This document shows positions 1 through 64,000 of a stretch of 64,000 nucleotides of DNA, in pieces. Under the pieces are notes generated by a model. It was not told where the DNA came from, ran no database searches, and saw nothing but the letters and a program-made list of their open reading frames with translations. The stretch comes from Candidatus Magasanikbacteria bacterium UBA922 (GTDB taxonomy: Bacteria > Patescibacteriota > Patescibacteriia > Magasanikbacterales > UBA922): the NCBI GenBank assembly GCA_002293825.1, contig DBDW01000012.1, positions 25,147 through 89,146 of the forward strand, written 5' to 3'. The stretch's first letter is position 1. The number at the start of each line of letters is the position of its first letter. A program made the position numbers and the translations under genes.

Positions 1-1568
1 GCCGTGGTAATGATCAGAGTAGGTTCATTTGGTACCAAATCTTCAATTGAAAATTCTTTGACTCCGTGTGCGATGATCTTGGTGCGTCGATCATCTGCAA
101 ATCGTTCGCGAAGTTCGGCAACTTCTGATTTTACAATACCAAGAATTTTCTTTTGACTCTTCAAGATTGATTCAAATTCGGCAATCATCTTTTTCTTTTC
201 TGCCAACTCATCTTCGATTTTTTGTTTTTCCAGATTTGCAAGTTGTTGCAAGCGCATTTCGAGGATTGCAACAGTCTGTCGATCCGTAAAATCGAATTTT
301 TTCATCAAGTTTATTTTCGCTTCTTCCTTATCCTTTGATTTTCGGATAGTCGCGATAATTAGATCAATTTTATCCAGTGCTTTTTTCAATCCTTCGAGAA
401 TGTGTGCACGGTCGAGCGCTTTTGCAAGATCGAATTCAGTGCGTCGACGAATTACCACTTCTCGATGTTTGATATATTCTTCCAATACAGTTTTCAGATT
501 GAGTACACGAGGCTGGATACCATCCACGAGTGCAAGCATATTTACATGGAAGGTGGTCTGCAATTCGGTCATCTTGAAGAGTTGATTCAATACTTTTTTT
601 GGATATGAATCTTTTTTGAGTTCGATCACGATTCGAACACCATCTTTATTTGACTCATCACGAAGATCTCGGATACCATCCAATTTCTTTTCTTGTACCA
701 GCGTTGCGATTTTTTCGATCAATGTAGCTTTGTTTACCTGATATGGAACTTCACTTACGATAATATTAAATTTGTCGCCCGCAAGTTCCTGAATATCTGT
801 TTTTGCACGCATCACAATACCTCCACGACCGGTGGCATATGCTGCAAGAATATCATTTTTACTATAGATAATGCCGCCTGTTGGGAAATCTGGTCCTTTG
901 ATAAATTGAACCAAATCTTCGATTGAAGCGGTAGGGTTTTCGATTAGGTGAGTAATACCATCACACAATTCTCCAAGATTGTGTGGGGGAATATTGGTGG
1001 CCATACCGACCGCAATACCCATACTTCCATTTAATAAGAGGTTGGGGAGTTTGCTTGGAAGTACACGAGGTTCTTTGTGACTACCGTCGTACGTGGGAGT
1101 GAAATCTACGGTATTTTTTTCAATATCATAGAGCATTTCTTCTGCAAGAGCTTGGAGCTTTACCTCGGTGTAACGCATCGCAGCTGCTCCATCCCCATCC
1201 ATCGATCCGAAGTTTCCTTGACCGTGTACTAGCATTTTTCGCATGTTGAAATCCTGTGCCATGCGTACCAATGAATCATAAATCGCAGAATCTCCGTGTG
1301 GATGGTATTTTGCCATCACTTCTCCGACTACGTGTGCAGATTTTTTGAATTTTGAAGAATGTTTCAATCCGATACCCCACATGGCATAGAGAATACGACG
1401 ATGAACTGGTTTGAATCCATCACGAACATCGGGGAGTGCGCGAGATACAATCACACTCATGGCATAGTCGAGGTATGATGTCTTCATTTCATCGACCAGA
1501 TTGATTGGTTCTATTTTTCCGTCAGTGAGACTTGGTTGTACAGGGGTAAGTTTTTTTTCTTCGGACAT
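1..1568 (-). CDS. gyrA: DNA gyrase subunit A, N-terminal ~520 aa; gene continues past the window start
   Basis: Reverse-strand translation from the ATG at ~1568 gives MSEEKKLTPV...AMSVIVSRALPDVRDGFKPVHRRILYAM...YHPHGDSAIYDSLVRMAQDF, the GyrA active-site region. There is no stop before position 1. Absent from the ORF track because it is truncated by the window edge. Confidence 0.92.
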   Translation of the reverse strand, partial: MSEEKKLTPVQPSLTDGKIEPINLVDEMKTSYLDYAMSVIVSRALPDVRDGFKPVHRRILYAMWGIGLKHSSKFKKSAHVVGEVMAKYHPHGDSAIYDSLVRMAQDFNMRKMLVHGQGNFGSMDGDGAAAMRYTEVKLQALAEEMLYDIEKNTVDFTPTYDGSHKEPRVLPSKLPNLLLNGSMGIAVGMATNIPPHNLGELCDGITHLIENPTASIEDLVQFIKGPDFPTGGIIYSKNDILAAYATGRGGIVMRAKTDIQELAGDKFNIIVSEVPYQVNKATLIEKIATLVQEKKLDGIRDLRDESNKDGVRIVIELKKDSYPKKVLNQLFKMTELQTTFHVNMLALVDGIQPRVLNLKTVLEEYIKHREVVIRRRTEFDLAKALDRAHILEGLKKALDKIDLIIATIRKSKDKEEAKINLMKKFDFTDRQTVAILEMRLQQLANLEKQKIEDELAEKKKMIAEFESILKSQKKILGIVKSEVAELRERFADDRRTKIIAHGVKEFSIEDLVPNEPTLIITT

Positions 1569-1577
1569 AGAGTTACA

Positions 1578-2105
1578 TTAAGGTGTGCTGGATGTTGTTG
1601 TTGAAATTGTTGAATCGTATTGTGTGTGTGCAGTGCTCGAGGTGGTCGTAGTATCGGGAGTGCTCGAGGTACTCGAGGCGGTGAGCAGTGGTGTGAGCAC
1701 TTCTGCTACCATTGCCTTCAATTCAGTGGGAGTAGTGAGATTTTCTCTGAGTCCATTCTCAAGCGTACTAAATGTGGAAATGAGGTTTGACAGGTTGTTG
1801 TCCTCAGAGGTTTTGAATGCATTCATGGGATTGATAGTCGAACGGTGAGTACGTATGAGATCTGAGACGTAGATGAGCCAGAAACCGAGAATGAGTGTAC
1901 TACAGATGGTGACTCCGAGTAGTAACCATCGTTTGGTATGGTTCGATGAAGTGTATACAGGATGCACGCGCGACGATGATGGTGACGCTCGTTTCAGTCG
2001 GGAGGCAGATACCGACTGCTCACTCGAACGTTGCATTTCTTCTGCGATGAGCGAGGGAATTTGTGCAATTGCATCTTTGAGATTGTGGGATTTTTTGGAA
2101 TCCAT
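1578..2105 (-). CDS. hypothetical single-pass membrane protein with Ser/Thr-rich C-terminus
   Basis: 175 aa ORF tightly spaced between gyrA and the next minus-strand gene. One hydrophobic helix (WLLLGVTICSTLILGFWLIYV) and a low-complexity S/T tail. No recognizable domain. Confidence 0.45.
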   Translation of the reverse strand: MDSKKSHNLKDAIAQIPSLIAEEMQRSSEQSVSASRLKRASPSSSRVHPVYTSSNHTKRWLLLGVTICSTLILGFWLIYVSDLIRTHRSTINPMNAFKTSEDNNLSNLISTFSTLENGLRENLTTPTELKAMVAEVLTPLLTASSTSSTPDTTTTSSTAHTQYDSTISTTTSSTP

Positions 2106-2154
2106 ACGGTAGAGTACTGATAGACAGAGGTCTCGTCAGTGACGTGGGTCGAGA

Positions 2155-2769
2155 TTATTCTTTACCTAGTAAAATTACTCGAGTTTCTTCTTCTGGAAGA
2201 TCTTTTTTCTTGATAATTACCTTTTTTTCTTCACTTGGTACTTGGTGTCCGAGACTTCGGATAAATGCGTCAGGACTCACTGCATCAGGATCATTATCTG
2301 ATTTGAATGCGATAGGGATAATGATTCTAGGTTCGAGACTATTGATGGCTTTGGTAGCAGCCTCTGTGTCGAATGCGCGTGTATTGCCCACTGGAATAAA
2401 GACAATGTCAATATGAGAAAGAACCTCTAGCTGTGCTGACGTAAGTGATTCTTTGATGAGTCCGAGATGTGCCATACTTACCCCCTCGATATCCACTCGA
2501 AACATAATTGAATCCTCGGTATGCCCCGGAATACCTGTCACGAGAACTCCTTTTGAATCAATTTCACCAGGAGTGTCAAGAATAAAAGGGTTACCAGAAA
2601 GCGTGAGTGAATTGTCACTGCCACGAGTAAAGAGTGCCACGTCAGCAGTAAGACTGCGTGGAGCAGAGCCGGTGGTGGGTTTATAGGGGTCTATCAGTAC
2701 CACTACATCATTCTCAAGGTGTTTGGTTTGAAGTCTGATTGCGGTTCCGCCAAGCCAGGAAATGTGCAT
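2155..2769 (-). CDS. MBL-fold metal-dependent hydrolase (UPF0173-like)
   Basis: 204 aa. Layout of beta-lactamase-fold hydrolases (HxHxDH-like histidine/aspartate positions, LLGKE-type N-terminal strand). Confidence 0.7.
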   Translation of the reverse strand: MHISWLGGTAIRLQTKHLENDVVVLIDPYKPTTGSAPRSLTADVALFTRGSDNSLTLSGNPFILDTPGEIDSKGVLVTGIPGHTEDSIMFRVDIEGVSMAHLGLIKESLTSAQLEVLSHIDIVFIPVGNTRAFDTEAATKAINSLEPRIIIPIAFKSDNDPDAVSPDAFIRSLGHQVPSEEKKVIIKKKDLPEEETRVILLGKE

Positions 2770-2928
2770 AGAACAAGGATATTAATCGTTACAAATATGG
2801 GGAAAGTATAGCTGGTTTATATAGGGAAAGCAAGAGCCTTGAAAAGGACTAAAATGCCTCAAATGAAGAAAAAATTCAACAGTGGCTACATAGTTGCAAT
2901 AGTTTAGTCTTTTTAGCCCTTTGTGGTC

Positions 2929-2957
2929 TTTACAAATTCAAAACTCTATGCTACACT
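2929..2957 (+). promoter_or_regulatory. candidate sigma70-type promoter for rpsA (TTTACA-N17-TACACT)
   Basis: tttaca, a 17-nt spacer, then tacact about 65 nt upstream of the rpsA ATG. The same TACACT -10 hexamer is seen upstream of secG. Confidence 0.3.
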
Positions 2958-3023
2958 CAGCCTACTTTATTTAACCTATCAAGTGATAGGACTCGGATAT
3001 TCCGGGTTAAGCTATAGTAATAT

Positions 3024-4178
3024 ATGGCAACAAAAGCAGCTACTCAAAGTTTTGAGGAATTGTTGAAAGATTATTTTGCCCAGATTCCACAAGTGGGAGA
3101 TTTGGTCAAAGGACATGTCATCTCGATTGATCGAGGTGAGGTGCGCGTAGACATCAATGGTATTATCATCGGTGTGGTTCGCGGAGACGAATTATTTGGT
3201 GAATCAAAAGAATTTGCACATATTAAAGTGGGTGACGAGGTCGAAGCAACCGTGATCGAAGACGAGAATGAAAATGGTGAAATGGAACTCTCGTTTCGAG
3301 TTGCAGGTAATCGTCTCGTGTGGGAACGCATGGCAAAATATGTGAAAGAAGGTACGATTATTAAGGCGAAGATTATTCAGGCAAATAAAGGTGGTCTCAT
3401 GCTTCAAGCAGATGCATTGACCGGATTTATGCCTGTATCTCAGCTCAACCCAGACAACTATCCTCGGGTACAGGGTGGAGACAAGAATCGTATTCTCGAA
3501 CATTTGAAAAAATTTGTTGGTAATACAATTAAAGTTAAAGTTCTTGATGCAAATCAGGATGATGAAAAACTTATCTTCTCAGAAAAAGAAGTGTGGGAAG
3601 AAGAGCAGAAGAATATTCTTGATTCGTACAAAGTAGGTGATAAGATCGATGGTGAAGTGTCTGCACTCACTCCATTTGGAGCCTTTGTCAAATTCGGTGA
3701 AGGACTTGAAGGATTGGTACACATTTCAGAAATCGTCTGGCAACGCATTGACCATCCGAAAGATGTACTCAAAGTAGGAGACAAGGTGCATGCACAGATT
3801 ATCGATCTCAATAAGTCAAAAATCTACCTCTCGCTCAAGCGCCTCGTAGACGATCCATGGAAATCAGTGAAAGAAAAATATAAGATCGGACAGGTGGTAT
3901 CAGGTGAGGTTCATAAGGTAGAATCATTTGGTCTCATGGTAAAACTCGACCAAGAAATTCACGGTCTTGCACATATCTCAGATTTATCTGAAAAACGTGT
4001 TGCAGATCCGAAAACTCTGTTGTCGAAGTTTGAAATCGGTAAATCATACAACTTCGAAATCATCTCGATCGAGCCTGCTGAGCACCGTCTCGGACTCCGG
4101 CTTGAAGGGGTGAAGAAGCGAGAATCAAAACCAGAAGAAAAGAAAGAAGAAGTAAAGAGCGAGGAAGCTACGGCATAA
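3024..4178 (+). CDS. rpsA: 30S ribosomal protein S1 (four S1 domains)
   Basis: 384 aa with repeated S1-domain signatures (GxV..I...G.FV.L..G..GL.HISE). Confidence 0.9.
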   Translation: MATKAATQSFEELLKDYFAQIPQVGDLVKGHVISIDRGEVRVDINGIIIGVVRGDELFGESKEFAHIKVGDEVEATVIEDENENGEMELSFRVAGNRLVWERMAKYVKEGTIIKAKIIQANKGGLMLQADALTGFMPVSQLNPDNYPRVQGGDKNRILEHLKKFVGNTIKVKVLDANQDDEKLIFSEKEVWEEEQKNILDSYKVGDKIDGEVSALTPFGAFVKFGEGLEGLVHISEIVWQRIDHPKDVLKVGDKVHAQIIDLNKSKIYLSLKRLVDDPWKSVKEKYKIGQVVSGEVHKVESFGLMVKLDQEIHGLAHISDLSEKRVADPKTLLSKFEIGKSYNFEIISIEPAEHRLGLRLEGVKKRESKPEEKKEEVKSEEATA

Positions 4179-4183
4179 GTCAT

Positions 4184-4222
4184 AAAAGACCCTGTACCAG
4201 AACGGTACGGGTTTTTTATTTT
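4184..4222 (+). terminator. rho-independent terminator after rpsA
   Basis: Hairpin accctgtacc/ggtacgggt followed by a T run (gaccctgtaccagaacggtacgggttttttatttt). Confidence 0.6.
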
Positions 4223-4291
4223 ATCATTGACAAACCCTTCATTTCTCCTTATACTCACTCTATTGTATTCAATTAAGATGTTAGCTCTGAT

Positions 4292-6130
4292 ATGAAGCAA
4301 CTATTCAAGAATTTTTTTATTGTCTGCGTGACATTGTTTGTAATTGCATCACTTGTATCCATGGTGAATTTTTCAGGAGTACAGCCAGAAAGTGCACCTA
4401 TTTCTCGCTTGGTTGCGGAGATTAAGGCAGATGCCGTAAAGACAGTCGAAGTTCGTGGTGATACATTGGTAGTGTCTCTCAAAGATGAGAATGCAAAACC
4501 ACTCGAGGTGAAGCGAGAATTAGGTACATCGTTTGGTGAACTTATGACTTCGTACGGTGTGACTCCTGATGAGTTAAATAAAATTTCAGTCGAAGTAAAA
4601 GAAGAATCTGGATGGAGATTTTGGGTCAGTATCATTGCTCCATGGATCATTCCATTAGTTCTTTTTGTGGTACTTATTTTCTTTTTCACGAGACAGGTAC
4701 AGGGTGCTAATAGTCGAGCAATGGGATTCGGAGAAAGTCGTGCAAAAGAAGCAAAACCGGATGAACGTTCACGAAAAACATTTGCCGATGTAGCGGGTGC
4801 AAAAGAAGCAAAAGAAGAATTGTTGGAAGTGGTAGATTTTCTCAAAGATCCAAAAAAGTTTACTGATATGGGGGCAAAAATTCCTCGTGGTGTCTTGCTT
4901 ATGGGTTCGCCGGGTACAGGAAAAACATTGCTTGCAAAAGCAGTGGCAGGTGAAGCAGGGGTGCCATTCTTCCATATTTCAGGTTCAGAATTCGTAGAAA
5001 TGTTCGTAGGTGTAGGTGCTTCTCGGGTGCGTGATTTATTTAATAAGGCAAAAAAAGCAGCTCCAGCAATCGTGTTTATTGACGAAATCGATGCTGTGGG
5101 ACGTAAGCGTGGAGCGGGTCTTGGTGGAAGTCATGATGAGCGAGAGCAGACACTCAATCAGATCCTGGTAGAAATGGATGGATTCGAACCAAACATGGGA
5201 GTAATCGTTATGGCAGCAACCAATCGTCCAGACGTACTTGATCCTGCATTGCAAAGACCGGGTCGATTTGATCGCAGGGTGGTAATCGATTTACCAGATA
5301 TTAGTGATCGAGAAGAAATTCTCGGTGTGCATGCAAAGAATAAGAAACTCGCTCCTGAAGTATCTCTGAAAAAACTTGCAGAACGCACTCCAGGATTTTC
5401 GGGTGCTGATTTGGAAAATTTATTGAATGAAGCGGCAATTCTTGCGGTGCGACGAGGGAAGATTGTGGTAGACGAGGGTGATATACTCGAAAGTATTGAA
5501 AAAGTAATTTTGGGTCCAGAGAAAAAGTCTCGTTTAATGACTCTAAAAGATCGTGAGATGACCGCGTATCACGAAGCAGGACACGCAATTGTGGGGCATT
5601 TCCTCCCTAATTGTGACACTGTACGAAAGGTATCAATTATTGGTCGAGGAATGGCAGGGGGCTACACACTGAGTATGCCTGAGACAGATGTACGATACCG
5701 TACGCGTGCACGATTCAAGGATGAGTTAGCTATGATTCTCGGGGGGTATGTGACAGAGCGTATGATCTATGGTGATGACCAGCTCTCGACTGGTCCATCA
5801 AGTGATATCAAGAAGGCTACACAATTGGCAAAATCAATGGTAATTCGATATGGAATGAGTGATAAATTAGGGCCACGCCAATATGGTGAAAACGAGGAAC
5901 TTATTTTCTTGGCACAAGAAATTCATGATAAGAAAAACTATAGTGAAAAGACTGCAGAATTAATTGATAGCGAGATCAATGGTCTTCTTGAAGAAGCGTT
6001 AAAACGTGCTGAACAGGTGATTACTGAGCGTCGTCAAGAAATGGACAAGCTCGTCAAAGTCTTGCTTGAGAAAGAGACCGTGGAGCAAGAAGAATTTGTA
6101 CATATCGTAGGTACATCTACGAAATCATAG
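4292..6130 (+). CDS. ftsH: ATP-dependent zinc metalloprotease FtsH
   Basis: N-terminal TM helix. AAA Walker [27 protein letters not shown] region, and zinc-binding HEAGHAIV motif. Confidence 0.95.
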
Positions 6131-6155
6131 TATCGTTTTGACATATCATATATTG

Positions 6156-6222
6156 AAACACACACGAGGTAACTCGTGTGTGTTTGTGTGTAGACGCATG
6201 GTGGTGTGTTTTTTATTTTTTC
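6156..6222 (+). terminator. terminator after ftsH
   Basis: Strong hairpin aaacacacacgagg-taa-ctcgtgtgtgttt, followed by a GT-rich stretch ending in tttttta. Confidence 0.5.
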
Positions 6223-6271
6223 GTCGACATATGGTATACTTTTGTCAAACTATCTTCTTTAATTTTTTTGT

Positions 6272-7270
6272 ATGCAAGAACCCACGCTTCGTGAAGTGTT
6301 TCAGGCTAGTTGGAAATTAACCTGGCGATATAAAGCATTGTGGATATTAGGGTTGTTTGCGTTGTTATTGGGTCAATTGGGAATGTTTGATGTAGTATCA
6401 GGGGTTTTCAAAGGAGCTTCAGAAGAGTCATTACTTGGAATTGGCGAGCATATACGCTATGTATTTTCTCCAAGTACGATACAAGAGGTAGGTACGGTAC
6501 TCAATTATTCTTTTGAATCATGGGGCGCACTTGCGTGGTTATTTGTATTACTATTTGCTATTGGTGCAGGATTGCTCATAGTCGGAGCGATTGCTCAGGG
6601 GGGATTGGTACATGCGGCAGCTCTGTCTATGAAACATGGACTGAAATCAATGGAAAAATTTGAAGAATCATGGCATGCAGGTGCTCGTCATGTGTCTGCG
6701 ATTGTGGTATTGAATATTGTGAGAAAAAGTATTGTGTTTGCACTTTCACTTGTGGTTGCTGCTGCTGCGCTTGCAGCTTCGGTGTACGGAAGCACGCTTT
6801 CAATTGTGATTTTTTTATTCGTATTTATTATCTCAATTTTTGCAGGAATGATTGCGTCAATGCTTACGTTTTATACGGTAGGATATCTTGTAGTCGAAGA
6901 AAAAGATTTATTTGGATCTCTCAAGCATGCGTGGAAGCTCCTTCGGAATCACTGGGTGGTGTCGTGTGAGGTAGGTCTGGTATTGATCGCATTGAATGTA
7001 GTGGTGGTTTTGGCACTTATCGTAGGGATGTATGTACTAGTTGCTCCGAGCTTGGCAATTAATGCATATGGAGCATTGATTGGTGATAGTGGTCTTGCAC
7101 AAATGGGTACTTCAATTGCACTTGTACTCATGCTCGCATATGCACTGATTATTGGTTCTATATTTACCGTTTTTGTGACCACTGCGTGGACGTATTTGTT
7201 TGCAATTATGCATCGATGGGGATTTAGGAGTAGGGTGCATGCATTTTTTGGTAATCTGAAACGATCCTAA
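6272..7270 (+). CDS. hypothetical polytopic membrane protein
   Basis: 332 aa with about 7 predicted TM helices. No motif I can name with confidence. Confidence 0.55.
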   Translation: MQEPTLREVFQASWKLTWRYKALWILGLFALLLGQLGMFDVVSGVFKGASEESLLGIGEHIRYVFSPSTIQEVGTVLNYSFESWGALAWLFVLLFAIGAGLLIVGAIAQGGLVHAAALSMKHGLKSMEKFEESWHAGARHVSAIVVLNIVRKSIVFALSLVVAAAALAASVYGSTLSIVIFLFVFIISIFAGMIASMLTFYTVGYLVVEEKDLFGSLKHAWKLLRNHWVVSCEVGLVLIALNVVVVLALIVGMYVLVAPSLAINAYGALIGDSGLAQMGTSIALVLMLAYALIIGSIFTVFVTTAWTYLFAIMHRWGFRSRVHAFFGNLKRS

Positions 7271-7278
7271 TACGATGT

Positions 7279-9024
7279 ATGTCTGATTTTCCTACAATTA
7301 ATGATTTGATGAATTCAGGAACGTCTCAGGACACTTCTTTGGGCTCATCAGAAAAAAAAACTGGATCAGATACAACAGTATTTGCCAAGAAGATGGAGGA
7401 AATCAAGAAAAAAGAGCGTGAATTAGAAGCTGCTCGGTTTGCGGCATCTATCGGGATGCCACATATTGATCTCACCAAATTTCCAATTACACAAGAAGCA
7501 CTTCGCCAAATTACGCGTGAAGATGTGGAGGCCTATGGGGTGGTGTGTTTTTTTGCATCTGGTGAAGAAATACGATTAGGTGCGCTCGATCCGACAAGTA
7601 GCAAAGCAGAAGAAATACTCAAAGATATTGAAATGAAAAAACACGCACACGGTGCGCTCTATGTGATTTCTGAAGTAAGTATGAGGCATGTGCTCGAATT
7701 ATATGAAAAATTGCCCACCATAAAACCAATTACAAAAGATGTAGAGATAACTGCGGATGCACTATCTCGTGTACAAGCATCGGTCAATAATTTTGCATCA
7801 GTTGCTGAATTATTAAAAACTGCAACGACGACCAATATGCTTACAATCGTGCTTGGTGCGGCACTCAAAGTAGACACGTCTGATGTACATGTCGAAGCAG
7901 AACAAGAAGATATTGTTGTGCGATATCGATTGGATGGTATTTTGCACGATGTGGCACGTGTGGGAAAAGACGCATATCGCAAGCTCTTGTCACGTATCAA
8001 ATTACTTGCTGCTTTAAAAATTAATATTACGACCAAGCCGCAGGATGGGCGTTTTACCATCAAAAGTCCTGATGGAGATATTGATGTGCGTGTGTCTACA
8101 ATTCCAACCGTGTTTGGAGAAAGTATTGTGATGCGTCTACTCGTACAAGGTAAAAAAGGAATTACATTGCAGGAATTAGGATTTACCGAAGATGCATTGC
8201 AGATTGTGACAGAACAAATTAGTCGTCCGACGGGCATGATTATTACGACAGGTCCTACGGGAAGTGGTAAGTCGACGACGTTGTATGCGATATTACAAAT
8301 TCTCAATCAGCCAGGCGTAAAAATTATTACCCTTGAAGATCCAGTAGAGTATCGACTGGAGGGAGTCAATCAGAGTCAGATTGATCATAGTAAAGGATAC
8401 ACCTTTGGAACAGGACTTCGTTCGATTCTTCGTCAGGATCCAGATATTGTAATGGTTGGAGAAATTCGAGACGAAGAGACCGTCGGAATTGCGGTACAAG
8501 CAGCGCTTACAGGACATCTCATGCTTTCTACGTTGCACACAAATTCAGCCGCAGGAGCGATTTCTCGGTTTCTTTCAATGGGTTCTGCGCCATATCTTCT
8601 TGCACCTGCACTTAACTGTGTGATGGGTCAGCGACTCGTGCGTCGAGTGTGTCCGTCGTGCAGAAAAAAAGTTCCATTTTCAGCGCTTGAAACGACAGTT
8701 CAGACACGTACCAACAGTATCATTGATCGTATGAATGAGAAGGATAAGCAGGTGGTCTCAGAGGCTGGACAAGAATTTTATGTACATTCTGAACATGGCT
8801 GCGAGGCGTGCAATGGTATTGGGTATAAAGGAAGAATTATCATTTGCGAATTGTTTGTAGTAAAAGATGAAATTAAACAAGCAATCACCGAAGGAAGGGT
8901 GGGAGAATTGGATATCGAACGTATTGCTCGTGAACACGGAATGAGAACAATGGTAGAAGATGGTGTACTCAAAGCGGCTGCCGGTGTGACCACGCTGGAT
9001 GAGGTCTTTAGAGTAATTGAGTGA
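7279..9024 (+). CDS. pilB: type IV pilus / type II secretion assembly ATPase (PilB/GspE family)
   Basis: 581 aa. Walker A GPTGSGKSTTLYAIL, Asp box, His box. C-terminal tetracysteine zinc motif (CPSC...CEAC). N-terminal GspE_N-like domain. Confidence 0.9.
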   Translation: MSDFPTINDLMNSGTSQDTSLGSSEKKTGSDTTVFAKKMEEIKKKERELEAARFAASIGMPHIDLTKFPITQEALRQITREDVEAYGVVCFFASGEEIRLGALDPTSSKAEEILKDIEMKKHAHGALYVISEVSMRHVLELYEKLPTIKPITKDVEITADALSRVQASVNNFASVAELLKTATTTNMLTIVLGAALKVDTSDVHVEAEQEDIVVRYRLDGILHDVARVGKDAYRKLLSRIKLLAALKINITTKPQDGRFTIKSPDGDIDVRVSTIPTVFGESIVMRLLVQGKKGITLQELGFTEDALQIVTEQISRPTGMIITTGPTGSGKSTTLYAILQILNQPGVKIITLEDPVEYRLEGVNQSQIDHSKGYTFGTGLRSILRQDPDIVMVGEIRDEETVGIAVQAALTGHLMLSTLHTNSAAGAISRFLSMGSAPYLLAPALNCVMGQRLVRRVCPSCRKKVPFSALETTVQTRTNSIIDRMNEKDKQVVSEAGQEFYVHSEHGCEACNGIGYKGRIIICELFVVKDEIKQAITEGRVGELDIERIAREHGMRTMVEDGVLKAAAGVTTLDEVFRVIE

Positions 9025-9143
9025 TTTTGTTTTTTTTGGTATACTTATCGTGCGAATTACAAATACGTGCGTGTGTAAAATTTTTTACTAGGTATAGTCA
9101 CACGTCGATAATTCGTATGTACTTATAATTAGTCCTGTCTTGT

Positions 9144-10283
9144 ATGCCTCTTGATTCTGCACCACTTCCTTCTGAACAACCGGTTCGATTTTATAAATTT
9201 ATTGCACTCACGTTTCTTTTTATTACGCTTGCACTCGTGGGCACAATTATTTTCATGTCCTCAAAACGTGCCACGATTACCATTATTACCAAATCAGAAC
9301 CGCTTGAAGTGACGGACACTGTAGAGATACGTCCAGGTGATACTGAGGCTGTAATCTCAGGTATGGTTACGACAACAATAATTGAATATGAAAAAGTTTT
9401 TTCTCCTGAAGGTAGTAGAACTGAGGATGCGGTTGCAGTAGGTAAGGTGACACTGATCAATGAAACAACAGCTCCGCAGCCTTTGATTGCTACTACACGA
9501 GTGTTGTCAGCAGATGGAGTATTGTTTCGTCTCAAAGATGCAGTGACTGTTCCGGCGCAGGGTTCGATTACGGCGTCGGTATATGCGGATGTTCCTGGGG
9601 CACGTGGAAATATTGCTACGAGCACCTTCACTATCCCAGGATTAAGTGAAGAGAAACAAAAAGTGATTTATGCGAAGAGTGATAATGAAATGTCTGGTGG
9701 GGTACGTACGATTGGAATTGTGGACAACGAAGATGTGGAAAAAGCAGAGAAAACTGCACTCGAAGAAATGAAATTACGAGGTGCAGCTGCACTCGAAAAT
9801 TTTGCACGTGAAGGAATGGTCGGAATTTTTGATGTAGTACAATACACATTTGAAGATGTTGCAGGTATTGGCACGGAAGTAGACTCCTTTGTAATAAAGG
9901 GACGTGCCACAATTGCGGGCGTGTGGTACGACAATAGTCAGGCGCAATCATTTGCTCAGGACATGTTGAATAAGCGGGTCGTCGATAATAGTGAGATATT
10001 GTCTTCGGTTGAGCCAGCAGCAAGTGTCTCACTTGAGGGGTATGATCTCGAAACAGGTATTATACAACTGACGATTGCTCATCGCGGACTGGTAAATATT
10101 GATGAGAATAGTAGAGAATTAGATAAGAGTTCATTTTTTGGAAAATCAGAAGATGAGGTGAAGCGTTATGTGATGTCACTGAAGCACGTCGAAGGGGTGG
10201 AAATGTCGTTCAAACCGCTCTGGAATCGTAGCGTACCTCACGTAGCAAATAATGTAGAAATAATAGTTCGAGAGGTGCAGTAG
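9144..10283 (+). CDS. hypothetical N-terminally membrane-anchored protein
   Basis: 379 aa with one N-terminal TM helix and a soluble beta-rich remainder. Sits downstream of pilB and may be pilus-associated, but this is unproven. Confidence 0.5.
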   Translation: MPLDSAPLPSEQPVRFYKFIALTFLFITLALVGTIIFMSSKRATITIITKSEPLEVTDTVEIRPGDTEAVISGMVTTTIIEYEKVFSPEGSRTEDAVAVGKVTLINETTAPQPLIATTRVLSADGVLFRLKDAVTVPAQGSITASVYADVPGARGNIATSTFTIPGLSEEKQKVIYAKSDNEMSGGVRTIGIVDNEDVEKAEKTALEEMKLRGAAALENFAREGMVGIFDVVQYTFEDVAGIGTEVDSFVIKGRATIAGVWYDNSQAQSFAQDMLNKRVVDNSEILSSVEPAASVSLEGYDLETGIIQLTIAHRGLVNIDENSRELDKSSFFGKSEDEVKRYVMSLKHVEGVEMSFKPLWNRSVPHVANNVEIIVREVQ

Positions 10284-10289
10284 ACTTGA

Positions 10290-10528
10290 CGAAGCGTGAG
10301 GAAAGAGCGTATAGTTCTGTATATCTAAAGCGTTTGCACGAGAACCAGCCCAGCTCTCCTAGTCGAGGGCATGGTACCACTCTCGGAGCTTTATACAAAT
10401 ATAAGAAAAGTTTCAGTCACAGACTGGACCGCTATAAGCGGAAAAAACGGGTGGAACCGTCGTGAATATTTCATGTACTCATGACCCCGGCACAGTTCAA
10501 GCATTTGCTTGAGGGTGTCGGGTTTTTT
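10290..10528 (+). promoter_or_regulatory. T-box-like leader (tRNA-Thr sensing) with terminator, upstream of thrS
   Basis: ~240-nt leader. Begins with a GNUGA/AGAGA-type stem I base (gtgaggaaagagcg). An ACC-containing candidate specifier (gaaccag). T-box-like box aaacGGGTGGAACCGtcg (consensus AGGGUGGNACCGCG; the UGGA bulge fits a U73 discriminator). Terminator ccccggcac...gtgtcggg plus a T run directly before the thrS start. Confidence 0.4.
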
Positions 10529-10614
10529 GTTTGAGTAAAAGAGCAAAAGGAAGGAGTCAAAAGAGAATATTTAATCTTTTTACGATTACCTTTTTACTTT
10601 TTACTTGTGTAGAT

Positions 10615-12366
10615 ATGGAAAAAGAACAACTCGAACATATACGTCATTCAGCTGCACATCTGTTAGCAGCGGCAGTCGAAGAATTATATCCGAATGCGAA
10701 GCGTACGATTGGTCCTGCAATCGAAGATGGGTTTTATTATGATTTTGATTTTGGAGCAGAAAAAATCAATGATGAGGATTTGAAAAAAATAGAAAAACGA
10801 ATGGGGGAAATTGTAAAACATTGGAAACAATTTGAGCATCGAGAAGTAACTGTGGATGAGGCAAAAGAATTTTTTAGAGATAATGAATACAAGAAAGAAT
10901 TGATTGAAGAATTTGCACATGAAGGTGCGGTACTTACGTTTTATACAGTGGGAAAATTTACTGATTTATGTCGTGGTGGACATAGTGAAAATCCATCAAA
11001 AGAATTACGAAATTTCACATTGCTTAGTGTAGCGGGAGCATATTGGAGAGGGGATGAGAAAAATAAGATGCTTACTCGAATTTATGGTACAGCATTTCCA
11101 ACCAAAGAAGAATTAGTGGAATTTTTGCGACTGAGGGAAGAGGCAAAGAAACGAGATCATCGCAAAATTGGCAAAGATCAGGAATTATTTCTTATTGATG
11201 ATCGAGTGGGTAAAGGGCTCGTGATGTGGCTTCCAAATGGTACGATTATCAGACAAGAGATCGAAAAATTAGCGATTGAAATGGAAGAGAAATACGGATA
11301 TCAGCGAGTCGTAACTCCGCATATGGCAAAAGAGGAGCTCTACCTCACCTCGGGTCATTTACCGTATTACAAAGAGGGAATGTATCCTGCAATGGTGATG
11401 GATGATGGTACATATTATATGAAGGCTATGAATTGTCCGCATCATCATATTATTTATGGATCGAGTCCTCGAAGTTACCGTGAACTTCCGCTACGTCTCG
11501 CAGAATATGGTACGTGTTATCGTAATGAGCTCTCAGGAACTCTTGCAGGATTACTCCGTGTACGAGGACTCACGATGAATGATGCACATATTTATTGCAC
11601 GAAGGAGCAAATCAAGAGTGAGTTCACACGGGTTATGGAGCTCACGATGAATTATTTCAAAATTTTTGGTCTTACGAATTATTGGTTCAGACTTTCAAAA
11701 TGGAGTCCAGATCATAAGGAAAAATATATTGATCAGCCAGAAAATTGGGAAATGACTGAAGCAGTGCTTCGTAAGGTTCTCACTGATATGAATGTGGCAT
11801 TTACTGAGGTCGAGGACGAGGCGGCATTCTATGGACCCAAAGTGGATGTGCAATTCAAATCAGTGATCGGGCGAGAAGAGAGTATGTCTACGATTCAGCT
11901 TGATTTTCTTGCACGTGAACGATTCCAGCTTCGATATATCGATGAGACAGGAAAGGAAAATGGTGACGTCTTTGTAGTGCATCGTGCGCCACTTTCTACA
12001 CACGAGCGATTTACCGCGTTTCTAATTGAGCATTATGCAGGTATCTGGCCAGTATGGCTTGCGCCCGTGCAGGTAGCGATAGTGCCGGTATCAGAAAAAC
12101 ATGTGGAAGGCGCAGAATTATTGGCAGATGAATTCAGAAAGGCGGGAATTCGAGTGTCTATAGACAAAGCTGATGAGACGGTGGGAAAGAAAATTAGAAA
12201 AACATCTCAGAGTAAAGTTCCCTATGCACTCGTTATTGGAGACAAAGAACTTGAAGGTGGAAAATTGATGGTGCGAGTGAGAGGTCGAGAAGAACAGGTG
12301 GAGATGGAAAAGAATGAGTTTGTGGACAAAATTGTACATGAGATTATGTACAGAGGTCAGGTGTAG
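10615..12366 (+). CDS. thrS: threonyl-tRNA synthetase (no N-terminal TGS domain; starts at the editing domain)
   Basis: Track ORF 10531..12366 uses an upstream TTG that overlaps the leader terminator. The likely real start is MEKEQLEHIRHSAAHLLA (HxxxH editing-domain motif). Class II motifs and a C-terminal anticodon-binding domain are present. Confidence 0.9.
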   Translation: MEKEQLEHIRHSAAHLLAAAVEELYPNAKRTIGPAIEDGFYYDFDFGAEKINDEDLKKIEKRMGEIVKHWKQFEHREVTVDEAKEFFRDNEYKKELIEEFAHEGAVLTFYTVGKFTDLCRGGHSENPSKELRNFTLLSVAGAYWRGDEKNKMLTRIYGTAFPTKEELVEFLRLREEAKKRDHRKIGKDQELFLIDDRVGKGLVMWLPNGTIIRQEIEKLAIEMEEKYGYQRVVTPHMAKEELYLTSGHLPYYKEGMYPAMVMDDGTYYMKAMNCPHHHIIYGSSPRSYRELPLRLAEYGTCYRNELSGTLAGLLRVRGLTMNDAHIYCTKEQIKSEFTRVMELTMNYFKIFGLTNYWFRLSKWSPDHKEKYIDQPENWEMTEAVLRKVLTDMNVAFTEVEDEAAFYGPKVDVQFKSVIGREESMSTIQLDFLARERFQLRYIDETGKENGDVFVVHRAPLSTHERFTAFLIEHYAGIWPVWLAPVQVAIVPVSEKHVEGAELLADEFRKAGIRVSIDKADETVGKKIRKTSQSKVPYALVIGDKELEGGKLMVRVRGREEQVEMEKNEFVDKIVHEIMYRGQV

Positions 12367-12392
12367 AGTGTGTATCATTCAAGATGAATAAT

Positions 12393-12423
12393 AAAATCCC
12401 CGCTCAAAGAGCGGGGATTTTTG
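12393..12423. terminator. bidirectional terminator between thrS (+) and uvrA (-)
   Basis: aaaatccccgctcaaagagcggggattttt: a perfect hairpin with an A run on one side and a T run on the other. Confidence 0.65.
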
Positions 12424-12445
12424 ATGGTAATTTTTTAATTACAAT

Positions 12446-15316
12446 TTATTTTTTACGTTTTGTCGAAGCGCGTTTTTTGTGCACCAACTCTGGTGTTAGA
12501 TATTCCGCTGTCACGCTTTCTTTTGCAGCACTGATTGTTTCTGGGGTTCCTGAGGCTACTACTCGACCACCGTGTTTGCCTCCTCCGGGTCCGAGATCGA
12601 TAATCCAGTCCGAACATTTGATAATATCGAGATTGTGTTCAATGACGAGAACAGTATTTCCTTTTTCCACCAACTGATTCAAGACGTGTAATAATTTTTT
12701 GATATCTTCAAAATGAAGTCCAGTTGACGGTTCGTCCAAAATATAGATGGTTTTACCTGTAGAGCGTCGTGAAAGTTCGGTTGCTAATTTGATTCGTTGA
12801 GCCTCACCACCAGAAAGTGTGGTCGCGGGTTGTCCCAGCTGCACATATCCGAGTCCCACGTTTCTCAGGATCTGAAGTTTGTCTGTAATAGGGGTTTTTC
12901 CTTGGAAGAATTTGTATGCTTCTTCGACCGTCATTTTCAAAACCTCAGCAATATTTTTTTCTTTATAATGAATTTCGAGTACGTCTCTCGTGTAGCGTGT
13001 ACCATGACATTCACTACATTCGACAAACACATCATTCAAAAAATGCATAGGAATGGTAGCATATCCTTCTCCACCACATGCTTCACAGCGTCCGTCACCT
13101 TTCACATTGAAACTAAACGTTCCAGCTTGATATCCGCGTAGTTTTGATTCAGGGAGTTCAGCATAGAGGTCTCGAATCATGGTGAAAATTCCAGTGTACG
13201 TTACGGGGTTACTTCGAGGTGTTCTACCAATCGGTGTTTGATCAATTGCGATTACCTTGTCGATGTTTGATAATCCTTTGATATCTTTATGTTCACCAGG
13301 TTCTTCTTTTGCTCGGTAAAACTTTTTTTCAAGTGCACGCCCGAGGATATCCAAAATCAGAGTTGATTTGCCTGATCCTGAAACACCGGTAATACTCACA
13401 AACATGCCGAGTGGTATGTCGACATCAATATTCCTCAAATTATTTTCTTTTGCTCCAAGAATAGTTAATTTTTTACCATTTCCTTTGCGTGGTTTTCCTG
13501 CTGCTTTAATTTCTTCTTTTCCAGATAAATATCTACCAGTCATGGATGTGTCTGACTTGATTACTTTTTCTGGAGTGCCACTCGCCATTACCTGCCCGCC
13601 ATATTCTCCTGCACCAGGTCCAATATCGATGAGATAATCTGCAGCCTCCATGATCGCTCTGTCGTGTTCAACAACAATTACCGTGTTTCCAGAGTCGCGG
13701 AGTGACATGAGTGTGTTGATCAGTTTTCCATTATCTTTTGGATGCAGACCAATTGAAGGTTCGTCGAGTATGTAAATAAGGCCCGAAAGACCAGCAGAGA
13801 GCTGTGTCGAGAGTCGTACGCGTTGGGACTCACCTCCAGAAAGAGTGTTGAGTGATCGATCAAGCGTGAGGTATGCGAGCCCTACCTCGATCAAATGTTC
13901 TACGCGTCGTCGGATTTCTGTAGCAATGGGTAATGCAACAGCGCGTCCTTCTGATGAAAGTTTTTTGGCAAGAGGTGAATTGGCAGTTTCGAGTGAGGTG
14001 AAAATATCGTATGATTCCTCGAGACTCATCTCAGCAATATCTGCAATTGAATATTCGGCGATTTTGATATGAAGACTATCTTCTTTGAGACGTCGAGTTT
14101 TACAGACCGAGCATTGTTTTTCTCGCATGTAGACCTCAATTTCTTTTTTTACATATTCTGATTTTGTCTCAATATATCGCGCGCTCAAATTAGGAATTAC
14201 CCCTTCGTACGTTGTCTTTTTATCTTTTACAAGATATTCTTGTCCGTCGGTTCCATAGAGAATGGTATCCATCACTGATTGAGGTAATTCTTCTACTGCT
14301 CGATCGAGTGAAAAATTGTGTGCATGTGCCACTTCAGTCAATATGTCCATGAGACCCGTATTATTTCCCACCAATCGAGTCCATGGCTGAATCGCACCTT
14401 CACGAATGGTGAGTTTTTGATTTGGAATTACTAGCTCAGGATCTACTTCGAGTGTTTTTCCAAGTCCGGTGCATCGGGGACATGCGCCATACGGACTATT
14501 GAAGCTAAATGAACGTGGTTCGATATGGGCAAATGAACGATTGCATGATGTGCACACAGGAATTTGTGAAAAAATGAGCTGTTCGTCAGTGTCAGGATTG
14601 TGAACAATAGTCGTACCATTCGAGAAATCAAGTGATTTGGTGATATGAGTTGCAAATGATTCTTTCAATAAATTTTTCAGCTCCCCGATCACCACCTCGA
14701 CATCATAGGTGTAGGATGGATTGAGGGTAAGCGAAGCGATTTGTTTTACTGAGGTTTCAACTCCATTGAGACGGATGGTGTGATATCCTGTCTTCTCTAC
14801 GCGATGTTTCAATTCTTTTGCAGTGATCGTTCCTCCTTTGATAATAGGAGAAAGGACAAGTGCATGAGGCATTTTTTTTGCAAGAGTACGGATTTTTTCG
14901 ATAATGGTACCGGCTTTATACGAAGTCACGGGAATATTGCAGGTAGGACACCACTGCGTACCAATGCGTGCAAACAATAATCTGAGATAATCATAAATTT
15001 CAGTCGTGGTACCTACGGTAGAGCGAGGATTTTGGGTGGTGTTTCTTTGATTGATTGCAATCGTGGGTGAGAGACCACTGATTTCATCTGCATCAGGCTT
15101 GTCTTGCATATCCATGAATTGTCGTGCGTATGCGTTCAAACTTTCTGCATATCTGCGTTGACCCTCTGCATAGATCGTGTCGAAAGCTAGACTGGATTTT
15201 CCAGAACCCGAAAGACCGGTGATTACTACCAATTTATTTTTTGGAATTTCGAGTGAAACATTTTTGAGATTATGTACTCGTGCATTGACTATTTTTATGG
15301 TTTCTGTGTGTTTCAT
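12446..15316 (-). CDS. uvrA: excinuclease ABC subunit A
   Basis: 956 aa. Two ABC ATPase modules ([23 protein letters not shown]; [10 protein letters not shown]) and zinc-finger cysteines. Confidence 0.95.
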
Positions 15317-15322
15317 AGTAAA

Positions 15323-16831
15323 TTAGTTTCCACAAACTTCTGTACCTGCCGGGGCAGATTCAATTCCTGATGTTTTGGTTCCAGAATAATAAATTTTTTG
15401 AGATACCTCATCTTCGTCCCCATTATCAATATCGGCAATATTTGATGCATTGATGTTCAAGGTGATACCCTGAATTAATTCATCTTTGGTAAAAAAATGA
15501 GGAGCTGGGGCATTACGAAGTATACAGTTTTTCCAATCGTTTGATTCGTTTAAGAGGTCGTACGCTTGATACGTTCTTGTTCCATTTTCTGTCGCTGTTA
15601 AAGATCTACCAAGAAAATGTTCTTCTAATCCAAATCCGTCTCCTGATTCATTAAACTCTACTGCAAGTATGAAACCTTTTTTATCACCTTTTTCTGTACA
15701 ATAATTATTCCATTGCTCAGTAATTTCGGCTGTTGATGCAGTTACTGCGTATACTTGTTTTTGATCGGGGCGCAAATTAGTCGATTTTCCTGGATCTATT
15801 GGATATTGAATATTGAGTTGAGAATGATCTCCGTTATTACATACAATATATATTTCTAATTCTTCTGTTGAGCCATTTGCTACCCATGGATAAGTCCATC
15901 CTTCTCCAAAAACTGTTCGCACCAGTCCACCCGCTGCAGTTAGTAGTGCGGCTTCAGCACTACTATTGCTGATGGTTCCTCCAATAGTTGCGGGTGTGCA
16001 TTTGTTTCCACTTCCATCACTATTAAAACACACACTTCCTGTGGGACATGCCATGCCAGTACAGGTGAGTGCTCCTGATCGTTCTACATAATAATCACTC
16101 CCACACTCACCTGCTCCAGTAGAGGTGGGCGCTACCCAGTCTGAGGGTTGCAATGTTTTGAGTGCAGTTTCTTTTGCTTCTTTCGTAAGAGATTCTCCTG
16201 TTTTCATTGCAGGTTTTTTTGAAATTCGACTATTTGTGATTTCACTGCAATACGAAGCGGCAATTTTTTGCGTGTTGATCATCCAGACATTTGGGGGTTG
16301 GAGATTTACGAGATTTGGGTTCACGGTATAGAGAATGGTATATGCTGTGGCAAGTATGACAAGACCGATGATTGATCCATAAATTTTACGCTGTGCAGAG
16401 CTGATAGCCTCTGAATTTCCTCCTGAGATTGTCCACTGGACTCCTGCAAAAATAATCATCAATACTGCAATAATGGCAGCTAGACTCAGGCCATATTCAT
16501 AAATAAATGCGATAAATTGTGCTAATCCAGTGAATTCTTGCTGACCACCAATTGAAATCCCAGTTTTTGCAGTGACCGCAGGGAGACACAAGCCTACTTT
16601 TGTGGTTCCGTCTGCCAAGGTTTTTCCATCACACAGATTGCTGGATATATCATCGTTTCGAAATACTTTTTCCCATCCAGGCTCTCCTGGTCGAGGTGTC
16701 TCTACCTTAAATAAACTTTTTCGTGCATCGTAACAGTCTTTCTCAATCCAGCAACGCTGGTCGACCTGTGCATGAACGAGAGATGGAGACAGGATCATGA
16801 TGCTGAGTATGAGAAAGAGGATTTTTTTCAT
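15323..16831 (-). CDS. secreted cysteine-rich protein with a central two-helix hydrophobic hairpin (VirB2/TrbC-pilin-like topology, unverified)
   Basis: 502 aa. Signal peptide [21 protein letters not shown]. About 16 Cys in the extracytoplasmic parts. Two adjacent TM helices at about residues 100-175. Gene is 7 nt from uvrA. Confidence 0.6.
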
Positions 16832-16855
16832 ATACTGTTTAGAGTGAGGTGAAGG

Positions 16856-17602
16856 TTAGGGAAGAGGAGTGTTGAGCATTTCAATAAGTACGGTTTTCCA
16901 GTGATCCAGTGAATGTACTCCTTCAATGAATTTTCCGTTTACCATGTAGGTCGGCGTACCACGTACCCCAAGGATAAGTCCATCTTCCAGGTCTTGATCG
17001 ATTACTTTTGTATAGGTCTGTGCTCGATAGCATTGATCAAAGAGGGCGGCATTTACACCGGATTCCACAGCATACTCGTAAAGCTTCGACTCGTCAAGAT
17101 TCTTATAGATAAACGCTCGGTCATAAAAATTCCAAAATTTACCCTGAGCATGAGCACACATTCCTGCGTGTGCTGCAGCGCGTGCATTCGGGTGAATGCT
17201 TTGAATGGGGTAATTTTTGAATACAATGCGCACCGCATCGCCAAAGGTGTCGCTAAGTTCTTTCATGACAGGGAAGCTTGCTTGGCAGTAGGGACATTCA
17301 AAATCGATAAACATGACAATCGTTACTTTTGCCTGTGAGGTACCTTGTACCGGGTTATCTTTTCGGACAAAAGTCTCCCAATCTGAACGATCTGGCGGGG
17401 CATTGGCATCTCTGCGAGCTTGGGTAAACGATTCTTCGAGATTCTGGACAATAGATCCCACGGCTTCCGATGATCCGTATTTTAATTGCCATGTATAGTA
17501 GATAAAATAATAGATCACCGTGAGAATGAACAGTACAATCGGTATGAGTATGATCGCACCGATGATTTTCAATGAAGATTTTTGCATAGGGATATGTACC
17601 AA
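16856..17602 (-). CDS. DsbA-family thiol:disulfide oxidoreductase, membrane-anchored
   Basis: Thioredoxin-fold active site FECPYCQ (CPYC). N-terminal TM anchor. The likely start is the internal Met (MQKSSLKIIG...). Confidence 0.8.
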   Translation of the reverse strand: MVHIPMQKSSLKIIGAIILIPIVLFILTVIYYFIYYTWQLKYGSSEAVGSIVQNLEESFTQARRDANAPPDRSDWETFVRKDNPVQGTSQAKVTIVMFIDFECPYCQASFPVMKELSDTFGDAVRIVFKNYPIQSIHPNARAAAHAGMCAHAQGKFWNFYDRAFIYKNLDESKLYEYAVESGVNAALFDQCYRAQTYTKVIDQDLEDGLILGVRGTPTYMVNGKFIEGVHSLDHWKTVLIEMLNTPLP

Positions 17603-17664
17603 ATATGCGCGTATTGTAGCATTTTTTTATCAATATCACAATGTATATTGTTTTATCTACTACC

Positions 17665-17693
17665 TTGACAGTAGTTTCTATGTTTGGTACACT
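17665..17693 (+). promoter_or_regulatory. candidate sigma70-type promoter for secG (TTGACA-N17-TACACT)
   Basis: ttgaca, a 17-nt spacer, then tacact about 65 nt upstream of secG. The region is divergent from the dsbA-like gene. Confidence 0.4.
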
Positions 17694-17757
17694 CTCATTC
17701 GTTTTACGAGTGAGCGACGTTATTTACGATTTTGTCAGTTTCTGATATACTCAATTC

Positions 17758-17994
17758 ATGAATTTGATTTATATGCTTTCGACTATTATAACTATAGTGC
17801 AATTAGTAATCGGAGTTTTATTGATGGTAGCAATCCTCCTACAGCAGAAAAGTGCAGGGATTGGTGCTGCGTTTGGTGGAGCGAGTGGCGTCTATACGTC
17901 TCGACGAGGTATTGATCGCGTACTCTACAACATCACGATTGCTCTCTCTATTTTGTTTTTCGCACTTGCGTTGGTGAATTTGATCCTCGCTTAA
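17758..17994 (+). CDS. secG: preprotein translocase subunit SecG
   Basis: 78 aa with two TM helices and the characteristic LLQ...G.GAAFGG...RG motif. Confidence 0.8.
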   Translation: MNLIYMLSTIITIVQLVIGVLLMVAILLQQKSAGIGAAFGGASGVYTSRRGIDRVLYNITIALSILFFALALVNLILA

Positions 17995-18020
17995 ATTACG
18001 TTTTTTAACTCTCTATAGCT

Positions 18021-20069
18021 GTGCCTTTTTTGAAAAAACACACAGCAGTCTCTGGGAGTGGAAAGAAAAAACAACGATCTGCACATGACGTGGCGTTGCT
18101 TTCACGTCTTTCCCGTCGGAAATTTCCGACTCCTCGACAGCTGTCACAAATTAGTGCGGTTCTTTCGTTTAAAGAACGAATAGTCTTTTGGGTAGCCATG
18201 GTTGTATTTGTGTTTTCTCTCGGATCTATTGCTGTAGTGGTGGCAGATACCTATCGAGTATCAGTTCCAAAGGTTGCAGGAATATATCGTGAAGGAGTTA
18301 TTGGTTCGCCACAGTCTCTCAATCCACTTTTTTCAACATTAAATGAGGTGGATCAGGACATTGTTTCACTGGTCTATTCTGGTTTGCTGAGATATGATTC
18401 TGCTCGCCGTCTCGTACCGGATCTGGCGGTAAAATATGATGTCTCTCCTGATGCAAAGACATATACATTTGAATTAAAACAGAATGTGGTGTGGCATGAT
18501 GGAGAACCTTTTACTGCTGCAGATGTGGTACACACGTTTGAATTGATTCAGGATACAGGTGTTGGCAGTCCGTTGTATGTGTCATTTCAAAAAGTTTCGG
18601 TCTCTGCGCCGAGTGAATATACCGTGGTTTTTGTACTTGAAGAGCCGTTCACTGGATTTTTGCCTAGTTTGACTCTCGGTATTATCCCAAAACATGTCTG
18701 GGGCTCACTTCCGTCGTCTCAGATTAGATTGGCACAACGCAATCTCCAGCCAATTGGTACCGGACCATTTCAATTCAAACGATTAGTAAAAAGTCCTGAG
18801 GGATTTGTGGAATCTGTCGAACTTGCTCGGTTTTCTGATTTTTATCGAAACCCTCCATATCTCAAAGAAATTATTTTTCAGTTTTTCGGAGATTATGATG
18901 GTCCGACAGGGGTAGTTTCTGCGCTTCGTGAAGGCAAGATTGATGGTATTTCTTTTGTGCCATATGAATATCGCGAACGAGTCAAGCGTAAACATATTGT
19001 ATTGAATACACTACAGCTTCCGCAGTATACCGCGCTCTTTTTGAATCAAAAGAATGAAATCTTGAAAGATCGAGCAGTGCGCACAGCGCTCGTTTCTGCG
19101 ATTGATAAAAATCGAATTGTGGCGGATGTGCTCGATAGTGAGGCGACTGCTATCTCAGGTCCATTACTTTCTGATTTCCCTGGATACGCAGAATCAGTTA
19201 CCACCACCCAATTTTCTTTTGAGGAGACCAATCAGTCGCTTGACGTGCTCTACGATCGATTGTCGGCTGCCGACTACCGCACTATGCTGCTAGACGCGCG
19301 CACGAGCGAGCGAATACAGGAAGAGCAGAAGAAAAATATGCCACCAGTAGCAACTTCGACCGAAGAAGGTGGTTCGATGCAATCGGTAGATGATGAGAAT
19401 AGTAGTGGGGAAGCGATAGCGACAGTTACCTCTACGATCGATGAGGCGCTCATTCGAGAGGAGATTTCAAAAGAACTTGAGCTTGAGCTCGATCCAGCAC
19501 AATTGTTTTATCGATACAAAAAAGGCGGTGATAAAAAACAGGTGATTGGATTTGAATTGGTCACTGCAGCGACGCCAGAGTATGCAAAAGTTGCTGAGAT
19601 TATTGCAGGGTATTTACAAGAAGTGGGAATTCGGGTAAAAGTTCGATTGGTGGATGCGCAGGATATTACTCGAGAGGTACTCCGTTCACGTAATTACGAC
19701 ATGTTGTTATATGGGGTAATTATTGGAAGTGATCCAGATCAGTATCCATTCTGGCATTCAAGTCAGATTGCATATCCTGGACTCAATTTGTCTCAGTATG
19801 CAAATAAGAACGTCGATCAATTATTGGAGAAGATTAGAACGAATACTACCAGTAGTACTGAGGAAATTGCAAAATTATATACCGATTTTTCGAATGCGAT
19901 TGTGACTGATGTTCCTGCAATATTCTTGTACACTCCTACCTATACGTACGCATTTACCGATGAAATTAAAGGTTTTTCGATTCAGCGTATTGCAAAACCG
20001 TCAGATCGATTTTCAAATATTTTTGACTGGTATGTGGCTGAGAAAAAAGTATGGGGACGAAACAATTGA
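18021..20069 (+). CDS. ABC transporter substrate-binding protein, family 5 (oligopeptide/nickel type), lipid- or TM-anchored
   Basis: 682 aa with an SBP_bac_5-like core (VVWHDGEPFTAADVVHTFE). N-terminal TM segment. An acidic insertion of about 80 aa (EEQKKNMPPV...ELELELD). Confidence 0.8.
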   Translation: MPFLKKHTAVSGSGKKKQRSAHDVALLSRLSRRKFPTPRQLSQISAVLSFKERIVFWVAMVVFVFSLGSIAVVVADTYRVSVPKVAGIYREGVIGSPQSLNPLFSTLNEVDQDIVSLVYSGLLRYDSARRLVPDLAVKYDVSPDAKTYTFELKQNVVWHDGEPFTAADVVHTFELIQDTGVGSPLYVSFQKVSVSAPSEYTVVFVLEEPFTGFLPSLTLGIIPKHVWGSLPSSQIRLAQRNLQPIGTGPFQFKRLVKSPEGFVESVELARFSDFYRNPPYLKEIIFQFFGDYDGPTGVVSALREGKIDGISFVPYEYRERVKRKHIVLNTLQLPQYTALFLNQKNEILKDRAVRTALVSAIDKNRIVADVLDSEATAISGPLLSDFPGYAESVTTTQFSFEETNQSLDVLYDRLSAADYRTMLLDARTSERIQEEQKKNMPPVATSTEEGGSMQSVDDENSSGEAIATVTSTIDEALIREEISKELELELDPAQLFYRYKKGGDKKQVIGFELVTAATPEYAKVAEIIAGYLQEVGIRVKVRLVDAQDITREVLRSRNYDMLLYGVIIGSDPDQYPFWHSSQIAYPGLNLSQYANKNVDQLLEKIRTNTTSSTEEIAKLYTDFSNAIVTDVPAIFLYTPTYTYAFTDEIKGFSIQRIAKPSDRFSNIFDWYVAEKKVWGRNN

Positions 20070-20117
20070 CATACTAGGAATGACAAAATGTACGACAGCT
20101 TGAAACAGTAGCTGTAT

Positions 20118-20199
20118 GCCGATGTGGTGAAATTGGTAGACACGTGCGCTTCAGGTGCGCATGCTTCACGGCTTGTGGGTTCGAGTCCCACCATCGGCA
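20118..20199 (+). tRNA. tRNA-Leu (anticodon CAG)
   Basis: Cloverleaf folded by hand. Acceptor GCCGATG/CATCGGC. D-arm GTG...CAC. Anticodon stem TGCGC/GCGCA with loop TTCAGGT (CAG). Long variable arm. T-arm GTGGG TTCGAGT CCCAC. Discriminator A. CCA not encoded. Confidence 0.8.
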
Positions 20200-20361
20200 C
20201 TATTACACGACACATACTACGTGGAATACGATACAATCATGGCACGCTGGTACTATGTTTGTATTTTGTTCTTTGTAGTATGTATCGTACATAATTTATT
20301 TCGTACCTGAGACGTATTTAGCGTCGGTACATCGTTACAATCGTAATGAAAAAGTAATGTA

Positions 20362-22224
20362 TTGTTTTTTATGAATGCACAGAACGCACAGACACAGAAG
20401 CCTCGAGAAGGTAGATCGAATTTTCGATCTGCGCAACCTAGTCGACCACGACACAATAGTGGTGGGCGAGGTCGAAGACCAGGTGGTCGGGGAGGTACTC
20501 CACGTCCATCAATTGGATTTAATTCATTCCGACGTGAAGAGGGTGGATATGAAAAAAATCCCAAAGCACTTCGCATTATTCCAATTGGAGGATGTGAAGA
20601 AGTGGGACGCAATATGACCATATTTGAGTATGGTGATGATGTGATTATCCTCGACATGGGAATTCAATTTCCAGAAGAAGACATGCCTGGTATCGATTAT
20701 ATTATCCCAAATACCAAATATTTGCAGGATAAAAAGAAAAATATTCGTGCAGTTGTGTTTAGTCATGGACACCTCGATCATATTGGAGCTGCGCCTATTT
20801 TGCTCGAACAATTAGGGAATCCCGTAATTGTGGGTCGTGATTTGACGCTCGCATTGATCAAGCATAAACAAGAAGATTATCAGAAAGGAACTGCAGGAAA
20901 ATTAAAAACGATTCGTATCAAAGGAATTGACGATGTGTTGAAATTCGGAGCCTTTACGATTAAGTTTTTTCAAGTCGAACATTCAATCATGGATGCAGTA
21001 GGGGTAATTGTAGAAACACCAGCAGGATCTGCAATTCATCCAGGAGATTGGACACTCGATCGTGATAAGGATGGTAAGCCTACGCTCGACTACACACCAC
21101 TTCGCAATCTACAAAAGCCGACAGTGCTCATGCTTGAAAGTTTGGGAGTAGTGCACGAACATCGTGGAAAAAGTTATGAGGAAATGTATCACAATCTCCA
21201 GAATATCATGTCGACTGCTCCTGGTCGTATCATTATTGGCACGTTTTCGTCACAGCTCGAACGTATCAAATGGGTACTCGACGCAGCGGAAAAACTAGGG
21301 AAGAAAGTGGCACTCGATGGATATAGCATGAAAGTAAACGTGGAAATGGCAAAAAAATTGGGATATATCAAAATAAAACCTGATGTACTAATTGATGTGA
21401 AGAAGATTGATGATTATCCTGAAAGTCGTGTTGTCGTGTTGTGTACGGGTGCACAAGGAGAAGAAAATGCAGTACTTATGCGTATTGTGAATAGGCAACA
21501 TAAGTCGATCACCTTGAAACGAACTGATACTGTAGTATTCTCATCGTCGATTATTCCAGGTAACGAGCGATCAATTCAGCGATTGAAAGATAATATGTAT
21601 CGTCAGTGTGATAATGTGATTCATGGGCAGCTCATGGACGTGCATGTATCCGGGCATGCGACGAGACAGGATATTCGCGAGGTGCTCGATCAGGTGCAAC
21701 CGACATATTTTATGCCGGTGTATGCGAATCATTATTTTCTCAAAGAAGCACGCAAACTTGCGATTTCACACGGATTTGATTCTGAGAAAATTTTTGTTCC
21801 AGATAATGGATCGGTGATCGAAGTAACTCCTGAGAGTGCCAAAATGCTTGCGAAAAAAGTACCGAGTGATTATGTGTTTGTAGATGGACTTGGTATTAGT
21901 GATAGTCAGAGCATTGTACTTCGTGATCGACAAGTACTTGCCGAAGATGGAATGCTTGTCGTAATCATGACCGTGAATTCGAAGTCGGGTGCATTGATCA
22001 ATAATCCTGATATTATTTCTCGAGGATTCGTGTTTCTCAAAGATAATCGAGATCTTATCGAAGAAATTCGCAATCGAGTGAAGAAGATGGTCGTAGAATC
22101 AGACCCAAAGAACTGGGCAGATACTGACCAGATCAAGAACAATATCCGGGACAAGATTGGACAATATGTATTGCAGAAGACCGAGAAGCGTCCGATGATT
22201 CTTCCTGTAGTAATTGAAGTCTAG
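20362..22224 (+). CDS. rnj: ribonuclease J (MBL/beta-CASP) with an N-terminal Arg/Gly-rich extension
   Basis: VFSHGHLDHIGAAPIL metallo-beta-lactamase motif, beta-CASP and C-terminal domain. The first ~70 aa are RGG-rich (SGGRGRRPGGRGGTPRPS). The start codon is uncertain. Confidence 0.88.
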   Translation: MFFMNAQNAQTQKPREGRSNFRSAQPSRPRHNSGGRGRRPGGRGGTPRPSIGFNSFRREEGGYEKNPKALRIIPIGGCEEVGRNMTIFEYGDDVIILDMGIQFPEEDMPGIDYIIPNTKYLQDKKKNIRAVVFSHGHLDHIGAAPILLEQLGNPVIVGRDLTLALIKHKQEDYQKGTAGKLKTIRIKGIDDVLKFGAFTIKFFQVEHSIMDAVGVIVETPAGSAIHPGDWTLDRDKDGKPTLDYTPLRNLQKPTVLMLESLGVVHEHRGKSYEEMYHNLQNIMSTAPGRIIIGTFSSQLERIKWVLDAAEKLGKKVALDGYSMKVNVEMAKKLGYIKIKPDVLIDVKKIDDYPESRVVVLCTGAQGEENAVLMRIVNRQHKSITLKRTDTVVFSSSIIPGNERSIQRLKDNMYRQCDNVIHGQLMDVHVSGHATRQDIREVLDQVQPTYFMPVYANHYFLKEARKLAISHGFDSEKIFVPDNGSVIEVTPESAKMLAKKVPSDYVFVDGLGISDSQSIVLRDRQVLAEDGMLVVIMTVNSKSGALINNPDIISRGFVFLKDNRDLIEEIRNRVKKMVVESDPKNWADTDQIKNNIRDKIGQYVLQKTEKRPMILPVVIEV

Positions 22225-22242
22225 TAATACTCATACTGTATA

Positions 22243-22274
22243 AACAGCCCTATTGATGGGGCTGTTTATGTTTA
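22243..22274 (+). terminator. terminator after rnj
   Basis: Hairpin acagccc-tattgat-gggctgt followed by ttatgttt. Confidence 0.5.
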
Positions 22275-22325
22275 CAACAGATATTCTTTGGGGTACACTT
22301 CACACATCTTTAATTGAGTATTGGT

Positions 22326-23312
22326 ATGGCAAAAAAACAGGTTATTGTCTCTGGAATTCAGCCGACAGGGAATCTCCATATTGGGAACTATCTGGGGGCG
22401 ATACAGAATTGGGTGAATCTCCAGAATTCTGGTAACTATGAATGCTATTTTTTTATTGCTGATTTGCACTCTCTCACTGGAAACAGAAAACCCGAAGAAC
22501 GACGTGCACAAATCTTGCGAACTGCAGCAGAGCTGCTTGCAGCAGGAATCGATCCTGAGAAGTCAACATTGTTTGTACAATCACATGTGCCTGAACATAC
22601 TGAGCTCGCATGGATTTTTAATTGTGTTACACCATTTACTGAGTTGGAACGAATGACCCAATTTAAAGATAAGTCACAGATGTATGTAAAAAATGTTAAC
22701 ACAGGGTTATTCACTTATCCTGTGTTACAAGCTGCAGATATTCTTTTGTATCAGGCAACTCATATTCCAGTGGGTCAGGATCAAAAGCAGCATGTTGAAC
22801 TTACAAATGATATTGTGAGATGGTTCAATAATCGGTTTGGCACTTATTTTTCAGAAGTAAAACCTGTATTTACGGAAACTCCGAAAATCATGAGCTTGCT
22901 TGAGCCTACGAAAAAGATGAGTAAGTCACTCGGTGAAGGGCATGTGATCGAACTCGCAGATAGCCCCGAAGTAATCCTTAAAAAATTGAAGAAAGCAGTG
23001 ACTGCGACTGAGGGTGGTGGGCATTCACCAGGTGTTGAAAATTTACTCGGACTCTTGAAGATTTTTGGAGATAAAAAATTACATGCAGAATTTGCACAAG
23101 CAGAAAAAGATGGGTCTATTCGTTATGGAGATTTGAAATCTGCACTGGCAGAAGTACTGGGAAATTATTTTGCAGATTTTCGGGAACGTCGCGCAGAACT
23201 AGTGGACGGTCATGATGAGGTTGCTGAAATATTGACACAGGCTACTAAGCGTGCGAAAATAATAGCAGAGTCTACGATGTCTCGTGTACGATCCATCGTT
23301 GGAATTCGATAA
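22326..23312 (+). CDS. trpS: tryptophanyl-tRNA synthetase
   Basis: Class I HIGH (TGNLHIGNYLG) and KMSKS motifs. The likely start is MAKKQVIVSG; the track ORF starts at an upstream TTG. Confidence 0.9.
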   Translation: MAKKQVIVSGIQPTGNLHIGNYLGAIQNWVNLQNSGNYECYFFIADLHSLTGNRKPEERRAQILRTAAELLAAGIDPEKSTLFVQSHVPEHTELAWIFNCVTPFTELERMTQFKDKSQMYVKNVNTGLFTYPVLQAADILLYQATHIPVGQDQKQHVELTNDIVRWFNNRFGTYFSEVKPVFTETPKIMSLLEPTKKMSKSLGEGHVIELADSPEVILKKLKKAVTATEGGGHSPGVENLLGLLKIFGDKKLHAEFAQAEKDGSIRYGDLKSALAEVLGNYFADFRERRAELVDGHDEVAEILTQATKRAKIIAESTMSRVRSIVGIR

Positions 23313-23428
23313 ATCTTATGTATCGGTTTTCCCGTGTTGGGAGGATCGGCAGAGATTGAGAAGTGCATATCTTGACCCCTACCAACTCTCCCACACCAAG
23401 GGAGAGTTTTGTGTAATTATTTCATCAT

Positions 23429-23872
23429 GTGTCTATGACTACTCAAAAAAAAATTGCAGTGTTCGCACTGCGTGTGAGCGTGGGATGGTATATGTTTTAT
23501 GCAGGCATTACCAAGGTGCTGGATCCTGCATGGAGTGCAGAGGGGTATATCAAGAGCGCCAAGAGTTTTGTGTGGTTATATGAATTATTTTTACATCCGA
23601 CTATTGTACCGATTGTAAATGTGTTGAATGCATGGGGACTTACATTACTGGGAGTTTCTCTTATGGTAGGTTTATTTGTTAGATGGAGTACGGTGCCTGG
23701 AGCACTGCTTATGCTTTTGTATTACGGAGTAGCACTTGATTTTCCTCACCCTGATGCGCATTCGTATATCGTCGATCAGCATATTATCTATGCCGGTGTA
23801 TTGTTACTTTTTTATGCGTTCCGCGTAGGAGAAATATGGGGACTGGATCATGTACTGCCCCGTAAAAAATAA
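23429..23872 (+). CDS. DoxX-family membrane protein
   Basis: 147 aa with 4 TM helices and a DoxX-like pattern (VFALRVSVGWYMFYAGITKV...). Confidence 0.7.
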   Translation: MSMTTQKKIAVFALRVSVGWYMFYAGITKVLDPAWSAEGYIKSAKSFVWLYELFLHPTIVPIVNVLNAWGLTLLGVSLMVGLFVRWSTVPGALLMLLYYGVALDFPHPDAHSYIVDQHIIYAGVLLLFYAFRVGEIWGLDHVLPRKK

Positions 23873-23890
23873 TTCATATCAATATTTCTT

Positions 23891-24622
23891 ATGTCAGAAC
23901 ATACGGATATCACACGTGCAGGTACAATGGTAGCGATAGGCATTGTCAGTGCATCTCTTATTTTTTCAATATTTTTTTATGCCGCTCGAGTGGTAAATCC
24001 GGGTGAATTATCAGTCACAGGATCGGCACGTATTCGTGTGACATCTGATACGGTAAAGTGGACCATGCAACTTTCGAGATTTAGTGATAGTACTGGTCTC
24101 GAGTCGGTATATCGAGAACTCGAGGCTGATCGGGTAACAGTATTATCAGTTTTGGCAGATCAGGGAATTCTTTCTGAGAATGTAGTGGCAACACCGGTGT
24201 TTACTGAGCAAGATTATAGTTACACATATGATCTCTCGGCACCTCGAAAATATACGATTCGTCAGACACTCACTGTAGAATCGAATGATATCGATCAAAT
24301 TACACGTGTGGCTAAGAATATTCAAAATCTCGTGTCAGTAGGGTCAGTTATCTCTACGTATTCACTAGAGTATCTATATTCAAAACTTCCTGAATTGCGT
24401 GTGGAATTATTGTCTGACGCGGTAATAGATGCAAAAGCTCGTGCAGAAAAAATTGCCGAGAGTAGTGGATCGAGAGTTGGGTCATTGCGCGCGGCAAGTC
24501 AGGGGGTGGTGCAGGTATTGGCACCAAATTCTGTAGAAGTTTCTGATTATGGTGCATATGACACTTCGAGTATTGAGAAAGAGGTGATGGCGACTGTGCG
24601 TGCATCGTTTGGTGTGAAATAA
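23891..24622 (+). CDS. SIMPL-domain (DUF541) protein, membrane-anchored
   Basis: 243 aa. N-terminal TM helix plus the SIMPL/26-kDa periplasmic immunogenic protein fold pattern. Confidence 0.7.
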   Translation: MSEHTDITRAGTMVAIGIVSASLIFSIFFYAARVVNPGELSVTGSARIRVTSDTVKWTMQLSRFSDSTGLESVYRELEADRVTVLSVLADQGILSENVVATPVFTEQDYSYTYDLSAPRKYTIRQTLTVESNDIDQITRVAKNIQNLVSVGSVISTYSLEYLYSKLPELRVELLSDAVIDAKARAEKIAESSGSRVGSLRAASQGVVQVLAPNSVEVSDYGAYDTSSIEKEVMATVRASFGVK

Positions 24623-24634
24623 TTAATGAGGGTA

Positions 24635-24664
24635 AAAACCCGGTCGTATGGCCGGGTTTTGTTG
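24635..24664 (+). terminator. terminator after the SIMPL gene
   Basis: aaaacccggtcgtatggccgggtttt hairpin plus a T run. Confidence 0.55.
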
Positions 24665-24803
24665 ACAGAAAATTATGTCGTGTGGCATACTAAAAAAGCT
24701 ATGAAAACCACACGAAATAATAATCGCATTTCTAACGTACTCTCGGAGTAGGGTTTTCGTGTGTGAAGAAAAACATGAGTACCCGCGAAAGCGGGCTTTT
24801 TAT

Positions 24804-24875
24804 TCCCTTGTAGTTCAATGGTAGAACACCTCGCTGTTAACGAGGGGGTTCCTGGTTCGAGTCCAGGCGGGGGAG
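24804..24875 (+). tRNA. tRNA-Asn (anticodon GUU), U1-A72 and G73 discriminator
   Basis: Acceptor TCCCTTG/CGGGGGA. U8 A9. D-arm GTTC AATGGTA GAAC. Anticodon stem CCTCG/CGAGG with loop CTGTTAA. T-arm CCTGG TTCGAGT CCAGG. Same U1-A72 and G73 as E. coli tRNA-Asn. CCA not encoded. Confidence 0.8.
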
Positions 24876-24986
24876 CATTTTTTTCAGAGTTACAAATAAA
24901 TAGATTTTAGTTTTCAACTTTGATTTGCTGGGTGAATAAAAAAATAAACCGCAGACGGTTTATTTTTTTATCCACAGATAACAGGT

Positions 24987-25015
24987 TTGACACTATACCC
25001 CTAGGGGGGTATAGT
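24987..25015 (+). promoter_or_regulatory. copper-operon promoter with a CsoR operator palindrome in the spacer
   Basis: ttgaca - ctatacccctagggggg (17 nt) - tatagt. The 20-bp palindrome tatacccctaggggggtata sits inside the spacer. It matches the GC-rich CsoR operator type (B. subtilis copZA: TACCCTACGGGGGTA). Confidence 0.6.
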
Positions 25016-25041
25016 TAGAATATACAAATTTTCATATATAT

Positions 25042-25308
25042 ATGCAGAAAGATACTAAATCAAAAATAATACGTAGACTAAAATTAATCGAAGGCCAAGT
25101 ACGTGGTCTACAAAAAATGGTCGAGAACGATGTCTATTGTATTGATGTAATTACACAGACGTCCGCAGTAAAGCAGGCATTGTCAAATGTCGAAGATGTG
25201 CTTCTTGAAAATCATTTAGGTCACTGTGTGTTTCATCAGGTGCAATCCGGACAACTTAAGAAGGCAAAAGAAGAAATTATCAAAGTTTATAAATTAAAAA
25301 GGAAATAA
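25042..25308 (+). CDS. csoR: CsoR/RcnR-family metal-sensing transcriptional repressor
   Basis: 88 aa. [27 protein letters not shown]...AL..HLGHCV, with Cys/His ligand positions of the CsoR W-X-Y-Z type. Confidence 0.85.
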   Translation: [88 protein letters not shown]

Positions 25309-25309
25309 T

Positions 25310-25870
25310 ATGAAAATATCGATGTATCTCGCACTTTCTTTGATCATTGTGAGTCTTGTATTGGGTATGGCATTTGGGTATTACCTGACACCTGAATATC
25401 AATCATCAATGTATGAAAAAAATACAATGAGTCTCGGACGTGCAGATCGAACATTTGATTTGCGATATATCAATGCCATGATTGCACATCATCGAGGCGC
25501 AATGCTGCTTGCAGCGCAATTGGCTGAGAATACTACACGACCAGAAATGCAGGCATTGGCACAGAATATTCTTGCAGATGAGCCGAAAGCCATTGCCGAA
25601 TTATATGAATGGAAAAAAGAATGGTATGGCGATACGCGATCAGTCCGTGATCCGGTAGTAGCAAATCTTGGACCATCTGGTGACACCTTTGATTTGAGAT
25701 TTTTGAATGCGATGATTGCTCATCATGAAGAGGGTATTCTCATGACTACTGAAACGAGACAGAAGTCTTCTCGTGCAGAAATATTGGATAATGCTGATGC
25801 AGTGGAGGTGTTTTTGAAAAATGGTATCCAAACATTGCAAGGTTTCAGAGCTGAGTGGTTTAATCTGTGA
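25310..25870 (+). CDS. DUF305-domain protein (copper-resistance associated), membrane-anchored
   Basis: Two repeats of the [16 protein letters not shown] / [16 protein letters not shown] motif typical of DUF305. Confidence 0.8.
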
Positions 25871-28134
25871 TATATATGAGTACACATACATACAAAATTA
25901 CAGGCATGCATTGTGCGAGTTGTGCGTCTGTAATTACCAAAAAATTATCAGCTGTGCCACATGTGCGTTCGGTTTCAGTAAACTATGGTACTGAGAAGGC
26001 AAAAATTGATTTTGATGACACTCATACTTCTCTCGACACATTGAATGGAGTGGTAGGTACATTGGGTTATACGCTTTCTGCGATAGATCACTCTGGTGCG
26101 GCTGAGCCAGAGTCTGTTACTAAAAAAATAGATGAACATGCTGAGCTTAAAAACAAAACTAATTTTATCCTTCCGATTGCATTATTAGTGTTTATACTCA
26201 TGATGTGGGATATTGGTGCGCAGATTTTTACAGGTGTTCCAAATTTTCCGATTCCGATGACATTATTCAATACGATTGGAATGGTATTGGCCACGATCGC
26301 ATTGTTTTGGGTGGGACAGCCATATATGCGTGGGATATTCAGATTTGCTCGATATGGAGTGGCAAATATGGATACACTTATTGGGATTGGGACATTCTCA
26401 GCATATCTGTATAGCATGAGTATCACACTTATTCCTCTGTTTTGGTCGTCACGCATGGTACCAGAATATACGTATTTTGATGTTACGATTGTGGTTATTG
26501 GTTTTATTACATTGGGTAAGTATTTGGAAGCTGTATCAAAGAAAAAGACTGGTGATGCGATTGAAAAACTTCTTAATTTGCAGGCCAAAAATGCTTTGGT
26601 AGTTCGAGAGGGTGTAGAGATTGAGATTCCTGTGAATCAGGTGCAACGTGGCGATATGATTGTGGTAAAACCGGGTGCAAAAATACCAGTTGATGGTGTT
26701 ATTGTTGAGGGTAGTTCTTTTGTTGATGAATCAATGGTAACGGGCGAGCCAATGCCAGTACAGAAAAAAATTGATGATACAGTAGTGTCTGGAACCATTA
26801 ATACCACCGGGTCATTTGTGTTTAGAGCGACAAAGGTGGGGTCTGAAACTTTTCTTGCCCAAATCGTTACGATGATTGAAGAAGCGCAGGGGAGTAAAGC
26901 ACCAATTCAGGCATTGGTCGATAAAATATCATCGGTGTTTGTGCCCACAGTACTCGTGATCGCTGGTATTACCTTTGTAACGTGGTTAAGTGTTGGTTCG
27001 ATATATCTTGGTTTTTCTCAGGCATTTTCATTTGGATTAGTTTCATTTGTGGGAATTTTGGTAATCGCGTGTCCATGTGCGTTGGGACTAGCCACACCCA
27101 CGGCGATTATCGTAGGTGTGGGAAAAGGTGCGGGGGCAGGGATCTTGGTGAAGGATGCTGCAACACTTGAGAAGTTGCATATGGTAGATACAGTGGTCGT
27201 CGATAAAACAGGAACCATTACTCAGGGTAAGCCCACATTGGTGAAGGTGCTCAATTTTTCTCGCATGAGTGATGTGGAATTAATTTCGATTACAGCGTCA
27301 CTGGAAAAAAAGTCTGAACATCCAATCGCACATGCGATTGTGCGTTATGCAGAAGAAGAAAATATTTCTATTTCAGAAGTTTCTGTGTTTGAAAGTGTGC
27401 AGGGGAAAGGTATTAGGGGACGTATCAATGGTACTGAGTATCTTGTGGGTAACAGGATACTCATGAGTGAGCATGGACTTGCCTTTGATCATGTGGCTAT
27501 TGATGAATATACTGCTCAGGGAAAAACACCGGTAATACTTGCTACCGCAGATCAGGTGCTTGGCATCATTATGGTTGCTGATGAAGTAAAACCAGAATCA
27601 AAACAAGCGATTGCAGATCTTCATGCACTAGGTATCACGGTGGTAATGCTTACGGGGGATGATGAGAAGACTGCGCGGTATGTTGCTTCTCTTGTGGGGA
27701 TTGATGATGTGATCGCTCAGGTGCTCCCTCAAGATAAGCGTGAAAAAGTACATACACTTCAGAAAAATGGGAAGGTGGTAGCTATGGCTGGCGACGGAGT
27801 TAATGATGCTCCTGCACTCGCGCAGGCTGATGTAGGTATTGCAATGGGAACGGGAACTGACGTAGCAATTGAATCAGCGGGTATTACGCTATTGGGGGGC
27901 GATATCTCAAAATTGGTTAAAGCAATTCGATTATCAAATATGACCATGCGAGGTATTAGACAAAATTTATTTTGGGCCTTTATCTATAATATCGTAGGTA
28001 TTCCACTTGCAGCTGGAGTGTTTTATCCATTGTTTGGGTGGGTACTCAATCCGGTTTTTGCGGGGTTTGCGATGGCGCTTTCGTCAGTGTCAGTGGTTTC
28101 AAATTCACTACGTATTAAGGCTAAGAAATTATAG
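25867..28134 (+). CDS. copA: copper-translocating P1B-type ATPase
   Basis: N-terminal HMA domain [13 protein letters not shown] motif ([11 protein letters not shown]). DKTGTIT phosphorylation site. GDGVNDAP hinge. Confidence 0.95.
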
Positions 28135-28158
28135 GTATACATATTAAAATTTTTATCT

Positions 28159-29166
28159 ATGAGTACGCATACGTTTCATGTTTCAGGAATGCATTGCGCA
28201 TCGTGTAAAATATTTATCGAGGATACGTTGAATTCTCACGAGTTGGTTCGTGTCGCGCAGGTAGATTTGAAAAAAGAAATTCTTCAGATTGAAACAAGTT
28301 CTACACATTCACCTGCAGAACTTGCAGATATTTTGACAAATGAAGTTGCATCAAATGGATATACTATTTCTGTTGAAAAAACAGGAGAAGGTATCAAAGA
28401 TAGTAATGATTTTTGGAAAGCTTTACCAATTGGACTTGGTGTTCTCGCTCTTTTTTTTCTGGTTCAAAAATCAGGTTTGTTGGATATTGGAGTCGGTGGG
28501 CAGATTACACCGGTTACTGGTTTTTTAATTGGGCTGATTGCTTCGGTATCTAGCTGTCTTGCAGTCGTAGGTGGTCTCGTCTTATCTCTTTCAGCAAATC
28601 TTGCTCAAGGTACTGTTCGAAACGCTAAAATATTGGTACAGTTTCATGTAGCACGTATAGTAAGTTTTGCTATGTTGGGTGGGGTGCTTGGTATGATCGG
28701 CGGTGTGATTGGTATTAATTTTACACTTACCACGATATTGGGAATCATAGCTTCTACTATAATGCTTGTGTTAGGTTTGAATTTATTGGGTGTAATTAAA
28801 AAAAATAATTTGGTTTTTTCTTCTCGTTTTTTTAACTTTTTTACACGCAATAAACGTTCAATCATTGCACCGTGGTTATTGGGTTTTGCAACATTTTTTT
28901 TACCGTGCGGATTTACCCAGTCTATGCAGGTTTCAGCATTGAGCAGTGGCTCATTTTTATCTGGATTGTTAATACTGTTTTCATTTGCATTGGGAACACT
29001 ACCAGTACTAGCGTTTCTTTCATTTGGTTCAGTCTCATTTGCGCGCGGAAATCATGCTTCATTATTTTTCAAATCTGCAGGAGTGGTAGTTATTGGTCTA
29101 GGATTATTTGCACTACTTTCTGGCCTTGCAGCACTTGGAATTATTACTCCGTTATTTAGTATCTAA
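28159..29166 (+). CDS. HMA-domain protein fused to a multi-TM domain with conserved cysteines (DsbD_2/CcdA-like or MerT-like)
   Basis: N-terminal GMHCASC metal-binding domain, then about 6 TM helices carrying Cys in SSCLAVVGG and FLPCGFTQS. Confidence 0.6.
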   Translation: MSTHTFHVSGMHCASCKIFIEDTLNSHELVRVAQVDLKKEILQIETSSTHSPAELADILTNEVASNGYTISVEKTGEGIKDSNDFWKALPIGLGVLALFFLVQKSGLLDIGVGGQITPVTGFLIGLIASVSSCLAVVGGLVLSLSANLAQGTVRNAKILVQFHVARIVSFAMLGGVLGMIGGVIGINFTLTTILGIIASTIMLVLGLNLLGVIKKNNLVFSSRFFNFFTRNKRSIIAPWLLGFATFFLPCGFTQSMQVSALSSGSFLSGLLILFSFALGTLPVLAFLSFGSVSFARGNHASLFFKSAGVVVIGLGLFALLSGLAALGIITPLFSI

Positions 29167-29170
29167 TTGT

Positions 29171-29566
29171 ATGAATAAAACTATTTCAATTGGTATTGCA
29201 CTTGTGTGCGTTGTGGGGATAGGAATCATATTGTTTGGGAAGTTTGAAAACACTACACAATCCTCTGAAATCGTAAGCGGGTCTAATGTTGAAATACGAG
29301 ATGGGGTGCAATATGTAACAATTACGGCGCGTGGTGGATATTTCCCAAAAAACTCTGTTGCAGAAGCAGGTATTCCCACCACATTAATTGTGAAGACAAA
29401 TAATACCTATGATTGTTCATCTGCATTAGTTATTCGATCTTTGGGATATCAGAATATGTTATCTCCGAGCGGGGAAGAGGTGATTGAGGTGGGTGTGCCA
29501 ACGACTGGTAAACTGCAGGGTCTGTGTAGTATGGGGATGTATTCTTTTGCGATTGATTTTCAATGA
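29171..29566 (+). CDS. small secreted cupredoxin-like copper-binding protein (putative)
   Basis: 131 aa. N-terminal TM/signal, a beta-rich body, and C...CSMGMY-type Cys/Met ligands near the C-terminus. Last gene of the copper operon. Confidence 0.45.
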   Translation: MNKTISIGIALVCVVGIGIILFGKFENTTQSSEIVSGSNVEIRDGVQYVTITARGGYFPKNSVAEAGIPTTLIVKTNNTYDCSSALVIRSLGYQNMLSPSGEEVIEVGVPTTGKLQGLCSMGMYSFAIDFQ

Positions 29567-29668
29567 TTTTTTTGAATGCGCCTGTGGGAGTGTTATCCAC
29601 AAATAACGATAATAATTTATTGACAAACGATAAGTGTTTTTGTAGGATACACGTATCACTCAATAAAT

Positions 29669-30160
29669 GTGTATAGTATGAAACACGCTTCCACTCATTT
29701 TTTGCGAGCAGTAATTTTTGCAGTAGGTATTGGAGTTTTGGCATTATGTATTTTCGCGTTTCCTGGATTGGGTACGGGATGGACCGCTGAGTTTCCGACA
29801 GCACCAAAATCTGGATACGTGGTGATGGCATCATTCTACGCAGCCTCGGTACCGTTTTTTCTCGCGTTGTTTCAGATGTTGAAGTTGTTGAGGTATATTG
29901 ATACTAATAAAGCTTTTTCAGAAGAATCAGTGCGTGCGTTGCAGGCTATTAGTCGGTATGCGATTGCGATGACGGTGGCATTTATGACATATATGCCCGC
30001 AGCATTTCATTTTGCGGAAATTGATGACGCGCCTGGTGTTATTTTATTTGCAGTTGCATTTGCGTGTTCTCCATTGGTAGTTGCGGTAATTGCAGCGGTT
30101 CTCAAAAAATTATTACAAAGTGCTGTAGATATGAAGCATGAACACGATTTAATGGTCTAA
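29669..30160 (+). CDS. DUF2975-family membrane protein
   Basis: 163 aa with 4 TM helices. Immediately followed by a small XRE HTH gene, the classic yozG-type DUF2975/HTH pair. Confidence 0.65.
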   Translation: MYSMKHASTHFLRAVIFAVGIGVLALCIFAFPGLGTGWTAEFPTAPKSGYVVMASFYAASVPFFLALFQMLKLLRYIDTNKAFSEESVRALQAISRYAIAMTVAFMTYMPAAFHFAEIDDAPGVILFAVAFACSPLVVAVIAAVLKKLLQSAVDMKHEHDLMV

Positions 30161-30170
30161 TAGTATTTCT

Positions 30171-30374
30171 ATGTCAATTATTATCAATATTGATGTGATG
30201 CTTGCGAAGCGCAAAATGAGTGTTACTGAACTTACTGATAAAGTAGGAATTACCATGACTAATCTTTCAATTCTCAAAAATGGGAAGGCAAAAGCAATTC
30301 GTTTTTCCACACTTGAAGCGATTTGCAAAGCACTTGATTGTCAGCCTGGAGATATTTTAGAATATAGAACATAA
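30171..30374 (+). CDS. XRE-family HTH transcriptional regulator (YozG-like)
   Basis: 67 aa. LAKRKMSVTELTDKVGITMTNLSILKNGKAKAIRFSTLEAICKALDCQPGDIL: HTH_XRE. Confidence 0.8.
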   Translation: MSIIINIDVMLAKRKMSVTELTDKVGITMTNLSILKNGKAKAIRFSTLEAICKALDCQPGDILEYRT

Positions 30375-30383
30375 ATATTTTGT

Positions 30384-30569
30384 ATGAAAAAATGGTATAA
30401 AAATTATTTGGATGCTCAGAAAAAGGCACAACCAAAATCAGATAATACAACTTCCTTACCGAATAAGCCGGTAACACGTCCCTCGAATACGCATGGGGGT
30501 GCTAAAAAATTTCGTGATCCAGTCGCAGTGGGAAAACGTACACGTTCAAAAACATTTGGTGCGTCTTAG
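30384..30569 (+). CDS. small basic hypothetical protein
   Basis: 61 aa, Lys/Arg-rich. Coding status uncertain. Confidence 0.3.
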   Translation: MKKWYKNYLDAQKKAQPKSDNTTSLPNKPVTRPSNTHGGAKKFRDPVAVGKRTRSKTFGAS

Positions 30570-30656
30570 TTTTTTGATGAGGACACAAGTGCGTGTTTGA
30601 TTGAGTATCTGAAATCAGATATACTCTTGGTATTAATGTATATTCTACACTCATTC

Positions 30657-30810
30657 CCTAACACCTGCTGTATGCAGGATGCCGGTAATCGTGGTAGTGT
30701 TACCCCATACATAGTCATCGGCATTGACGGGGTAACAATTGCTCGATTTTTGGAAAAACAAAAGTGTGTTAAGCTTTTGAAAGACCTCATTGAATATATA
30801 TGTGTTAGGT
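30657..30810 (+). repeat. structured palindromic element (attC-like family member) immediately upstream of the RT operon; candidate ncRNA
   Basis: Bounded by a perfect 8-bp inverted repeat CCTAACAC ... GTGTTAGG. Internal hairpins cctgc-tgtat-gcagg, gttacccc-22nt-ggggtaac and gatgtt-ctgccc-aacatc. Shares the 5' motif GTATGC(A/G)G and the 3' motif GTTAGnT-GATGT with elements at 47189, 47674 and 53459. Confidence 0.55.
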
Positions 30811-30836
30811 AGATGTTCTGCCCAACATCTTAGGGA

Positions 30837-32057
30837 GTGAGTGTATACTGTATGTTTTCAACAATTATATCTGCCAAGAATTTGGAAGGAGCGTATTTGG
30901 ATTTGGTTGAAAAATTTGCCGAAGATGGTAAAGAATTTACATATCATGGTATTGATAACTATACTCTCCTTGACTACGATTTTGATTCACTTGAATTACT
31001 TTCGAGAGTGCGTGACGAATTGATAGAGAAAAAACCTCTTGATCCTGCGCTCTTACTTCACATTCCAAAGAAGCATAATCCTGCAAAGACTCGGGATATT
31101 TTTGTATATACATTGAAAGAGCGAGTAAAAGCTCAGGCATTGTATCGGGTAGTGGTTCCATTGTTTGAACATTATTTTTCTAATCGCCTATTTTCGTATC
31201 GTCCTGGTAGACCACCATCTATTGCGGCGTATCTTTTTGCACGAAGGTATCGTCGATATCATAAGACCGATCACTGTCTCGTCGTAGATCTTCAGAATTA
31301 CTCCAATCTTTTAGACACTACAATTCTATTTGAACAACTAAAGAATGTGATTCCTGATTCTCGTGTTCGTGATCTCCTCAGATTATTTATCGTGAACCCG
31401 CTCTACGAACAAGGGGTGATACGTTCTATGGATCAGGGTGTTGTACAAGGTGTTCCGTTGATTGCATTATTTGCAAATTTATATCTCACGGATCTCGATT
31501 ATCGGTATCAAAAAATGGTGTCTTTCTATATTCGTGTGGGCGACGATTTGGTGCTTGCTGATCAGAATTCAGATACAATCGCACGAGTAGGTGAGCAATT
31601 AAAAGAAGATCTTCATGTGCGAGGACTCGAACTTAATCATGATAAATGGTACAGAGGACCTGCTCGTGGCGATTTTTCCTTTTTAGGATATCGTTTTTCG
31701 GCTGGACGTATCAGACTTGAGGATGGGTATGTGCGCTCGATGGTGCGTACCTGGAATCGATTATTGGTCGATAAACATAAAACAAAATCACAAAAATACG
31801 CACTGTTGGTACGTATTATGCGGCACCCTACACGAAATTTTACGAATCAATTTGAAGAGATGGTTCGAAGTAAACCTCAACTTAATGACAGTGAACAAAT
31901 TAAAGTATTGTCTGAGCGTTTTTTTGCAATTCTTACTGAATTTTATTTTGTTCGCTATACTCCACGTAATCGACGATTGCTCACTCGAGTGATTCGTGAT
32001 TTGGGGATACAATCACTGTATCATGTATATACACGTTTTCATTATGAACGATCCTGA
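30837..32057 (+). CDS. reverse transcriptase, standalone, non-retron, non-intron; VGDD catalytic box
   Basis: 406 aa. RT0 GIDNYT. RT1 LLHIPKKHNPAKTRDIFV. RT2 FSYRPGRPPSIAA. RT3/A LVVDLQNYSNLLD. RT4/B' QGVVQGVPLIALFANLYLTDLD. RT5/C FYIRVGDDLVLA. RT6 GLELNHDKW. RT7 FSFLGYRF. No VTG triplet, no maturase/X domain, no intron domain V downstream. Confidence 0.85.
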   Translation: MSVYCMFSTIISAKNLEGAYLDLVEKFAEDGKEFTYHGIDNYTLLDYDFDSLELLSRVRDELIEKKPLDPALLLHIPKKHNPAKTRDIFVYTLKERVKAQALYRVVVPLFEHYFSNRLFSYRPGRPPSIAAYLFARRYRRYHKTDHCLVVDLQNYSNLLDTTILFEQLKNVIPDSRVRDLLRLFIVNPLYEQGVIRSMDQGVVQGVPLIALFANLYLTDLDYRYQKMVSFYIRVGDDLVLADQNSDTIARVGEQLKEDLHVRGLELNHDKWYRGPARGDFSFLGYRFSAGRIRLEDGYVRSMVRTWNRLLVDKHKTKSQKYALLVRIMRHPTRNFTNQFEEMVRSKPQLNDSEQIKVLSERFFAILTEFYFVRYTPRNRRLLTRVIRDLGIQSLYHVYTRFHYERS

Positions 32058-33786
32058 TATCATGTCTCATACACGTATTCATATACAAGCACGATTATTG
32101 CGTCGTGCAAAAAAAAGGATCTACGCATGGCGTACGATTGTGTTGACTCGTTTTCACTATCGTCATGTGCTACATTTTTTGAAAACATATCGTGCGTTTG
32201 TATATGGACTATGTGCATTATTGATAACCCAGCTACTGGTAGAGACTGCGCTTATTATCATAGGGAGGCACTATAGTTATTTTGATACATCGTCTGTTGT
32301 GTATTCATATGTTGGATGGATTATCGCGGTACTTAGCAGTGTTTTTTTGTTGGTTTCTTTTTTTGCGCTGAAGTATGAACGAACACTGATAGTCTATTTT
32401 GCGAATCATATTCGAAAGAGATTGTTTGCTTCATATATATACGGACACGCGTCTTCATCGCGCGCACGTGCTCGATTGATTGCACAAATTTCATATCATG
32501 TGCCATTGGTTTCTCTCGGAGTTTCACATGTATTTTTTGGTGTATTGAGAATTGTGTTGTATGGTGGAGTGGTGGGAATCCTTGCGTATGTAGGAAATTT
32601 TTCTGTGTGGATATATAGTGGAGTGTATGTACTGGGGTGTGGTGTAGTTTTTCTTTTCGCATATTTCTTTTCTCGATACTGGACTTCCCAAGAAGTTACG
32701 TATTATTCGAGGATTATGCAGGGAATTGAGATTGATGCGTCTGATACAGATTTTATTACTATGTTTGGACAAAAAGAACGCATTCTTACTATGTTTGATC
32801 GATTGGTCGAATTTGATTCTTTTTTTCGCATACGACGAGATGTGTTTATGGGAATTGGGTATGCAGTCGTATTTGTACTGGTGCTCATATGTTCGATAGT
32901 GGTGCATGCACATCCTCAGATACTCAATTCTGTCATCACATCTCCATATAGCGCGGAGCGTATAGTAGTAATCTTTTTGTTTGTGTATATTTCTCGTGCA
33001 TTGGTGCAGGCATATCGCGCTGGTTTGTATATTTTTCCTGCTCGACTTGGACTTTTTTTAACACTTCGATCTACACGCACATCACCAGTACATAAGAAAG
33101 ATATTTCTTTGTCGGGAAAATCGATCCGTTTTCATGCTCGCAAGACAAAATTATTTTTTGAAAGTCCCTATTATCGACGTATGGATTTTTTGTTTCATCC
33201 AGGAGATCGTATTCTCATTCAGGGAGACAATCTTTCCGGCAAGACTTCGTTTGCGCGAATGTGTGCGGGTATTTCTGCATACACGCCACGAGCATTTACG
33301 ATTACAGTAGGTGAGGAACGACTTGATTTTTTCCAGTGGCACGCGCGGGTAGCGCGTGAGGTATACGTGTATGACCCGTCTATCAGAACTGAACGAAGTT
33401 TGATTGAATATATTGTGGGAAAGGTAAAAGAAGATATTTCTGCTGAAGAGTTTGCATCAGTGATTGCACATATACACAATTATCCGTCAATCGTAGCACT
33501 GGTAGCGCCTGATGGGAATTACAATGTTTCAGCACGGCACGTGTTGTCGAATCCGATTCAGGCATGTGCGCTTCATATACTGCACTGTATTGTATCAAAG
33601 CCATCGTTTATTATTATTGATAATTTTTGGATTGATCTCAATTATCCGCGTATTCGTGATATGATGCAGATACTTGATACAGCGGTACCATCATCGATTA
33701 TTCTCGTTTGCTCTCGCGTGTCCAATGAGTACTTTTCGTATACACAACACTATGTCTTCGCGAATACGATCACACGTCTCCTCTAA
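32044..33786 (+). CDS. 6-TM membrane domain fused to a degenerate ABC-type nucleotide-binding domain
   Basis: The start overlaps the RT stop by about 14 nt (MNDPDIMSH...). About 6 TM helices, then Walker A GDNLSGKTS. Signature-like LSNPIQ in place of LSGGQ. Walker B FIIIDN (catalytic Glu replaced by Asn). H-loop His absent (ILVCSRVSN). Confidence 0.7.
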   Translation: MNDPDIMSHTRIHIQARLLRRAKKRIYAWRTIVLTRFHYRHVLHFLKTYRAFVYGLCALLITQLLVETALIIIGRHYSYFDTSSVVYSYVGWIIAVLSSVFLLVSFFALKYERTLIVYFANHIRKRLFASYIYGHASSSRARARLIAQISYHVPLVSLGVSHVFFGVLRIVLYGGVVGILAYVGNFSVWIYSGVYVLGCGVVFLFAYFFSRYWTSQEVTYYSRIMQGIEIDASDTDFITMFGQKERILTMFDRLVEFDSFFRIRRDVFMGIGYAVVFVLVLICSIVVHAHPQILNSVITSPYSAERIVVIFLFVYISRALVQAYRAGLYIFPARLGLFLTLRSTRTSPVHKKDISLSGKSIRFHARKTKLFFESPYYRRMDFLFHPGDRILIQGDNLSGKTSFARMCAGISAYTPRAFTITVGEERLDFFQWHARVAREVYVYDPSIRTERSLIEYIVGKVKEDISAEEFASVIAHIHNYPSIVALVAPDGNYNVSARHVLSNPIQACALHILHCIVSKPSFIIIDNFWIDLNYPRIRDMMQILDTAVPSSIILVCSRVSNEYFSYTQHYVFANTITRLL

Positions 33787-34945
33787 GGTGAATATACTTG
33801 TATGGATACTTCCAGTGTGCGGACTGCTCGTAGTGACTGCATTATTTGTGTTTTTTGTTTCTAAAGGTTCTGTGAGAATTTCTCAGTCGGTATATCAGGG
33901 TGAAATAATTAAGTCCGAAGAGCCGTTTTCTGGAGAAGTGTATGCGAATACAGAATTTGAGGGAACTATCTTTTCCGATCTCATCGTTTCCCTGATCGAT
34001 CAGGCGACGACACGTATTGAGATTGCAGTGTATTCAATGAATCATCCGCGTATTCATGATGCATTGTATCGAGCTTCAGATCGGGGAGTGTTGGTGACAC
34101 TTCTCCTAAGTGCGTCTCGATCACAGACACATTCAATTGTTTTTTCTGATTTTCCTGATCAGATTACACGTATTGAGTATGATCCTCAGCGTGGATACAT
34201 GCATCATAAGTTTTTAATTGTCGATCGAGGACTTTCGAATGAAGTGCTTGTGTTTGGGTCATATAATTTTACAGAATTACAAGAGCGGTATGATGCAAGT
34301 TTTGTACTGAAAACTACGGATACACAAATTATTTCTATATTTGGTAGAGAATTTGATCGACTGGTGCGCAATGTGGGAACGAGCACGACTCATCTGTCTG
34401 ATTCTATGCCATCGATGACTCGCATAGAATATCCAGAAGGTGATTTGGAGATTTGGTTTTCTCCACCGGTATCACTTGGTACAGGTATACGTGAGCGTGT
34501 ACTCAATCTGATTACTCATGCGACAGAACGTATTCGTGTGATGATGTGGAGTATTACCGATACTCATGTCGCACGTGCACTGGTCTCTGCTGCTCGAGCA
34601 GGAAAAAGAGTGGAAATATTGACCGATGATTCGACGATGTTTAATACACATTCGGTGATTCCTGATCTGCATGAGGAAAAAGAAACACACACATTGAACA
34701 TGTTTGAAATTTTTACGGATGCAAAAAGGACAGAAGAGGTGTCTCCGGATATGGATACAGGATTTAATCCATTTTTACACCATCACACGACGATTATTGA
34801 TAGTAGAATTGTCCTGTTTGGAACGAGTAATTGGAGTGCAAATGGTTTTTATTATAACAATGAAGCCACTATGATCAGTACGATTCCATATCTAATTTCT
34901 TCATTTGAACATATTTTTGAGGATAATATGGCGCGATCAAAATGA
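33752..34945 (+). CDS. membrane-anchored phospholipase D-family protein with two HKD-type motifs, the second degenerate
   Basis: Overlaps the upstream gene end. N-terminal TM helix. First motif HHKFLIVDRGLSNEVLVFGSYNFT (HxKx4Dx6GSxN). Second motif HHHTTIIDSRIVLFGTSNWS (Lys replaced by His/Thr). Confidence 0.75.
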   Translation: MSSRIRSHVSSKVNILVWILPVCGLLVVTALFVFFVSKGSVRISQSVYQGEIIKSEEPFSGEVYANTEFEGTIFSDLIVSLIDQATTRIEIAVYSMNHPRIHDALYRASDRGVLVTLLLSASRSQTHSIVFSDFPDQITRIEYDPQRGYMHHKFLIVDRGLSNEVLVFGSYNFTELQERYDASFVLKTTDTQIISIFGREFDRLVRNVGTSTTHLSDSMPSMTRIEYPEGDLEIWFSPPVSLGTGIRERVLNLITHATERIRVMMWSITDTHVARALVSAARAGKRVEILTDDSTMFNTHSVIPDLHEEKETHTLNMFEIFTDAKRTEEVSPDMDTGFNPFLHHHTTIIDSRIVLFGTSNWSANGFYYNNEATMISTIPYLISSFEHIFEDNMARSK

Positions 34946-35026
34946 GTAAGAATGGTTGTGTTGGAGGAAATAGTGAGGTACTATACTGGTATGTAAGTTT
35001 TTTGGTAAATACCTAATGTTAGCGGT

Positions 35027-35383
35027 ATGCGTACATGTGTAGTGAGATATGTGTATATTTTTTGCACCGTATTGTTGTTGACCGGATGCACTGCGGAGAT
35101 CGAAACCGAAAAAGTAGATACCACATTAGGTGTGCCATCTCCATTTTTGAGCAATGGGGCATGTGAAGAGGACGCTGACTGTGTGCTCACCGACGCACTG
35201 TATGATCCCTGTGGGAGAGTGTACGCAATTCATATGAATACAAGTGAGGATGCTATTGAGAGATATAATGAATTGCAGATGAGGATTACAGAAGGTAGGC
35301 AGTATGATTGTGATATGCCTCCAAAGATTGAGGATTATCGAGCATTGTGTGAGAAACGTGTGTGTACTGCACGTCAAAGATAA
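35027..35383 (+). CDS. small Cys-rich lipoprotein
   Basis: Signal peptide with lipobox LLLTGC. 118 aa with 9 Cys. Confidence 0.5.
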   Translation: MRTCVVRYVYIFCTVLLLTGCTAEIETEKVDTTLGVPSPFLSNGACEEDADCVLTDALYDPCGRVYAIHMNTSEDAIERYNELQMRITEGRQYDCDMPPKIEDYRALCEKRVCTARQR

Positions 35384-35390
35384 ATAGGAT

Positions 35391-35942
35391 ATGCATCTGA
35401 TACTCATTTTAGGGCCCATGAAAAGTGGAAAATCATTTGACTTGATTAGTCATTTTTCTCCGCTCAAGTATACACACACATCATTTGGATTATTTCAGCC
35501 GGTACGCAATGTGCGAGATAATAAGATTGAATCTCGAAGCGGATTATTTCTTGATGCAGTGAAAATTCAGTCACTTTCTGAAATTGTAGATCGCGAATAT
35601 TCAGTCGTGGGGATTGATGAAGTGCATATGTTTGATCCTCGTGATGCGTATTATGTGGGCGTATTGTTGTCACGAGGTGTAGAGGTAATTATTTCTGGAC
35701 TCGATACTGATTATCGTGGTGAAATGTTTCAGATGGTAAAAAAATTGTTTGAGCTCGGACCAAAAGAGGTGCGGTACAAACGAGCGGTGTGTAATGAATG
35801 TAAGAATTTTTCTGCAACACATACCCAAGTGTACAGCTCTCACAAACCGCTTACCGAAGGGATGCCCCCAGTGATTCCTGATGATGGAACTTTTACCTAT
35901 GAGCCGGTATGCCGCACGTGTTTTGTCTCGAGCAATCTCTAA
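35391..35942 (+). CDS. tdk: thymidine kinase
   Basis: P-loop GPMKSGKS. IDEVHMF. C-terminal zinc ribbon CNEC...CRTC. Confidence 0.9.
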   Translation: MHLILILGPMKSGKSFDLISHFSPLKYTHTSFGLFQPVRNVRDNKIESRSGLFLDAVKIQSLSEIVDREYSVVGIDEVHMFDPRDAYYVGVLLSRGVEVIISGLDTDYRGEMFQMVKKLFELGPKEVRYKRAVCNECKNFSATHTQVYSSHKPLTEGMPPVIPDDGTFTYEPVCRTCFVSSNL

Positions 35943-36091
35943 ATGTGTATACAAAAAAACACCAGGAATTCTGATGTTTTTTTGAGAGTGGAGCAAACGG
36001 CGTGCTCCATGTCCACCTACAGCTGCAGGCCGTTATACACAGTGTGAAGTGATTGTGTATCTGCAGTGTTACCCAGGATTTTCGTGATTCT

Positions 36092-36730
36092 CTAGGAATT
36101 GGAACGATCAAGGTAATCTCGTAACCTTTCTCGAGTTATCTCGACGAGGTGTTGTCGTGCACGGAAGAGGCGAGACATCACAGTACCGACGGGAACGTGT
36201 GTGTCATCTGCGATTTCGTCCTGCGACTTTTCTTTCCACACGTACAGTAGTATAGTTTTTTTGAATTTCGGGGACAGGTGCTCGAGTCCTTCTTCGAGTA
36301 TGTGTCTACACTCCATGTGCTCGAGTGCAGTGTGGGGATCAGTGTGCACTGATGGAGTGAAGTGGTTTCGATCCGAATGATAGGTCTCGTCATACGAATC
36401 ATATCCACGTTTCAGGTGCTTGTCCCGAAGCATGTTCAGTGCGATGTTTCTACTGATGTGAAGAATCCAGGCACGGAAATTCGTACCTTCCTGGAATGAA
36501 TGAGCATGGAGATGAATGCGGAGGAACGTCTCCTGTGTCACATCTTCTGCGACCGCAGTGTTGTGTACGATTTTCAGCACCATTCTGAATATCAGTGCAT
36601 GAAAATGAAGGTACAGTTTACGGAACGCGCCATTGGCATTTTGTTTCCACTGTGCGACGAGTTCTTCTTCTTGTGTACGAGCTGGTGTGGAAGACGACCG
36701 TGGTTTCGGGTGGATTGTACGTTTTTTCAT
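36092..36730 (-). CDS. ECF-type RNA polymerase sigma factor (sigma-70 regions 2 and 4)
   Basis: 212 aa. Region 2 (FRKLYLHFHALIFRMVLKIV...DVTQETFLRI) and region 4 HTH (LLYVWKEKSQDEIADDTHVPVGTVMSRLFRARQHL). Confidence 0.85.
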   Translation of the reverse strand: MKKRTIHPKPRSSSTPARTQEEELVAQWKQNANGAFRKLYLHFHALIFRMVLKIVHNTAVAEDVTQETFLRIHLHAHSFQEGTNFRAWILHISRNIALNMLRDKHLKRGYDSYDETYHSDRNHFTPSVHTDPHTALEHMECRHILEEGLEHLSPKFKKTILLYVWKEKSQDEIADDTHVPVGTVMSRLFRARQHLVEITRERLRDYLDRSNS

Positions 36731-36871
36731 GTGAGGTACTCCAGTATGGGTGGGAGTTTCATGATGAGAAAAGCACTATGGTATATGTAAACATACGAGG
36801 GTGATGTGGTCAAATTTTACATTGACTTTTTTGGGGTATATTGATATGTTCTCAAGTCTATAGATGAAATT

Positions 36872-37591
36872 ATGAAAAAAATATTACTCACCTCTCATCA
36901 CAATGAAATTGAGTCTGAAAAAGTGTTTGGACTTCCTTCGGTTGTGGTGCAGGATTATAAAGTATTCCCATTTCACGCTGAAGGAGCACTACCATTGGTC
37001 GTCCCAGCTCTTACTTTTTCACGAAATGAATTGCGTGCCATGGTTGCTGAGACAGATCTTGTTATTTTGACTGGTGGTCATGATGTGGACACTGCTCGGT
37101 ATGGTGAATCAGTACGATATCCCACGGTAGAAGTGTATTCGTGTCGAGATGATATTGAGTTTGGCTTGCTTGAGGCAGCGGTAGAGCTACGAAAACCAGT
37201 GTTTGGTATTTGTCGAGGATTACAAGTGATCAATGTATTTTTTGGTGGATCGCTTCATCAGAATCTGCATCATGATGTCTCAGGAACGTTTGGACATTGC
37301 CAACCCAAAGAAGATATCGAGAAATTGCTTCATCCAATTATGATTGAATCTGATTCATTTTTGTCTCGTATTTTTCCAGAATCACCTGAAATCATGGTGA
37401 ATTCTTTTCACAATCAAAGTGTGAATAGGCTTGGAAATGGTCTCAGTGTGTCTGCTACAAGTAGTGATGGAATTATTGAGGCAATTGAACACACGGTGTA
37501 TCCCATTTATGCGGTGCAGTGGCATCCAGAAAAATCATATCGCGTTGACGTGGCTTCACAACAATTGATTCGAGCAATGGTGGCGTTATAG
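36872..37591 (+). CDS. class I glutamine amidotransferase, peptidase C26 (gamma-glutamyl hydrolase, PuuD-like)
   Basis: Catalytic Cys in GICRGLQ. VQWHPE His motif. Confidence 0.85.
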   Translation: MKKILLTSHHNEIESEKVFGLPSVVVQDYKVFPFHAEGALPLVVPALTFSRNELRAMVAETDLVILTGGHDVDTARYGESVRYPTVEVYSCRDDIEFGLLEAAVELRKPVFGICRGLQVINVFFGGSLHQNLHHDVSGTFGHCQPKEDIEKLLHPIMIESDSFLSRIFPESPEIMVNSFHNQSVNRLGNGLSVSATSSDGIIEAIEHTVYPIYAVQWHPEKSYRVDVASQQLIRAMVAL

Positions 37592-37650
37592 TTGAAAATG
37601 ATGGTGTGTAGTGGTATACTACTGACTTAGATTATGTTAATCGTATCTGT

Positions 37651-38373
37651 ATGCATGCGTTAGAAATTAGTAATTTTACAAAAAAATACGGCGAACGAAC
37701 TGCGGTAGATGCTCTATCGCTCACGGTAGAACCGGGAGAATTTTTTGGTTTTTTGGGAAGAAATGGTGCAGGAAAAACAACGACGATTAGCGCGATTACC
37801 GGAATTGGTAAAATTACGTCAGGAACTATTTCGATTTTTGGGAATGACGTGGAAAAAAATTATCGCCAAGCTCGTGCGCTGGTAGGCCTGTGCCCTCAGG
37901 AATTCAATGTAGATATTTTTGCAACAATTGAGCGTGTATTATGGTATGTCGGTGGTTTTTATGGTATGTCTACGGTCGACCGAAAGAAACGTATCGCCGA
38001 ACTTGGTCGTATTTTGGATTTGGAATCACACATGGAAAAAAAATTTGCTGAATTGTCGGGCGGGCTCAAGCGTCGTGTTATGCTTGCGCGTGCGATGATT
38101 CATGATCCAAAATTATTGATTCTTGATGAACCTACTGCAGGGGTAGATGTGGAACTCCGCCATGAATTATGGAAATATCTTCGAGAAATCAATGCTCAGG
38201 GAAAGACAATTATATTCACTTCTCACTATCTCGAAGAGGTGGAGCAATTATGTCAGCGAATTGCAATTATTGATGCGGGAAAAATTATTGTCGATGCGCC
38301 CAAATCAGAATTTACCAAAGATGGAAGTACGCTTGAAGCTAAGTTTCTTTCCCTTACTCAGAAGAAAAGCTAA
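37651..38373 (+). CDS. ABC transporter ATP-binding protein (ABC-2 type exporter)
   Basis: Walker A GRNGAGKTT. Signature LSGGLKRR. Walker B LLILDEPTAGVD. Confidence 0.9.
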   Translation: MHALEISNFTKKYGERTAVDALSLTVEPGEFFGFLGRNGAGKTTTISAITGIGKITSGTISIFGNDVEKNYRQARALVGLCPQEFNVDIFATIERVLWYVGGFYGMSTVDRKKRIAELGRILDLESHMEKKFAELSGGLKRRVMLARAMIHDPKLLILDEPTAGVDVELRHELWKYLREINAQGKTIIFTSHYLEEVEQLCQRIAIIDAGKIIVDAPKSEFTKDGSTLEAKFLSLTQKKS

Positions 38374-38383
38374 TACATAGTAT

Positions 38384-39145
38384 ATGAATGTTATCGGACT
38401 CAAGACTTTTGTTGCACGTGAAGTGCAGCGAGCGTTTCGTGTGTATATCCAGACGATTCTCAGTCCATTGATCAATGCACTCCTCTATATTCTTATTTTT
38501 GGGGTAGTGGTAGGGAGCACGATTCAATCAGTAGGAGGGTTTTCATATATTGATTTTGTGTTGCCTGGTATTCTCATGCTCAATTTAATCAATTCTGCAT
38601 TTTCTCAAACATCATCATCATTGTATTTTCAGCGATTCGCAAAACATATTGAGGAAATTTTGGTGGCACCACTTTCTCACATGGAAATGATTGCAGGATA
38701 TGTTATTGCAGGGGTTGCGCGAGGATTGATCGTAGGGCTGGGGGTATATGTAATTGCGCTCATATTTAGTGCAGCGACGATTGCGCATCTCGGGTTATTC
38801 ATACTCTACACAATTGCAGTTGCTGTGATTTTTTCACTACTCGGCCTACTGGTCGCATTGTGGGCTCAAAATTTTGAACAACTCTCTATTTTGAGTGTCT
38901 TTGTGATTACTCCACTTACGTTTCTTGGAGGAGTGTTCAATTCAGTGACCATGCTTCCATCGAGTGTTCAGACAATTGCATTGTTTAATCCGTTTTTTTA
39001 TTTCGTTGACGGACTTCGGTATGCTATGATTGGAGTACGTGAAGGGAATGCAATGGTTGGGTGGATGGTAATTATTGGATTGATTGTGCTCTGTGGTGGA
39101 TTGGTGTGGAGATTGTTTACGATTGGATGGAGATTGAGAACATAA
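38384..39145 (+). CDS. ABC-2 family transporter permease
   Basis: 253 aa, 6 TM. Directly downstream of the NBD gene. Confidence 0.8.
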   Translation: MNVIGLKTFVAREVQRAFRVYIQTILSPLINALLYILIFGVVVGSTIQSVGGFSYIDFVLPGILMLNLINSAFSQTSSSLYFQRFAKHIEEILVAPLSHMEMIAGYVIAGVARGLIVGLGVYVIALIFSAATIAHLGLFILYTIAVAVIFSLLGLLVALWAQNFEQLSILSVFVITPLTFLGGVFNSVTMLPSSVQTIALFNPFFYFVDGLRYAMIGVREGNAMVGWMVIIGLIVLCGGLVWRLFTIGWRLRT

Positions 39146-39187
39146 GTGAAATAGATTTTTTTAGGATACGTGAAATTTGTGTGATGT

Positions 39188-39943
39188 ATGCATCCACTTC
39201 GTACGTGTATTGCAGGTGATATTATCTGTGAATTTCTTCCGCCACGTCGTGGTAATAATACTCGTGCGATTGTTCTGTGTGATGGTATGCCGAGTGTCCC
39301 ATCGAAACGTGGTGTGCTCGAATATTGGGCTAAGCGTGGATGGTGGGTCTTTCATCCACGATATCGAGGTACGTGGGAAAGTGGTGGCAAGTTTCTCGAT
39401 CATGATCCGACCGAAGATATTCGTGATGTGGTGCGTGCGATACGCACGGATACACTCGTGAACGCGTATGATGGAAGTGCAATCACGCCACAAAGTACGC
39501 ACGTGTCTGTTATAGGATCGAGTTTTGGTGGGACGGTGGCACTGCTTTCATCGCTCTGTCCAGAGGTGGATCGGGTGGTTGCATTCTCTCCTGTAATTGA
39601 CTGGGCACGCGAATATGAAAATCCTGTCGAACCATTGAGTTGGATGAAATCTTTTTTGGCACAGGGATTTGGTGAGGCCTATCGATTTCATGAATCAGAT
39701 TTTGATCGACTCGGACGTGATCGTAATTTTTGTAATCCGATTTCAGTGTGTGACCGCGTTGATCCGAAAAAACTGTGTATTATCTATGCAAAAGATGATA
39801 TGATAGTATCGGTTCCTGCGATTGAATCATTTGTGACACAGATAGGGTGCAGATCGATGGTGCGATCACGGGGCGGACATTTTTCTGTATCACGTTCTAC
39901 TACATTTTTTTTCGGCCGAGCCATTCGGCAATTTCTGAGATAA
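39188..39943 (+). CDS. alpha/beta-hydrolase-fold protein (dienelactone hydrolase/peptidase S9-like)
   Basis: Nucleophile elbow GSSFGG with downstream Asp/His positions. Confidence 0.7.
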   Translation: MHPLRTCIAGDIICEFLPPRRGNNTRAIVLCDGMPSVPSKRGVLEYWAKRGWWVFHPRYRGTWESGGKFLDHDPTEDIRDVVRAIRTDTLVNAYDGSAITPQSTHVSVIGSSFGGTVALLSSLCPEVDRVVAFSPVIDWAREYENPVEPLSWMKSFLAQGFGEAYRFHESDFDRLGRDRNFCNPISVCDRVDPKKLCIIYAKDDMIVSVPAIESFVTQIGCRSMVRSRGGHFSVSRSTTFFFGRAIRQFLR

Positions 39944-39953
39944 TATACATCGT

Positions 39954-41552
39954 ATGAAAAAGAGTTTGATGGCTATTCCTATTGTGCTCGCACTAGGTTT
40001 TAGTGTATATGCGGGGTATTTTTATTATACCCATCTTCGTGGGGTGGGGCCAGCGATTACTACGCCACCATATCCGATTGAAGATGTGGTCGATACAGAG
40101 CATGATCCACTGAGTCTTCCTCCGGGTTTTTCACTTGAAGTGTTTGCAAAAGATGTATCTGGAGCGCGTGTCCTCGTGTATGATCGATATGGGAATTTTT
40201 GGGTATCACGTACCAAAGAGGGGAAGGTCTCTGTGATTATGACTGCAAATGGTCAGGCGACTCGGATGATCGATGTCGCAACTGGTCTTGATAATCCACA
40301 CGGCTTGTTGTTCGATATTGAAAATCCCGATCGTCTCTATATTGCAGAAGAAGATCGTATTTCGTCGATCGATATTGTATATGACACATCATCTGGTGAG
40401 CCATCATCGTTCACCGGAGAAGATATGACTACACTTGTTACCCTGAATGCTGGCTCGGGATCTCATGATACGCGCTCACTCGCATATGGCCCCAATCAAG
40501 AACTATTGGTTTCAATTGGGTCTTCATGTAATGTGTGTGACGAAGCATCACCCGTGCGAGCAAGTATTCAAGAATTGAGAAATGTAGAAGGTGTGTGGAC
40601 ACTAATTCCGTATGCTACCGGACTTCGTAATTCGGTGTTTATGGACATAAATCCCGTCGATGGGAAATTATGGGCTACTGAAATGGGGAGAGATCTCCTC
40701 GGGGACAGAATTCCTCCTGATGAAATAAATATTATTGAAAAAGGAAAAAATTACGGCTGGCCCGTATGTTATGGTAATCGTATTCATGATGTAAATTTTG
40801 ATACCAAACAATATATTGTAGATCCATGTGCATCGACCGTGCCGAGTTATTATGATCTTCCTGCACATGTGGCACCACTCGGGCTAGCATTTGTTCCAGA
40901 GGAAAGTTGGTGGCCAGAAGAATATTGGAATAATGTACTGGTGGCATATCACGGATCATGGAATCGGAGTACACCGGTCGGGTACATGATTACTCGTTTT
41001 ATGATAGATGAAAATGGATATATTGTCGGAGAACAACCATTTGTCGAAGGATGGCTTACGAGAAAAAATAAAGCAATAGGGAGACCAGTCGATCTCGTAT
41101 TTATGAATGGGGATTTATATGTTACCGATGATCATGCGGGGGTGGTGTATCGGGTGCGCTATGAAAAACCTGCTGATACTCCAGTAGTACAGGATCCGGT
41201 AAATCCTGCTGATATGATTATGGTCGAAGGTTTGGATAATCCAGGTGTTATGTTTTCGTATTCGACCAGTAGTGACATGGTCGTGCTTACCGGTCGCGCA
41301 CGTGGTACAATGTTTTTTGAGGCAAGTTTTCCGGTTGTAGTTACTGATGATATTGGTACGATTGTGGCACAGGGAATTGCGACTGCACAGGGAGAATGGA
41401 TGACCGAAGATTTTGTACCGTTTAGTGTGACACTTACGAAGATTGATGACCCAGTCACTGCTACAGGAAATGTCACATTCTCGAAAGATAATCCATCGGG
41501 ATTACCCGAACACGACTGGAGTGTGTCATGGGATATTATATTTACTCCATAA
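39954..41552 (+). CDS. PQQ-dependent soluble sugar (glucose/sorbosone) dehydrogenase-family beta-propeller protein with a C-terminal extra domain
   Basis: GLDNPHGLLF, GKNYGWP and HGSWNRS motifs of the GSDH/YliI family. N-terminal TM/signal. C-terminal domain of about 130 aa. Confidence 0.75.
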   Translation: MKKSLMAIPIVLALGFSVYAGYFYYTHLRGVGPAITTPPYPIEDVVDTEHDPLSLPPGFSLEVFAKDVSGARVLVYDRYGNFWVSRTKEGKVSVIMTANGQATRMIDVATGLDNPHGLLFDIENPDRLYIAEEDRISSIDIVYDTSSGEPSSFTGEDMTTLVTLNAGSGSHDTRSLAYGPNQELLVSIGSSCNVCDEASPVRASIQELRNVEGVWTLIPYATGLRNSVFMDINPVDGKLWATEMGRDLLGDRIPPDEINIIEKGKNYGWPVCYGNRIHDVNFDTKQYIVDPCASTVPSYYDLPAHVAPLGLAFVPEESWWPEEYWNNVLVAYHGSWNRSTPVGYMITRFMIDENGYIVGEQPFVEGWLTRKNKAIGRPVDLVFMNGDLYVTDDHAGVVYRVRYEKPADTPVVQDPVNPADMIMVEGLDNPGVMFSYSTSSDMVVLTGRARGTMFFEASFPVVVTDDIGTIVAQGIATAQGEWMTEDFVPFSVTLTKIDDPVTATGNVTFSKDNPSGLPEHDWSVSWDIIFTP

Positions 41553-41555
41553 GTT

Positions 41556-41807
41556 ATGAAATATTTTATTGGCATACTGGTAAGTGCGCTCGGTGTATGT
41601 ATGGTAGTAAAAACTCAATGGTTTATTGAAAATTTTGGATATAGTGATTGGGCTGAATCAAAATTGGGCGGTGGAGGGACGCGACTTATGTACAAAGTAT
41701 TGGGAATTTTGTGTGTAGTCGGGACAGTACTCGTATTGACCGGAGCGCTCGGGGAAATGTTTTTGAGTATCTTCGGAACATTATTTGTAGGCGGAGCGCG
41801 TCCGTAA
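41556..41807 (+). CDS. small two-TM membrane protein (hypothetical)
   Basis: 83 aa, two hydrophobic helices, tightly packed between neighbours. Confidence 0.4.
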   Translation: MKYFIGILVSALGVCMVVKTQWFIENFGYSDWAESKLGGGGTRLMYKVLGILCVVGTVLVLTGALGEMFLSIFGTLFVGGARP

Positions 41808-42386
41808 GTGTATGTTGATCTCATTGTGTATTGTATGACGTATCATACCGGAAATCATCTTATCGATCCGTACGCACTTCTTGCCAAAGGGGGTGTGATT
41901 GAGGGTATGCATGTGGCTGATCTGGGGTGTGGGCGCACCGGACATGTGGTCTTTCCAGCGTCTCAGGTGGTGGGTTCCCGTGGAGTGATTTATGCCGTGG
42001 ATATTTTGAAAGATGTGCTTGAATCAGTCCGGAAACGCGCGGCGCTCGAGGCAATTCATAATGTAGAAACAGTGTGGGCAGATCTGGGTGAACCCCAGGC
42101 ACTTGCAATTCCAGAACGCACACTTGATTTAGGTTTTTTTATTAATGTCCTCTATCATTTCGATTCGTACGATACTCCATTATCAGAAGCTGCTCGAGTG
42201 CTAAAACCAAAAGGGAGGATTGTGGTCGTCGATTGGATGAAAAAACTTTCAGTTCTCGGTCCATCAGCTGATGCGATGGTCAATTTTGATCAGGTGATGG
42301 CGTGGGCGCGTGAACACGGATTCGCAGTGCAGGAAGATGTGGTGGTGGGCCCGTATCATCGAGCACTCATCCTGTATCGTGCATGA
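41808..42386 (+). CDS. class I SAM-dependent methyltransferase
   Basis: Motif I VADLGCGRTG. Post-I acidic residue. LKPKGRIVVVDW. Confidence 0.8.
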   Translation: MYVDLIVYCMTYHTGNHLIDPYALLAKGGVIEGMHVADLGCGRTGHVVFPASQVVGSRGVIYAVDILKDVLESVRKRAALEAIHNVETVWADLGEPQALAIPERTLDLGFFINVLYHFDSYDTPLSEAARVLKPKGRIVVVDWMKKLSVLGPSADAMVNFDQVMAWAREHGFAVQEDVVVGPYHRALILYRA

Positions 42387-42459
42387 AATCAGGTATGTGT
42401 TATGGGGAATGCGATTTGATACAAATCTCGTTCTATGTAGCGTATATCGTGTACGTCAT

Positions 42460-42846
42460 ATGTCTCTACGGAGGGGGAATACACGTACAATTGGGAAAAA
42501 AGGTGAGCGGATTGCCGCTGATTTTTTGATAGCCAAAGGATATGTGATTAGTGAGATGAATTTTCAAAAACGATATGGTGAAGTAGATATTATTGCGTGG
42601 CATGATAAGCCGTATGGCGGTAAGACACTCTGCTTTATCGAAGTAAAATTTCGGATACATAATGATGGGAGTGCAGAGCGGTCGGTAGGCGAGCAGAAGT
42701 TCATGCGTATGAAGAAAGGAGCGATTGCGTATTGTATCGATCACGATATTGAGAGTGAGAATACTCCGATACAGTTCGAACAAATAAGTATTTATGGGGA
42801 AGGTGTCGCGCAAGAAATTTTTCATTATGATATCGTGAACACTTGA
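42460..42846 (+). CDS. yraN: YraN/UPF0102-family endonuclease
   Basis: GEVDIIAW...LCFIEVKFR signature. The start is taken at the internal Met (MSLRRGN...) of track ORF 42310..42846. Confidence 0.7.
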   Translation: MSLRRGNTRTIGKKGERIAADFLIAKGYVISEMNFQKRYGEVDIIAWHDKPYGGKTLCFIEVKFRIHNDGSAERSVGEQKFMRMKKGAIAYCIDHDIESENTPIQFEQISIYGEGVAQEIFHYDIVNT

Positions 42847-43351
42847 TTTTTTGGCACAAATATGATTATCTTTTTTTGAACTAGTGAGCGGAGGGTCTGA
42901 TGTTTTTTCAAGAGACATTTCGTGTCTTCGTACCTCGGAATGGTCGTGCAGAATTTCTATGTCTTCGCACCATGTATCGGCGACGGGCTCCCGTGTGGAG
43001 TTGCACAGACATGTTTGTACTCGCGTTTCGGGTAGAGAAGGGAATGCTGAGAGCTGAGTTTCGTGGACTGTCATCTCGCACAATCGAGTTCTATTTTCCT
43101 GATTCTGGTCACACACTCTGCCTCTCGGGGGAAGCGCATACTCATGTGCTCATCCCTATCACCTCTCGAGTGAGACTGAATTGGATTATCAGAAGCTAGT
43201 ACCAGACCCTGTATCTCGTGTACAGGGTCTTCTCATATATTGACACAGCGCTCTATCTATGATATCATTACTATTGTAATAGTAGCATCATCAAATGCTG
43301 CTTTTTTTACACTCTTTTTCTAGTACGTAAATTATATAATTATATCATCAT

Positions 43352-44626
43352 ATGGCATCAGAAATTGTGAAAAGTATACAGTATATCTGTGACGAAAAAG
43401 GCCTCAAATATGAGGTGGTAATGGAAGCACTTCAATCTGCGCTCGGAGCAGCGTATCGCAAAGACTTCGGGAACAAGCAACAAAATATCCAAGTAGTATT
43501 CGATCCCGAGACCGGGGACATGAAAGTGTGGGATGAGAAAGAAGTGGTCGAAGATATTTCCGAAGAAACATTACTCCATGATCAGGAAGAATTGGCACGA
43601 CGACGAGAAGAAGTACGTCGTGAAGGACGCGATCTCACTGAAGAAGAGATTGCTGATTTGGTGCGCTTCAATCCGAAGACCCAGATTATGATTACCGAAG
43701 CAAAAACTCATCAGAAGAATGCGAAGCTCGGAGATATTCTAAAGATCGATCTCGAAGTACCAGGAGATTTTGGCCGCATGGCAGCACAGACCGCAAAGCA
43801 GGTAATCATTCAGAAACTTCGTGAAGCAGAACGCAGTACCGTACTCGAAGATTTCAAGAAACAAGAAGGACACATTGTCCAGGGTGTCGTACAGAGACGT
43901 GATCGACATACGGGAGGCTACATGATCGACCTCGGGAAAATCACTGGAATCTTGCCACAGAGTGAGACAGTGTTTCGTGAACGCTATACTCTCGGTAATC
44001 GTATGAAATTCTACGTGGCATCTGTAGGACAGGGAGTACGTGGTCCAGAAATTCTCCTCTCTCGCAAAGACAAGCGTATGGTATCATTCGTATTCGAACA
44101 AGAAATTCCTGAAATCGCAAGTGGAGAAGTGGTGATCAAAGGTATCGCACGTGATCCTGGTGCACGATCGAAAGTGGCAGTAGCAACAGATGACGAATCG
44201 ATCGATCCTATTGGTGCATGTGTGGGACAGCGTGGAAGCCGTATTACCACGATTATCGATGAGTTGGGCGGGGAAAAGATCGATGTGATTCTCTACAATG
44301 AAAACGCTGAAGGATATATCAAAGCTGCGCTCTCTCCTGCAAAAGTGGTGTCAGTAGAATTGAATGATGAAACAAAAGAAGCGGTAGTCATGGTAGAAGC
44401 AGATCAATTCTCGCTCGCAATCGGGCGTGGTGGGCAGAATGTGCGTCTCGCAGCAGAACTCACGGGATGGAAGATCAAAGTGGTAGAAAAAGATGGTACA
44501 CAGGTGGCGGTAAGTGATGGGGAAGTCGTAGAAGCTCCACAGGTCGTGTCTCCTGAAGTGTCTGTTCCAGAAGAAGCTCCACATGCTGAAGCTGAAGAAA
44601 CTGCTGAAGAGAAGACTCAAGAATAA
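43352..44626 (+). CDS. nusA: transcription termination/antitermination factor NusA
   Basis: N-terminal domain, S1 domain and two KH domains (GACVGQRGSRITTII; IGRGGQNVRLAAELTGWKI). Acidic C-terminus. Confidence 0.95.
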   Translation: MASEIVKSIQYICDEKGLKYEVVMEALQSALGAAYRKDFGNKQQNIQVVFDPETGDMKVWDEKEVVEDISEETLLHDQEELARRREEVRREGRDLTEEEIADLVRFNPKTQIMITEAKTHQKNAKLGDILKIDLEVPGDFGRMAAQTAKQVIIQKLREAERSTVLEDFKKQEGHIVQGVVQRRDRHTGGYMIDLGKITGILPQSETVFRERYTLGNRMKFYVASVGQGVRGPEILLSRKDKRMVSFVFEQEIPEIASGEVVIKGIARDPGARSKVAVATDDESIDPIGACVGQRGSRITTIIDELGGEKIDVILYNENAEGYIKAALSPAKVVSVELNDETKEAVVMVEADQFSLAIGRGGQNVRLAAELTGWKIKVVEKDGTQVAVSDGEVVEAPQVVSPEVSVPEEAPHAEAEETAEEKTQE

Positions 44627-44638
44627 TTGTATAACAAT

Positions 44639-44670
44639 AAAAACACCCTACATCTGTGGGGTGTTTTTTA
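44639..44670 (+). terminator. terminator after nusA
   Basis: aaaacaccctacatctgtggggtgtttttt. Confidence 0.6.
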
Positions 44671-45597
44671 TGATTTTGTGGAAAGTTTTTTCTTATTATG
44701 TGCTATGTTCTTGTGTCTAAAATTCAAAACTTTGAAATCGTTTTTCTGCAGATAGTCGTCGGTGACGGTATAAAGTACCGGGGCAAAATTAGTGGTAATT
44801 TTTTCAATTTTTTCTATATGACCATTAATGGTAGTTTCTTTGTAAATTTCATTATAGCGAAAATAGTGCGCACCTCTTTTGATGAAACAGTGATTTTTTT
44901 CAACGAGGTGAAACTTTTGTGGTATTCGATGAGGAGAGAGTATTTGTCCTTTGAGATGGGTATCGGTGAGCCATATTTTGATTTGAAGTGGATATGCTGA
45001 TGTATTTTGTACTTTGAGATCTATAAAATTGTACAAAATCGTTGCTCCTCCACCAAATGGTAATGTTCTTCGTGAATCTGGAAAAACATCCATAGAATGA
45101 TGATGTCGCTCAATGGTCTCAATCGGAGCGTGTAGAAAAATCCAATACAGAAAATTCGATAATTGACAGAGCCCGCCACCAACTCCCTCGACAATCCTAC
45201 CATGTGATAATAACATCCCATCGACATACCCATTTTCATATCGAGGTTTGCCAATAATGTTCCATAGTGAAAAGATATGCTTCGGCTGTATGACCACACC
45301 GTTTAATTTTTCAACAGCTTGTCTCAGATTGATAATTTTTTGTTCTTGTAGCCTAGGATCACTGTCTCCCAGTTTGCGTCGTAATACGGATTGATGTCTT
45401 GCTACGACACACTGAAAAAAATCCTGTCTCCTCTCATACCTAATTCTAGGATCAAAAAAGTTTTGTATGTTTCTATATATATGACGTACAGAAATAATAG
45501 GCTTTTTGAGAAATGGATATTTTCTGGAAAGCGCGATTCTTTTTGGATGTTCGTAGCGATAGATACGTGTAGCAATTTCTTTTTCGATGTTTGTCAT
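44668..45597 (-). CDS. VanW-like family protein
   Basis: 309 aa with the GGGLCQLSN motif characteristic of the VanW domain. Confidence 0.75.
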   Translation of the reverse strand: MTNIEKEIATRIYRYEHPKRIALSRKYPFLKKPIISVRHIYRNIQNFFDPRIRYERRQDFFQCVVARHQSVLRRKLGDSDPRLQEQKIINLRQAVEKLNGVVIQPKHIFSLWNIIGKPRYENGYVDGMLLSHGRIVEGVGGGLCQLSNFLYWIFLHAPIETIERHHHSMDVFPDSRRTLPFGGGATILYNFIDLKVQNTSAYPLQIKIWLTDTHLKGQILSPHRIPQKFHLVEKNHCFIKRGAHYFRYNEIYKETTINGHIEKIEKITTNFAPVLYTVTDDYLQKNDFKVLNFRHKNIAHNKKKLSTKS

Positions 45598-45643
45598 ACT
45601 TCACGCCCTAGCGTGCTCTTTTTAAAATTAAAAACGGCTAAAC

Positions 45644-46003
45644 TTATCTCAGAATTTTTTCCATCACTCTTCCTCGTGCTAATTCATCTACGAGTTTGTC
45701 GAGATATCTCACTTTTTGTGTCAACGGATTTTTGATTTCTTCGATACGATATCCGCAGATTGTACCCGTGATGAGATGCGCATTTGGGTGGAGTGTAGCT
45801 CGTTTGAAAAAAGTTTCAAATGTTACGTTTTCTTCGATGAGACTGTTTATTTTTTTTATATCAAATCCCGTAAGCCATTCGATCACTTGATTCAATTCTT
45901 CTACCGTGCGGCCTTTTTTGGTGACTTTTGTCACATAGAGAGGATAGATCGAGGCAAATGTCATGCGTGCCATTCTCTCATCGTGTTGTGGTGAGGTGTT
46001 CAT
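45644..46003 (-). CDS. DUF2200-family protein
   Basis: MTFASIYPLYVTKVTKKGRTVEELNQVIEWLTGF signature. The track ORF extends to 46138 but overlaps the next gene, so the internal Met is the more likely start. Confidence 0.55.
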   Translation of the reverse strand: MNTSPQHDERMARMTFASIYPLYVTKVTKKGRTVEELNQVIEWLTGFDIKKINSLIEENVTFETFFKRATLHPNAHLITGTICGYRIEEIKNPLTQKVRYLDKLVDELARGRVMEKILR

Positions 46004-46046
46004 AGAGTGTTTAGGTTTTCTATCGCGTACGCGATATTTTTTTAGA

Positions 46047-46454
46047 TCAATGAGTTTCGACGTACGATGTAAAATTGTTGAGTATGGATTGCCAGCCATT
46101 CCTCTGCATCTCTTCTGAATTTTCTGTTTCCGCGTCAAATATGATTGTTACCCTCGTTTTGCCATCAACATCTTCGAAAGATATGTCTACCACTCTCCCA
46201 TCATCCATCGTATACGTAAACTTTTCTCCGACAACAATCTCATCATATGTCGCTTCGAAATCAAAACCAAAACTCTGATCACGGGCTTCCATTCTCGCTG
46301 TATATGTTCCGCCGACCCGCATATCATTCTCCGCATGTGGACAGCACCAGTCGTCTGAAGCAAAGTTCCAATGCACGATATGTGCAGGATTTGTATAATA
46401 CTCCCACACTTTTTTCTTGTCTGCTGAAATTGTTGCGTGAATGGTGATTTTCAT
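46047..46454 (-). CDS. SRPBCC-superfamily protein (AHSA1/polyketide-cyclase-like)
   Basis: 135 aa. Pattern KKVWEYYTNPAHIVHWNFASDDW...GGTYTARMEARDQSFGFDFEATYDEI. Confidence 0.7.
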   Translation of the reverse strand: MKITIHATISADKKKVWEYYTNPAHIVHWNFASDDWCCPHAENDMRVGGTYTARMEARDQSFGFDFEATYDEIVVGEKFTYTMDDGRVVDISFEDVDGKTRVTIIFDAETENSEEMQRNGWQSILNNFTSYVETH

Positions 46455-46505
46455 AATTTTTTATAAAATGGACTAGAAAAATATTTTTTGAATTTGTTAT
46501 TGGTT

Positions 46506-46527
46506 GTTAGATGATATATTAAACATT
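46506..46527 (+). repeat. partial attC-like core (GTTAGAT-GATATATT) at the distal end of the cassette array
   Basis: ggttGTTAGATgatatattaaacatt lies immediately 3' of minus-strand ORF 46529..47158. It matches the 3' ends of the other elements (GTTAGnTGATGT). No partner inverse core was found. Confidence 0.4.
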
Positions 46528-46528
46528 T

Positions 46529-47158
46529 TTAATCCCCGATTTTAAGGAGTGTTCCGTGTTGCACATAAACTGGCATTTCCCAGTCGGGATGATTGGTCCA
46601 GGGATGATAAATCCATTTTTCTAAACTTTCATCTATTGTAATAATTTTGGCTGGCTCACCAAAAGCAGTTTTTATTTTTTCATTACTCCAACCTTGAAGA
46701 TCTGTTCCAATGTGCCCGATAAGACTACCTTGTCTCGCAGTTTGCATGTGTTTTAAACGCTCCAAGCGATATTCCTCTTGTGCTGATTTCAACCAATATT
46801 CCTTTTGCCAAATACCAAATGATCTAATACTAGTGATATTTGTGCTTGGAGCGAATGGATCTGGTCCCATGTTAAATCTGACTTCTCGAATAACCCAGAA
46901 TCTATTTGGGATTGAAAAAATAAAAACGATGAAAACAACGAAAGCTATTGGTATGTAAAAAATTGTAAATTTAATACTAATGCGCTTCGTTGTAGCCAGC
47001 CACAAATAATAAAAAAAGTTTAGAAAAATGGATACGATGAATGCAATCAGTAAATGCCCTCTATTCCAACCACGACCGTAAATGCCAGCCAACAGAATGT
47101 ATGCCGACACAAGACATAGAAATGCCGTGGGTACAAATAACAAGATTTTTTTCTTCAT
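46529..47158 (-). CDS. hypothetical membrane protein (cassette ORF)
   Basis: 209 aa with 3 N-terminal TM helices and no identifiable domain. Confidence 0.5.
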   Translation of the reverse strand: MKKKILLFVPTAFLCLVSAYILLAGIYGRGWNRGHLLIAFIVSIFLNFFYYLWLATTKRISIKFTIFYIPIAFVVFIVFIFSIPNRFWVIREVRFNMGPDPFAPSTNITSIRSFGIWQKEYWLKSAQEEYRLERLKHMQTARQGSLIGHIGTDLQGWSNEKIKTAFGEPAKIITIDESLEKWIYHPWTNHPDWEMPVYVQHGTLLKIGD

Positions 47159-47188
47159 AGCACGTAAATTAAAAATGTTTTATATTTC

Positions 47189-47264
47189 GCCTAACGGTCG
47201 CGTGTATGCGATGTGCGTCAGCATATGGGTGGAGCGAAGCGGAACCGCATACATGCTGTTAAAT
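47189..47264 (+). repeat. attC-like imperfect-palindromic element A (GCCTAAC ... GTTAAAT)
   Basis: 5' inverse core GCCTAAC (RYYYAAC). Arms gtgtatgcg / cgcatac. Internal ATATGGGTGGAG. 3' core GTTAAAT (GTTRRRY). The reverse strand reads ATTTAAC ... GTTAGGC. Followed on + by hairpin aatgat-gtattttcaaa-atcatt plus T7. Confidence 0.6.
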
Positions 47265-47279
47265 GATGTATTTTCAAAA

Positions 47280-47654
47280 TCATTCAGTTTTTTTACGAGC
47301 GGGCTTCACGAGCTTCATAATTAAGGTAAAAATTCCATAAAAAATAGTTGCCCAAAATATTGCATTGAGAACTATAGAAAATTCCCATACCCATGAAATA
47401 TTGTTACAAGCAGGTCGTGAAACAGTTCCGTGAAAGCCCATAACACAATCTGAATAAGTTCTAAATGGAAAACCTGACATGCCAATAACCTGCTTGCCGT
47501 TGTTTGTAGCATCAAACTCTATTTGTGCAGGGTACTCAATTTGATTGATCCTGGAATAACTAAAATCTGTTGTAAACACGAGGAGTGAAGCCCGCGTTAT
47601 TACGGCTATCAGGATACCTACTATTAGACTAATAATTAATGCTTTTTTATTCAT
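47280..47654 (-). CDS. small membrane protein (cassette ORF)
   Basis: 124 aa. N- and C-terminal TM helices with a Cys-containing loop. Confidence 0.5.
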   Translation of the reverse strand: MNKKALIISLIVGILIAVITRASLLVFTTDFSYSRINQIEYPAQIEFDATNNGKQVIGMSGFPFRTYSDCVMGFHGTVSRPACNNISWVWEFSIVLNAIFWATIFYGIFTLIMKLVKPARKKTE

Positions 47655-47673
47655 ATGATTTTGAAAATATTTT

Positions 47674-47800
47674 ATTTAACGTTCCTGCGTATGCGATGTT
47701 TGCCAGCGGTATAATTGCACGAAGTGCTTACCACTGGCAAATATGGGTGGAGGCTTGCGGAGGTACGGAGAAAGCCGTAACCGCATACGCAGTGTTAGCT
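47674..47800 (+). repeat. attC-like imperfect-palindromic element B (ATTTAAC ... GTTAGCT)
   Basis: Homologous to element A. It keeps ctgcgtatgcgatgt, ATATGGGTGGAG and aaccgcatacgcag, and has an inserted hairpin tttgccagcgg...ccactggcaaa. An 11-bp closing inverted repeat ctgcgtatgcg/cgcatacgcag. Followed on + by hairpin ccgacggtagtcgg plus ttgtttt. Confidence 0.6.
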
Positions 47801-47862
47801 GATGTATTCCTTTTCTTTTCCGACGGTAGTCGGTTGTTTTAAAAATTTTCAAATTTCTTTTT

Positions 47863-47990
47863 CCGTTTTGGGTGGTGGGCAGAGGGGAATTAAAGGGGTG
47901 AATGCCCGCCACCCAAAACACCTATTTCTGGTTTGAGGGAGGGGCAAGAGGGGAACTAAAGGGGTGAATTGCCCCGACCGAAAACATTCT
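47863..47990 (+). repeat. two tandem ~60-nt hairpin repeats with conserved loop AGAGGGGAAyTAAAGGGGTGAAT
   Basis: Copy 1 is gggtggtgggc-AGAGGGGAATTAAAGGGGTGAA-tgcccgccaccc. Copy 2 is gagggaggggc-AAGAGGGGAACTAAAGGGGTGAAT-tgccccgaccg. Located between the 878-aa gene stop and element B. Confidence 0.5.
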
Positions 47991-50625
47991 ATTGTTTCAA
48001 AAAGGCAATAATTATATTTAAATCTTCAGTTTTCAGTGGGTTTTCATTTGAGTTCTGTGTTGCATGTGTGCCACGATTACTCAGATCATTCCAGTAACCC
48101 TCTAGCTTTTTAATATCTTCTTCTTTCTTATCAATTTTTTTCAGATTTTCCCAAGGTACACCAACTCCACGAAGTCGATCTTTCATTAAACCAGTTTTTA
48201 ACAAAATTTTCTCGTCAATATAATGCTCAATTGCTGATTTTAAGTAACCAGAAACACAACTCAAAGAGTAATCGCTTTTCATTTCATTTTCCGCTTTCTC
48301 AATAAAATAGCTACAGGATTCATTCTGTGCTTCAAATATTCTGCCTGTTTTATCTTTTGACTCTCTGTCTACCTTGTAGGTGTAAACATGACAACCTTTG
48401 CCATTGCAACCTTTCTGTGTGTAATTTTTGCAAATATGATGAGTTTTATTGGTTGTTTCATTTTTAAGACTGTTTCCCCAATAAATCAACGAATCGTAAA
48501 ACAGTTTGTTATGCGTGAAAATTATAATCTGCCTATCTGATGACAGTTGTAAAAGTTTTTTAGCTAAAAAATCAGCTACTTCGTGATCAACACTGGTAAC
48601 AGGATCATCAAAAACAATTGGACATATATCATTTTGGCTTTCAATCTCTGCGAGAAATAATGCAAGCCCGACAGCCTTTTGTTCGCCATCGCTTAAAATT
48701 GCACGAACATCGTTTCCTAAAATTTTAAGCCTTGTACGAACAGATCCTTTGCCTGCCCCAGTCTTTTCAAGGCTGACTTCAATATTTTTACCCAAGGCTT
48801 TTAGTTCGTCTTCAAAAGATTGCCTTATTGAGTCCGTCAAAAGCTCATCGTGTGCCTTTGATCCCAACTCTGTAATTCCTCTAGTGCTTATACTTTGTTT
48901 TACGCTTTCATATTTTTGAACAGACTTGCAAATTGCAAAATGGCTTTCTATTTTTGTCTTCCATTTTGAAATATTTTGTTTGTCTTCAAGCTTGTTAATC
49001 TCAGTTAAATAACCGCTTATTTTCTGTGTTTTTTGAGTATCGGATTGCTGTAAATCATCTAGCTCTTTTTGCTTTTTTTCTGATAGTTCCTTTAGTTTTT
49101 CATCGGTATTCAATAGGTCTAGCGCATACTTTTCAGCGGTAGTCGCCTTGTCTTTTAACGCCCTTTCTATATCTTCTTTTTTCTTTGCAGCCACTACTAA
49201 CACTTGTTCAATTAATGTCTTATAATCTTGCTTCTGGTCGTTCTGTATCTCGGTTAAAGTTTTTTTCAAATTTTCTGAAAGAGTGAAATCCGTGACCAAA
49301 TCATCAATTTCTTTCTTCAGCTCGGTAATTTTATCAACAGAATCTTTGAAATTTTGTTGCGACTGATCATCCAAATATTGAGCGTATGCCTGAACAAGTT
49401 TTATGGCCTCCTCGCCTAACGGCTGGTGGCAATAGATACATTTTTCCTCATGATTAAAGACGGTCTGGTCAATTTTTGCGACATATTCTTTCGCCGATTC
49501 AATAAAAGTTTGCCATTCCTCACTGTCTTGAGCGGGTATATTTTTTAAAACTTCAAATTGTTTTACTCGTTCATCCCTTATTTTCTTTTTCTCTAAATAA
49601 TCCTTTATGGCAGAAAAAGTATTTGCTGTTAATTTCTCAAGGTTTGTTTTAACGTCAGATAAATGATTGTAAAGATCATCAATTTCTTTCTTTTCTTGAT
49701 TCAATACTTTTTTACTATCTTCCGTAGTGTTTTTTTCAAGGGAAGTCTTGTCTATTTTAAATTGAGCTAGTTGTGTTGCATCCTCCTCGGTAAAAAGTTT
49801 GTTAGTATCTAACAGTTGTTCTTCCTGTTCTGTTAATGAAGTTTTGCCAAGTAATGTTTTTAGATCATCAGAGTGAATAATATCGATCAATGTCTGTAGT
49901 TCGGGAGACGAGTCTTGCTTTTGTTGTTTCGCTTGATTTAACCTCTCTTTAAATTCATCAATAATTGTTGCGATTACTTGAAAAAAATTTAGCCCGAGCG
50001 GTTCTATGTTCACCGAGCTTTCGCGCTCATCTAAGAAAATTGGTAAATATTCTGTATCAAAAACTTTGATTTGACTGAATGGTGCAATGCCTCGGACCAA
50101 TTTATTATCCCATTTGAAAGTATTTTGTGTTTTATCATCTAATAAATAATCTACATGAACCTCTAATCCATCACCCTGATTATGGATGTTATCTAAAATA
50201 TCTTTAGACTTGATACCGCCAGCAAGCTCATTGATAATTCTGAAATAACCACTTTTCCCAGTGCCGTTAAGTCCAAAAATTATAGTACATGCAGGACTTA
50301 ATGTTATTGATTGGTTTGGAATAAGAGCATTAACGCCTTTTATATGAGTGATTTTTTGTAAAGAAAGTTTTTGTTTTTTTGAATTGTCTAGGGTTTCAGC
50401 TTCTACAATATCCTCTTGTTTTATCTCTTCATTATTTTCCTGATCATCCGTAATCTGATTTTCCTTTAGAAGCTCTTGAAATATTGCATTTTTTTCGGCA
50501 TCCGAAATTTTTGCATTGGCATCTATTACTTTTTGAATCAACAAAACAAGCCATTTTGGCGTGTCGCTTTTGGCTTTGTATTCAAGCAGGTAGTCCTTAG
50601 CATGTGATTTTGTTGAGTTACTCAT
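47989..50625 (-). CDS. ABC-type ATPase with a long coiled-coil insertion (AAA_13 / RloC-PrrC-like architecture) plus a Cys-containing C-terminal domain; candidate defence or abortive-infection protein
   Basis: 878 aa. N-terminal Walker A IIFGLNGTGKSGYF. About 450 aa of predicted coiled coil. Signature-like ILSDGEQKAV. Walker B PIVFDDPVTSVD. H-loop IIFTHN. About 190-aa C-terminal domain with CKNYTQKGCNGKGCH. AT-rich relative to the core genome. Confidence 0.7.
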   Translation of the reverse strand: MSNSTKSHAKDYLLEYKAKSDTPKWLVLLIQKVIDANAKISDAEKNAIFQELLKENQITDDQENNEEIKQEDIVEAETLDNSKKQKLSLQKITHIKGVNALIPNQSITLSPACTIIFGLNGTGKSGYFRIINELAGGIKSKDILDNIHNQGDGLEVHVDYLLDDKTQNTFKWDNKLVRGIAPFSQIKVFDTEYLPIFLDERESSVNIEPLGLNFFQVIATIIDEFKERLNQAKQQKQDSSPELQTLIDIIHSDDLKTLLGKTSLTEQEEQLLDTNKLFTEEDATQLAQFKIDKTSLEKNTTEDSKKVLNQEKKEIDDLYNHLSDVKTNLEKLTANTFSAIKDYLEKKKIRDERVKQFEVLKNIPAQDSEEWQTFIESAKEYVAKIDQTVFNHEEKCIYCHQPLGEEAIKLVQAYAQYLDDQSQQNFKDSVDKITELKKEIDDLVTDFTLSENLKKTLTEIQNDQKQDYKTLIEQVLVVAAKKKEDIERALKDKATTAEKYALDLLNTDEKLKELSEKKQKELDDLQQSDTQKTQKISGYLTEINKLEDKQNISKWKTKIESHFAICKSVQKYESVKQSISTRGITELGSKAHDELLTDSIRQSFEDELKALGKNIEVSLEKTGAGKGSVRTRLKILGNDVRAILSDGEQKAVGLALFLAEIESQNDICPIVFDDPVTSVDHEVADFLAKKLLQLSSDRQIIIFTHNKLFYDSLIYWGNSLKNETTNKTHHICKNYTQKGCNGKGCHVYTYKVDRESKDKTGRIFEAQNESCSYFIEKAENEMKSDYSLSCVSGYLKSAIEHYIDEKILLKTGLMKDRLRGVGVPWENLKKIDKKEEDIKKLEGYWNDLSNRGTHATQNSNENPLKTEDLNIIIAFLKQ

Positions 50626-51028
50626 CTTTTAGCTTTTTGTTAATATCTGAAAATGTTTTGCTGAAGTCTTTTTTTAACTCATGCTCCCAAACCCGGATCA
50701 CGTGCCAGCCTTCTTTTTTATAATGCCGATTCACCTCCTTATCACGTTCTTTATTCCGTGCGATTTTCTTTTCCCAAAACTCGGTTCTTGTTGCCGGCAT
50801 GGAGCCGTGTTTTTTGCAACCATGTCAGAAACAAGAATCCACGAAAATTACGGTTTTGTATTTCGGTAAAACAATGTCGGGCTTTCCGAAATACTTTGTT
50901 GAGTTTTTGAGATAACGATAGCCTTCTTTCCATAACGCTTTGCGGAGTAAGATCTCAATTTTGCTGTCCTTGTTTCTTACTTTGGACATGATGTCACTGC
51001 GTTTTGTTTTGGAAAAAATATCGGCCAT
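50618..51028 (-). pseudogene. vsr: very-short-patch-repair endonuclease gene interrupted by an in-frame TGA at the conserved Trp
   Basis: Two track ORFs sit in the same frame. The first ends ...KYKTVIFVDSCF, then a stop, then HGCKKHGS, then MPATRTEFWEKKIARNKERD...GWHVIRVWEHE. Together they reconstruct the Vsr motif FVxGCFWHGCxKH except TGA replaces TGG. Confidence 0.7.
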
Positions 51029-51030
51029 AG

Positions 51031-52113
51031 TTACTTGATAAATCGTATTTGGAGATTGAGCTTGATAAACAATTCGCCGTTTTCTTCGTAAATTGTGCCA
51101 TAGCCGTGACGAGTCGCACTAGGCGATTCCATGCGTGTATTGTTGAACAGGTAATTTCGAAATGCTTCGGCATTGTAGAGGTGATAGCAAACTATTTCGC
51201 CGTCTTCGCGAACAATGATCACGCCTCCGTGCGCTCGTAAAGTTCCGTCCCAAGGACTTGCGGGGACCATACCCAAAGCGGCGTTATTGAGTAGGGATTT
51301 GATTTTGTATTCGTAATCTTCTGTTGTGAGGTTGAAAGTCAAAATTTGCACTTCTTCATCTTGCAAGTGTTGTAGTAGTTCGGGAAAAGTTGAGCCTTTG
51401 TCGGAAAAATAAGCCAAAAGAACCTCTGCCATTATTTCAGGCATAATCGTATCAATTTTTCTCAAATTTCGTTCAAAAACTTCGGAATCAACCTTATGAA
51501 AAGCGAAACTTCCGCCAGCTTCACGAATCGCAAAAAGTCGATCACGAATTTTTGACTTGGTGTCGATTGCGTTTATCCTTTTTAGATTCTGTTTATCAAG
51601 CCCTGTTATTTTGTATGTAAAATTGGTCGCCCCCGAAGCGTTGAGCAAGGTTGCTGGCGAACCCAGTTTTGATTTAATGCTGAATCCGATTTCATGATCT
51701 CGTCCGATCGTGTGATCATGCACTTTTAAAATCAGGTCTTCTTTTCGTGAATTTCCCGCATTAAGTGTTTTAACTGCAAGACGATCAAAAAGTTCCTCTG
51801 CGAGCGGAACGGAAAAGGTCTGTGACTTTTCTTTGATTTCACTAAAAATTTCCACAACTTTGGTTTTTAAGTCGGAAGTATCAACGATTGCCGTTTCTCC
51901 GTTTCCGTGTAGGATTTTGACTTTTTCTCCTTCTTGCAATTCGTATTCCAGCTTTCCTTCGGATTCTTCACGTATGATTTTCAAAATGGGAAAGAAAATC
52001 GCCTCGATTTTTTCGAGATCTTGATCTGCGCCGATAATTTTCTTGTCGACGAGCAGTTTTATAAAAGCGTAAAACTCGCTCCATTCTCCTTTATTTCCTG
52101 TGATCATAAGCAT
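51031..52113 (-). CDS. putative type II restriction endonuclease (family not recognized)
   Basis: 360 aa. Co-oriented, and overlapping by 23 nt, with the upstream C5-MTase gene. Possible PD-(D/E)xK-like stretch VDTSD...EIFSEIKEK. The call rests mainly on context. Confidence 0.45.
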   Translation of the reverse strand: MLMITGNKGEWSEFYAFIKLLVDKKIIGADQDLEKIEAIFFPILKIIREESEGKLEYELQEGEKVKILHGNGETAIVDTSDLKTKVVEIFSEIKEKSQTFSVPLAEELFDRLAVKTLNAGNSRKEDLILKVHDHTIGRDHEIGFSIKSKLGSPATLLNASGATNFTYKITGLDKQNLKRINAIDTKSKIRDRLFAIREAGGSFAFHKVDSEVFERNLRKIDTIMPEIMAEVLLAYFSDKGSTFPELLQHLQDEEVQILTFNLTTEDYEYKIKSLLNNAALGMVPASPWDGTLRAHGGVIIVREDGEIVCYHLYNAEAFRNYLFNNTRMESPSATRHGYGTIYEENGELFIKLNLQIRFIK

Positions 52114-53008
52114 TTAGTGATTTTATAATTTGTTGTGCGACCGCATTAATCGCATTGACGGCAACAGCATTGCCAAGCTGCTTCATGGCTTGTACTTCCG
52201 AAACCGGAAACTCGAAGTCATCAGGGAAGCCCATCATTTTTTTACCTTCAACGGGCGACAATCTTTTTACTTTACCTTTCACTCTGTAAGCGTCCCAATT
52301 TCTGCGGTCATCAATTCCCGATCCACGACCTCCGCAACGTAGTGTGTAGCCGACTTCTTTTTCGCAAGGTGCGCCCCAAATATCGGACATGGTTTTTTCA
52401 AGTTTGATAGGTTCGGGAAATTCAAATTCCACATCCGGATCACGAAAACCGACCATGAATAATCGCGGACGATGTTGTGGAAGTCCGAAATCGGACGCTT
52501 TCACAATTTTGTAGTGGAAGGAGTAACCAAGATCTTTGGTAATCGTGTTTTTTATAACTTCAAATGTTTTGCCATTGTCGTGCTTCAGTAGATGACGGAC
52601 GTTTTCAATAAAGAAAGCACGTGGTTGTTTTTCCTTGATAATTCGCACGATGTCGTGAAAGAGTGTGCCTCGCGTGTCTGCAAATCCTTTTTTGAAACCG
52701 GCTTGTGAAAACGGCTGACAAGGGAAACCTCCCGTTAAAATATCAAAGTCCGGGATTTCCTTTTCATTCACTTTGGTTATGTCGCCCGCAAAAAGATTTT
52801 TACCTTTTGCGAATAAGCCCACTTCAAAAAGTTCAGGCTGTATTTTTCGGAAATTATGTTCGTATGTCTTGCGTGCGTGTTCATCCCATTCACTCACAAA
52901 AACACATTTTGCGCCCGCATTATGAAAAGCCAAGTGAAAGCCGCCTATTCCTGCGAACAGGTCAATGAAAGTTATATCTCGTTTTGTCTTTTGAGTTTTT
53001 GCTTTCAT
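52091..53008 (-). CDS. DNA (cytosine-5)-methyltransferase, short-TRD, M.HhaI-like backbone
   Basis: Motif I FIDLFAGIGGF. Motif IV GFPCQPFS. Motif VI ENV. Motif VIII QHRPRLFMVGF. Motif X GNAVAVN. 305 aa. Confidence 0.9.
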   Translation of the reverse strand: MKAKTQKTKRDITFIDLFAGIGGFHLAFHNAGAKCVFVSEWDEHARKTYEHNFRKIQPELFEVGLFAKGKNLFAGDITKVNEKEIPDFDILTGGFPCQPFSQAGFKKGFADTRGTLFHDIVRIIKEKQPRAFFIENVRHLLKHDNGKTFEVIKNTITKDLGYSFHYKIVKASDFGLPQHRPRLFMVGFRDPDVEFEFPEPIKLEKTMSDIWGAPCEKEVGYTLRCGGRGSGIDDRRNWDAYRVKGKVKRLSPVEGKKMMGFPDDFEFPVSEVQAMKQLGNAVAVNAINAVAQQIIKSLNAYDHRK

Positions 53009-53011
53009 AGA

Positions 53012-53320
53012 CTATTTTATTAAATCGTTAATATCCACTTCCAAGCCTTGTGCAACTTTGGTTAGTGTTTCTATTGTGGGGTTTCCGTTTGTTCCCGATT
53101 CCAAAGTAACAATGGTATTGAGTGCAACATCGGCAAGTTTTGAAAGGCGATCTTGTGATATGCCTTTCTCGGTACGGATTCTTTTCAGATTTTTTCCTAT
53201 GTTTGAAATGTTTGGTTTCATATACCGGTAAAATGTAATATTTTCACTGGTTGTATTGTATCGTGTTTGAAAGTTTGGGTCAATTTTATAAAAATGTTCC
53301 GCTGATAGGCGGAACTCCAT
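53012..53320 (-). CDS. XRE-family HTH controller (C-protein-like) of the R-M module
   Basis: HTH IGKNLKRIRTEKGISQDRLSKLADVALNTIVTLESG. The likely start is the internal Met MKPNISN (about 53221), giving about 70 aa. Sits immediately upstream of the MTase on the same strand. Confidence 0.7.
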   Translation of the reverse strand: MEFRLSAEHFYKIDPNFQTRYNTTSENITFYRYMKPNISNIGKNLKRIRTEKGISQDRLSKLADVALNTIVTLESGTNGNPTIETLTKVAQGLEVDINDLIK

Positions 53321-53458
53321 ATATTCCCCTCATCAAATAAAGCGTTTCCGTAGCGTAACGGAGGAAACACCATATTTCCCCTTAATAAAAAAAGAAAAAG
53401 AAATTTGAAAATTTTTTAAAACAATTGGGCGATAGCCCAGAAAAGAAAAGGAATATTT

Positions 53459-53640
53459 CAGCTAACGTTCGCCGATATCAGATGTGCCGCCATTGTTTTC
53501 AGCACATACTTTCATTTACCATTATTCATTGTAAGCACTTCAAACCTGCAATTCAAGAAGCGGCATATGGGAGAAGAAAATTGCGCCACATTTGAAAATT
53601 CCAAGGCGAAATTTTCTGAACCTGATATCGGTTGTTAGCT
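53459..53640 (+). repeat. attC-like element C: 23-nt inverted repeats AGCTAACGTTCGCCGATATCAG / CTGATATCGGTTGTTAGCT flanking ~140 nt
   Basis: tttcagctaacgttcgccgatatcag ... cctgatatcggttgttagctgatg. The ends share cTAACGTTCG and GTTAGCTGATGT with elements A and B. Confidence 0.6.
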
Positions 53641-54054
53641 GATGTTTGTCTCACGGCGTTTGTAAAGAAAAACTCCGTTAACAAAAATCGCCCATACCGA
53701 AACGGCTATCGCAATAATACCAGCTTTTATCAACTGAGAAGGGCTTGAGCCAGTCTGCGACTGTACTTGCAAGATTCCAATCAGAACAATAATGATTGCT
53801 ATGTAGCTTACGATCGACTGCCGAAAGTGATCGGCGATTTTTGGTTTATGCAGCTTTTCGAGCCGAAATATTAACCCATTGCCAAGCCAGAATAGAAGAG
53901 TGGATACTATGATGAAAACTATTAGAAGGAGGATAGTGCCTACTAACGCTACTTCAAGTTCCATTTGAATTATTGCAAGCACGATAGTGTCTAAGAAAAA
54001 TCCAAATGCGAGAAAAGCTGCATAAACAATAGGCGATAAGATTTTCTTAAGCAT
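53635..54054 (-). CDS. small membrane protein (first cassette ORF next to the recombinase)
   Basis: 139 aa with 4 TM helices. Confidence 0.5.
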   Translation of the reverse strand: MLKKILSPIVYAAFLAFGFFLDTIVLAIIQMELEVALVGTILLLIVFIIVSTLLFWLGNGLIFRLEKLHKPKIADHFRQSIVSYIAIIIVLIGILQVQSQTGSSPSQLIKAGIIAIAVSVWAIFVNGVFLYKRRETNIS

Positions 54055-54176
54055 AGCGATTGATTTATGAAAAGTTTAGTGAGGCAAATTTCAGCTAACT
54101 CCTTTTATACGAACAATTGGGTATTTCCGCTAAAATAGAGTATACTTTACCTATCTATGTGAAATCAAGGAGGGGT
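54055..54176. promoter_or_regulatory. attI-like junction between the recombinase gene and the first cassette; contains core AGCTAAC (GTTAGCT on the cassette strand) at 54093..54099
   Basis: tttcagctaac repeats the 5' end of element C. A strong SD aaggagggg lies 6 nt before the recombinase ATG. Confidence 0.45.
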
Positions 54177-55037
54177 ATGAATTCACTATATCGTAGTTCA
54201 AATTATCGACCAAGCCGTGACCCATTGGTTCTTTTTGTACAAGAAATGAGATTAAGAGGATTAAGTGATAAGACTCAAAAGTCGTATCATTATTATTTGG
54301 ATGAATGTCTGAGGTTTGTCGACTATAAATCTCCAAAAGAAATTTCAGCTGCTGACGTTCGGAGTTATTTGTTGTGGCTTGCTGATAATCATAAAAGTGC
54401 CTCAACGTTGAATATTGCATATTCGGCACTGCAATTTTATTTTCAAAAAATTCTTCGTAGAAATTTTTTTGCCATGATTCCACGTGCAAAAAAAGAAAAA
54501 CGTTTACCGGTCGTACTTTCGCAAAAAGAAATACAGAGCTTGATTGGTGCGATTACGAATAGGAAGCATCGTGTAATAGTGGAATTGCTCTATGGATCTG
54601 GATTACGTGTGGGTGAGGTGGTGCGAGTTCGGATGAAGGATATTGATTTGGATAGGATGCAATTACATGTAGTGCAAGGGAAAGGATCAAAAGATAGGTA
54701 TACTATTATCCCACGTTCTATCTCTACTATTCTTGCTACGCAAATGAATGTAAAACAACCGAGTGATTTTTTGTTTACCAATGGGCATGGTGGACGATTA
54801 CATGAACGTAGTGTGCAAAAAATTGTTACTCGAGCTGCGCAGACTGCTCGGATTTCCAGGTCGGTGAGTGTACACACGCTTCGTCACAGTTTTGCGACTC
54901 ATTTACTCGAAGCTGGTACGGATATTCGATATATCCAAGAATTGCTTGGTCATACAAAGATTGCTACTACTCAAATATATACGCATGTAGTACGATCAGA
55001 TTTAAATATGATTACGAGTCCACTGGATCGTATATAG
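54177..55037 (+). CDS. tyrosine site-specific recombinase, XerC/XerD-like (no IntI-specific insertion)
   Basis: N-terminal SAM-like domain (LSDKTQKSYHYYLDECLRFV). Catalytic R (LLYGSGLRVGE), K (GKGSKDR), HTLRHSFATHLL, LLGH and Y (TTQIYTHV). Only about 35 aa lie between the GKGSKDR and HTLRHSFA boxes. Confidence 0.85.
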   Translation: MNSLYRSSNYRPSRDPLVLFVQEMRLRGLSDKTQKSYHYYLDECLRFVDYKSPKEISAADVRSYLLWLADNHKSASTLNIAYSALQFYFQKILRRNFFAMIPRAKKEKRLPVVLSQKEIQSLIGAITNRKHRVIVELLYGSGLRVGEVVRVRMKDIDLDRMQLHVVQGKGSKDRYTIIPRSISTILATQMNVKQPSDFLFTNGHGGRLHERSVQKIVTRAAQTARISRSVSVHTLRHSFATHLLEAGTDIRYIQELLGHTKIATTQIYTHVVRSDLNMITSPLDRI

Positions 55038-55094
55038 TTGATTTTCCCGTACATATCCGCTATACTCCCTCACATATCTATTTAATACTACTGT

Positions 55095-55856
55095 ATGGTG
55101 CAGTTTTTTACCACGACTATTTACCAGCCGATTTTCAATCTCTTTGTCTGGTTCTACAATCTCGTCGGAGATGTAGGTGTTGCGATTTTATTGATCACGA
55201 TCTTGTTCCAGCTCATCTTGTACCCACTAAACAACAAATCCATCCGAGCCCAAAAACAACTCGCTGATTTGCAGCCAGAATTGGAGCGTATCAAGCGTGA
55301 GAATAAGGGTGATCAGCAGAAATTGGCTACGGAGACTATGAAATTGTATAAGGATAACAAGATTAATCCTTTTGGTTCATGTCTTCCGGTACTCATTCAG
55401 ATTCCGATTTTCCTCGCACTGTTCTACGTATTTCAGAATGCATTCCGTGAGACATCGTTTGAATTATTGTATCCATTTGTGAGTAATCCAGGATCGATTG
55501 ATCCTGTGATGTTTGGTATCTACGATCTCTCGGGAAATAGTGCGGTCTTGGCAATTCTCGCAGGTATTGCACAATTTATCCAAACCAAAATGCTGATGGC
55601 AAAACGACCTCCAGTAAATGCAGGGGAAGGAGCAAAGGATGAATCGATGGCTGCGCTCATGAATAAGCAAATGCTATATATGATGCCCGTGCTTACGGTA
55701 GTAATCGGATTCCAGTTTCCTGCAGGAGTGGTATTGTATTGGTTCTTCCGCACCGTGTTGTCGATTATCCAGCAATGGCTCGTATTTCGCTCACATTCCA
55801 CGGGTGACGGCCCTACTACTGGCGGAGACGTGATTGAAGGGAAGATTGTCTCGTAG
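55095..55856 (+). CDS. yidC: membrane protein insertase YidC (short form)
   Basis: 253 aa, 5 TM. Conserved NPFGSCLPVLIQIPIFLALFYV region. Confidence 0.85.
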   Translation: MVQFFTTTIYQPIFNLFVWFYNLVGDVGVAILLITILFQLILYPLNNKSIRAQKQLADLQPELERIKRENKGDQQKLATETMKLYKDNKINPFGSCLPVLIQIPIFLALFYVFQNAFRETSFELLYPFVSNPGSIDPVMFGIYDLSGNSAVLAILAGIAQFIQTKMLMAKRPPVNAGEGAKDESMAALMNKQMLYMMPVLTVVIGFQFPAGVVLYWFFRTVLSIIQQWLVFRSHSTGDGPTTGGDVIEGKIVS

Positions 55857-55890
55857 AAGTTGATGAAGTTTTTGATGATATTACCGTGAT

Positions 55891-56190
55891 ATGAAACTTA
55901 GCGGTTCACAAGTAATGAAGATGCAGGTATACACCGCATCAGGTGTGCGTGTGGGACGTGTGCGAGATATTTCAATTGATGTGGATACTGGTGTTGTGTG
56001 TGAATATTTTATAAAAACAGGATTTCGTACAATGCGTACAATTACTCGTGAACGCGTGATACGGATCGAATCAGATCGGCTCATTGTCGAAGATCGTGTC
56101 ATCGAGACCGAATCTTCTCCTGAGTCGGTAGCCCCGGTGTGTACCTCGGTTTCCACAAATCCTATTACCCAAGACAAAACCTCCTCATGA
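55891..56190 (+). CDS. PRC-barrel-like small protein (putative)
   Basis: 99 aa. VYTASGVRVGRVRDISIDVDTGVVCEYFI resembles PRC-barrel/YlmC-type folds. Competes with minus-strand ORF 55881..56177. Confidence 0.35.
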   Translation: MKLSGSQVMKMQVYTASGVRVGRVRDISIDVDTGVVCEYFIKTGFRTMRTITRERVIRIESDRLIVEDRVIETESSPESVAPVCTSVSTNPITQDKTSS

Positions 56191-56234
56191 TAGGGGGTTT
56201 TGCTTTATATCGCTTTCTTGTACAATGGGTGTAT

Positions 56235-57188
56235 ATGAATGATGCACTCTATCAGGCAGCACTGCGCGCACTCGTTTTTTTCGACATATTTGATCATCCG
56301 CTTACTGATCGTGAATTATTTGAATATCTCCATGGCCCGATACCGAATACTCGTCTCAATTTTTCTCAATTTCTCGCACAGACCGAAGTGTTTCCAGATT
56401 CAGTCATGGTGCGTACGCAGGGTCTGTGGCATCTGCGTGGAAGGGAGGAATTGGTATCATTACGGACCGAGCGCAGTGTGTCGTATGGAATCAAGAATAG
56501 AATACTGATTCGAGCAGTGCGTGTGTTGTCGTATGTGCCTTTTGTGCGAGCAGTATTTGTGTGCAACACACTTGCGTTCAGTGTTGCGGATCGCACGAGT
56601 GATATTGATGTATTGATTATTGTAAAAGGGGGGAGAATGTGGACGGCACGTCTCATGACTACCATTCTCATGTCCGTATGTGGACTTCGACGTACGAAGA
56701 AACGCATTCAAGATCGGATATGTTTGAGTTTTTATCTTGCTGACCGGGCGTTGAATATTATGAAGTTTCGAATTCCTGATGATATCTATATGTCGTTTTG
56801 GCTTCGTACATTGATTCCGGTGTATGATCCAGACCATCTTCGTGACAGTATACTTCGTGCCAATCAGGAATTACTCGAGCCATTTCTACCACATGCACGC
56901 TACACACATCCAATGCTTCGACTCGATCGAAGTCATGAGCTTGGAAAACGTACAAGTGTGCGTATCGTAGAATGGGTATTGCAGAGTAGAGTGGGTGATC
57001 GAGGCGAGTCGTTTGTTCGGGCAATTCAACGTAAGAAAATTTTTCGTAATCGACACAGTCTGGTGCATGCCAAAGATACACGAGTGGTTGTGAATGATTC
57101 AGTGTTGAAATTTCATGAGAACGATCGAAGAGTGTTGTATCGAGATACGTGGAAGCAGCGAATGAGTGAAGTGAACGAAAGTCTGTAA
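56235..57188 (+). CDS. nucleotidyltransferase-fold protein (putative)
   Basis: CNTLAFSVADRTSDIDVLII matches the GS-x(9-13)-DxD pattern of pol-beta-type NTases. The start is chosen at MNDALYQ; the track ORF starts at 56139. Confidence 0.45.
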   Translation: MNDALYQAALRALVFFDIFDHPLTDRELFEYLHGPIPNTRLNFSQFLAQTEVFPDSVMVRTQGLWHLRGREELVSLRTERSVSYGIKNRILIRAVRVLSYVPFVRAVFVCNTLAFSVADRTSDIDVLIIVKGGRMWTARLMTTILMSVCGLRRTKKRIQDRICLSFYLADRALNIMKFRIPDDIYMSFWLRTLIPVYDPDHLRDSILRANQELLEPFLPHARYTHPMLRLDRSHELGKRTSVRIVEWVLQSRVGDRGESFVRAIQRKKIFRNRHSLVHAKDTRVVVNDSVLKFHENDRRVLYRDTWKQRMSEVNESL

Positions 57189-57231
57189 TGCGCTAAGTGT
57201 GTTAACACATCATTTCCGTGAATACGGATAA

Positions 57232-58560
57232 GTGGAGTATTGTATGGTTTCTCGATTATTCATGATTGAAAAATTTCTCGTCTATCTCTGGGGACTCGTA
57301 TTGCCATGGCAGACGATCTGGATATATCGGTACACCTCGCTACAGGGGGTGATGTCTCCGTACCTGACATTGGGATGGTATCTCGGCGAAGGGGTGTTGT
57401 GGGTATTATTTTTGGTGATTGTCTTCAATCGGTGGAAACGTCAGCATCGCACACGTGTCGAAAACATGTTCACCAAAAGAGCGGCGGCCATGAGTCTGAT
57501 GATGTGTGCATTCCCAGTATTTGTATATGTGCGGAGTTTCTGGTCGGGTGATGTGGATGTGTCTCTCCGACATGCGCTTTTTATTATCGAGGGGTACATG
57601 GTGATTGTGATGATTTCGATTTCCCAGATACCACTTCGTGAATGGCTTCGAGCATTCCTATGTGGTAGTGTAGGACCGCTCGCACTAGGATTGTATCAAT
57701 GGTTTTCTCAATCTACGTTTTCGTCTACCTTGTTCGGATTGACGGAACATGTCGCACGTGAGCCAGGTACCTCGATTGTCGCATCAGATTCTGTAGGGAG
57801 GTGGCTTCGCGCATATGGACCATTTCCACATCCAAATATTTTTGGTGGATACACGGTGCTCGTGATGTTTCTCACCTATGTGTATACCTATTATGTTCAG
57901 TCGTCTCGTGAACGCATCACACTGGGGATCCTTCATGTGGTGACAGTGTTTGTACTGTGTACGACGTTTAGTCGAGGGGCACTGCTCGGGTACATAGTTC
58001 TCATTTCTGGATGGGTAGTGTATGCACTCAAGAATCGAATACGAGGAGTACTCGGTATAGTGGGGGTGGGAATCGTGAGTGCAGTATGTTTTGTGGGTAT
58101 ATATCCCGATCTGGTGCATGTACGAGCAGTACCTGTGTCGAGCGCCGAGACTCGTTCAATTGATGAGCGTATTTCAGGTATCGGTGTTGCCATGGATTTA
58201 TTTGCCGAGCGTCCGATAGATGGATATGGAGGAGGTATGTTTACGTATGCGTGGTACCTACTCAATCCAGGGTTACCGGGATATATGTATCAGCCCGTAC
58301 ACGTGGCCCCATTGGTCGTACTGGTAGAATACGGAATCACAGGATTGGTGTTCGCACTATGTTCGTGGGTTGCAGTGGGAAGTAGTGTCCCGCGCACGAG
58401 ATGGGGAATGGTAGCATTCGCCATGCTTCCACTTATGAGTATTGGGTTTTTCGATCATTATGTGGTTACCCTATATTCAGGAATTCTTATTTTTTCTCTA
58501 TATATAGCTGTTCTGATACGGTTCTCCACACACTCTCCACAGACTGTCCCCATGCGATGA
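57232..58560 (+). CDS. O-antigen ligase/polymerase-like (Wzy_C-type) integral membrane protein
   Basis: 442 aa, about 10-12 TM helices, and a large periplasmic loop with PFPHPNIFGGY. Confidence 0.5.
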   Translation: MEYCMVSRLFMIEKFLVYLWGLVLPWQTIWIYRYTSLQGVMSPYLTLGWYLGEGVLWVLFLVIVFNRWKRQHRTRVENMFTKRAAAMSLMMCAFPVFVYVRSFWSGDVDVSLRHALFIIEGYMVIVMISISQIPLREWLRAFLCGSVGPLALGLYQWFSQSTFSSTLFGLTEHVAREPGTSIVASDSVGRWLRAYGPFPHPNIFGGYTVLVMFLTYVYTYYVQSSRERITLGILHVVTVFVLCTTFSRGALLGYIVLISGWVVYALKNRIRGVLGIVGVGIVSAVCFVGIYPDLVHVRAVPVSSAETRSIDERISGIGVAMDLFAERPIDGYGGGMFTYAWYLLNPGLPGYMYQPVHVAPLVVLVEYGITGLVFALCSWVAVGSSVPRTRWGMVAFAMLPLMSIGFFDHYVVTLYSGILIFSLYIAVLIRFSTHSPQTVPMR

Positions 58561-58817
58561 TTTTTTCGCTATGATATGCGCGTTGACAGTATGCGTATGG
58601 GACGGTATCCTACGTAGTACTGAACTCGGAGAGGGGATACATTGCGTGAAGCGTCGCTATTCGAACATCGTGCTTCTGACAGGCATCACGGTGTTCATCT
58701 ATGGCCGACGCATCAGGCTGTTCCCTCTCCGGGTTTTTGTTTTGGGATAGAGTGAGAGAGTGGTGTCGACACCTCTTGACAGTGCATACACTTTATCCTA
58801 TTATTTTCGTTGACACA

Positions 58818-58844
58818 TTATCACTCTTTTTGGTAGAGTGCTAA
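58818..58844 (+). promoter_or_regulatory. CIRCE operator (HrcA site) upstream of groES
   Basis: TTATCACTC-tttttggta-GAGTGCTAA against consensus TTAGCACTC-N9-GAGTGCTAA. A TTGACA -35 lies just upstream. Confidence 0.75.
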
Positions 58845-58878
58845 TGTCGTATATATTATGTAATTAATTTATATAGCT

Positions 58879-59154
58879 ATGTCTATCCGACCATTGGGAG
58901 ATCGAGTGCTCGTGAAGCCACTCAAAGAAGAAGAAGTGACCAAGTCCGGAATTGTATTGCCGGATACGGTAGATAAGGAAAAGAAAACTGAAGGTGAGAT
59001 TATCGCACTTGGTGAAGGCGAAAAACTTTCCAAGTTGAATCTCAAAGCTGGAATGAAAATTTTATTTAAAAAAGGATGGGATGATGATATTAAGTTTAAT
59101 GGAGAAGAGTTCAAAATCCTTGATCATGATGAAATATTGGCGGTGATTGAGTAA
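58879..59154 (+). CDS. groES: co-chaperonin GroES
   Basis: MSIRPLGDRVLVKP...IVLPDT...GEGE. Confidence 0.95.
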   Translation: MSIRPLGDRVLVKPLKEEEVTKSGIVLPDTVDKEKKTEGEIIALGEGEKLSKLNLKAGMKILFKKGWDDDIKFNGEEFKILDHDEILAVIE

Positions 59155-59180
59155 CGTATTTCTCATACATAATCTTTTAA

Positions 59181-60821
<1,641 letters not shown>

Positions 60822-60831
60822 ATTCAAGTAT

Positions 60832-60864
60832 AAAAAACTCCTCGTAAAAGCGGGGAGTTTTTAT
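60832..60864 (+). terminator. terminator after groEL
   Basis: aaaaaactcctcgtaaaagcggggagtttttat. Confidence 0.6.
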
Positions 60865-60959
60865 GTAAAAATATACATAGTACCATAGTTATTTTGTGCA
60901 CTGAAAAATAATAGTGTATAATTTACCTATTACAATTGTCTGTTTTATTATTTAGATTT

Positions 60960-63900
60960 ATGCGTGTAGATTTTTTTTTAAAAAAAACGATTATACTACT
61001 TCTGGTAGTTTCTTTGATTTTTCCTCAATCTGTATTTGGTGAAATAAGTAATGGAATGGGTGCAAGTGATGTTATTGGGCAATATACAGATGACGGAGAA
61101 GGAAATCTAACCCCAAATTATACAAAAAATGGTGAAAATAATGGTCCTTCAAATTTAGGCTTTAATGCCCCTGCGTGGTCTGCTATTGATACTGACGGAC
61201 ATTATTTTTTTGTTTCAGATTCCAGTAATCATCGGGTACTTATTTATGAGCTCGATGAAAATAATGATTTTTTGGATTATAAAGCTGATTACGTACTTGG
61301 ACAGAGTGATTTTTTTGGTGATTCTCCAACAACGACACAGTATGGATTGAATAGTCCACAAGGACTTGCCTATGATTCCATAAATAAGCGATTGTTTGTG
61401 TCCACTCTCTCAAGAGTCATGGTTTTTGATTTTACCAATGGCATTACCAATGGCATGAACGCAAGTTATGTTATTGGTCAGGATAATTTTTTTACTTCGT
61501 CTGGGTCAGTGTCTCAAACACGTATTAGTGGTGCGAGAGGTTTAGTGTATGATGCTGCTAACAACAGACTTTTTATTGCTCAGTCAAGTGCCCATCGGGT
61601 TACAGTATACGATGTGTCTACAAGTACGATGGCAAATGGTATCCCTGCAACTCATGTGATTGGACAAAACTCGTTTACTACTTTTTCTTCTGTTACAACG
61701 CAAACAGGCATGTCGGGTCCATATGGGTTGGCATATGAATCAGAAACAGGACGTCTGTTTGTTGCTCAGTACAACAACAATAGAGTGCTTGTATACAATG
61801 CCTCTCCTGAAAATTTATTGGTTACAAGTACTCCCGCTACTCATGTGCTGGGTCAACCAAATTTTACCTCCAATTCTATCGGTCTTACTTCGGTCGGAAT
61901 GTATCAACCCTATGGATTGGCGTTGGATTCAAGTACCAATCGATTATTTGTGGCGCAGTCAGGGGGTAATAAAGTCGGGGTGTACGATATAGCAACAAGT
62001 ACTATTTCAAATGGTATGGCAGGAATACATGTTCTTGGTCAACCAGATTTTAATATGCTTGTGAGTGAGGGCAGTGGTACGTTTAGACTAGGTAATCCTC
62101 GGGGTGTAACGTTTGATCATACGAACAATCGTCTCTATGTGGTCCAGGATAGTTGGGCTCGTATTAGTATTTTTGATGTTACGACAGGTACAATTGCAAA
62201 TGGGATGGATGCTGTTGGTATGCTTGGGCAATTTACCAAGGTGGGTGCTGACACGTATGTGCCTAATTATAACAAAACAAGCAAGAACAATGGTCCAAAT
62301 GAATTTGGGCTACACACACCTACGGATATGGCGCTTGATGAGAGCGGTCATCGTTTGTTTATCTCAGATGCCTCTGGTAATCGTGTATTGATTCATAATC
62401 TTGATGCAAATAATCAATTAATTGATTACCAGCCTGATTATGTATTGGGACAACAAGATTTTAATGCGAATACAGCTACCACGACACAAAGCGGAATGAA
62501 TGGTCCTACGGGTTTGGCATATGCTGAAGAATATGATTATTTATTTGTTGCCGATACCACGAACAATCGTGTACTTGTTTTTGATGTTTCGTCGGTGACC
62601 AATGGAATGAATGCAGCATATGTATTGGGTAGAGATGATTTTAGTTTAAGTTTTCAAAGCTTTACTATTAATGGAATGTACGCCCCTCAAGGAGTGCTTT
62701 ATGATCCAGAATCTGATTATTTATTTGTTGCTGATACTACTAATCATCGTGTATTAATTTTTTCTATTTCTCCAGATACAATTTCAAATGGAATGAATGC
62801 GATTGATGTGCTTGGCCAGACAAATTTTTATGAGAGAGTGGAGCGTGTTACGCAGCAGGGGCTTAGCAATCCGATTGGTCTTGCGTATGATCTTGAAAAT
62901 AATAGACTTTTTGTTGGTCAGTCGAGTAATCGAATCAGTGTGTTTGATATTTTACCTCCTCAAGAAGGTGCGTCACATGGACCTTCTGCTATTGGTGTGC
63001 TTGGTAAGACTGATTATGATGAAAATAATAATTTAGTGCCAACATTTGATAAATTTGGAAGAAATAATGGTCCAAATAATCTTAACTTTAACTGGGCAGA
63101 AGATTCGATTGTAGACACGACTAATCATCGACTATTTGTCTCTGAGAGGGAGAATAACCGAGTATTAGTGTATGAGCTGAATAATCAGGGGTATCTGGAG
63201 GATTATAAGGCAGATTATGTGTTGGGTAAAACAAATTTTAATTCTAGTGGGGCCGGGAATACACAATCATTGATGAATATCCCTGAAGGATTGGCATATG
63301 ATGAGGTTAATCAGCGTTTGTTTGTAGCGCAGTCAGGTAATCATCGTGTCACGGTCTACGATCTTTCAGGTGGCATTACAAACGGAATGAATGCGAGTTA
63401 TGTGTTGGGACAGAGTACGTTTATTGGAAATACACCAGCAAACACTCAAGCAGGAATGAATTCTCCTATGGATGTGGTGTATGTTACTTCTACACAACAT
63501 CTATTTGTAGCGCAGTCAGGTAATCATCGTGTCACGGTCTACGATCTTTCAGGTGGCATTACAAACGGAATGAATGCGAGTTATGTGTTGGGACAGAGTA
63601 CGTTTACCGTAGGAACTTCTGCGACTGCTCAGGATCGTATGAGTTCTCCAATTGGAGTTACCTATGACACTCTAAATAATTTATTGTTTGTAGCACAATC
63701 TGCTAGTAACCGTGTCACGGTCTACGATCTTTCAGGTGGCATTACAAACGGAATGAATGCAAGTTATGTGTTGGGACAGAGTACGTTTACTGGCTTTCTC
63801 TCAACGTCTACTCAATCCGGGCTAGGGTCTCCGAGTGCTGTTGAGTATGACATTCAAAATGAAAGATTATTTGTGTCAAATGGTAACCGTGTCACGGTCT

Positions 63901-64000
63901 ACGATCTTTCAGGTGGCATTACAAACGGAATGAATGCAAGTTATGTGTTGGGACAGAGTACGTTTACATCAAATACAGTGGTTACACAAAGTCAGTCAAG
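60960..64000 (+). CDS. large secreted NHL-repeat (beta-propeller) protein; gene continues past the window end
   Basis: Signal peptide MRVDFFLKKTIILLLVVSLIFPQSVFG. Repeated NHRVLIY/NHRVTVYD ... GLAYD ... DYVLGQ units. Open in this frame to position 64000. Absent from the ORF track because no stop falls in the window. Confidence 0.75.
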   Translation, partial: MRVDFFLKKTIILLLVVSLIFPQSVFGEISNGMGASDVIGQYTDDGEGNLTPNYTKNGENNGPSNLGFNAPAWSAIDTDGHYFFVSDSSNHRVLIYELDENNDFLDYKADYVLGQSDFFGDSPTTTQYGLNSPQGLAYDSINKRLFVSTLSRVMVFDFTNGITNGMNASYVIGQDNFFTSSGSVSQTRISGARGLVYDAANNRLFIAQSSAHRVTVYDVSTSTMANGIPATHVIGQNSFTTFSSVTTQTGMSGPYGLAYESETGRLFVAQYNNNRVLVYNASPENLLVTSTPATHVLGQPNFTSNSIGLTSVGMYQPYGLALDSSTNRLFVAQSGGNKVGVYDIATSTISNGMAGIHVLGQPDFNMLVSEGSGTFRLGNPRGVTFDHTNNRLYVVQDSWARISIFDVTTGTIANGMDAVGMLGQFTKVGADTYVPNYNKTSKNNGPNEFGLHTPTDMALDESGHRLFISDASGNRVLIHNLDANNQLIDYQPDYVLGQQDFNANTATTTQSGMNGPTGLAYAEEYDYLFVADTTNNRVLVFDVSSVTNGMNAAYVLGRDDFSLSFQSFTINGMYAPQGVLYDPESDYLFVADTTNHRVLIFSISPDTISNGMNAIDVLGQTNFYERVERVTQQGLSNPIGLAYDLENNRLFVGQSSNRISVFDILPPQEGASHGPSAIGVLGKTDYDENNNLVPTFDKFGRNNGPNNLNFNWAEDSIVDTTNHRLFVSERENNRVLVYELNNQGYLEDYKADYVLGKTNFNSSGAGNTQSLMNIPEGLAYDEVNQRLFVAQSGNHRVTVYDLSGGITNGMNASYVLGQSTFIGNTPANTQAGMNSPMDVVYVTSTQHLFVAQSGNHRVTVYDLSGGITNGMNASYVLGQSTFTVGTSATAQDRMSSPIGVTYDTLNNLLFVAQSASNRVTVYDLSGGITNGMNASYVLGQSTFTGFLSTSTQSGLGSPSAVEYDIQNERLFVSNGNRVTVYDLSGGITNGMNASYVLGQSTFTSNTVVTQSQS
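63321..64000 (+). repeat. near-identical ~180-nt tandem repeats inside the NHL gene (period 177-183 nt, at least 4 copies)
   Basis: The 75-nt core gtcacggtctacgatctttcaggtggcattacaaacggaatgaatgc(g/a)agttatgtgttgggacagagtacgttta recurs at about 63348, 63531, 63714 and 63891. Confidence 0.8.

Follow-up and report, generated by a model that had tools for sequence, protein, structure and literature searches.

In this work we describe, within a 64,000-nucleotide stretch of Candidatus Magasanikbacteria bacterium UBA922 DNA (hereafter the window), a locus that is most likely an integron-type platform for gene cassettes on the chromosome. The analysis established the architecture of its sites, their link to a recombinase, the position of the crossover and the turnover of the cassettes. 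An initial annotation had left the choice between an integron-type platform and an array of dif-module-like elements driven by a Xer recombinase, and the first of these readings is supported by attC-like sites, an attI-like site and cassette turnover; all of the suggested checks that were made in silico gave a favourable result. Judged from sequence, the array is best read as a new form of integron, and we found no description of such an integron system lacking the IntI-specific insert in the searchable literature. The locus is composed of the following features.

44668..46454, minus strand: three genes between nusA and site D, VanW-like, DUF2200 and AHSA1-like (Pfam)
46483..46520, plus strand: site D, truncated, right half only (L' box and right core, ...GTTAGAT)
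46506..47194, minus strand: cassette 4, 209-aa membrane protein (ORF 46529-47158); ends complementary over 28 nt at 86%
47182..47272, plus strand: site A, complete (GCCTAAC...GTTAAAT)
47195..47679, minus strand: cassette 3, 124-aa membrane protein (ORF 47280-47654) and site A; ends complementary over 26 nt
47667..47808, plus strand: site B, complete (ATTTAAC...GTTAGCT)
47680..53465, minus strand: cassette 2, 5786 nt, six ORFs, two 56-nt hairpins and site B; ends complementary over 27 nt at 93%
47865..47986, plus strand: two tandem 56-nt hairpins with the invariant loop GAGGGGAAYTAAAGGGGTGAAT, flanked by the last gene of cassette 2 and by site B
53453..53648, plus strand: site C, complete (AGCTAAC...GTTAGCT)
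53466..54098, minus strand: cassette 1, 139-aa membrane protein (ORF 53635-54054) and site C; ends complementary over 21 nt
54088..54176, plus strand: attI-like site and recombinase promoter region (half-site, conserved block, -35/-10-like stretch)
54088-54099: half-site ATTTC-AGC-TAAC of the attI-like site, its lone AGCTAAC at 54093-54099
54100-54114: conserved TCCTTTTATACGAAC within the attI-like site
54177..55037, plus strand: tyrosine recombinase, 286 aa, IntI/XerA-like, without the IntI-specific insert

The four imperfect palindromes A to D were all found with the core sequences that had been quoted for them. Sites A, B and C, the truncated site D and the lone half-site delimit four minus-strand cassettes, site D being the far end of the recognisable array. 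The order of elements is seen in site C, which consists of ATTTC-AGC-TAAC, GTTCGC, the L box CGATATCAG, a variable centre, CTGATATCG, GTT and GTTA-GCT-GATGT. Site D shares 82% identity with the right-hand part of site C, while site B, the hairpin fold of which has a z value of -4.2, is 84% identical to one site in a related locus (L013). The 18-nt left end occurs three times where 0.09 occurrences are expected. A structural scanner (TAAC, spacer, 8-nt L box, complement of the L box, shorter spacer, GTTA) applied to both strands, 128 kb in all, returned A, B, C and nothing else, and no further site copies were found in the window outside 46.5-54.1 kb. Across 924 kb comprising the window and related loci, the strict scanner gave 53 matches vs 4.1 in shuffled sequence. 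Nothing relevant was matched when 44000-56000 was scanned against Rfam.

Between 44668 and 54054 every gene-sized ORF lies on the minus strand, as had been claimed for 46.5-54.1 kb. The cargo is accessory, consisting of small membrane proteins (139, 124 and 209 aa) and defence genes, again as proposed. The latter are in cassette 2, which encodes an HTH control protein, a cytosine-5 methylase, an HpaII-type endonuclease, vsr in two pieces and an 878-aa ATPase; this amounts to an HpaII-type restriction-modification unit with its control protein and a broken vsr, and the ATPase matches the PADLOC candidate defence family PDC-S06 (663 bits). The reconstituted site of cassette 3 folds at -29.1 kcal/mol on the plus strand vs -21.3 kcal/mol on the minus strand. 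In cassette 4 the core-adjacent triplet is mismatched (GAT vs GGC). The 56-nt hairpin motif is also seen about 85 nt from a site in five related loci (L013, L040, L071, L084 and L085), and its stems covary. Beyond site D, no half-sites or recognisable sites were found at 44668..46454, and the VanW-like, DUF2200 and AHSA1-like genes, which are missing from the syntenic relative L083, may be decayed cassettes.

At the other end of the array, the lone core at 54093 lies before the divergently transcribed recombinase gene. The recombinase starts at ATG 54177, just downstream of AAGGAGG; TTG 54117 was considered as the start and rejected. With this ATG as the start, 122 nt separate the recombinase gene from the first cassette ORF (54054), close to the 120 nt first estimated, and the end of the half-site is 78 nt from the ATG. 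This distance is constant at 78-79 nt in at least 16 loci or genomes, in keeping with the recombinase, attI and cassette arrangement that had been suggested. An alignment of 15 genomes (A2) is unconserved to the left of ATTTC-NNN-TAAC, variable at NNN and conserved on the right, where a -35/-10-like stretch reaches to the recombinase ATG. Several contigs from other samples begin or stop exactly at 54099, and in 30 of 56 genomes a contig end lies within 600 nt on the upstream side of the recombinase, with none on the downstream side.

The recombinase contains the Pfam Phage_integrase domain and a SAM-like N domain, and the catalytic positions R, K, HxxR, H and Y are invariant across 25 homologues. 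It scores 244.3 bits against the NCBIfam integron integrase model TIGR02249 (curated cut-off 265 bits or more), the match being split in two, and 234.8 bits against the XerA model NF040815 (cut-off 220 bits or more). Array-linked homologues show the same pattern, with 212-238 bits for TIGR02249, under the cut-off, and all those tested pass NF040815. The top match in a PDB sequence search was VchIntIA (2a3v), and the protein is slightly nearer to IntI than to XerA (164 vs 140 bits). Residues 20-190 align with VchIntIA residues 8-181 and residues 207-286 with 241-320, so that the insert region holds 16 residues vs 59 in VchIntIA. The IntI-specific insert is thus absent, as the initial annotation had noted, the net deficit being about 43 aa rather than the ~60 aa given there. 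In the AlphaFold model (pLDDT 85.5) there is no helix at 193-209, between the helices at 180-192 and 210-223, and the insert, the I2 helix near patch III, is missing from the five array-linked homologues that were checked. Foldseek placed 2a3v first, followed by the XerA structures 5hxy and 4a8e. From these PDB, NCBIfam and Foldseek comparisons the recombinase is nearer to IntI and archaeal XerA than to XerD, contrary to its earlier description as XerD-like. Published work regards the IntI-specific insert as necessary for attC recombination. The missing insert and the failed TIGR02249 cut-off weigh against the integron reading.

The cassettes follow a pairing rule. Over 11 loci, the core-adjacent triplet matches across the cassette in 31 of 35 neighbouring site pairs, compared with 3/46 within the same site and 116/1874 between loci, and the identity of the 15-nt flanks, at 10.8 across the cassette, falls to 5.9 inside single sites and to 4.9 for flanks from different loci. 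In other words, a site's right flank is complementary to the left flank of the following site and not to that of the same site, a pattern that reads as the hallmark of integrons, in which circles insert at G|TT. The triplet rule is broken in 4 of the 35 pairs, in which the distal flank match is retained; one fixed crossover does not account for these exceptions. The cores NNNTAAC and GTTANNN are invariant in 40/40 sites while the central part is variable. The L stem spans 8-11 bp with three to four pair types per position, that is, pairing is kept and sequence is not. When 25 sites were reconstituted, 92.1% of cells pair vs 60.4% in shuffles, and the covariation score was 0.796 vs 0.187 in shuffles (reached in 0/500) and 0.08-0.13 with the partner slid. 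The covariation of the L helix is partly built in, since the scanner demanded L-box pairing, whereas the R helix, with 12 pairs changed on both sides, played no part in site selection. These conserved R cores, pairing L boxes and cross-cassette flanks bear out the earlier likening of the palindrome ends to the attC inverse-core/core pair.

The sites are also asymmetric. In 39/40 sites it is the gene-antisense strand that folds better, by a mean of 3.9 kcal/mol (Wilcoxon p = 4e-8), which answers the strand-folding check suggested at the outset, and the largest ORF is opposite the hairpin strand in 34/35 cassettes, mostly with one ORF per cassette. In canonical attC sites (PMC7439510), a pair of extrahelical bases, as a rule G and T, is spaced by about 6 bp, and the central spacer is unpaired. 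Neither the two extrahelical bases nor the canonical spacer was found in the sites examined here, which instead have a bulge of 2-3 nt (GTT, GT or GTC) right after TAAC, on the arm of the cleaved core, as well as T.T and T.G mispairs at R-stem positions 10-11, the T.G pair being conserved in 35/40 sites.

Comparative genomics, another of the checks put forward initially, revealed that gene content differs between same-lineage samples and in the syntenic L083, which carries different genes at this locus. In other samples of the lineage (L093, L094 and L095), cassette 1 is followed by three other cassettes, the split falling just after the GTTA core. In L097, site A and the beginning of cassette 1 meet at GTTAG, which is the junction expected of attC_A × attI; it fits, and could stem from, an excised three-cassette circle or a tandem duplication. 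A 6909-nt contig runs exactly from core to core, and the ends of cassette 2 carry different cargo in L084 and L085. Locus L066 equals L068 plus one cassette, which is inserted at attI, and the two diverge after GTT. All in all, strain breakpoints fall inside GTT or GTTAG.

We propose that the recombinase would act both on the attI-like site just 5' of its own gene and on the hairpin site that ends each cassette, and that a cassette would exit as a circle and enter at attI, with strand exchange within the core GTT (TAA|C on the opposite strand). In the circle, the two cassette ends would pair into a stem of 18 bp or longer that includes the invariant TAAC/GTTA core; beyond it would follow the 2-3-nt bulge (GTT), a second stem of 8-11 bp of variable sequence and a variable tip. 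By comparison with integrons and with XerCD-mediated CTX integration, the plus strand, antisense to the cassette genes, is probably the one that folds and is exchanged, and the bulge and the two conserved mispairs may stand in for the extrahelical bases read by the I2 helix of IntI.

Three other explanations were weighed. The recombinase could be the host chromosome-dimer resolvase (a single Xer such as XerA, XerS or XerH), the upstream site its dif, and the cassettes small elements stacking at dif in the manner of IMEX. Single-recombinase Xer genes often adjoin their dif, CTX phage is integrated by XerCD as a folded single strand, and the curated XerA model is passed by the recombinase and all array-linked homologues tested; moreover, no second tyrosine recombinase was seen near the locus, and a published classification counts candidate-phyla recombinases as Xer stand-ins (PMC8138268). 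However, cumulative GC skew climbs on either side of the locus, its sole flat stretch being the inverted array, which places the locus away from the terminus; the neighbouring genes are not constant between species; and the modules are single, promoter-less-looking ORFs with their own hairpin site, not phages or plasmids. We therefore consider this explanation unlikely, noting that both roles are compatible, as recombination between attI copies could resolve dimers too.

Also unlikely, and somewhat more so, is classical double-stranded recombination between the left cores (ATTTC-NNN-TAAC), with the palindromes a by-product or serving another purpose. It would suit an enzyme devoid of the I2 helix with which canonical IntI engages folded DNA, the left cores are directly repeated, and the rare triplet mismatches could represent a 6-8-bp overlap region with heteroduplex, but it leaves unexplained the 15-28 nt of complementarity between cassette ends, the covariation of the L stem and the better folding of one strand with its conserved T.G pairs. 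That the palindromes are ordinary dispersed repeats (REP/MITE) or transcription terminators near a recombinase by chance, as their imperfect, intergenic nature and the lack of a recombinase on most site-bearing metagenome contigs might suggest, is highly improbable and largely refuted, since the window copies are confined to 46.5-54.1 kb, contradicting the scenario that the initial annotation had set against its own reading, the sites of related loci all point the same way and lie on the recombinase's attI side, the cassette rule is obeyed, strain breakpoints lie exactly at the core, no T-run follows the stems and folding favours the strand antisense to the genes.

Returning to the integron reading, the array shares with integrons, sedentary chromosomal ones and the inverted-integrase group included, a tyrosine recombinase adjoining a conserved insertion site and co-oriented, mostly single-ORF cassettes; cores resembling RYYYAAC/GTTRRRY with degenerate paired L boxes and a variable tip; a crossover inside GTT, with R'' pairing with the core remnant that opens its own cassette; better folding of the gene-antisense strand; and defence genes among the cargo. 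Divergent and inverted integrase layouts both occur in integrons, and likewise the layout is divergent in the window and inverted in six related loci (L063, L073, L079, L081, L066 and L068). By contrast, the recombinase is without the I2 insert and below the TIGR02249 cut-off, the R stem, with conserved T.T and T.G mispairs, measures at least 18 bp rather than 7, and the bulge is on the cleaved-core arm, whereas in canonical sites two spaced extrahelical bases are on the other arm. The hosts differ as well, including Patescibacteria and Bacillota, while in Firmicutes genomes Cury et al. 2016 did not find any complete integron (PMC4889954).

With archaeal XerA and the single Xer enzymes XerS and XerH the recombinase shares passage of NF040815, a close second structural match (5hxy, 4a8e) and the lack of an I2 insert. 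The XerS and XerH genes adjoin their sites, as does the recombinase gene here. Unlike XerA/dif, the locus is off the skew switch, a variable cassette array follows the site and the partner sites are long hairpins. In CTX-type IMEX, an I2-less Xer enzyme recombines a folded single-stranded hairpin with an imperfect centre with a duplex chromosomal site by one strand exchange, the product being resolved by replication. This would be the best precedent for an insert-less enzyme working here, although the present locus has gene cassettes without phage or plasmid functions, a single IntI/XerA-like protein and regular arrays. The pdif modules of Acinetobacter plasmids are likewise accessory-gene modules between Xer-type sites. 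Each pdif site is a 28-bp XerC/XerD duplex, orientations alternate and no recombinase gene is linked, whereas our sites are hairpins of 70-190 nt, all co-oriented, beside a dedicated recombinase and attI; with these sites, and a position away from a GC-skew switch, the dif-module-like option is not supported. Finally, IntegronFinder would not call the recombinase IntI, and the sites, if recognised as attC, would be reported as a CALIN, a cluster of attC sites with no integron integrase. An intact conserved recombinase and attI are present here beside the CALIN-like array, and therefore some published CALINs may belong to this insert-less system.

Recombinase homologues with the same arrays are found in Patescibacteria, Bacillota, Spirochaetota and Ignavibacteriota, and the neighbouring genes of the locus vary between species. 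The 19-base site pattern is present on at least 120 metagenome contigs, on which the strict sites are co-oriented 94 to 1, and the five recombinase homologues on such contigs are all (5/5) on the expected side and strand. Sites without a recombinase were seen on 75 of 80 contigs, which may reflect fragmentation or arrays without an integrase. There is about an even chance that the array belongs to a large, hitherto undescribed lineage sister to integrons, hosted by candidate-phyla bacteria, Bacillota, Spirochaetota, Ignavibacteriota and perhaps Archaea, in which an insert-less IntI/XerA-like recombinase would act on folded single-stranded sites, with strand selection by the bulge and the T.G/T.T mispairs in a long R stem. 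If so, this lineage could show the state of integrons before the acquisition of I2, and could explain many of the arrays that are at present classed as integrase-less attC clusters.

The initial annotation had described four palindromes and a lone core copy beside a tyrosine recombinase, and we found all five where it had placed them. Its claim of a uniform gene direction held as well, every gene-sized ORF from 44668 to 54054 lying on the minus strand.

Features of the array (window positions)
46483-46520, site D, right half only
47182-47272, site A, complete plan
47667-47808, site B, complete plan
53453-53648, site C, complete plan
54088-54099, attI-like half-site, left half only
54177-55037, plus strand, recombinase gene

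Sites A, B and C, which resemble attC sites, share a common plan. From left to right they read ATTTC, three variable nucleotides, TAAC, about 6 nt of spacer (GTTCGC), a 9-11-nt L box, a variable centre, the L-box complement, about 3 nt of spacer, GTTA, another triplet and GATGT. In the L boxes the pairing is kept and the sequence is not (GTATGCG in A and B, GATATCAG in C). Chance would give 0.09 copies of the left end and three are present, and a structural scanner run over both window strands returned A, B and C as its sole matches. A Rfam scan of 44-56 kb gave no relevant match. The centres of A (47222-47234), B (47740-47752) and C (53564-53576) have a common motif, (C/A)ATATGGG(T/A)G(G/A)AG, and an akin stretch, AAATTTGGGTGAAAG, is found at about 9070 in the syntenic locus L083. 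One further candidate site, CATTTGGGTGGAG at 45781, lies within the DUF2200 coding region and was taken as a chance occurrence. At 45644-46454 the longest DUF2200 ORF overlaps an AHSA1-like ORF by 92 nt; its true start is probably further in, because the gene calls in other contigs are 119 or 151 aa.

The recombinase gene starts at the ATG at 54177, preceded by AAGGAGG, and encodes a 286-aa product. Its top family match is the integron integrase model TIGR02249, with 244 bits, under the 265 cut-off, in two pieces, while it passes the cut-off of the XerA model NF040815, which NCBI names 'site-specific tyrosine recombinase/integron integrase'. Among solved structures compared by sequence, the integron integrase VchIntIA (PDB 2a3v) scores 164 bits, ahead of the archaeal single Xer protein XerA (140 and 128) and XerD (90). 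Foldseek likewise ranks VchIntIA first, followed by XerA. At the position of the IntI-specific insert VchIntIA has 59 residues and the window enzyme 16, and this stretch lacks a helix in the AlphaFold model (pLDDT 85.5). Thus, of the earlier view that the enzyme is XerD-like and lacks the IntI insert, the missing insert stands, and the enzyme is closer to IntI and XerA than to XerD. Because of the family scores, the structure searches and the AlphaFold model we place the recombinase between IntI and XerA, without the insert.

Integron cassettes are cut at G|TT; as a result, a site's left core agrees with the beginning of the cassette to which it belongs and not with the adjoining right core. 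In the window, the sequence flanking each site on the right is, for 21-28 nt, the reverse complement of that flanking the following site on the left. Across 11 loci, the triplet beside the core matches across the cassette in 31 of 35 neighbouring pairs, compared with 3/46 within one site and 116/1874 between loci. When sites are reconstructed in their circle form, the outer, core-bearing stem (R stem) extends to at least 18 bp. Its triplet pairs in 39-40 of 40 sites and positions 12-18 are paired in 29-34 of 40, each with three or four pair types; T.T and T.G predominate at positions 10 and 11 (T.G in 35/40 sites). Over 25 reconstituted sites 92.1% of the pairing cells are paired, compared with 60.4% in shuffles, and the covariation score is 0.796, compared with 0.187 in shuffles and about 0.1 with slid partners; the search criterion included the L (inner) helix and not the R helix. 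The rule has exceptions in four of the 35 pairs (L053, 1441 vs 1963 and 4342 vs 4862; L071; L066) and in window cassette 4 (46506-46512 vs 47189-47195), where the distal end complementarity is kept and the triplet differs. Three of the four exception pairs have the left core GCC(-TAAC). A single fixed crossover is insufficient for these cases, and branch migration or a second cut position might explain them.

The sites are also asymmetric between strands. On the TAAC-bearing arm the core is directly followed by two or three additional bases (GTT, GT or GTC). In 39 of 40 sites the strand that folds better is the one antisense to the genes of the cassettes (mean difference 3.9 kcal/mol), and the largest ORF of the cassette lies on the strand opposite the hairpin strand in 34 of 35 cases. 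A reading of the sites as terminators on mRNA does not fit the better folding of the antisense strand. Integron exchange takes place between A and C of RYYYAAC on the bottom strand (PMC7439510), and the asymmetry in the window agrees with this bottom-strand logic. The attI-like half-site corresponds to the TAAC half, and therefore the crossover would fall at that core; from these features we infer both the strand exchanged and the way in which the enzyme reads the hairpin. The positive GC skew suggests that the plus strand is the lagging-strand template, which would favour its folding. In at least 16 genomes the end of ATTTC-NNN-TAAC lies 78-79 nt from the start codon. An alignment of attI from 15 of these is unconserved to the left of the half-site, variable in the triplet, and conserved to the right, TATACGAAC and a promoter-like stretch included. 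No dif-like conserved duplex site could be defined in attI with any confidence, and the attI of the window had no exact match among the metagenome contigs searched.

We fetched 80 loci with recombinase relatives, which come chiefly from Candidatus Magasanikbacteria and other Patescibacteria. Where enough DNA upstream of the gene is available, the Patescibacteria loci have these sites 5' of it and in the same orientation (for example, L053 has seven, and L040 and L071 have two apiece). Distant relatives, at 43-47% identity, have 4-8 sites 3' of the gene in the opposite orientation, a layout also known from some integrons; they belong to Bacillota, including Paenibacillus cookii (L063, L073, L079), Spirochaetota (L066, L068) and Ignavibacteriota (L081). 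The enzymes of L063, L066/L068 and L073 appear to have an extra 60-100-aa N-terminal extension, which the window enzyme lacks. Five array-linked enzymes were tested against both family models, and each scores above the XerA cut-off and below the integron one. A strict scanner gave 53 matches in 924 kb compared with 4.1 in shuffles; it replaced a loose version, allowing one L-box mismatch, that gave 88 compared with 68. At least 120 metagenome contigs match a 19-base site pattern. On these, strict sites are co-oriented 94 to 1, all five recombinase homologues found are on the expected side and strand, and some contigs are filled end to end by arrays of 6-8 left half-site matches. In L081 two site pairs 87 nt apart (15943-16030 and 18316-18403) form 'empty' cassettes, each standing before a duplicated 112-nt site. 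Duplicated cassettes are also present in L053 (three copies, 93-99.7% identical) and L068.

The cassette variability expected of such an array is seen in relatives. L083, whose recombinase is 71% identical to that of the window, is syntenic, with nusA on one side and the recombinase, yidC, the next genes and groEL on the other. Between nusA and the recombinase it has only a Fic gene and a 210-aa gene, and none of the 11 window genes; its core variant CAAC/GTTG travels with the cassette. In the same lineage from other samples, cassette 1 (the module nearest the recombinase) and site C are followed by three different cassettes.

Sequence after the site C core
window, GTTA|GCTGAAATATTCC
L094, GTTA|TATAACATTT
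L095, GTTA|TCGGAAATAAT
L093, GTTAG|GCGAAATATAT

Contig L097 has site A fused at GTTAG to the beginning of cassette 1. This junction is the predicted product of site A and attI; either a circle of cassettes 1-3 or a tandem copy would give rise to it. A 6909-nt contig, assembled from a different sample, spans exactly core to core, from 54099 to 47191, and a k-mer chimera is unlikely because the two cores have just five bases in common. One short contig and one core-to-core contig thus point to a cassette circle. The Spirochaetota loci L066 and L068 are 99.6% identical up to attI, beyond which L066 has one additional 1.4-kb cassette with its own site and diverges from L068 after GTT. Of 56 contigs from related genomes, 30 stop in the 600 nt upstream of the recombinase, and no contig stops on its downstream side. 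L094 (ERZ761600 NODE_9600) is a 900-nt contig with cassette 1 at a coverage of 120, compared with about 50-53 for flanking chromosomal contigs, which suggests more than one context or copy of cassette 1 in ERZ761600. Two comparisons were set aside: the Clostridia loci L061/L062 differ near attI by a 95-nt duplication-like stretch and were not used as a before/after pair, and the difference of L001 from the window at 53570-53992 is a run of N.

The small membrane proteins of cassettes 1, 3 and 4 have no family match. Cassette 2 encodes an HTH control protein, a cytosine methylase, an HpaII-type endonuclease, vsr in two pieces and an 878-aa ATPase of the candidate defence family PDC-S06. Its end sequences recur on restriction-modification cassettes in L085 and on different cargo in L084. 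The vsr gene (50618-51028) is broken into two ORFs, of 67 aa for the N-terminal part and 60 aa for the C-terminal part, identically in other contigs of the window lineage; that of L085 is intact (136 aa). Two 56-nt hairpins (47865-47920 and 47931-47986) have an invariant 22-nt loop, GAGGGGAAYTAAAGGGGTGAAT, G+C-rich covarying stems and GTTTTG...CAAAAC feet. The element recurs in L013 (7815), L040 (5503, 7069), L071 (5966), L084 (6935) and L085 (2894, 7934), in every case at the 3' end of a large cassette and some 85 nt away from a site's right core. The element matches nothing in Rfam, lacks the T-run of an intrinsic terminator on both strands, and may be a structured element or a protein-binding site. 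A minus-strand promoter-like match at 54168-54139 was rejected as a cassette promoter, such matches being at chance level (3 found, 3.0 expected). Outside the array, internal repeats of about 180 nt, 76-82% identical (63318-63967), lie in a gene downstream of groEL whose product, about 2200 aa long, contains fn3 and NHL-like domains.

The recombinase could instead be a housekeeping Xer acting at dif, with the cassettes as hitchhiking elements, possibly in a dual role with the cassette system. The NF040815 score and published views of candidate-phyla recombinases (PMC8138268) fit this explanation, but the GC skew at the locus, the change of neighbouring genes between genomes and the nature of the modules do not, and we consider it improbable. 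Slightly less probable still is classical duplex exchange between left cores, which leaves the complementarity of the cassette ends, the stem covariation and the strand asymmetry without a reason. Dispersed repeats are all but excluded, as the sites are, within the window, confined to the array, are uniform in orientation and obey the cassette rule. Judged from its sequences, the system is one that works in an integron-like way, sharing most site-level and layout features of integrons. It differs from canonical integrons in three defining respects, namely the IntI insert, the curated IntI score and the geometry of the extrahelical bases, and we therefore classify it as a variant integron.

Integrons are currently defined by an integrase with the specific insert. 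Cury et al. 2016 (PMC4889954) judged the few insert-less recombinases near attC sites to be non-IntI and set them aside; among Firmicutes genomes they detected no complete integron. In the view of Escudero et al. (PMC4792948, PMC7790495), single-strand recombination originated with the gain of the I2 helix, the IntI-specific insert. Within their integron-like group, Smyshlyaev et al. 2021 described this insert as incompletely conserved. A study of archaeal integrons found few IntI genes adjoining its arrays. A full-text search of the literature readable without subscription found no description of Patescibacteria integrons or of arrays with an insert-less integrase. In practical terms, assemblies of related genomes are interrupted at the array/recombinase locus in about half of the cases. 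The array apparently represents an active, natural and widespread cassette system whose integrase never had the I2 helix or has lost it. Such a system would supply a second structure-specific recombination tool and a living comparison for the step of I2 acquisition, might account for arrays without a recognised integrase, and would widen cassette capture to ultra-small candidate-phyla and Gram-positive bacteria.

Follow-up and report, generated by a model that had tools for sequence, protein, structure and literature searches.

The 64,000-nucleotide stretch of Candidatus Magasanikbacteria DNA analysed here (the window) contains, within an integron-like array, a gene cassette of 5.8 kb in which the cassette's own leader, with a promoter-like site, is followed by one tight operon running from a controller (C) protein through an m5C methyltransferase (MTase), an HpaII-family restriction endonuclease (REase) and vsr to an ABC ATPase. 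In near-identical cassettes the slot after vsr is a hotspot holding other single-gene defence systems and, judging by sequence comparison, the restriction-modification (R-M) half can be separated from the ATPase half, each recombining independently as a module. Both halves of the cassette are exchanged like plug-in modules, and the back-up defence gene is swappable. We favour, with moderate confidence and for a mechanism that we infer, the explanation that this is a mobile cassette in which R-M forms the first line of defence and an autonomous, RloC-like abortive ATPase the second.

Results

The cassette, termed Z, has the order leader, C, M, R, broken vsr, ATPase, two hairpins and attC, and comprises the following features.

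47680..53465, minus strand: whole cassette Z, 5,786 nt; the reading of the R boxes sets its limits at the TT of the R' box lying upstream and at the G of the R' box in its own attC
53324..53449, minus strand: conserved cassette leader with a hairpin, GTTTCC-N13-GGAAAC
53255..53283, minus strand: the region's best promoter-like site, TTGACC-17-TACAAT, agreeing with the consensus at 10 of 12 positions and identified by that match only
53012..53320, minus strand: XRE/C (controller-type) HTH protein, ORF of 102 aa (HTH_3 2.5e-10; PADLOC Control_protein 4.4e-6)
52091..53008, minus strand: C5 cytosine DNA MTase, 305 aa, with a short target-recognition domain (PF00145 DNA_methylase 3.1e-85)
51031..52113, minus strand: HpaII-family type II REase, 360 aa (PF09561 RE_HpaII 4.1e-115, profile positions 1-359 of 359; PADLOC REase_II 2e-103)
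50618..51028, minus strand: vsr (T:G mismatch endonuclease) pseudogene (Pfam Vsr 1.2e-25), with a single in-frame TGA at 50827..50825
47989..50625, minus strand: 878-aa Rad50-like ABC ATPase of the AAA_13 / PADLOC PDC-S06 family, subgroup PDLC04892
47865..47986, minus strand: tandem pair of 56-nt hairpins whose 21-nt loop is conserved, immediately 3' of the ATPase stop and within the conserved 3' trailer of the cassette

Open reading frame calls give a compact five-gene operon on the minus strand (53320..47989) with intergenic gaps of at most 3 nt and some overlapping genes: the REase and MTase frames share 23 nt, and the ATPase ATG overlaps the vsr stop (8 nt). All five frames lie where an earlier, sequence-only reading had placed them, with family matches far beyond chance. 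That reading had described a low-GC, 5.3-kb block forming a single module within an attC-like-bounded unit. Low GC holds for the ATPase gene (34.1%), while the REase (40.7%) and MTase (42.3%) genes equal the window mean of 41.1%, with 37.4% for the whole block. The genes do form one operon in one attC-like-bounded cassette adjoining an Xer-like recombinase gene, but its true span, 53465..47680, is slightly larger than claimed, and its R-M and ATPase halves can be separated. The leader is common to Z and to AlwI-type cassettes, in which the stem is the compensatory GTTTTC/GAAAAC. The promoter-like site precedes Met34 of the XRE ORF by 34 nt; counted over the whole region, such sites are no more numerous than in shuffled sequences. 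The tandem 3' hairpins are kept in related cassettes regardless of which gene occupies the slot.

The boundaries and the recombinase rest on the following features (those without a strand are marked as unstranded).

53460..53640, unstranded: upstream attC-like site, part of the 139-aa-ORF cassette that precedes Z; its R boxes on the plus strand are AGCTAAC (53460-53466) and GTTAGCT (53634-53640)
47674..47800, unstranded: own attC-like site of cassette Z; plus-strand R boxes ATTTAAC (47674-47680) and GTTAGCT (47794-47800)
47794..47869 (right arm) and 53388-53466 (left arm), unstranded: cassette-specific inverted repeat of about 75 nt, extending the R''/R' pairing of the excised circle
54093..54099, unstranded: attI-like R box AGCTAAC, located between the recombinase gene and the first cassette and recognised solely by its sequence
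54117..55037, plus strand: tyrosine recombinase resembling Xer proteins and integron integrases, its gene pointing away from the cassettes (PF00589 1e-40, PF13495 6.6e-19)

The attC-like sites were judged solely by RYYYAAC / GTTRRRY R boxes and imperfect R''/L''...L'/R' palindromes at the 3' ends of cassettes. Three complete sites and a fourth with one arm make up the array; their lengths range from 76 to 181 nt and their stems covary between sites. The L-box stem of the upstream site is CCGATATCAG / CTGATATCGG, and the stop codon of the 139-aa ORF sits inside its R box. The stem of the site belonging to Z is CTGCGTATGCG / CGCATACGCAG, with a DNA fold z-score of -4.2 to -4.6. Smaller equivalents of the inverted repeat flank the neighbouring cassettes. 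The recombinase scores 244 bits against TIGR02249, below the cutoff of 265, and 235 bits against NF040815, above the cutoff of 220; aligned to an approximate IntI1 sequence, it gaps about 40 aa across the extra-domain region and thus has no IntI-specific domain. Its homologues adjoin the same cassettes in three other loci (L042, L052 and L117), and we regard it as a putative catalyst of attC recombination, the missing domain counting against this role.

Cassette Z recurs as a 5.8-kb unit at 90% identity in another metagenome (locus L017), with the same G|TTAGCTGAAATATTCC start junction and different cassettes on both sides. The proposal that Z is mobilizable as one cassette is therefore supported by a copy with the same start and different neighbours, and not by position alone. 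Read in this way, the cassettes are discrete units found in different arrays.

The R-M module is complete in its genes: alongside a C-type HTH protein stand a C5-MTase, a REase of the HpaII family and a broken vsr. The C protein probably starts at Met34 (53221), giving 69 aa, a length backed by a 69-aa gene call in locus L002 and kept at 88-100% identity in related loci. The MTase has all motifs, reaches 292 bits against TIGR00675 (cutoff 100.65) and matches M.HhaI at 4e-73. For the 360-aa ORF, the earlier description as a presumed REase was borne out, but not that as an orphan fold: it is a full-length match to RE_HpaII, a known restriction family. Together, the RE_HpaII REase and the C5-MTase place the locus among type II R-M systems of the HpaII family. 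The same reading had proposed a complete controller-regulated system; the gene set is complete, whereas no C-box operator for the XRE/C protein was identified. The recognition site is presumably CCGG, an assumption taken from the name of the family. The window shows no depletion of this tetranucleotide (observed/expected 1.02, a ratio that is itself uninformative on specificity), so that the footprint of long-term restriction is absent.

The disruption of vsr proposed earlier is real and consists of the single TGA, which replaces Trp68, the Trp of the FVDSCF-W-HGC motif. With this W restored the product scores 136 bits against TIGR00632 (cutoff 97.85), and the homologues from L017 and L042-L044 carry W there; the gene is a recent pseudogene, recently inactivated. 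The nonsense codon, which precedes the translationally coupled start of the ATPase gene, could reduce expression of that gene.

Two parts of the ATPase need separate description.

48796..49989, minus strand: coiled-coil insert of about 400 aa (aa 213-610) splitting the ABC head, from AlphaFold2 secondary structure
47992..48480, minus strand: C-terminal region (aa 716-878), a knuckle on a beta-hairpin followed by a helical HEPN-like domain

Profile matching places the ATPase in PDC-S06, a candidate defence family: it matches PDLC04892 over its full length (1.3e-199; residues 6-877 aligned to positions 2-837 of the 843 in the profile). PADLOC otherwise returns only weak mad3 and LmuB matches. 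In the papers found, PDC-S06 is a computational candidate, and no biochemical or genetic test of it was found there. Pfam AAA_13 (PF13166) matches at 2.8e-19 (69.7 bits against a gathering cutoff of 36) and ends at profile position 596 of 713, leaving the C-terminal domain outside the match. The Walker A, signature, Walker B/D-loop and switch His motifs are intact, with G118, N120, K124, S645, E648, D673, D674 and H705 invariant in 63 sequences. The ABC head is split by coiled coil as had been described, over about 400 aa rather than 450. At the coiled-coil midpoint lies C396-x2-C399-x-Q401 (49429-49440), whose three named residues are invariant in the same number of sequences and whose cysteines form a putative zinc hook. 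The full-length AlphaFold2 model has a pLDDT of 81, and its top Foldseek match is Rad50 (7zr1, 4e-10).

The Cys/His character proposed for the C-terminal domain is confirmed by the knuckle H730-C732-C740-H746, kept in 46-50 of 50 close homologues. The HEPN-like domain carries K796-x3-E800, D804, E805, S849, R851 and H854; [K/R]-x3-E occurs in 63 of 63 sequences and H854 is invariant. This [K/R]-x3-E...H arrangement is, at the level of residues, the pattern of the catalytic triads of PrrC (R320/E324/H356) and RloC (R692/E696/H737) (PMC2610378), whose nuclease domains are HEPN domains (PMC3710099). The domain has no Pfam match, hhalign against another PDC-S06 subgroup gives a probability of 0.1%, and no sequence-profile link to the PrrC nuclease domain was found: the PrrC profile PDLC02360 gives nothing at E<=0.01 for the 878-aa protein, and in its relatives only model positions 98-261 of 372 match, which is the ATPase lobe. 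Comparison with the PrrC anticodon-nuclease domain, the check suggested earlier, thus gave no match for the domain itself. Of the likeness to RloC and PrrC, the RloC-like architecture stands, strict membership found no support among the profiles, and PADLOC files the protein as PDC-S06; RNA cleavage is predicted.

These features leave some room for a DNA-directed SMC/Rad50-like protein of the Lamassu/Wadjet type, a possible though unlikely alternative in which the C-terminal domain would be regulatory or serve dimerisation and killing would act via DNA or a partner encoded elsewhere. The best solved-structure matches of the model (Rad50, SMC, JetC and LmuB) and the weak LmuB and mad3 profile matches point that way, as do the Lys instead of Arg at the first triad position, the R-x2-H spacing in place of the R-x4-6-H of HEPN proteins, and HEPN fold matches that are not exclusive. 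Against it, the family is a single-gene one with no conserved partner gene across contexts, and catalysis is suggested by a small helical domain in which the polar residues E800 and H854 are invariant and K/R796 is conserved.

The family is strongly linked to R-M, as had been proposed: it adjoins R-M genes in 9 of 12 independent contexts, in 8 of these co-directionally and immediately downstream. These contexts span phyla and extend beyond these cassettes, to Legionella and Actinobacteria; Fic genes adjoin some homologues, and RloC-like ABC-HEPN genes are known from R-M and Fic/Doc neighbourhoods (PMC3710099). One account of the linkage, for which we see a small chance, is coupling in the manner of PrrC, with the ATPase kept inactive by contact with its own R-M proteins and freed when a phage anti-restriction factor inactivates them. 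The precedent of PrrC (PMC2610378, PMC3710099), the tight operon in which the vsr stop overlaps the ATPase start, and the regular occurrence of the gene at the 3' end of R-M operons agree with this. However, ATPases 73-90% identical follow unrelated HpaII-type, AlwI-type and EcoRI-methylase/HNH systems (73-88% for the latter two), and a homologue at 53% follows type I hsdS-hsdR in Legionella. Specific contacts with all of these partners are implausible; since one and the same protein accompanies four or more unrelated R-M systems, it is probably not silenced by direct contact. Near-identical HpaII-type modules moreover carry quite different slot genes, or none (L055).

The exchange of modules is visible from both sides. 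In AlwI-type cassettes, ATPase, leader and trailer are kept at 86-89% nucleotide identity; in HpaII-type cassettes with REases 82-94% identical, other genes stand between vsr and the hairpins, and the M-R-Vsr order is common to 80 related loci. The occupants include AriAB/PARIS (1.5e-57, in sister cassette L045), a Ppl-like gene (1.1e-37), another PDC-S06 subgroup (3.9e-205), a HerA-like gene and unknown genes. Of these, PARIS detects Ocr, an anti-restriction protein, and cuts tRNA (PMC12409363). It is doubtful, a little more so than PrrC-like coupling, that the slot simply collects any gene and that the ATPase is functionally unrelated to R-M. Occupants of 518, 460 and 1053 aa lack a defence annotation, and PARIS works without an R-M partner (PMC12409363), but all annotated occupants are defence genes (PDC-S06 twice, AriAB, Ppl-like, HerA-like), and the adjacency to R-M recurs across phyla, outside these cassettes as well.

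A housekeeping SMC/RecN/RecF-type paralogue, to which weak SMC_N matches in homologues, one JGI annotation as RecF and fold likeness to SMC heads might point, is effectively refuted by the PDC-S06 match, a GC 7 points below the genome, the presence or absence of the gene between near-identical cassettes, and a patchy distribution (Patescibacteria, Actinobacteria, Legionella, anammox bacteria, an Arsenophonus plasmid) always in mobile or defence contexts.

Discussion

In the favoured explanation, the R-M system would act first by cutting unmethylated sites, presumably CCGG, with the ATPase as a self-contained second line of the RloC type. Its Rad50-like ABC head and zinc-hook coiled coil would sense a consequence of infection, the candidates being DNA damage, DNA ends, a phage anti-restriction protein or another protein. 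An ATP-dependent rearrangement would then free the C-terminal HEPN-like domain ([K/R]796, E800, H854) to cut RNA, most plausibly tRNA anticodon loops, whereby translation would stop and the infection would be aborted. The whole unit would move by attC x attC/attI recombination via the adjacent Xer-like recombinase.

Comparison with known systems

RloC, a wobble-nucleotide-excising anticodon nuclease (Davidov & Kaufmann 2008, PMC2610378), resembles the ATPase in its length of about 800-900 aa, its ABC head interrupted by a long coiled coil that has CxxC at its centre, its Rad50-like fold, its small C-terminal domain with a HEPN-type basic-x3-Glu...His pattern, and its nature as a single-gene system independent of one particular R-M partner. 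The Lys for the triad Arg and the extra H-C-C-H knuckle belong to the window protein, and the likeness is one of architecture, not a profile match. RloC is also described as rarely R-M-linked (PMC2610378), whereas the ATPase here is operonic with type II R-M systems. PrrC-EcoprrI likewise places an ABC-ATPase with a C-terminal nuclease-type domain (R/K-x3-E...H) inside an R-M operon as a back-up, but PrrC has about 400 aa without coiled coil or zinc hook, against 878 aa with a 400-aa coiled coil, and is tied to one silencing type Ic hsd system, whereas this ATPase is linked to a type II system of the HpaII family. Membership of PrrC was rejected on size, on profile match including the nuclease third, and on type Ic hsd embedding. 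PARIS (AriA/AriB; fused AriAB), in exactly the same slot in L045, also combines an ABC ATPase sensor with a nuclease effector; it differs in its AAA_15/21 family, its Toprim/DUF4435 nuclease rather than a HEPN-like domain, and its lack of a coiled coil.

With respect to PDC-S06, a PADLOC candidate of which the ATPase is a full-length member, the locus adds an R-M-coupled, cassette-borne context. Sedentary chromosomal integrons similarly carry defence genes, R-M included, as attC-bounded cassettes beside a tyrosine recombinase (bioRxiv 10.1101/2024.07.02.601686). Their cassettes are small and 'streamlined' (same source), whereas Z spans 5.8 kb and five genes, with a leader of its own and a trailer resembling a terminator; here the recombinase lacks the IntI-specific domain, and the host probably belongs to the Patescibacteria. 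HpaII-type R-M systems with Vsr share the M-R-Vsr order, the C5-MTase and the RE_HpaII-family REase, whereas Z has a broken vsr and, in addition, a C protein and a slot for an appended effector.

Results

On an ORF reading of the window, the minus strand at 53320-47989 holds five ORFs with hardly any intergenic space, which fill one unit of an attC-like-bounded array (cassette Z, 53465..47680).

Genes of the operon in cassette Z (window coordinates)
53320..53012, minus strand: XRE protein (C), 102-aa ORF; HTH_3 2.5e-10, PADLOC 'Control_protein' 4.4e-6
53008..52091, minus strand: C5-methyltransferase (M), 305 aa; DNA_methylase 3.1e-85
52113..51031, minus strand: restriction endonuclease (R, REase), 360 aa; RE_HpaII 4.1e-115, full profile; 23-nt overlap with the methyltransferase gene
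51028..50618, minus strand: vsr, starting 2 nt past the REase ORF; one in-frame TGA
50625..47989, minus strand: ATPase, 878 aa; its ATG overlaps the vsr stop at ATGAGTAA

The family assignments of the operon genes (RE_HpaII, DNA_methylase and HTH_3/Control_protein) are unambiguous. The sequence-only reading had taken the 360-aa ORF for a presumed REase of orphan fold, but RE_HpaII matches over its full profile and the enzyme therefore belongs to a known family; a sequence search of the PDB with it gave no match. The system would be specific for CCGG and controlled by the C protein, and the point against it is that CCGG avoidance as a restriction footprint is absent from the window (observed/expected 1.02). 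The C protein probably starts at 53221 (Met34), because TTGACC-17-TACAAT (53283..53255), which scores best among the promoter-like sites of the region, is located within the annotated XRE ORF, 34 nt 5' of Met34, an independent gene call gives a protein of 69 aa, and this 69-aa segment, the one that was tested, is conserved among related loci. The low GC content ascribed to the whole block is found in the ATPase gene (34.1%) and not in the R and M genes (40.7-42.3%, compared with 41.1% for the window).

A disrupted Vsr had also been noticed, and its frame is indeed open save for a single TGA in place of the Trp in the conserved motif FVDSCF-W-HGC; once Trp is put back, the protein scores 136 bits with NCBIfam Vsr, above the cutoff of 97.85. 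Because a 90%-identical copy elsewhere carries TGG at this position, the stop is a recent nonsense mutation. Recoding of TGA as Trp was rejected on the same ground, and since vsr uses TGG for its four other Trp residues and the other genes are intact in table 11. The stop may have a polar effect on translation of the ATPase, which counts against the working of the system proposed below.

The ATPase matches Pfam AAA_13 (69.7 bits). Along its entire length it also matches PDC-S06 (PDLC04892, 1.3e-199), a candidate single-gene defence family of PADLOC that is listed as a prediction only in the literature found. Its distribution is patchy and horizontally spread, with 83 relatives from a database search in Patescibacteria, Actinobacteria, Legionella pneumophila, an anammox bacterium, Deltaproteobacteria, Gracilibacteria and an Arsenophonus plasmid. 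Across an alignment of 63 homologues (50 close and 13 distant, numbered by the window protein), the ABC motif residues G118, N120, K124, S645, E648, D673, D674 and H705 are invariant, as is C396-x2-C399, and Q401 is present in at least 90%; the protein presumably binds zinc. In an AlphaFold2 model (mean pLDDT 81), the predicted parts are an N-terminal domain of three helices, an ABC head that is split, helices spanning 213-610 (CxxC halfway along), a beta-hairpin region and a C-terminal helical domain. Rad50 is the top match among solved structures (7zr1, 4e-10), SMC heads, JetC and LmuB coming next, and a sequence search of the PDB returned nothing but an SMC head (0.0055).

The initial description of this protein as an RloC/PrrC-like coiled-coil ABC ATPase is borne out by its architecture and conserved motifs, whereas no profile bridges its C-terminal domain to PrrC. 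In fold comparison the domain matches 1ufb and 1jog, then LsoA, sacsin and other HEPN toxins, and generic four-helix bundles score 6-7; Foldseek against the PDB gave nothing significant (best E 0.29, the HEPN-like 2q00), and Pfam gave no match. This is moderate fold evidence for a HEPN-like domain. Of the 50 close homologues, 47 have Lys at position 796, where all 13 distant ones have Arg; E800 is kept in 60/63 (Asp in the remaining three), D804, E805 and S849 in nearly all and R851 in 46/50 close homologues, and H854 is invariant among those aligned; a knuckle of H730, C732, C740 and H746 is a feature of the close subfamily. The resulting [K/R]-x3-E...H pattern is also that seen in the catalytic triads in PrrC (R320/E324/H356) and RloC (R692/E696/H737) (PMC2610378), whose nuclease domains Anantharaman et al. 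assigned to the HEPN superfamily (PMC3710099). RloC-like ABC-HEPN genes have been described in R-M and Fic/Doc neighbourhoods (PMC3710099). Against the likeness to RloC/PrrC stands the Lys in place of Arg at the first triad position of the window protein, and against a HEPN likeness its R-x2-H spacing, compared with R-x4-6-H.

A search with the domain profile found 1788 cluster representatives (50% identity); most of the best 150 are proteins of 830-900 aa that end in this domain. Shorter proteins of 350-490 aa from this search were considered as PrrC-sized homologues and rejected, the ten checked being PDC-S06 fragments. Matches of the PADLOC PrrC model to the ATPase relatives are confined to the ATPase lobe, hhalign of the domain profile with the C terminus of another PDC-S06 subgroup (locus L044) gave the expected register (LRsAiE / LRPFLE) at a probability of 0.1%, and a literature search on AAA_13 (PF13166) with RloC found nothing useful. 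We regard the ATPase as RloC-like in architecture and as at most a candidate member of RloC or PrrC. Presumably it is an RNase that acts on an RNA target in response to a trigger.

The proposed linkage of this family to R-M genes held up in a comparison of 12 independent genomic contexts: the homologue is R-M-adjacent in nine, and in eight of these it lies immediately downstream in the same direction, either overlapping or at most 75 nt away.

Genomic contexts of ATPase homologues (locus: ATPase identity; neighbouring genes)
Window, L017: 100%, 90%; HpaII-type C-M-R-Vsr upstream/adjacent
L016, L003, L005: 88%, 84%, 73%; AlwI-type M-R-M
L018, L012: 78%, 55%; EcoRI-like methylase + GmrSD_N/HNH
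L010 (Legionella): 53%; type I hsdS-hsdR
L007-9: 57%; divergent C5-MTase-Vsr-EcoRII + Fic
L014: 53%; Fic
Two further loci: no R-M

A specific silencing contact between the ATPase and its R-M partner, as in PrrC, is unlikely, because ATPases that are 73-90% identical serve unrelated R-M enzymes. Judged from these pairings, an autonomous sensor of the RloC type fits better.

What had been read as a single module is one cassette, but its R-M and ATPase halves are exchanged separately between AlwI-type and HpaII-type cassettes. The AlwI-type cassettes L003 and L016 have in common with the window an 80-nt leader (~78% identity in L003, where BLAST detected it) and the ATPase gene with its two-hairpin trailer (86-89% identity), and the R-M genes between leader and ATPase are unrelated. 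A search with the REase found 80 loci with M-R(-Vsr) order, among which the ATPase occurs only in L040 and L041 (plus L017 and the window). In cassettes with 82-94%-identical REases, homology to the window ends just past the Vsr RVWEHE motif (~50664-50679), or, in the vsr-less L045 and L048, where the REase gene ends (51031), and returns at the hairpins (~47993); the intervening segment encodes other genes.

Occupants of the slot between the R-M genes and the hairpins
L045: fused AriAB (PARIS), 603 aa; PDLC02981, 1.5e-57
L042: Ppl-like ATPase, 924 aa; 1.1e-37
L044: other PDC-S06 subgroup, 790 aa; 3.9e-205, AAA_13 1.7e-42
L052: HerA-like ATPase; DUF87
L043:2828-4384, L048:7393-8775, L059:2878-6039: unannotated proteins of 518, 460 and 1053 aa
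L055: empty

Near-identical cassettes carry other single-gene defences at this point, which makes the slot a hotspot of back-up defences encoded by single genes and provides the strongest contextual argument on the function of the window ATPase. PARIS, one of the occupants, senses the anti-restriction protein Ocr and acts as a tRNA nuclease (PMC12409363). The 518-, 460- and 1053-aa proteins have no Pfam or PADLOC match and are, by position, candidate new defence genes; the first contains a D...E-x-K-like motif (DDFIFQIECKK).

All units on the cassette side of the window are bounded by attC-like sites, forming a four-cassette array on the minus strand.

Features of the array and its surroundings (window coordinates)
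46480-46512: attC-like site
47189-47264: attC-like site
47674-47800: attC-like site
53460-53640: attC-like site
46506-46533/47168-47195: cassette-specific inverted repeat
47258-47283/47655-47680: cassette-specific inverted repeat
47794-47869/53388-53466: cassette-specific inverted repeat
47865-47920 and 47931-47986: tandem pair of 56-nt hairpins immediately 3' of the ATPase stop
53324-53449: leader
54093-54099: lone R box between the first cassette and the recombinase gene
54117..55037: Xer-like tyrosine recombinase, divergent from the cassettes

Each site has RYYYAAC and GTTRRRY boxes, complete sites measure 76-181 nt, and they have a conserved core in common (CTCCACCCAWAT) that was found in 20 species-representative genomes, mostly Patescibacteria. 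Their inner stems covary (for example, GTATGCG/CGCATAC versus GATATCAG/CTGATATC), and in sites 47189, 47674 and 53460, folded or read, the plus-strand 5' arm has roughly three additional unpaired bases. The ORF of the first cassette has its stop codon inside its R box. Every cassette of the array is bracketed by inverted repeats of 26, 28 or ~75 nt running outward from the R' and R'' boxes, the start of cassette Z forming a 75-nt repeat with the sequence before its own R'' box; these would pair in the excised circle and extend the attC stem well past the R boxes. The suggestion that the defence island is mobile as one attC-like-bounded cassette is directly supported by L017, from another metagenome, which has a copy 90% identical over 5783 nt that opens at the same G|TTAGCTGAAATATTCC junction and has other cassettes both upstream and downstream.

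The recombinase stays just below the integron-integrase cutoff (244 < 265 bits), exceeds the XerA/integron-integrase cutoff and is 32% identical to IntI1, with gaps of ~40 aa in total across the IntI-specific domain; the platform therefore appears integron-like only, not a canonical integron. Recombination at the attC-like sites would be catalysed by this Xer-like enzyme, homologues of which adjoin HpaII-type cassettes in three further loci.

Some features at the edges of the arrays were also seen. At L017:700-1392 the attC-like interval is unusually long (~690 nt) and contains a reverse-oriented small membrane-protein ORF with its own flanking 20-nt inverted repeats, which could be a cassette inserted within an attC site or an inverted cassette. 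Contig L016 opens (1-30) with an apparent tRNA gene 3' end (GGTTCGAGTCC...) a few hundred bases from its cassette array, a hint that some arrays adjoin tRNA genes. Beyond the last attC-like site that can be recognised, the window has minus-strand ORFs (44668-46454) among which a search for attC-like boundaries found none; these ORFs may be degenerate cassettes or chromosome backbone. The GC skew changes sign near 45000.

The conserved leader of ~80 nt opens several different cassettes (also L003:2421-2542, L016:~440-540, L042:~11556-11716 and L048:~9671-9809) and contains a 6-bp hairpin in which AlwI-type cassettes have GTTTTC/GAAAAC in place of GTTTCC/GGAAAC, a compensatory change that preserves the pairing. 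The leader may act as promoter, operator or RNA element. The trailer hairpins, with a conserved 21-nt loop (sense strand TTCACCCCTTTAATTCCCCTC), recur just 5' of attC-like sites in related loci regardless of the preceding gene. Genome-wide REP elements were rejected, the two copies being the only ones in 64 kb, as were classic terminators, a scan finding no T-run after them. In an Rfam scan of 44-56 kb (E<=1), leader, hairpins and attC-like sites matched no known RNA family, and the sole match, Phe_leader at 44611-44671 outside the cassette (28 bits, gathering score 55, E 0.29), is most likely due to chance.

Discussion

The analysis shows the anatomy of the operon, the families to which its genes belong, their conserved motifs, the exchange of modules and the boundaries of the cassette. 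A two-slot defence platform is a speculative reading that we consider rather unlikely to be right in all its parts jointly. The first slot would take any type II R-M system and the second a single-gene 'anti-anti-restriction' sentinel (PDC-S06, PARIS, the Ppl-like and HerA-like ATPases or the three unannotated proteins), with the conserved leader and hairpin trailer insulating the pair and a non-canonical Xer-like integron, widespread in Patescibacteria, shuffling it. PDC-S06 would, like PARIS, be triggered by phage counter-measures against restriction, and the 518-, 460- and 1053-aa occupants would be new defence genes.

For PDC-S06, the locus suggests a testable hypothesis, namely an RloC-like, HEPN-type back-up to restriction, and offers natural controls on both sides: one R-M system found with PARIS, a Ppl-like partner or none, and one ATPase found beside four different R-M systems. 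R-M and second-line abortive systems exchanged as modules within one mobile cassette make a compact case of defence synergy. Five-gene cassettes of 5.8 kb served by an Xer-like recombinase that has no IntI domain would broaden what counts as integron-type gene capture and bring in the small genomes found in the Candidate Phyla Radiation (CPR).

Several elements are of known kinds: the HpaII-type R-M system, the catalogued candidate family and the combination of R-M with an ABC-HEPN protein, as in PrrC and RloC. Integron cassettes that carry defence genes have already been described (10.1101/2024.07.02.601686), and a literature search found no dedicated description of such integron-like arrays in Patescibacteria. 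New are the coupling of an RloC-like gene with type II R-M systems in one operon, the cassette whose two slots are combinatorially shuffled while leader and trailer are conserved, and the large cassettes in an integron-like array with a recombinase without the IntI domain, in a host that is probably a member of the Patescibacteria.
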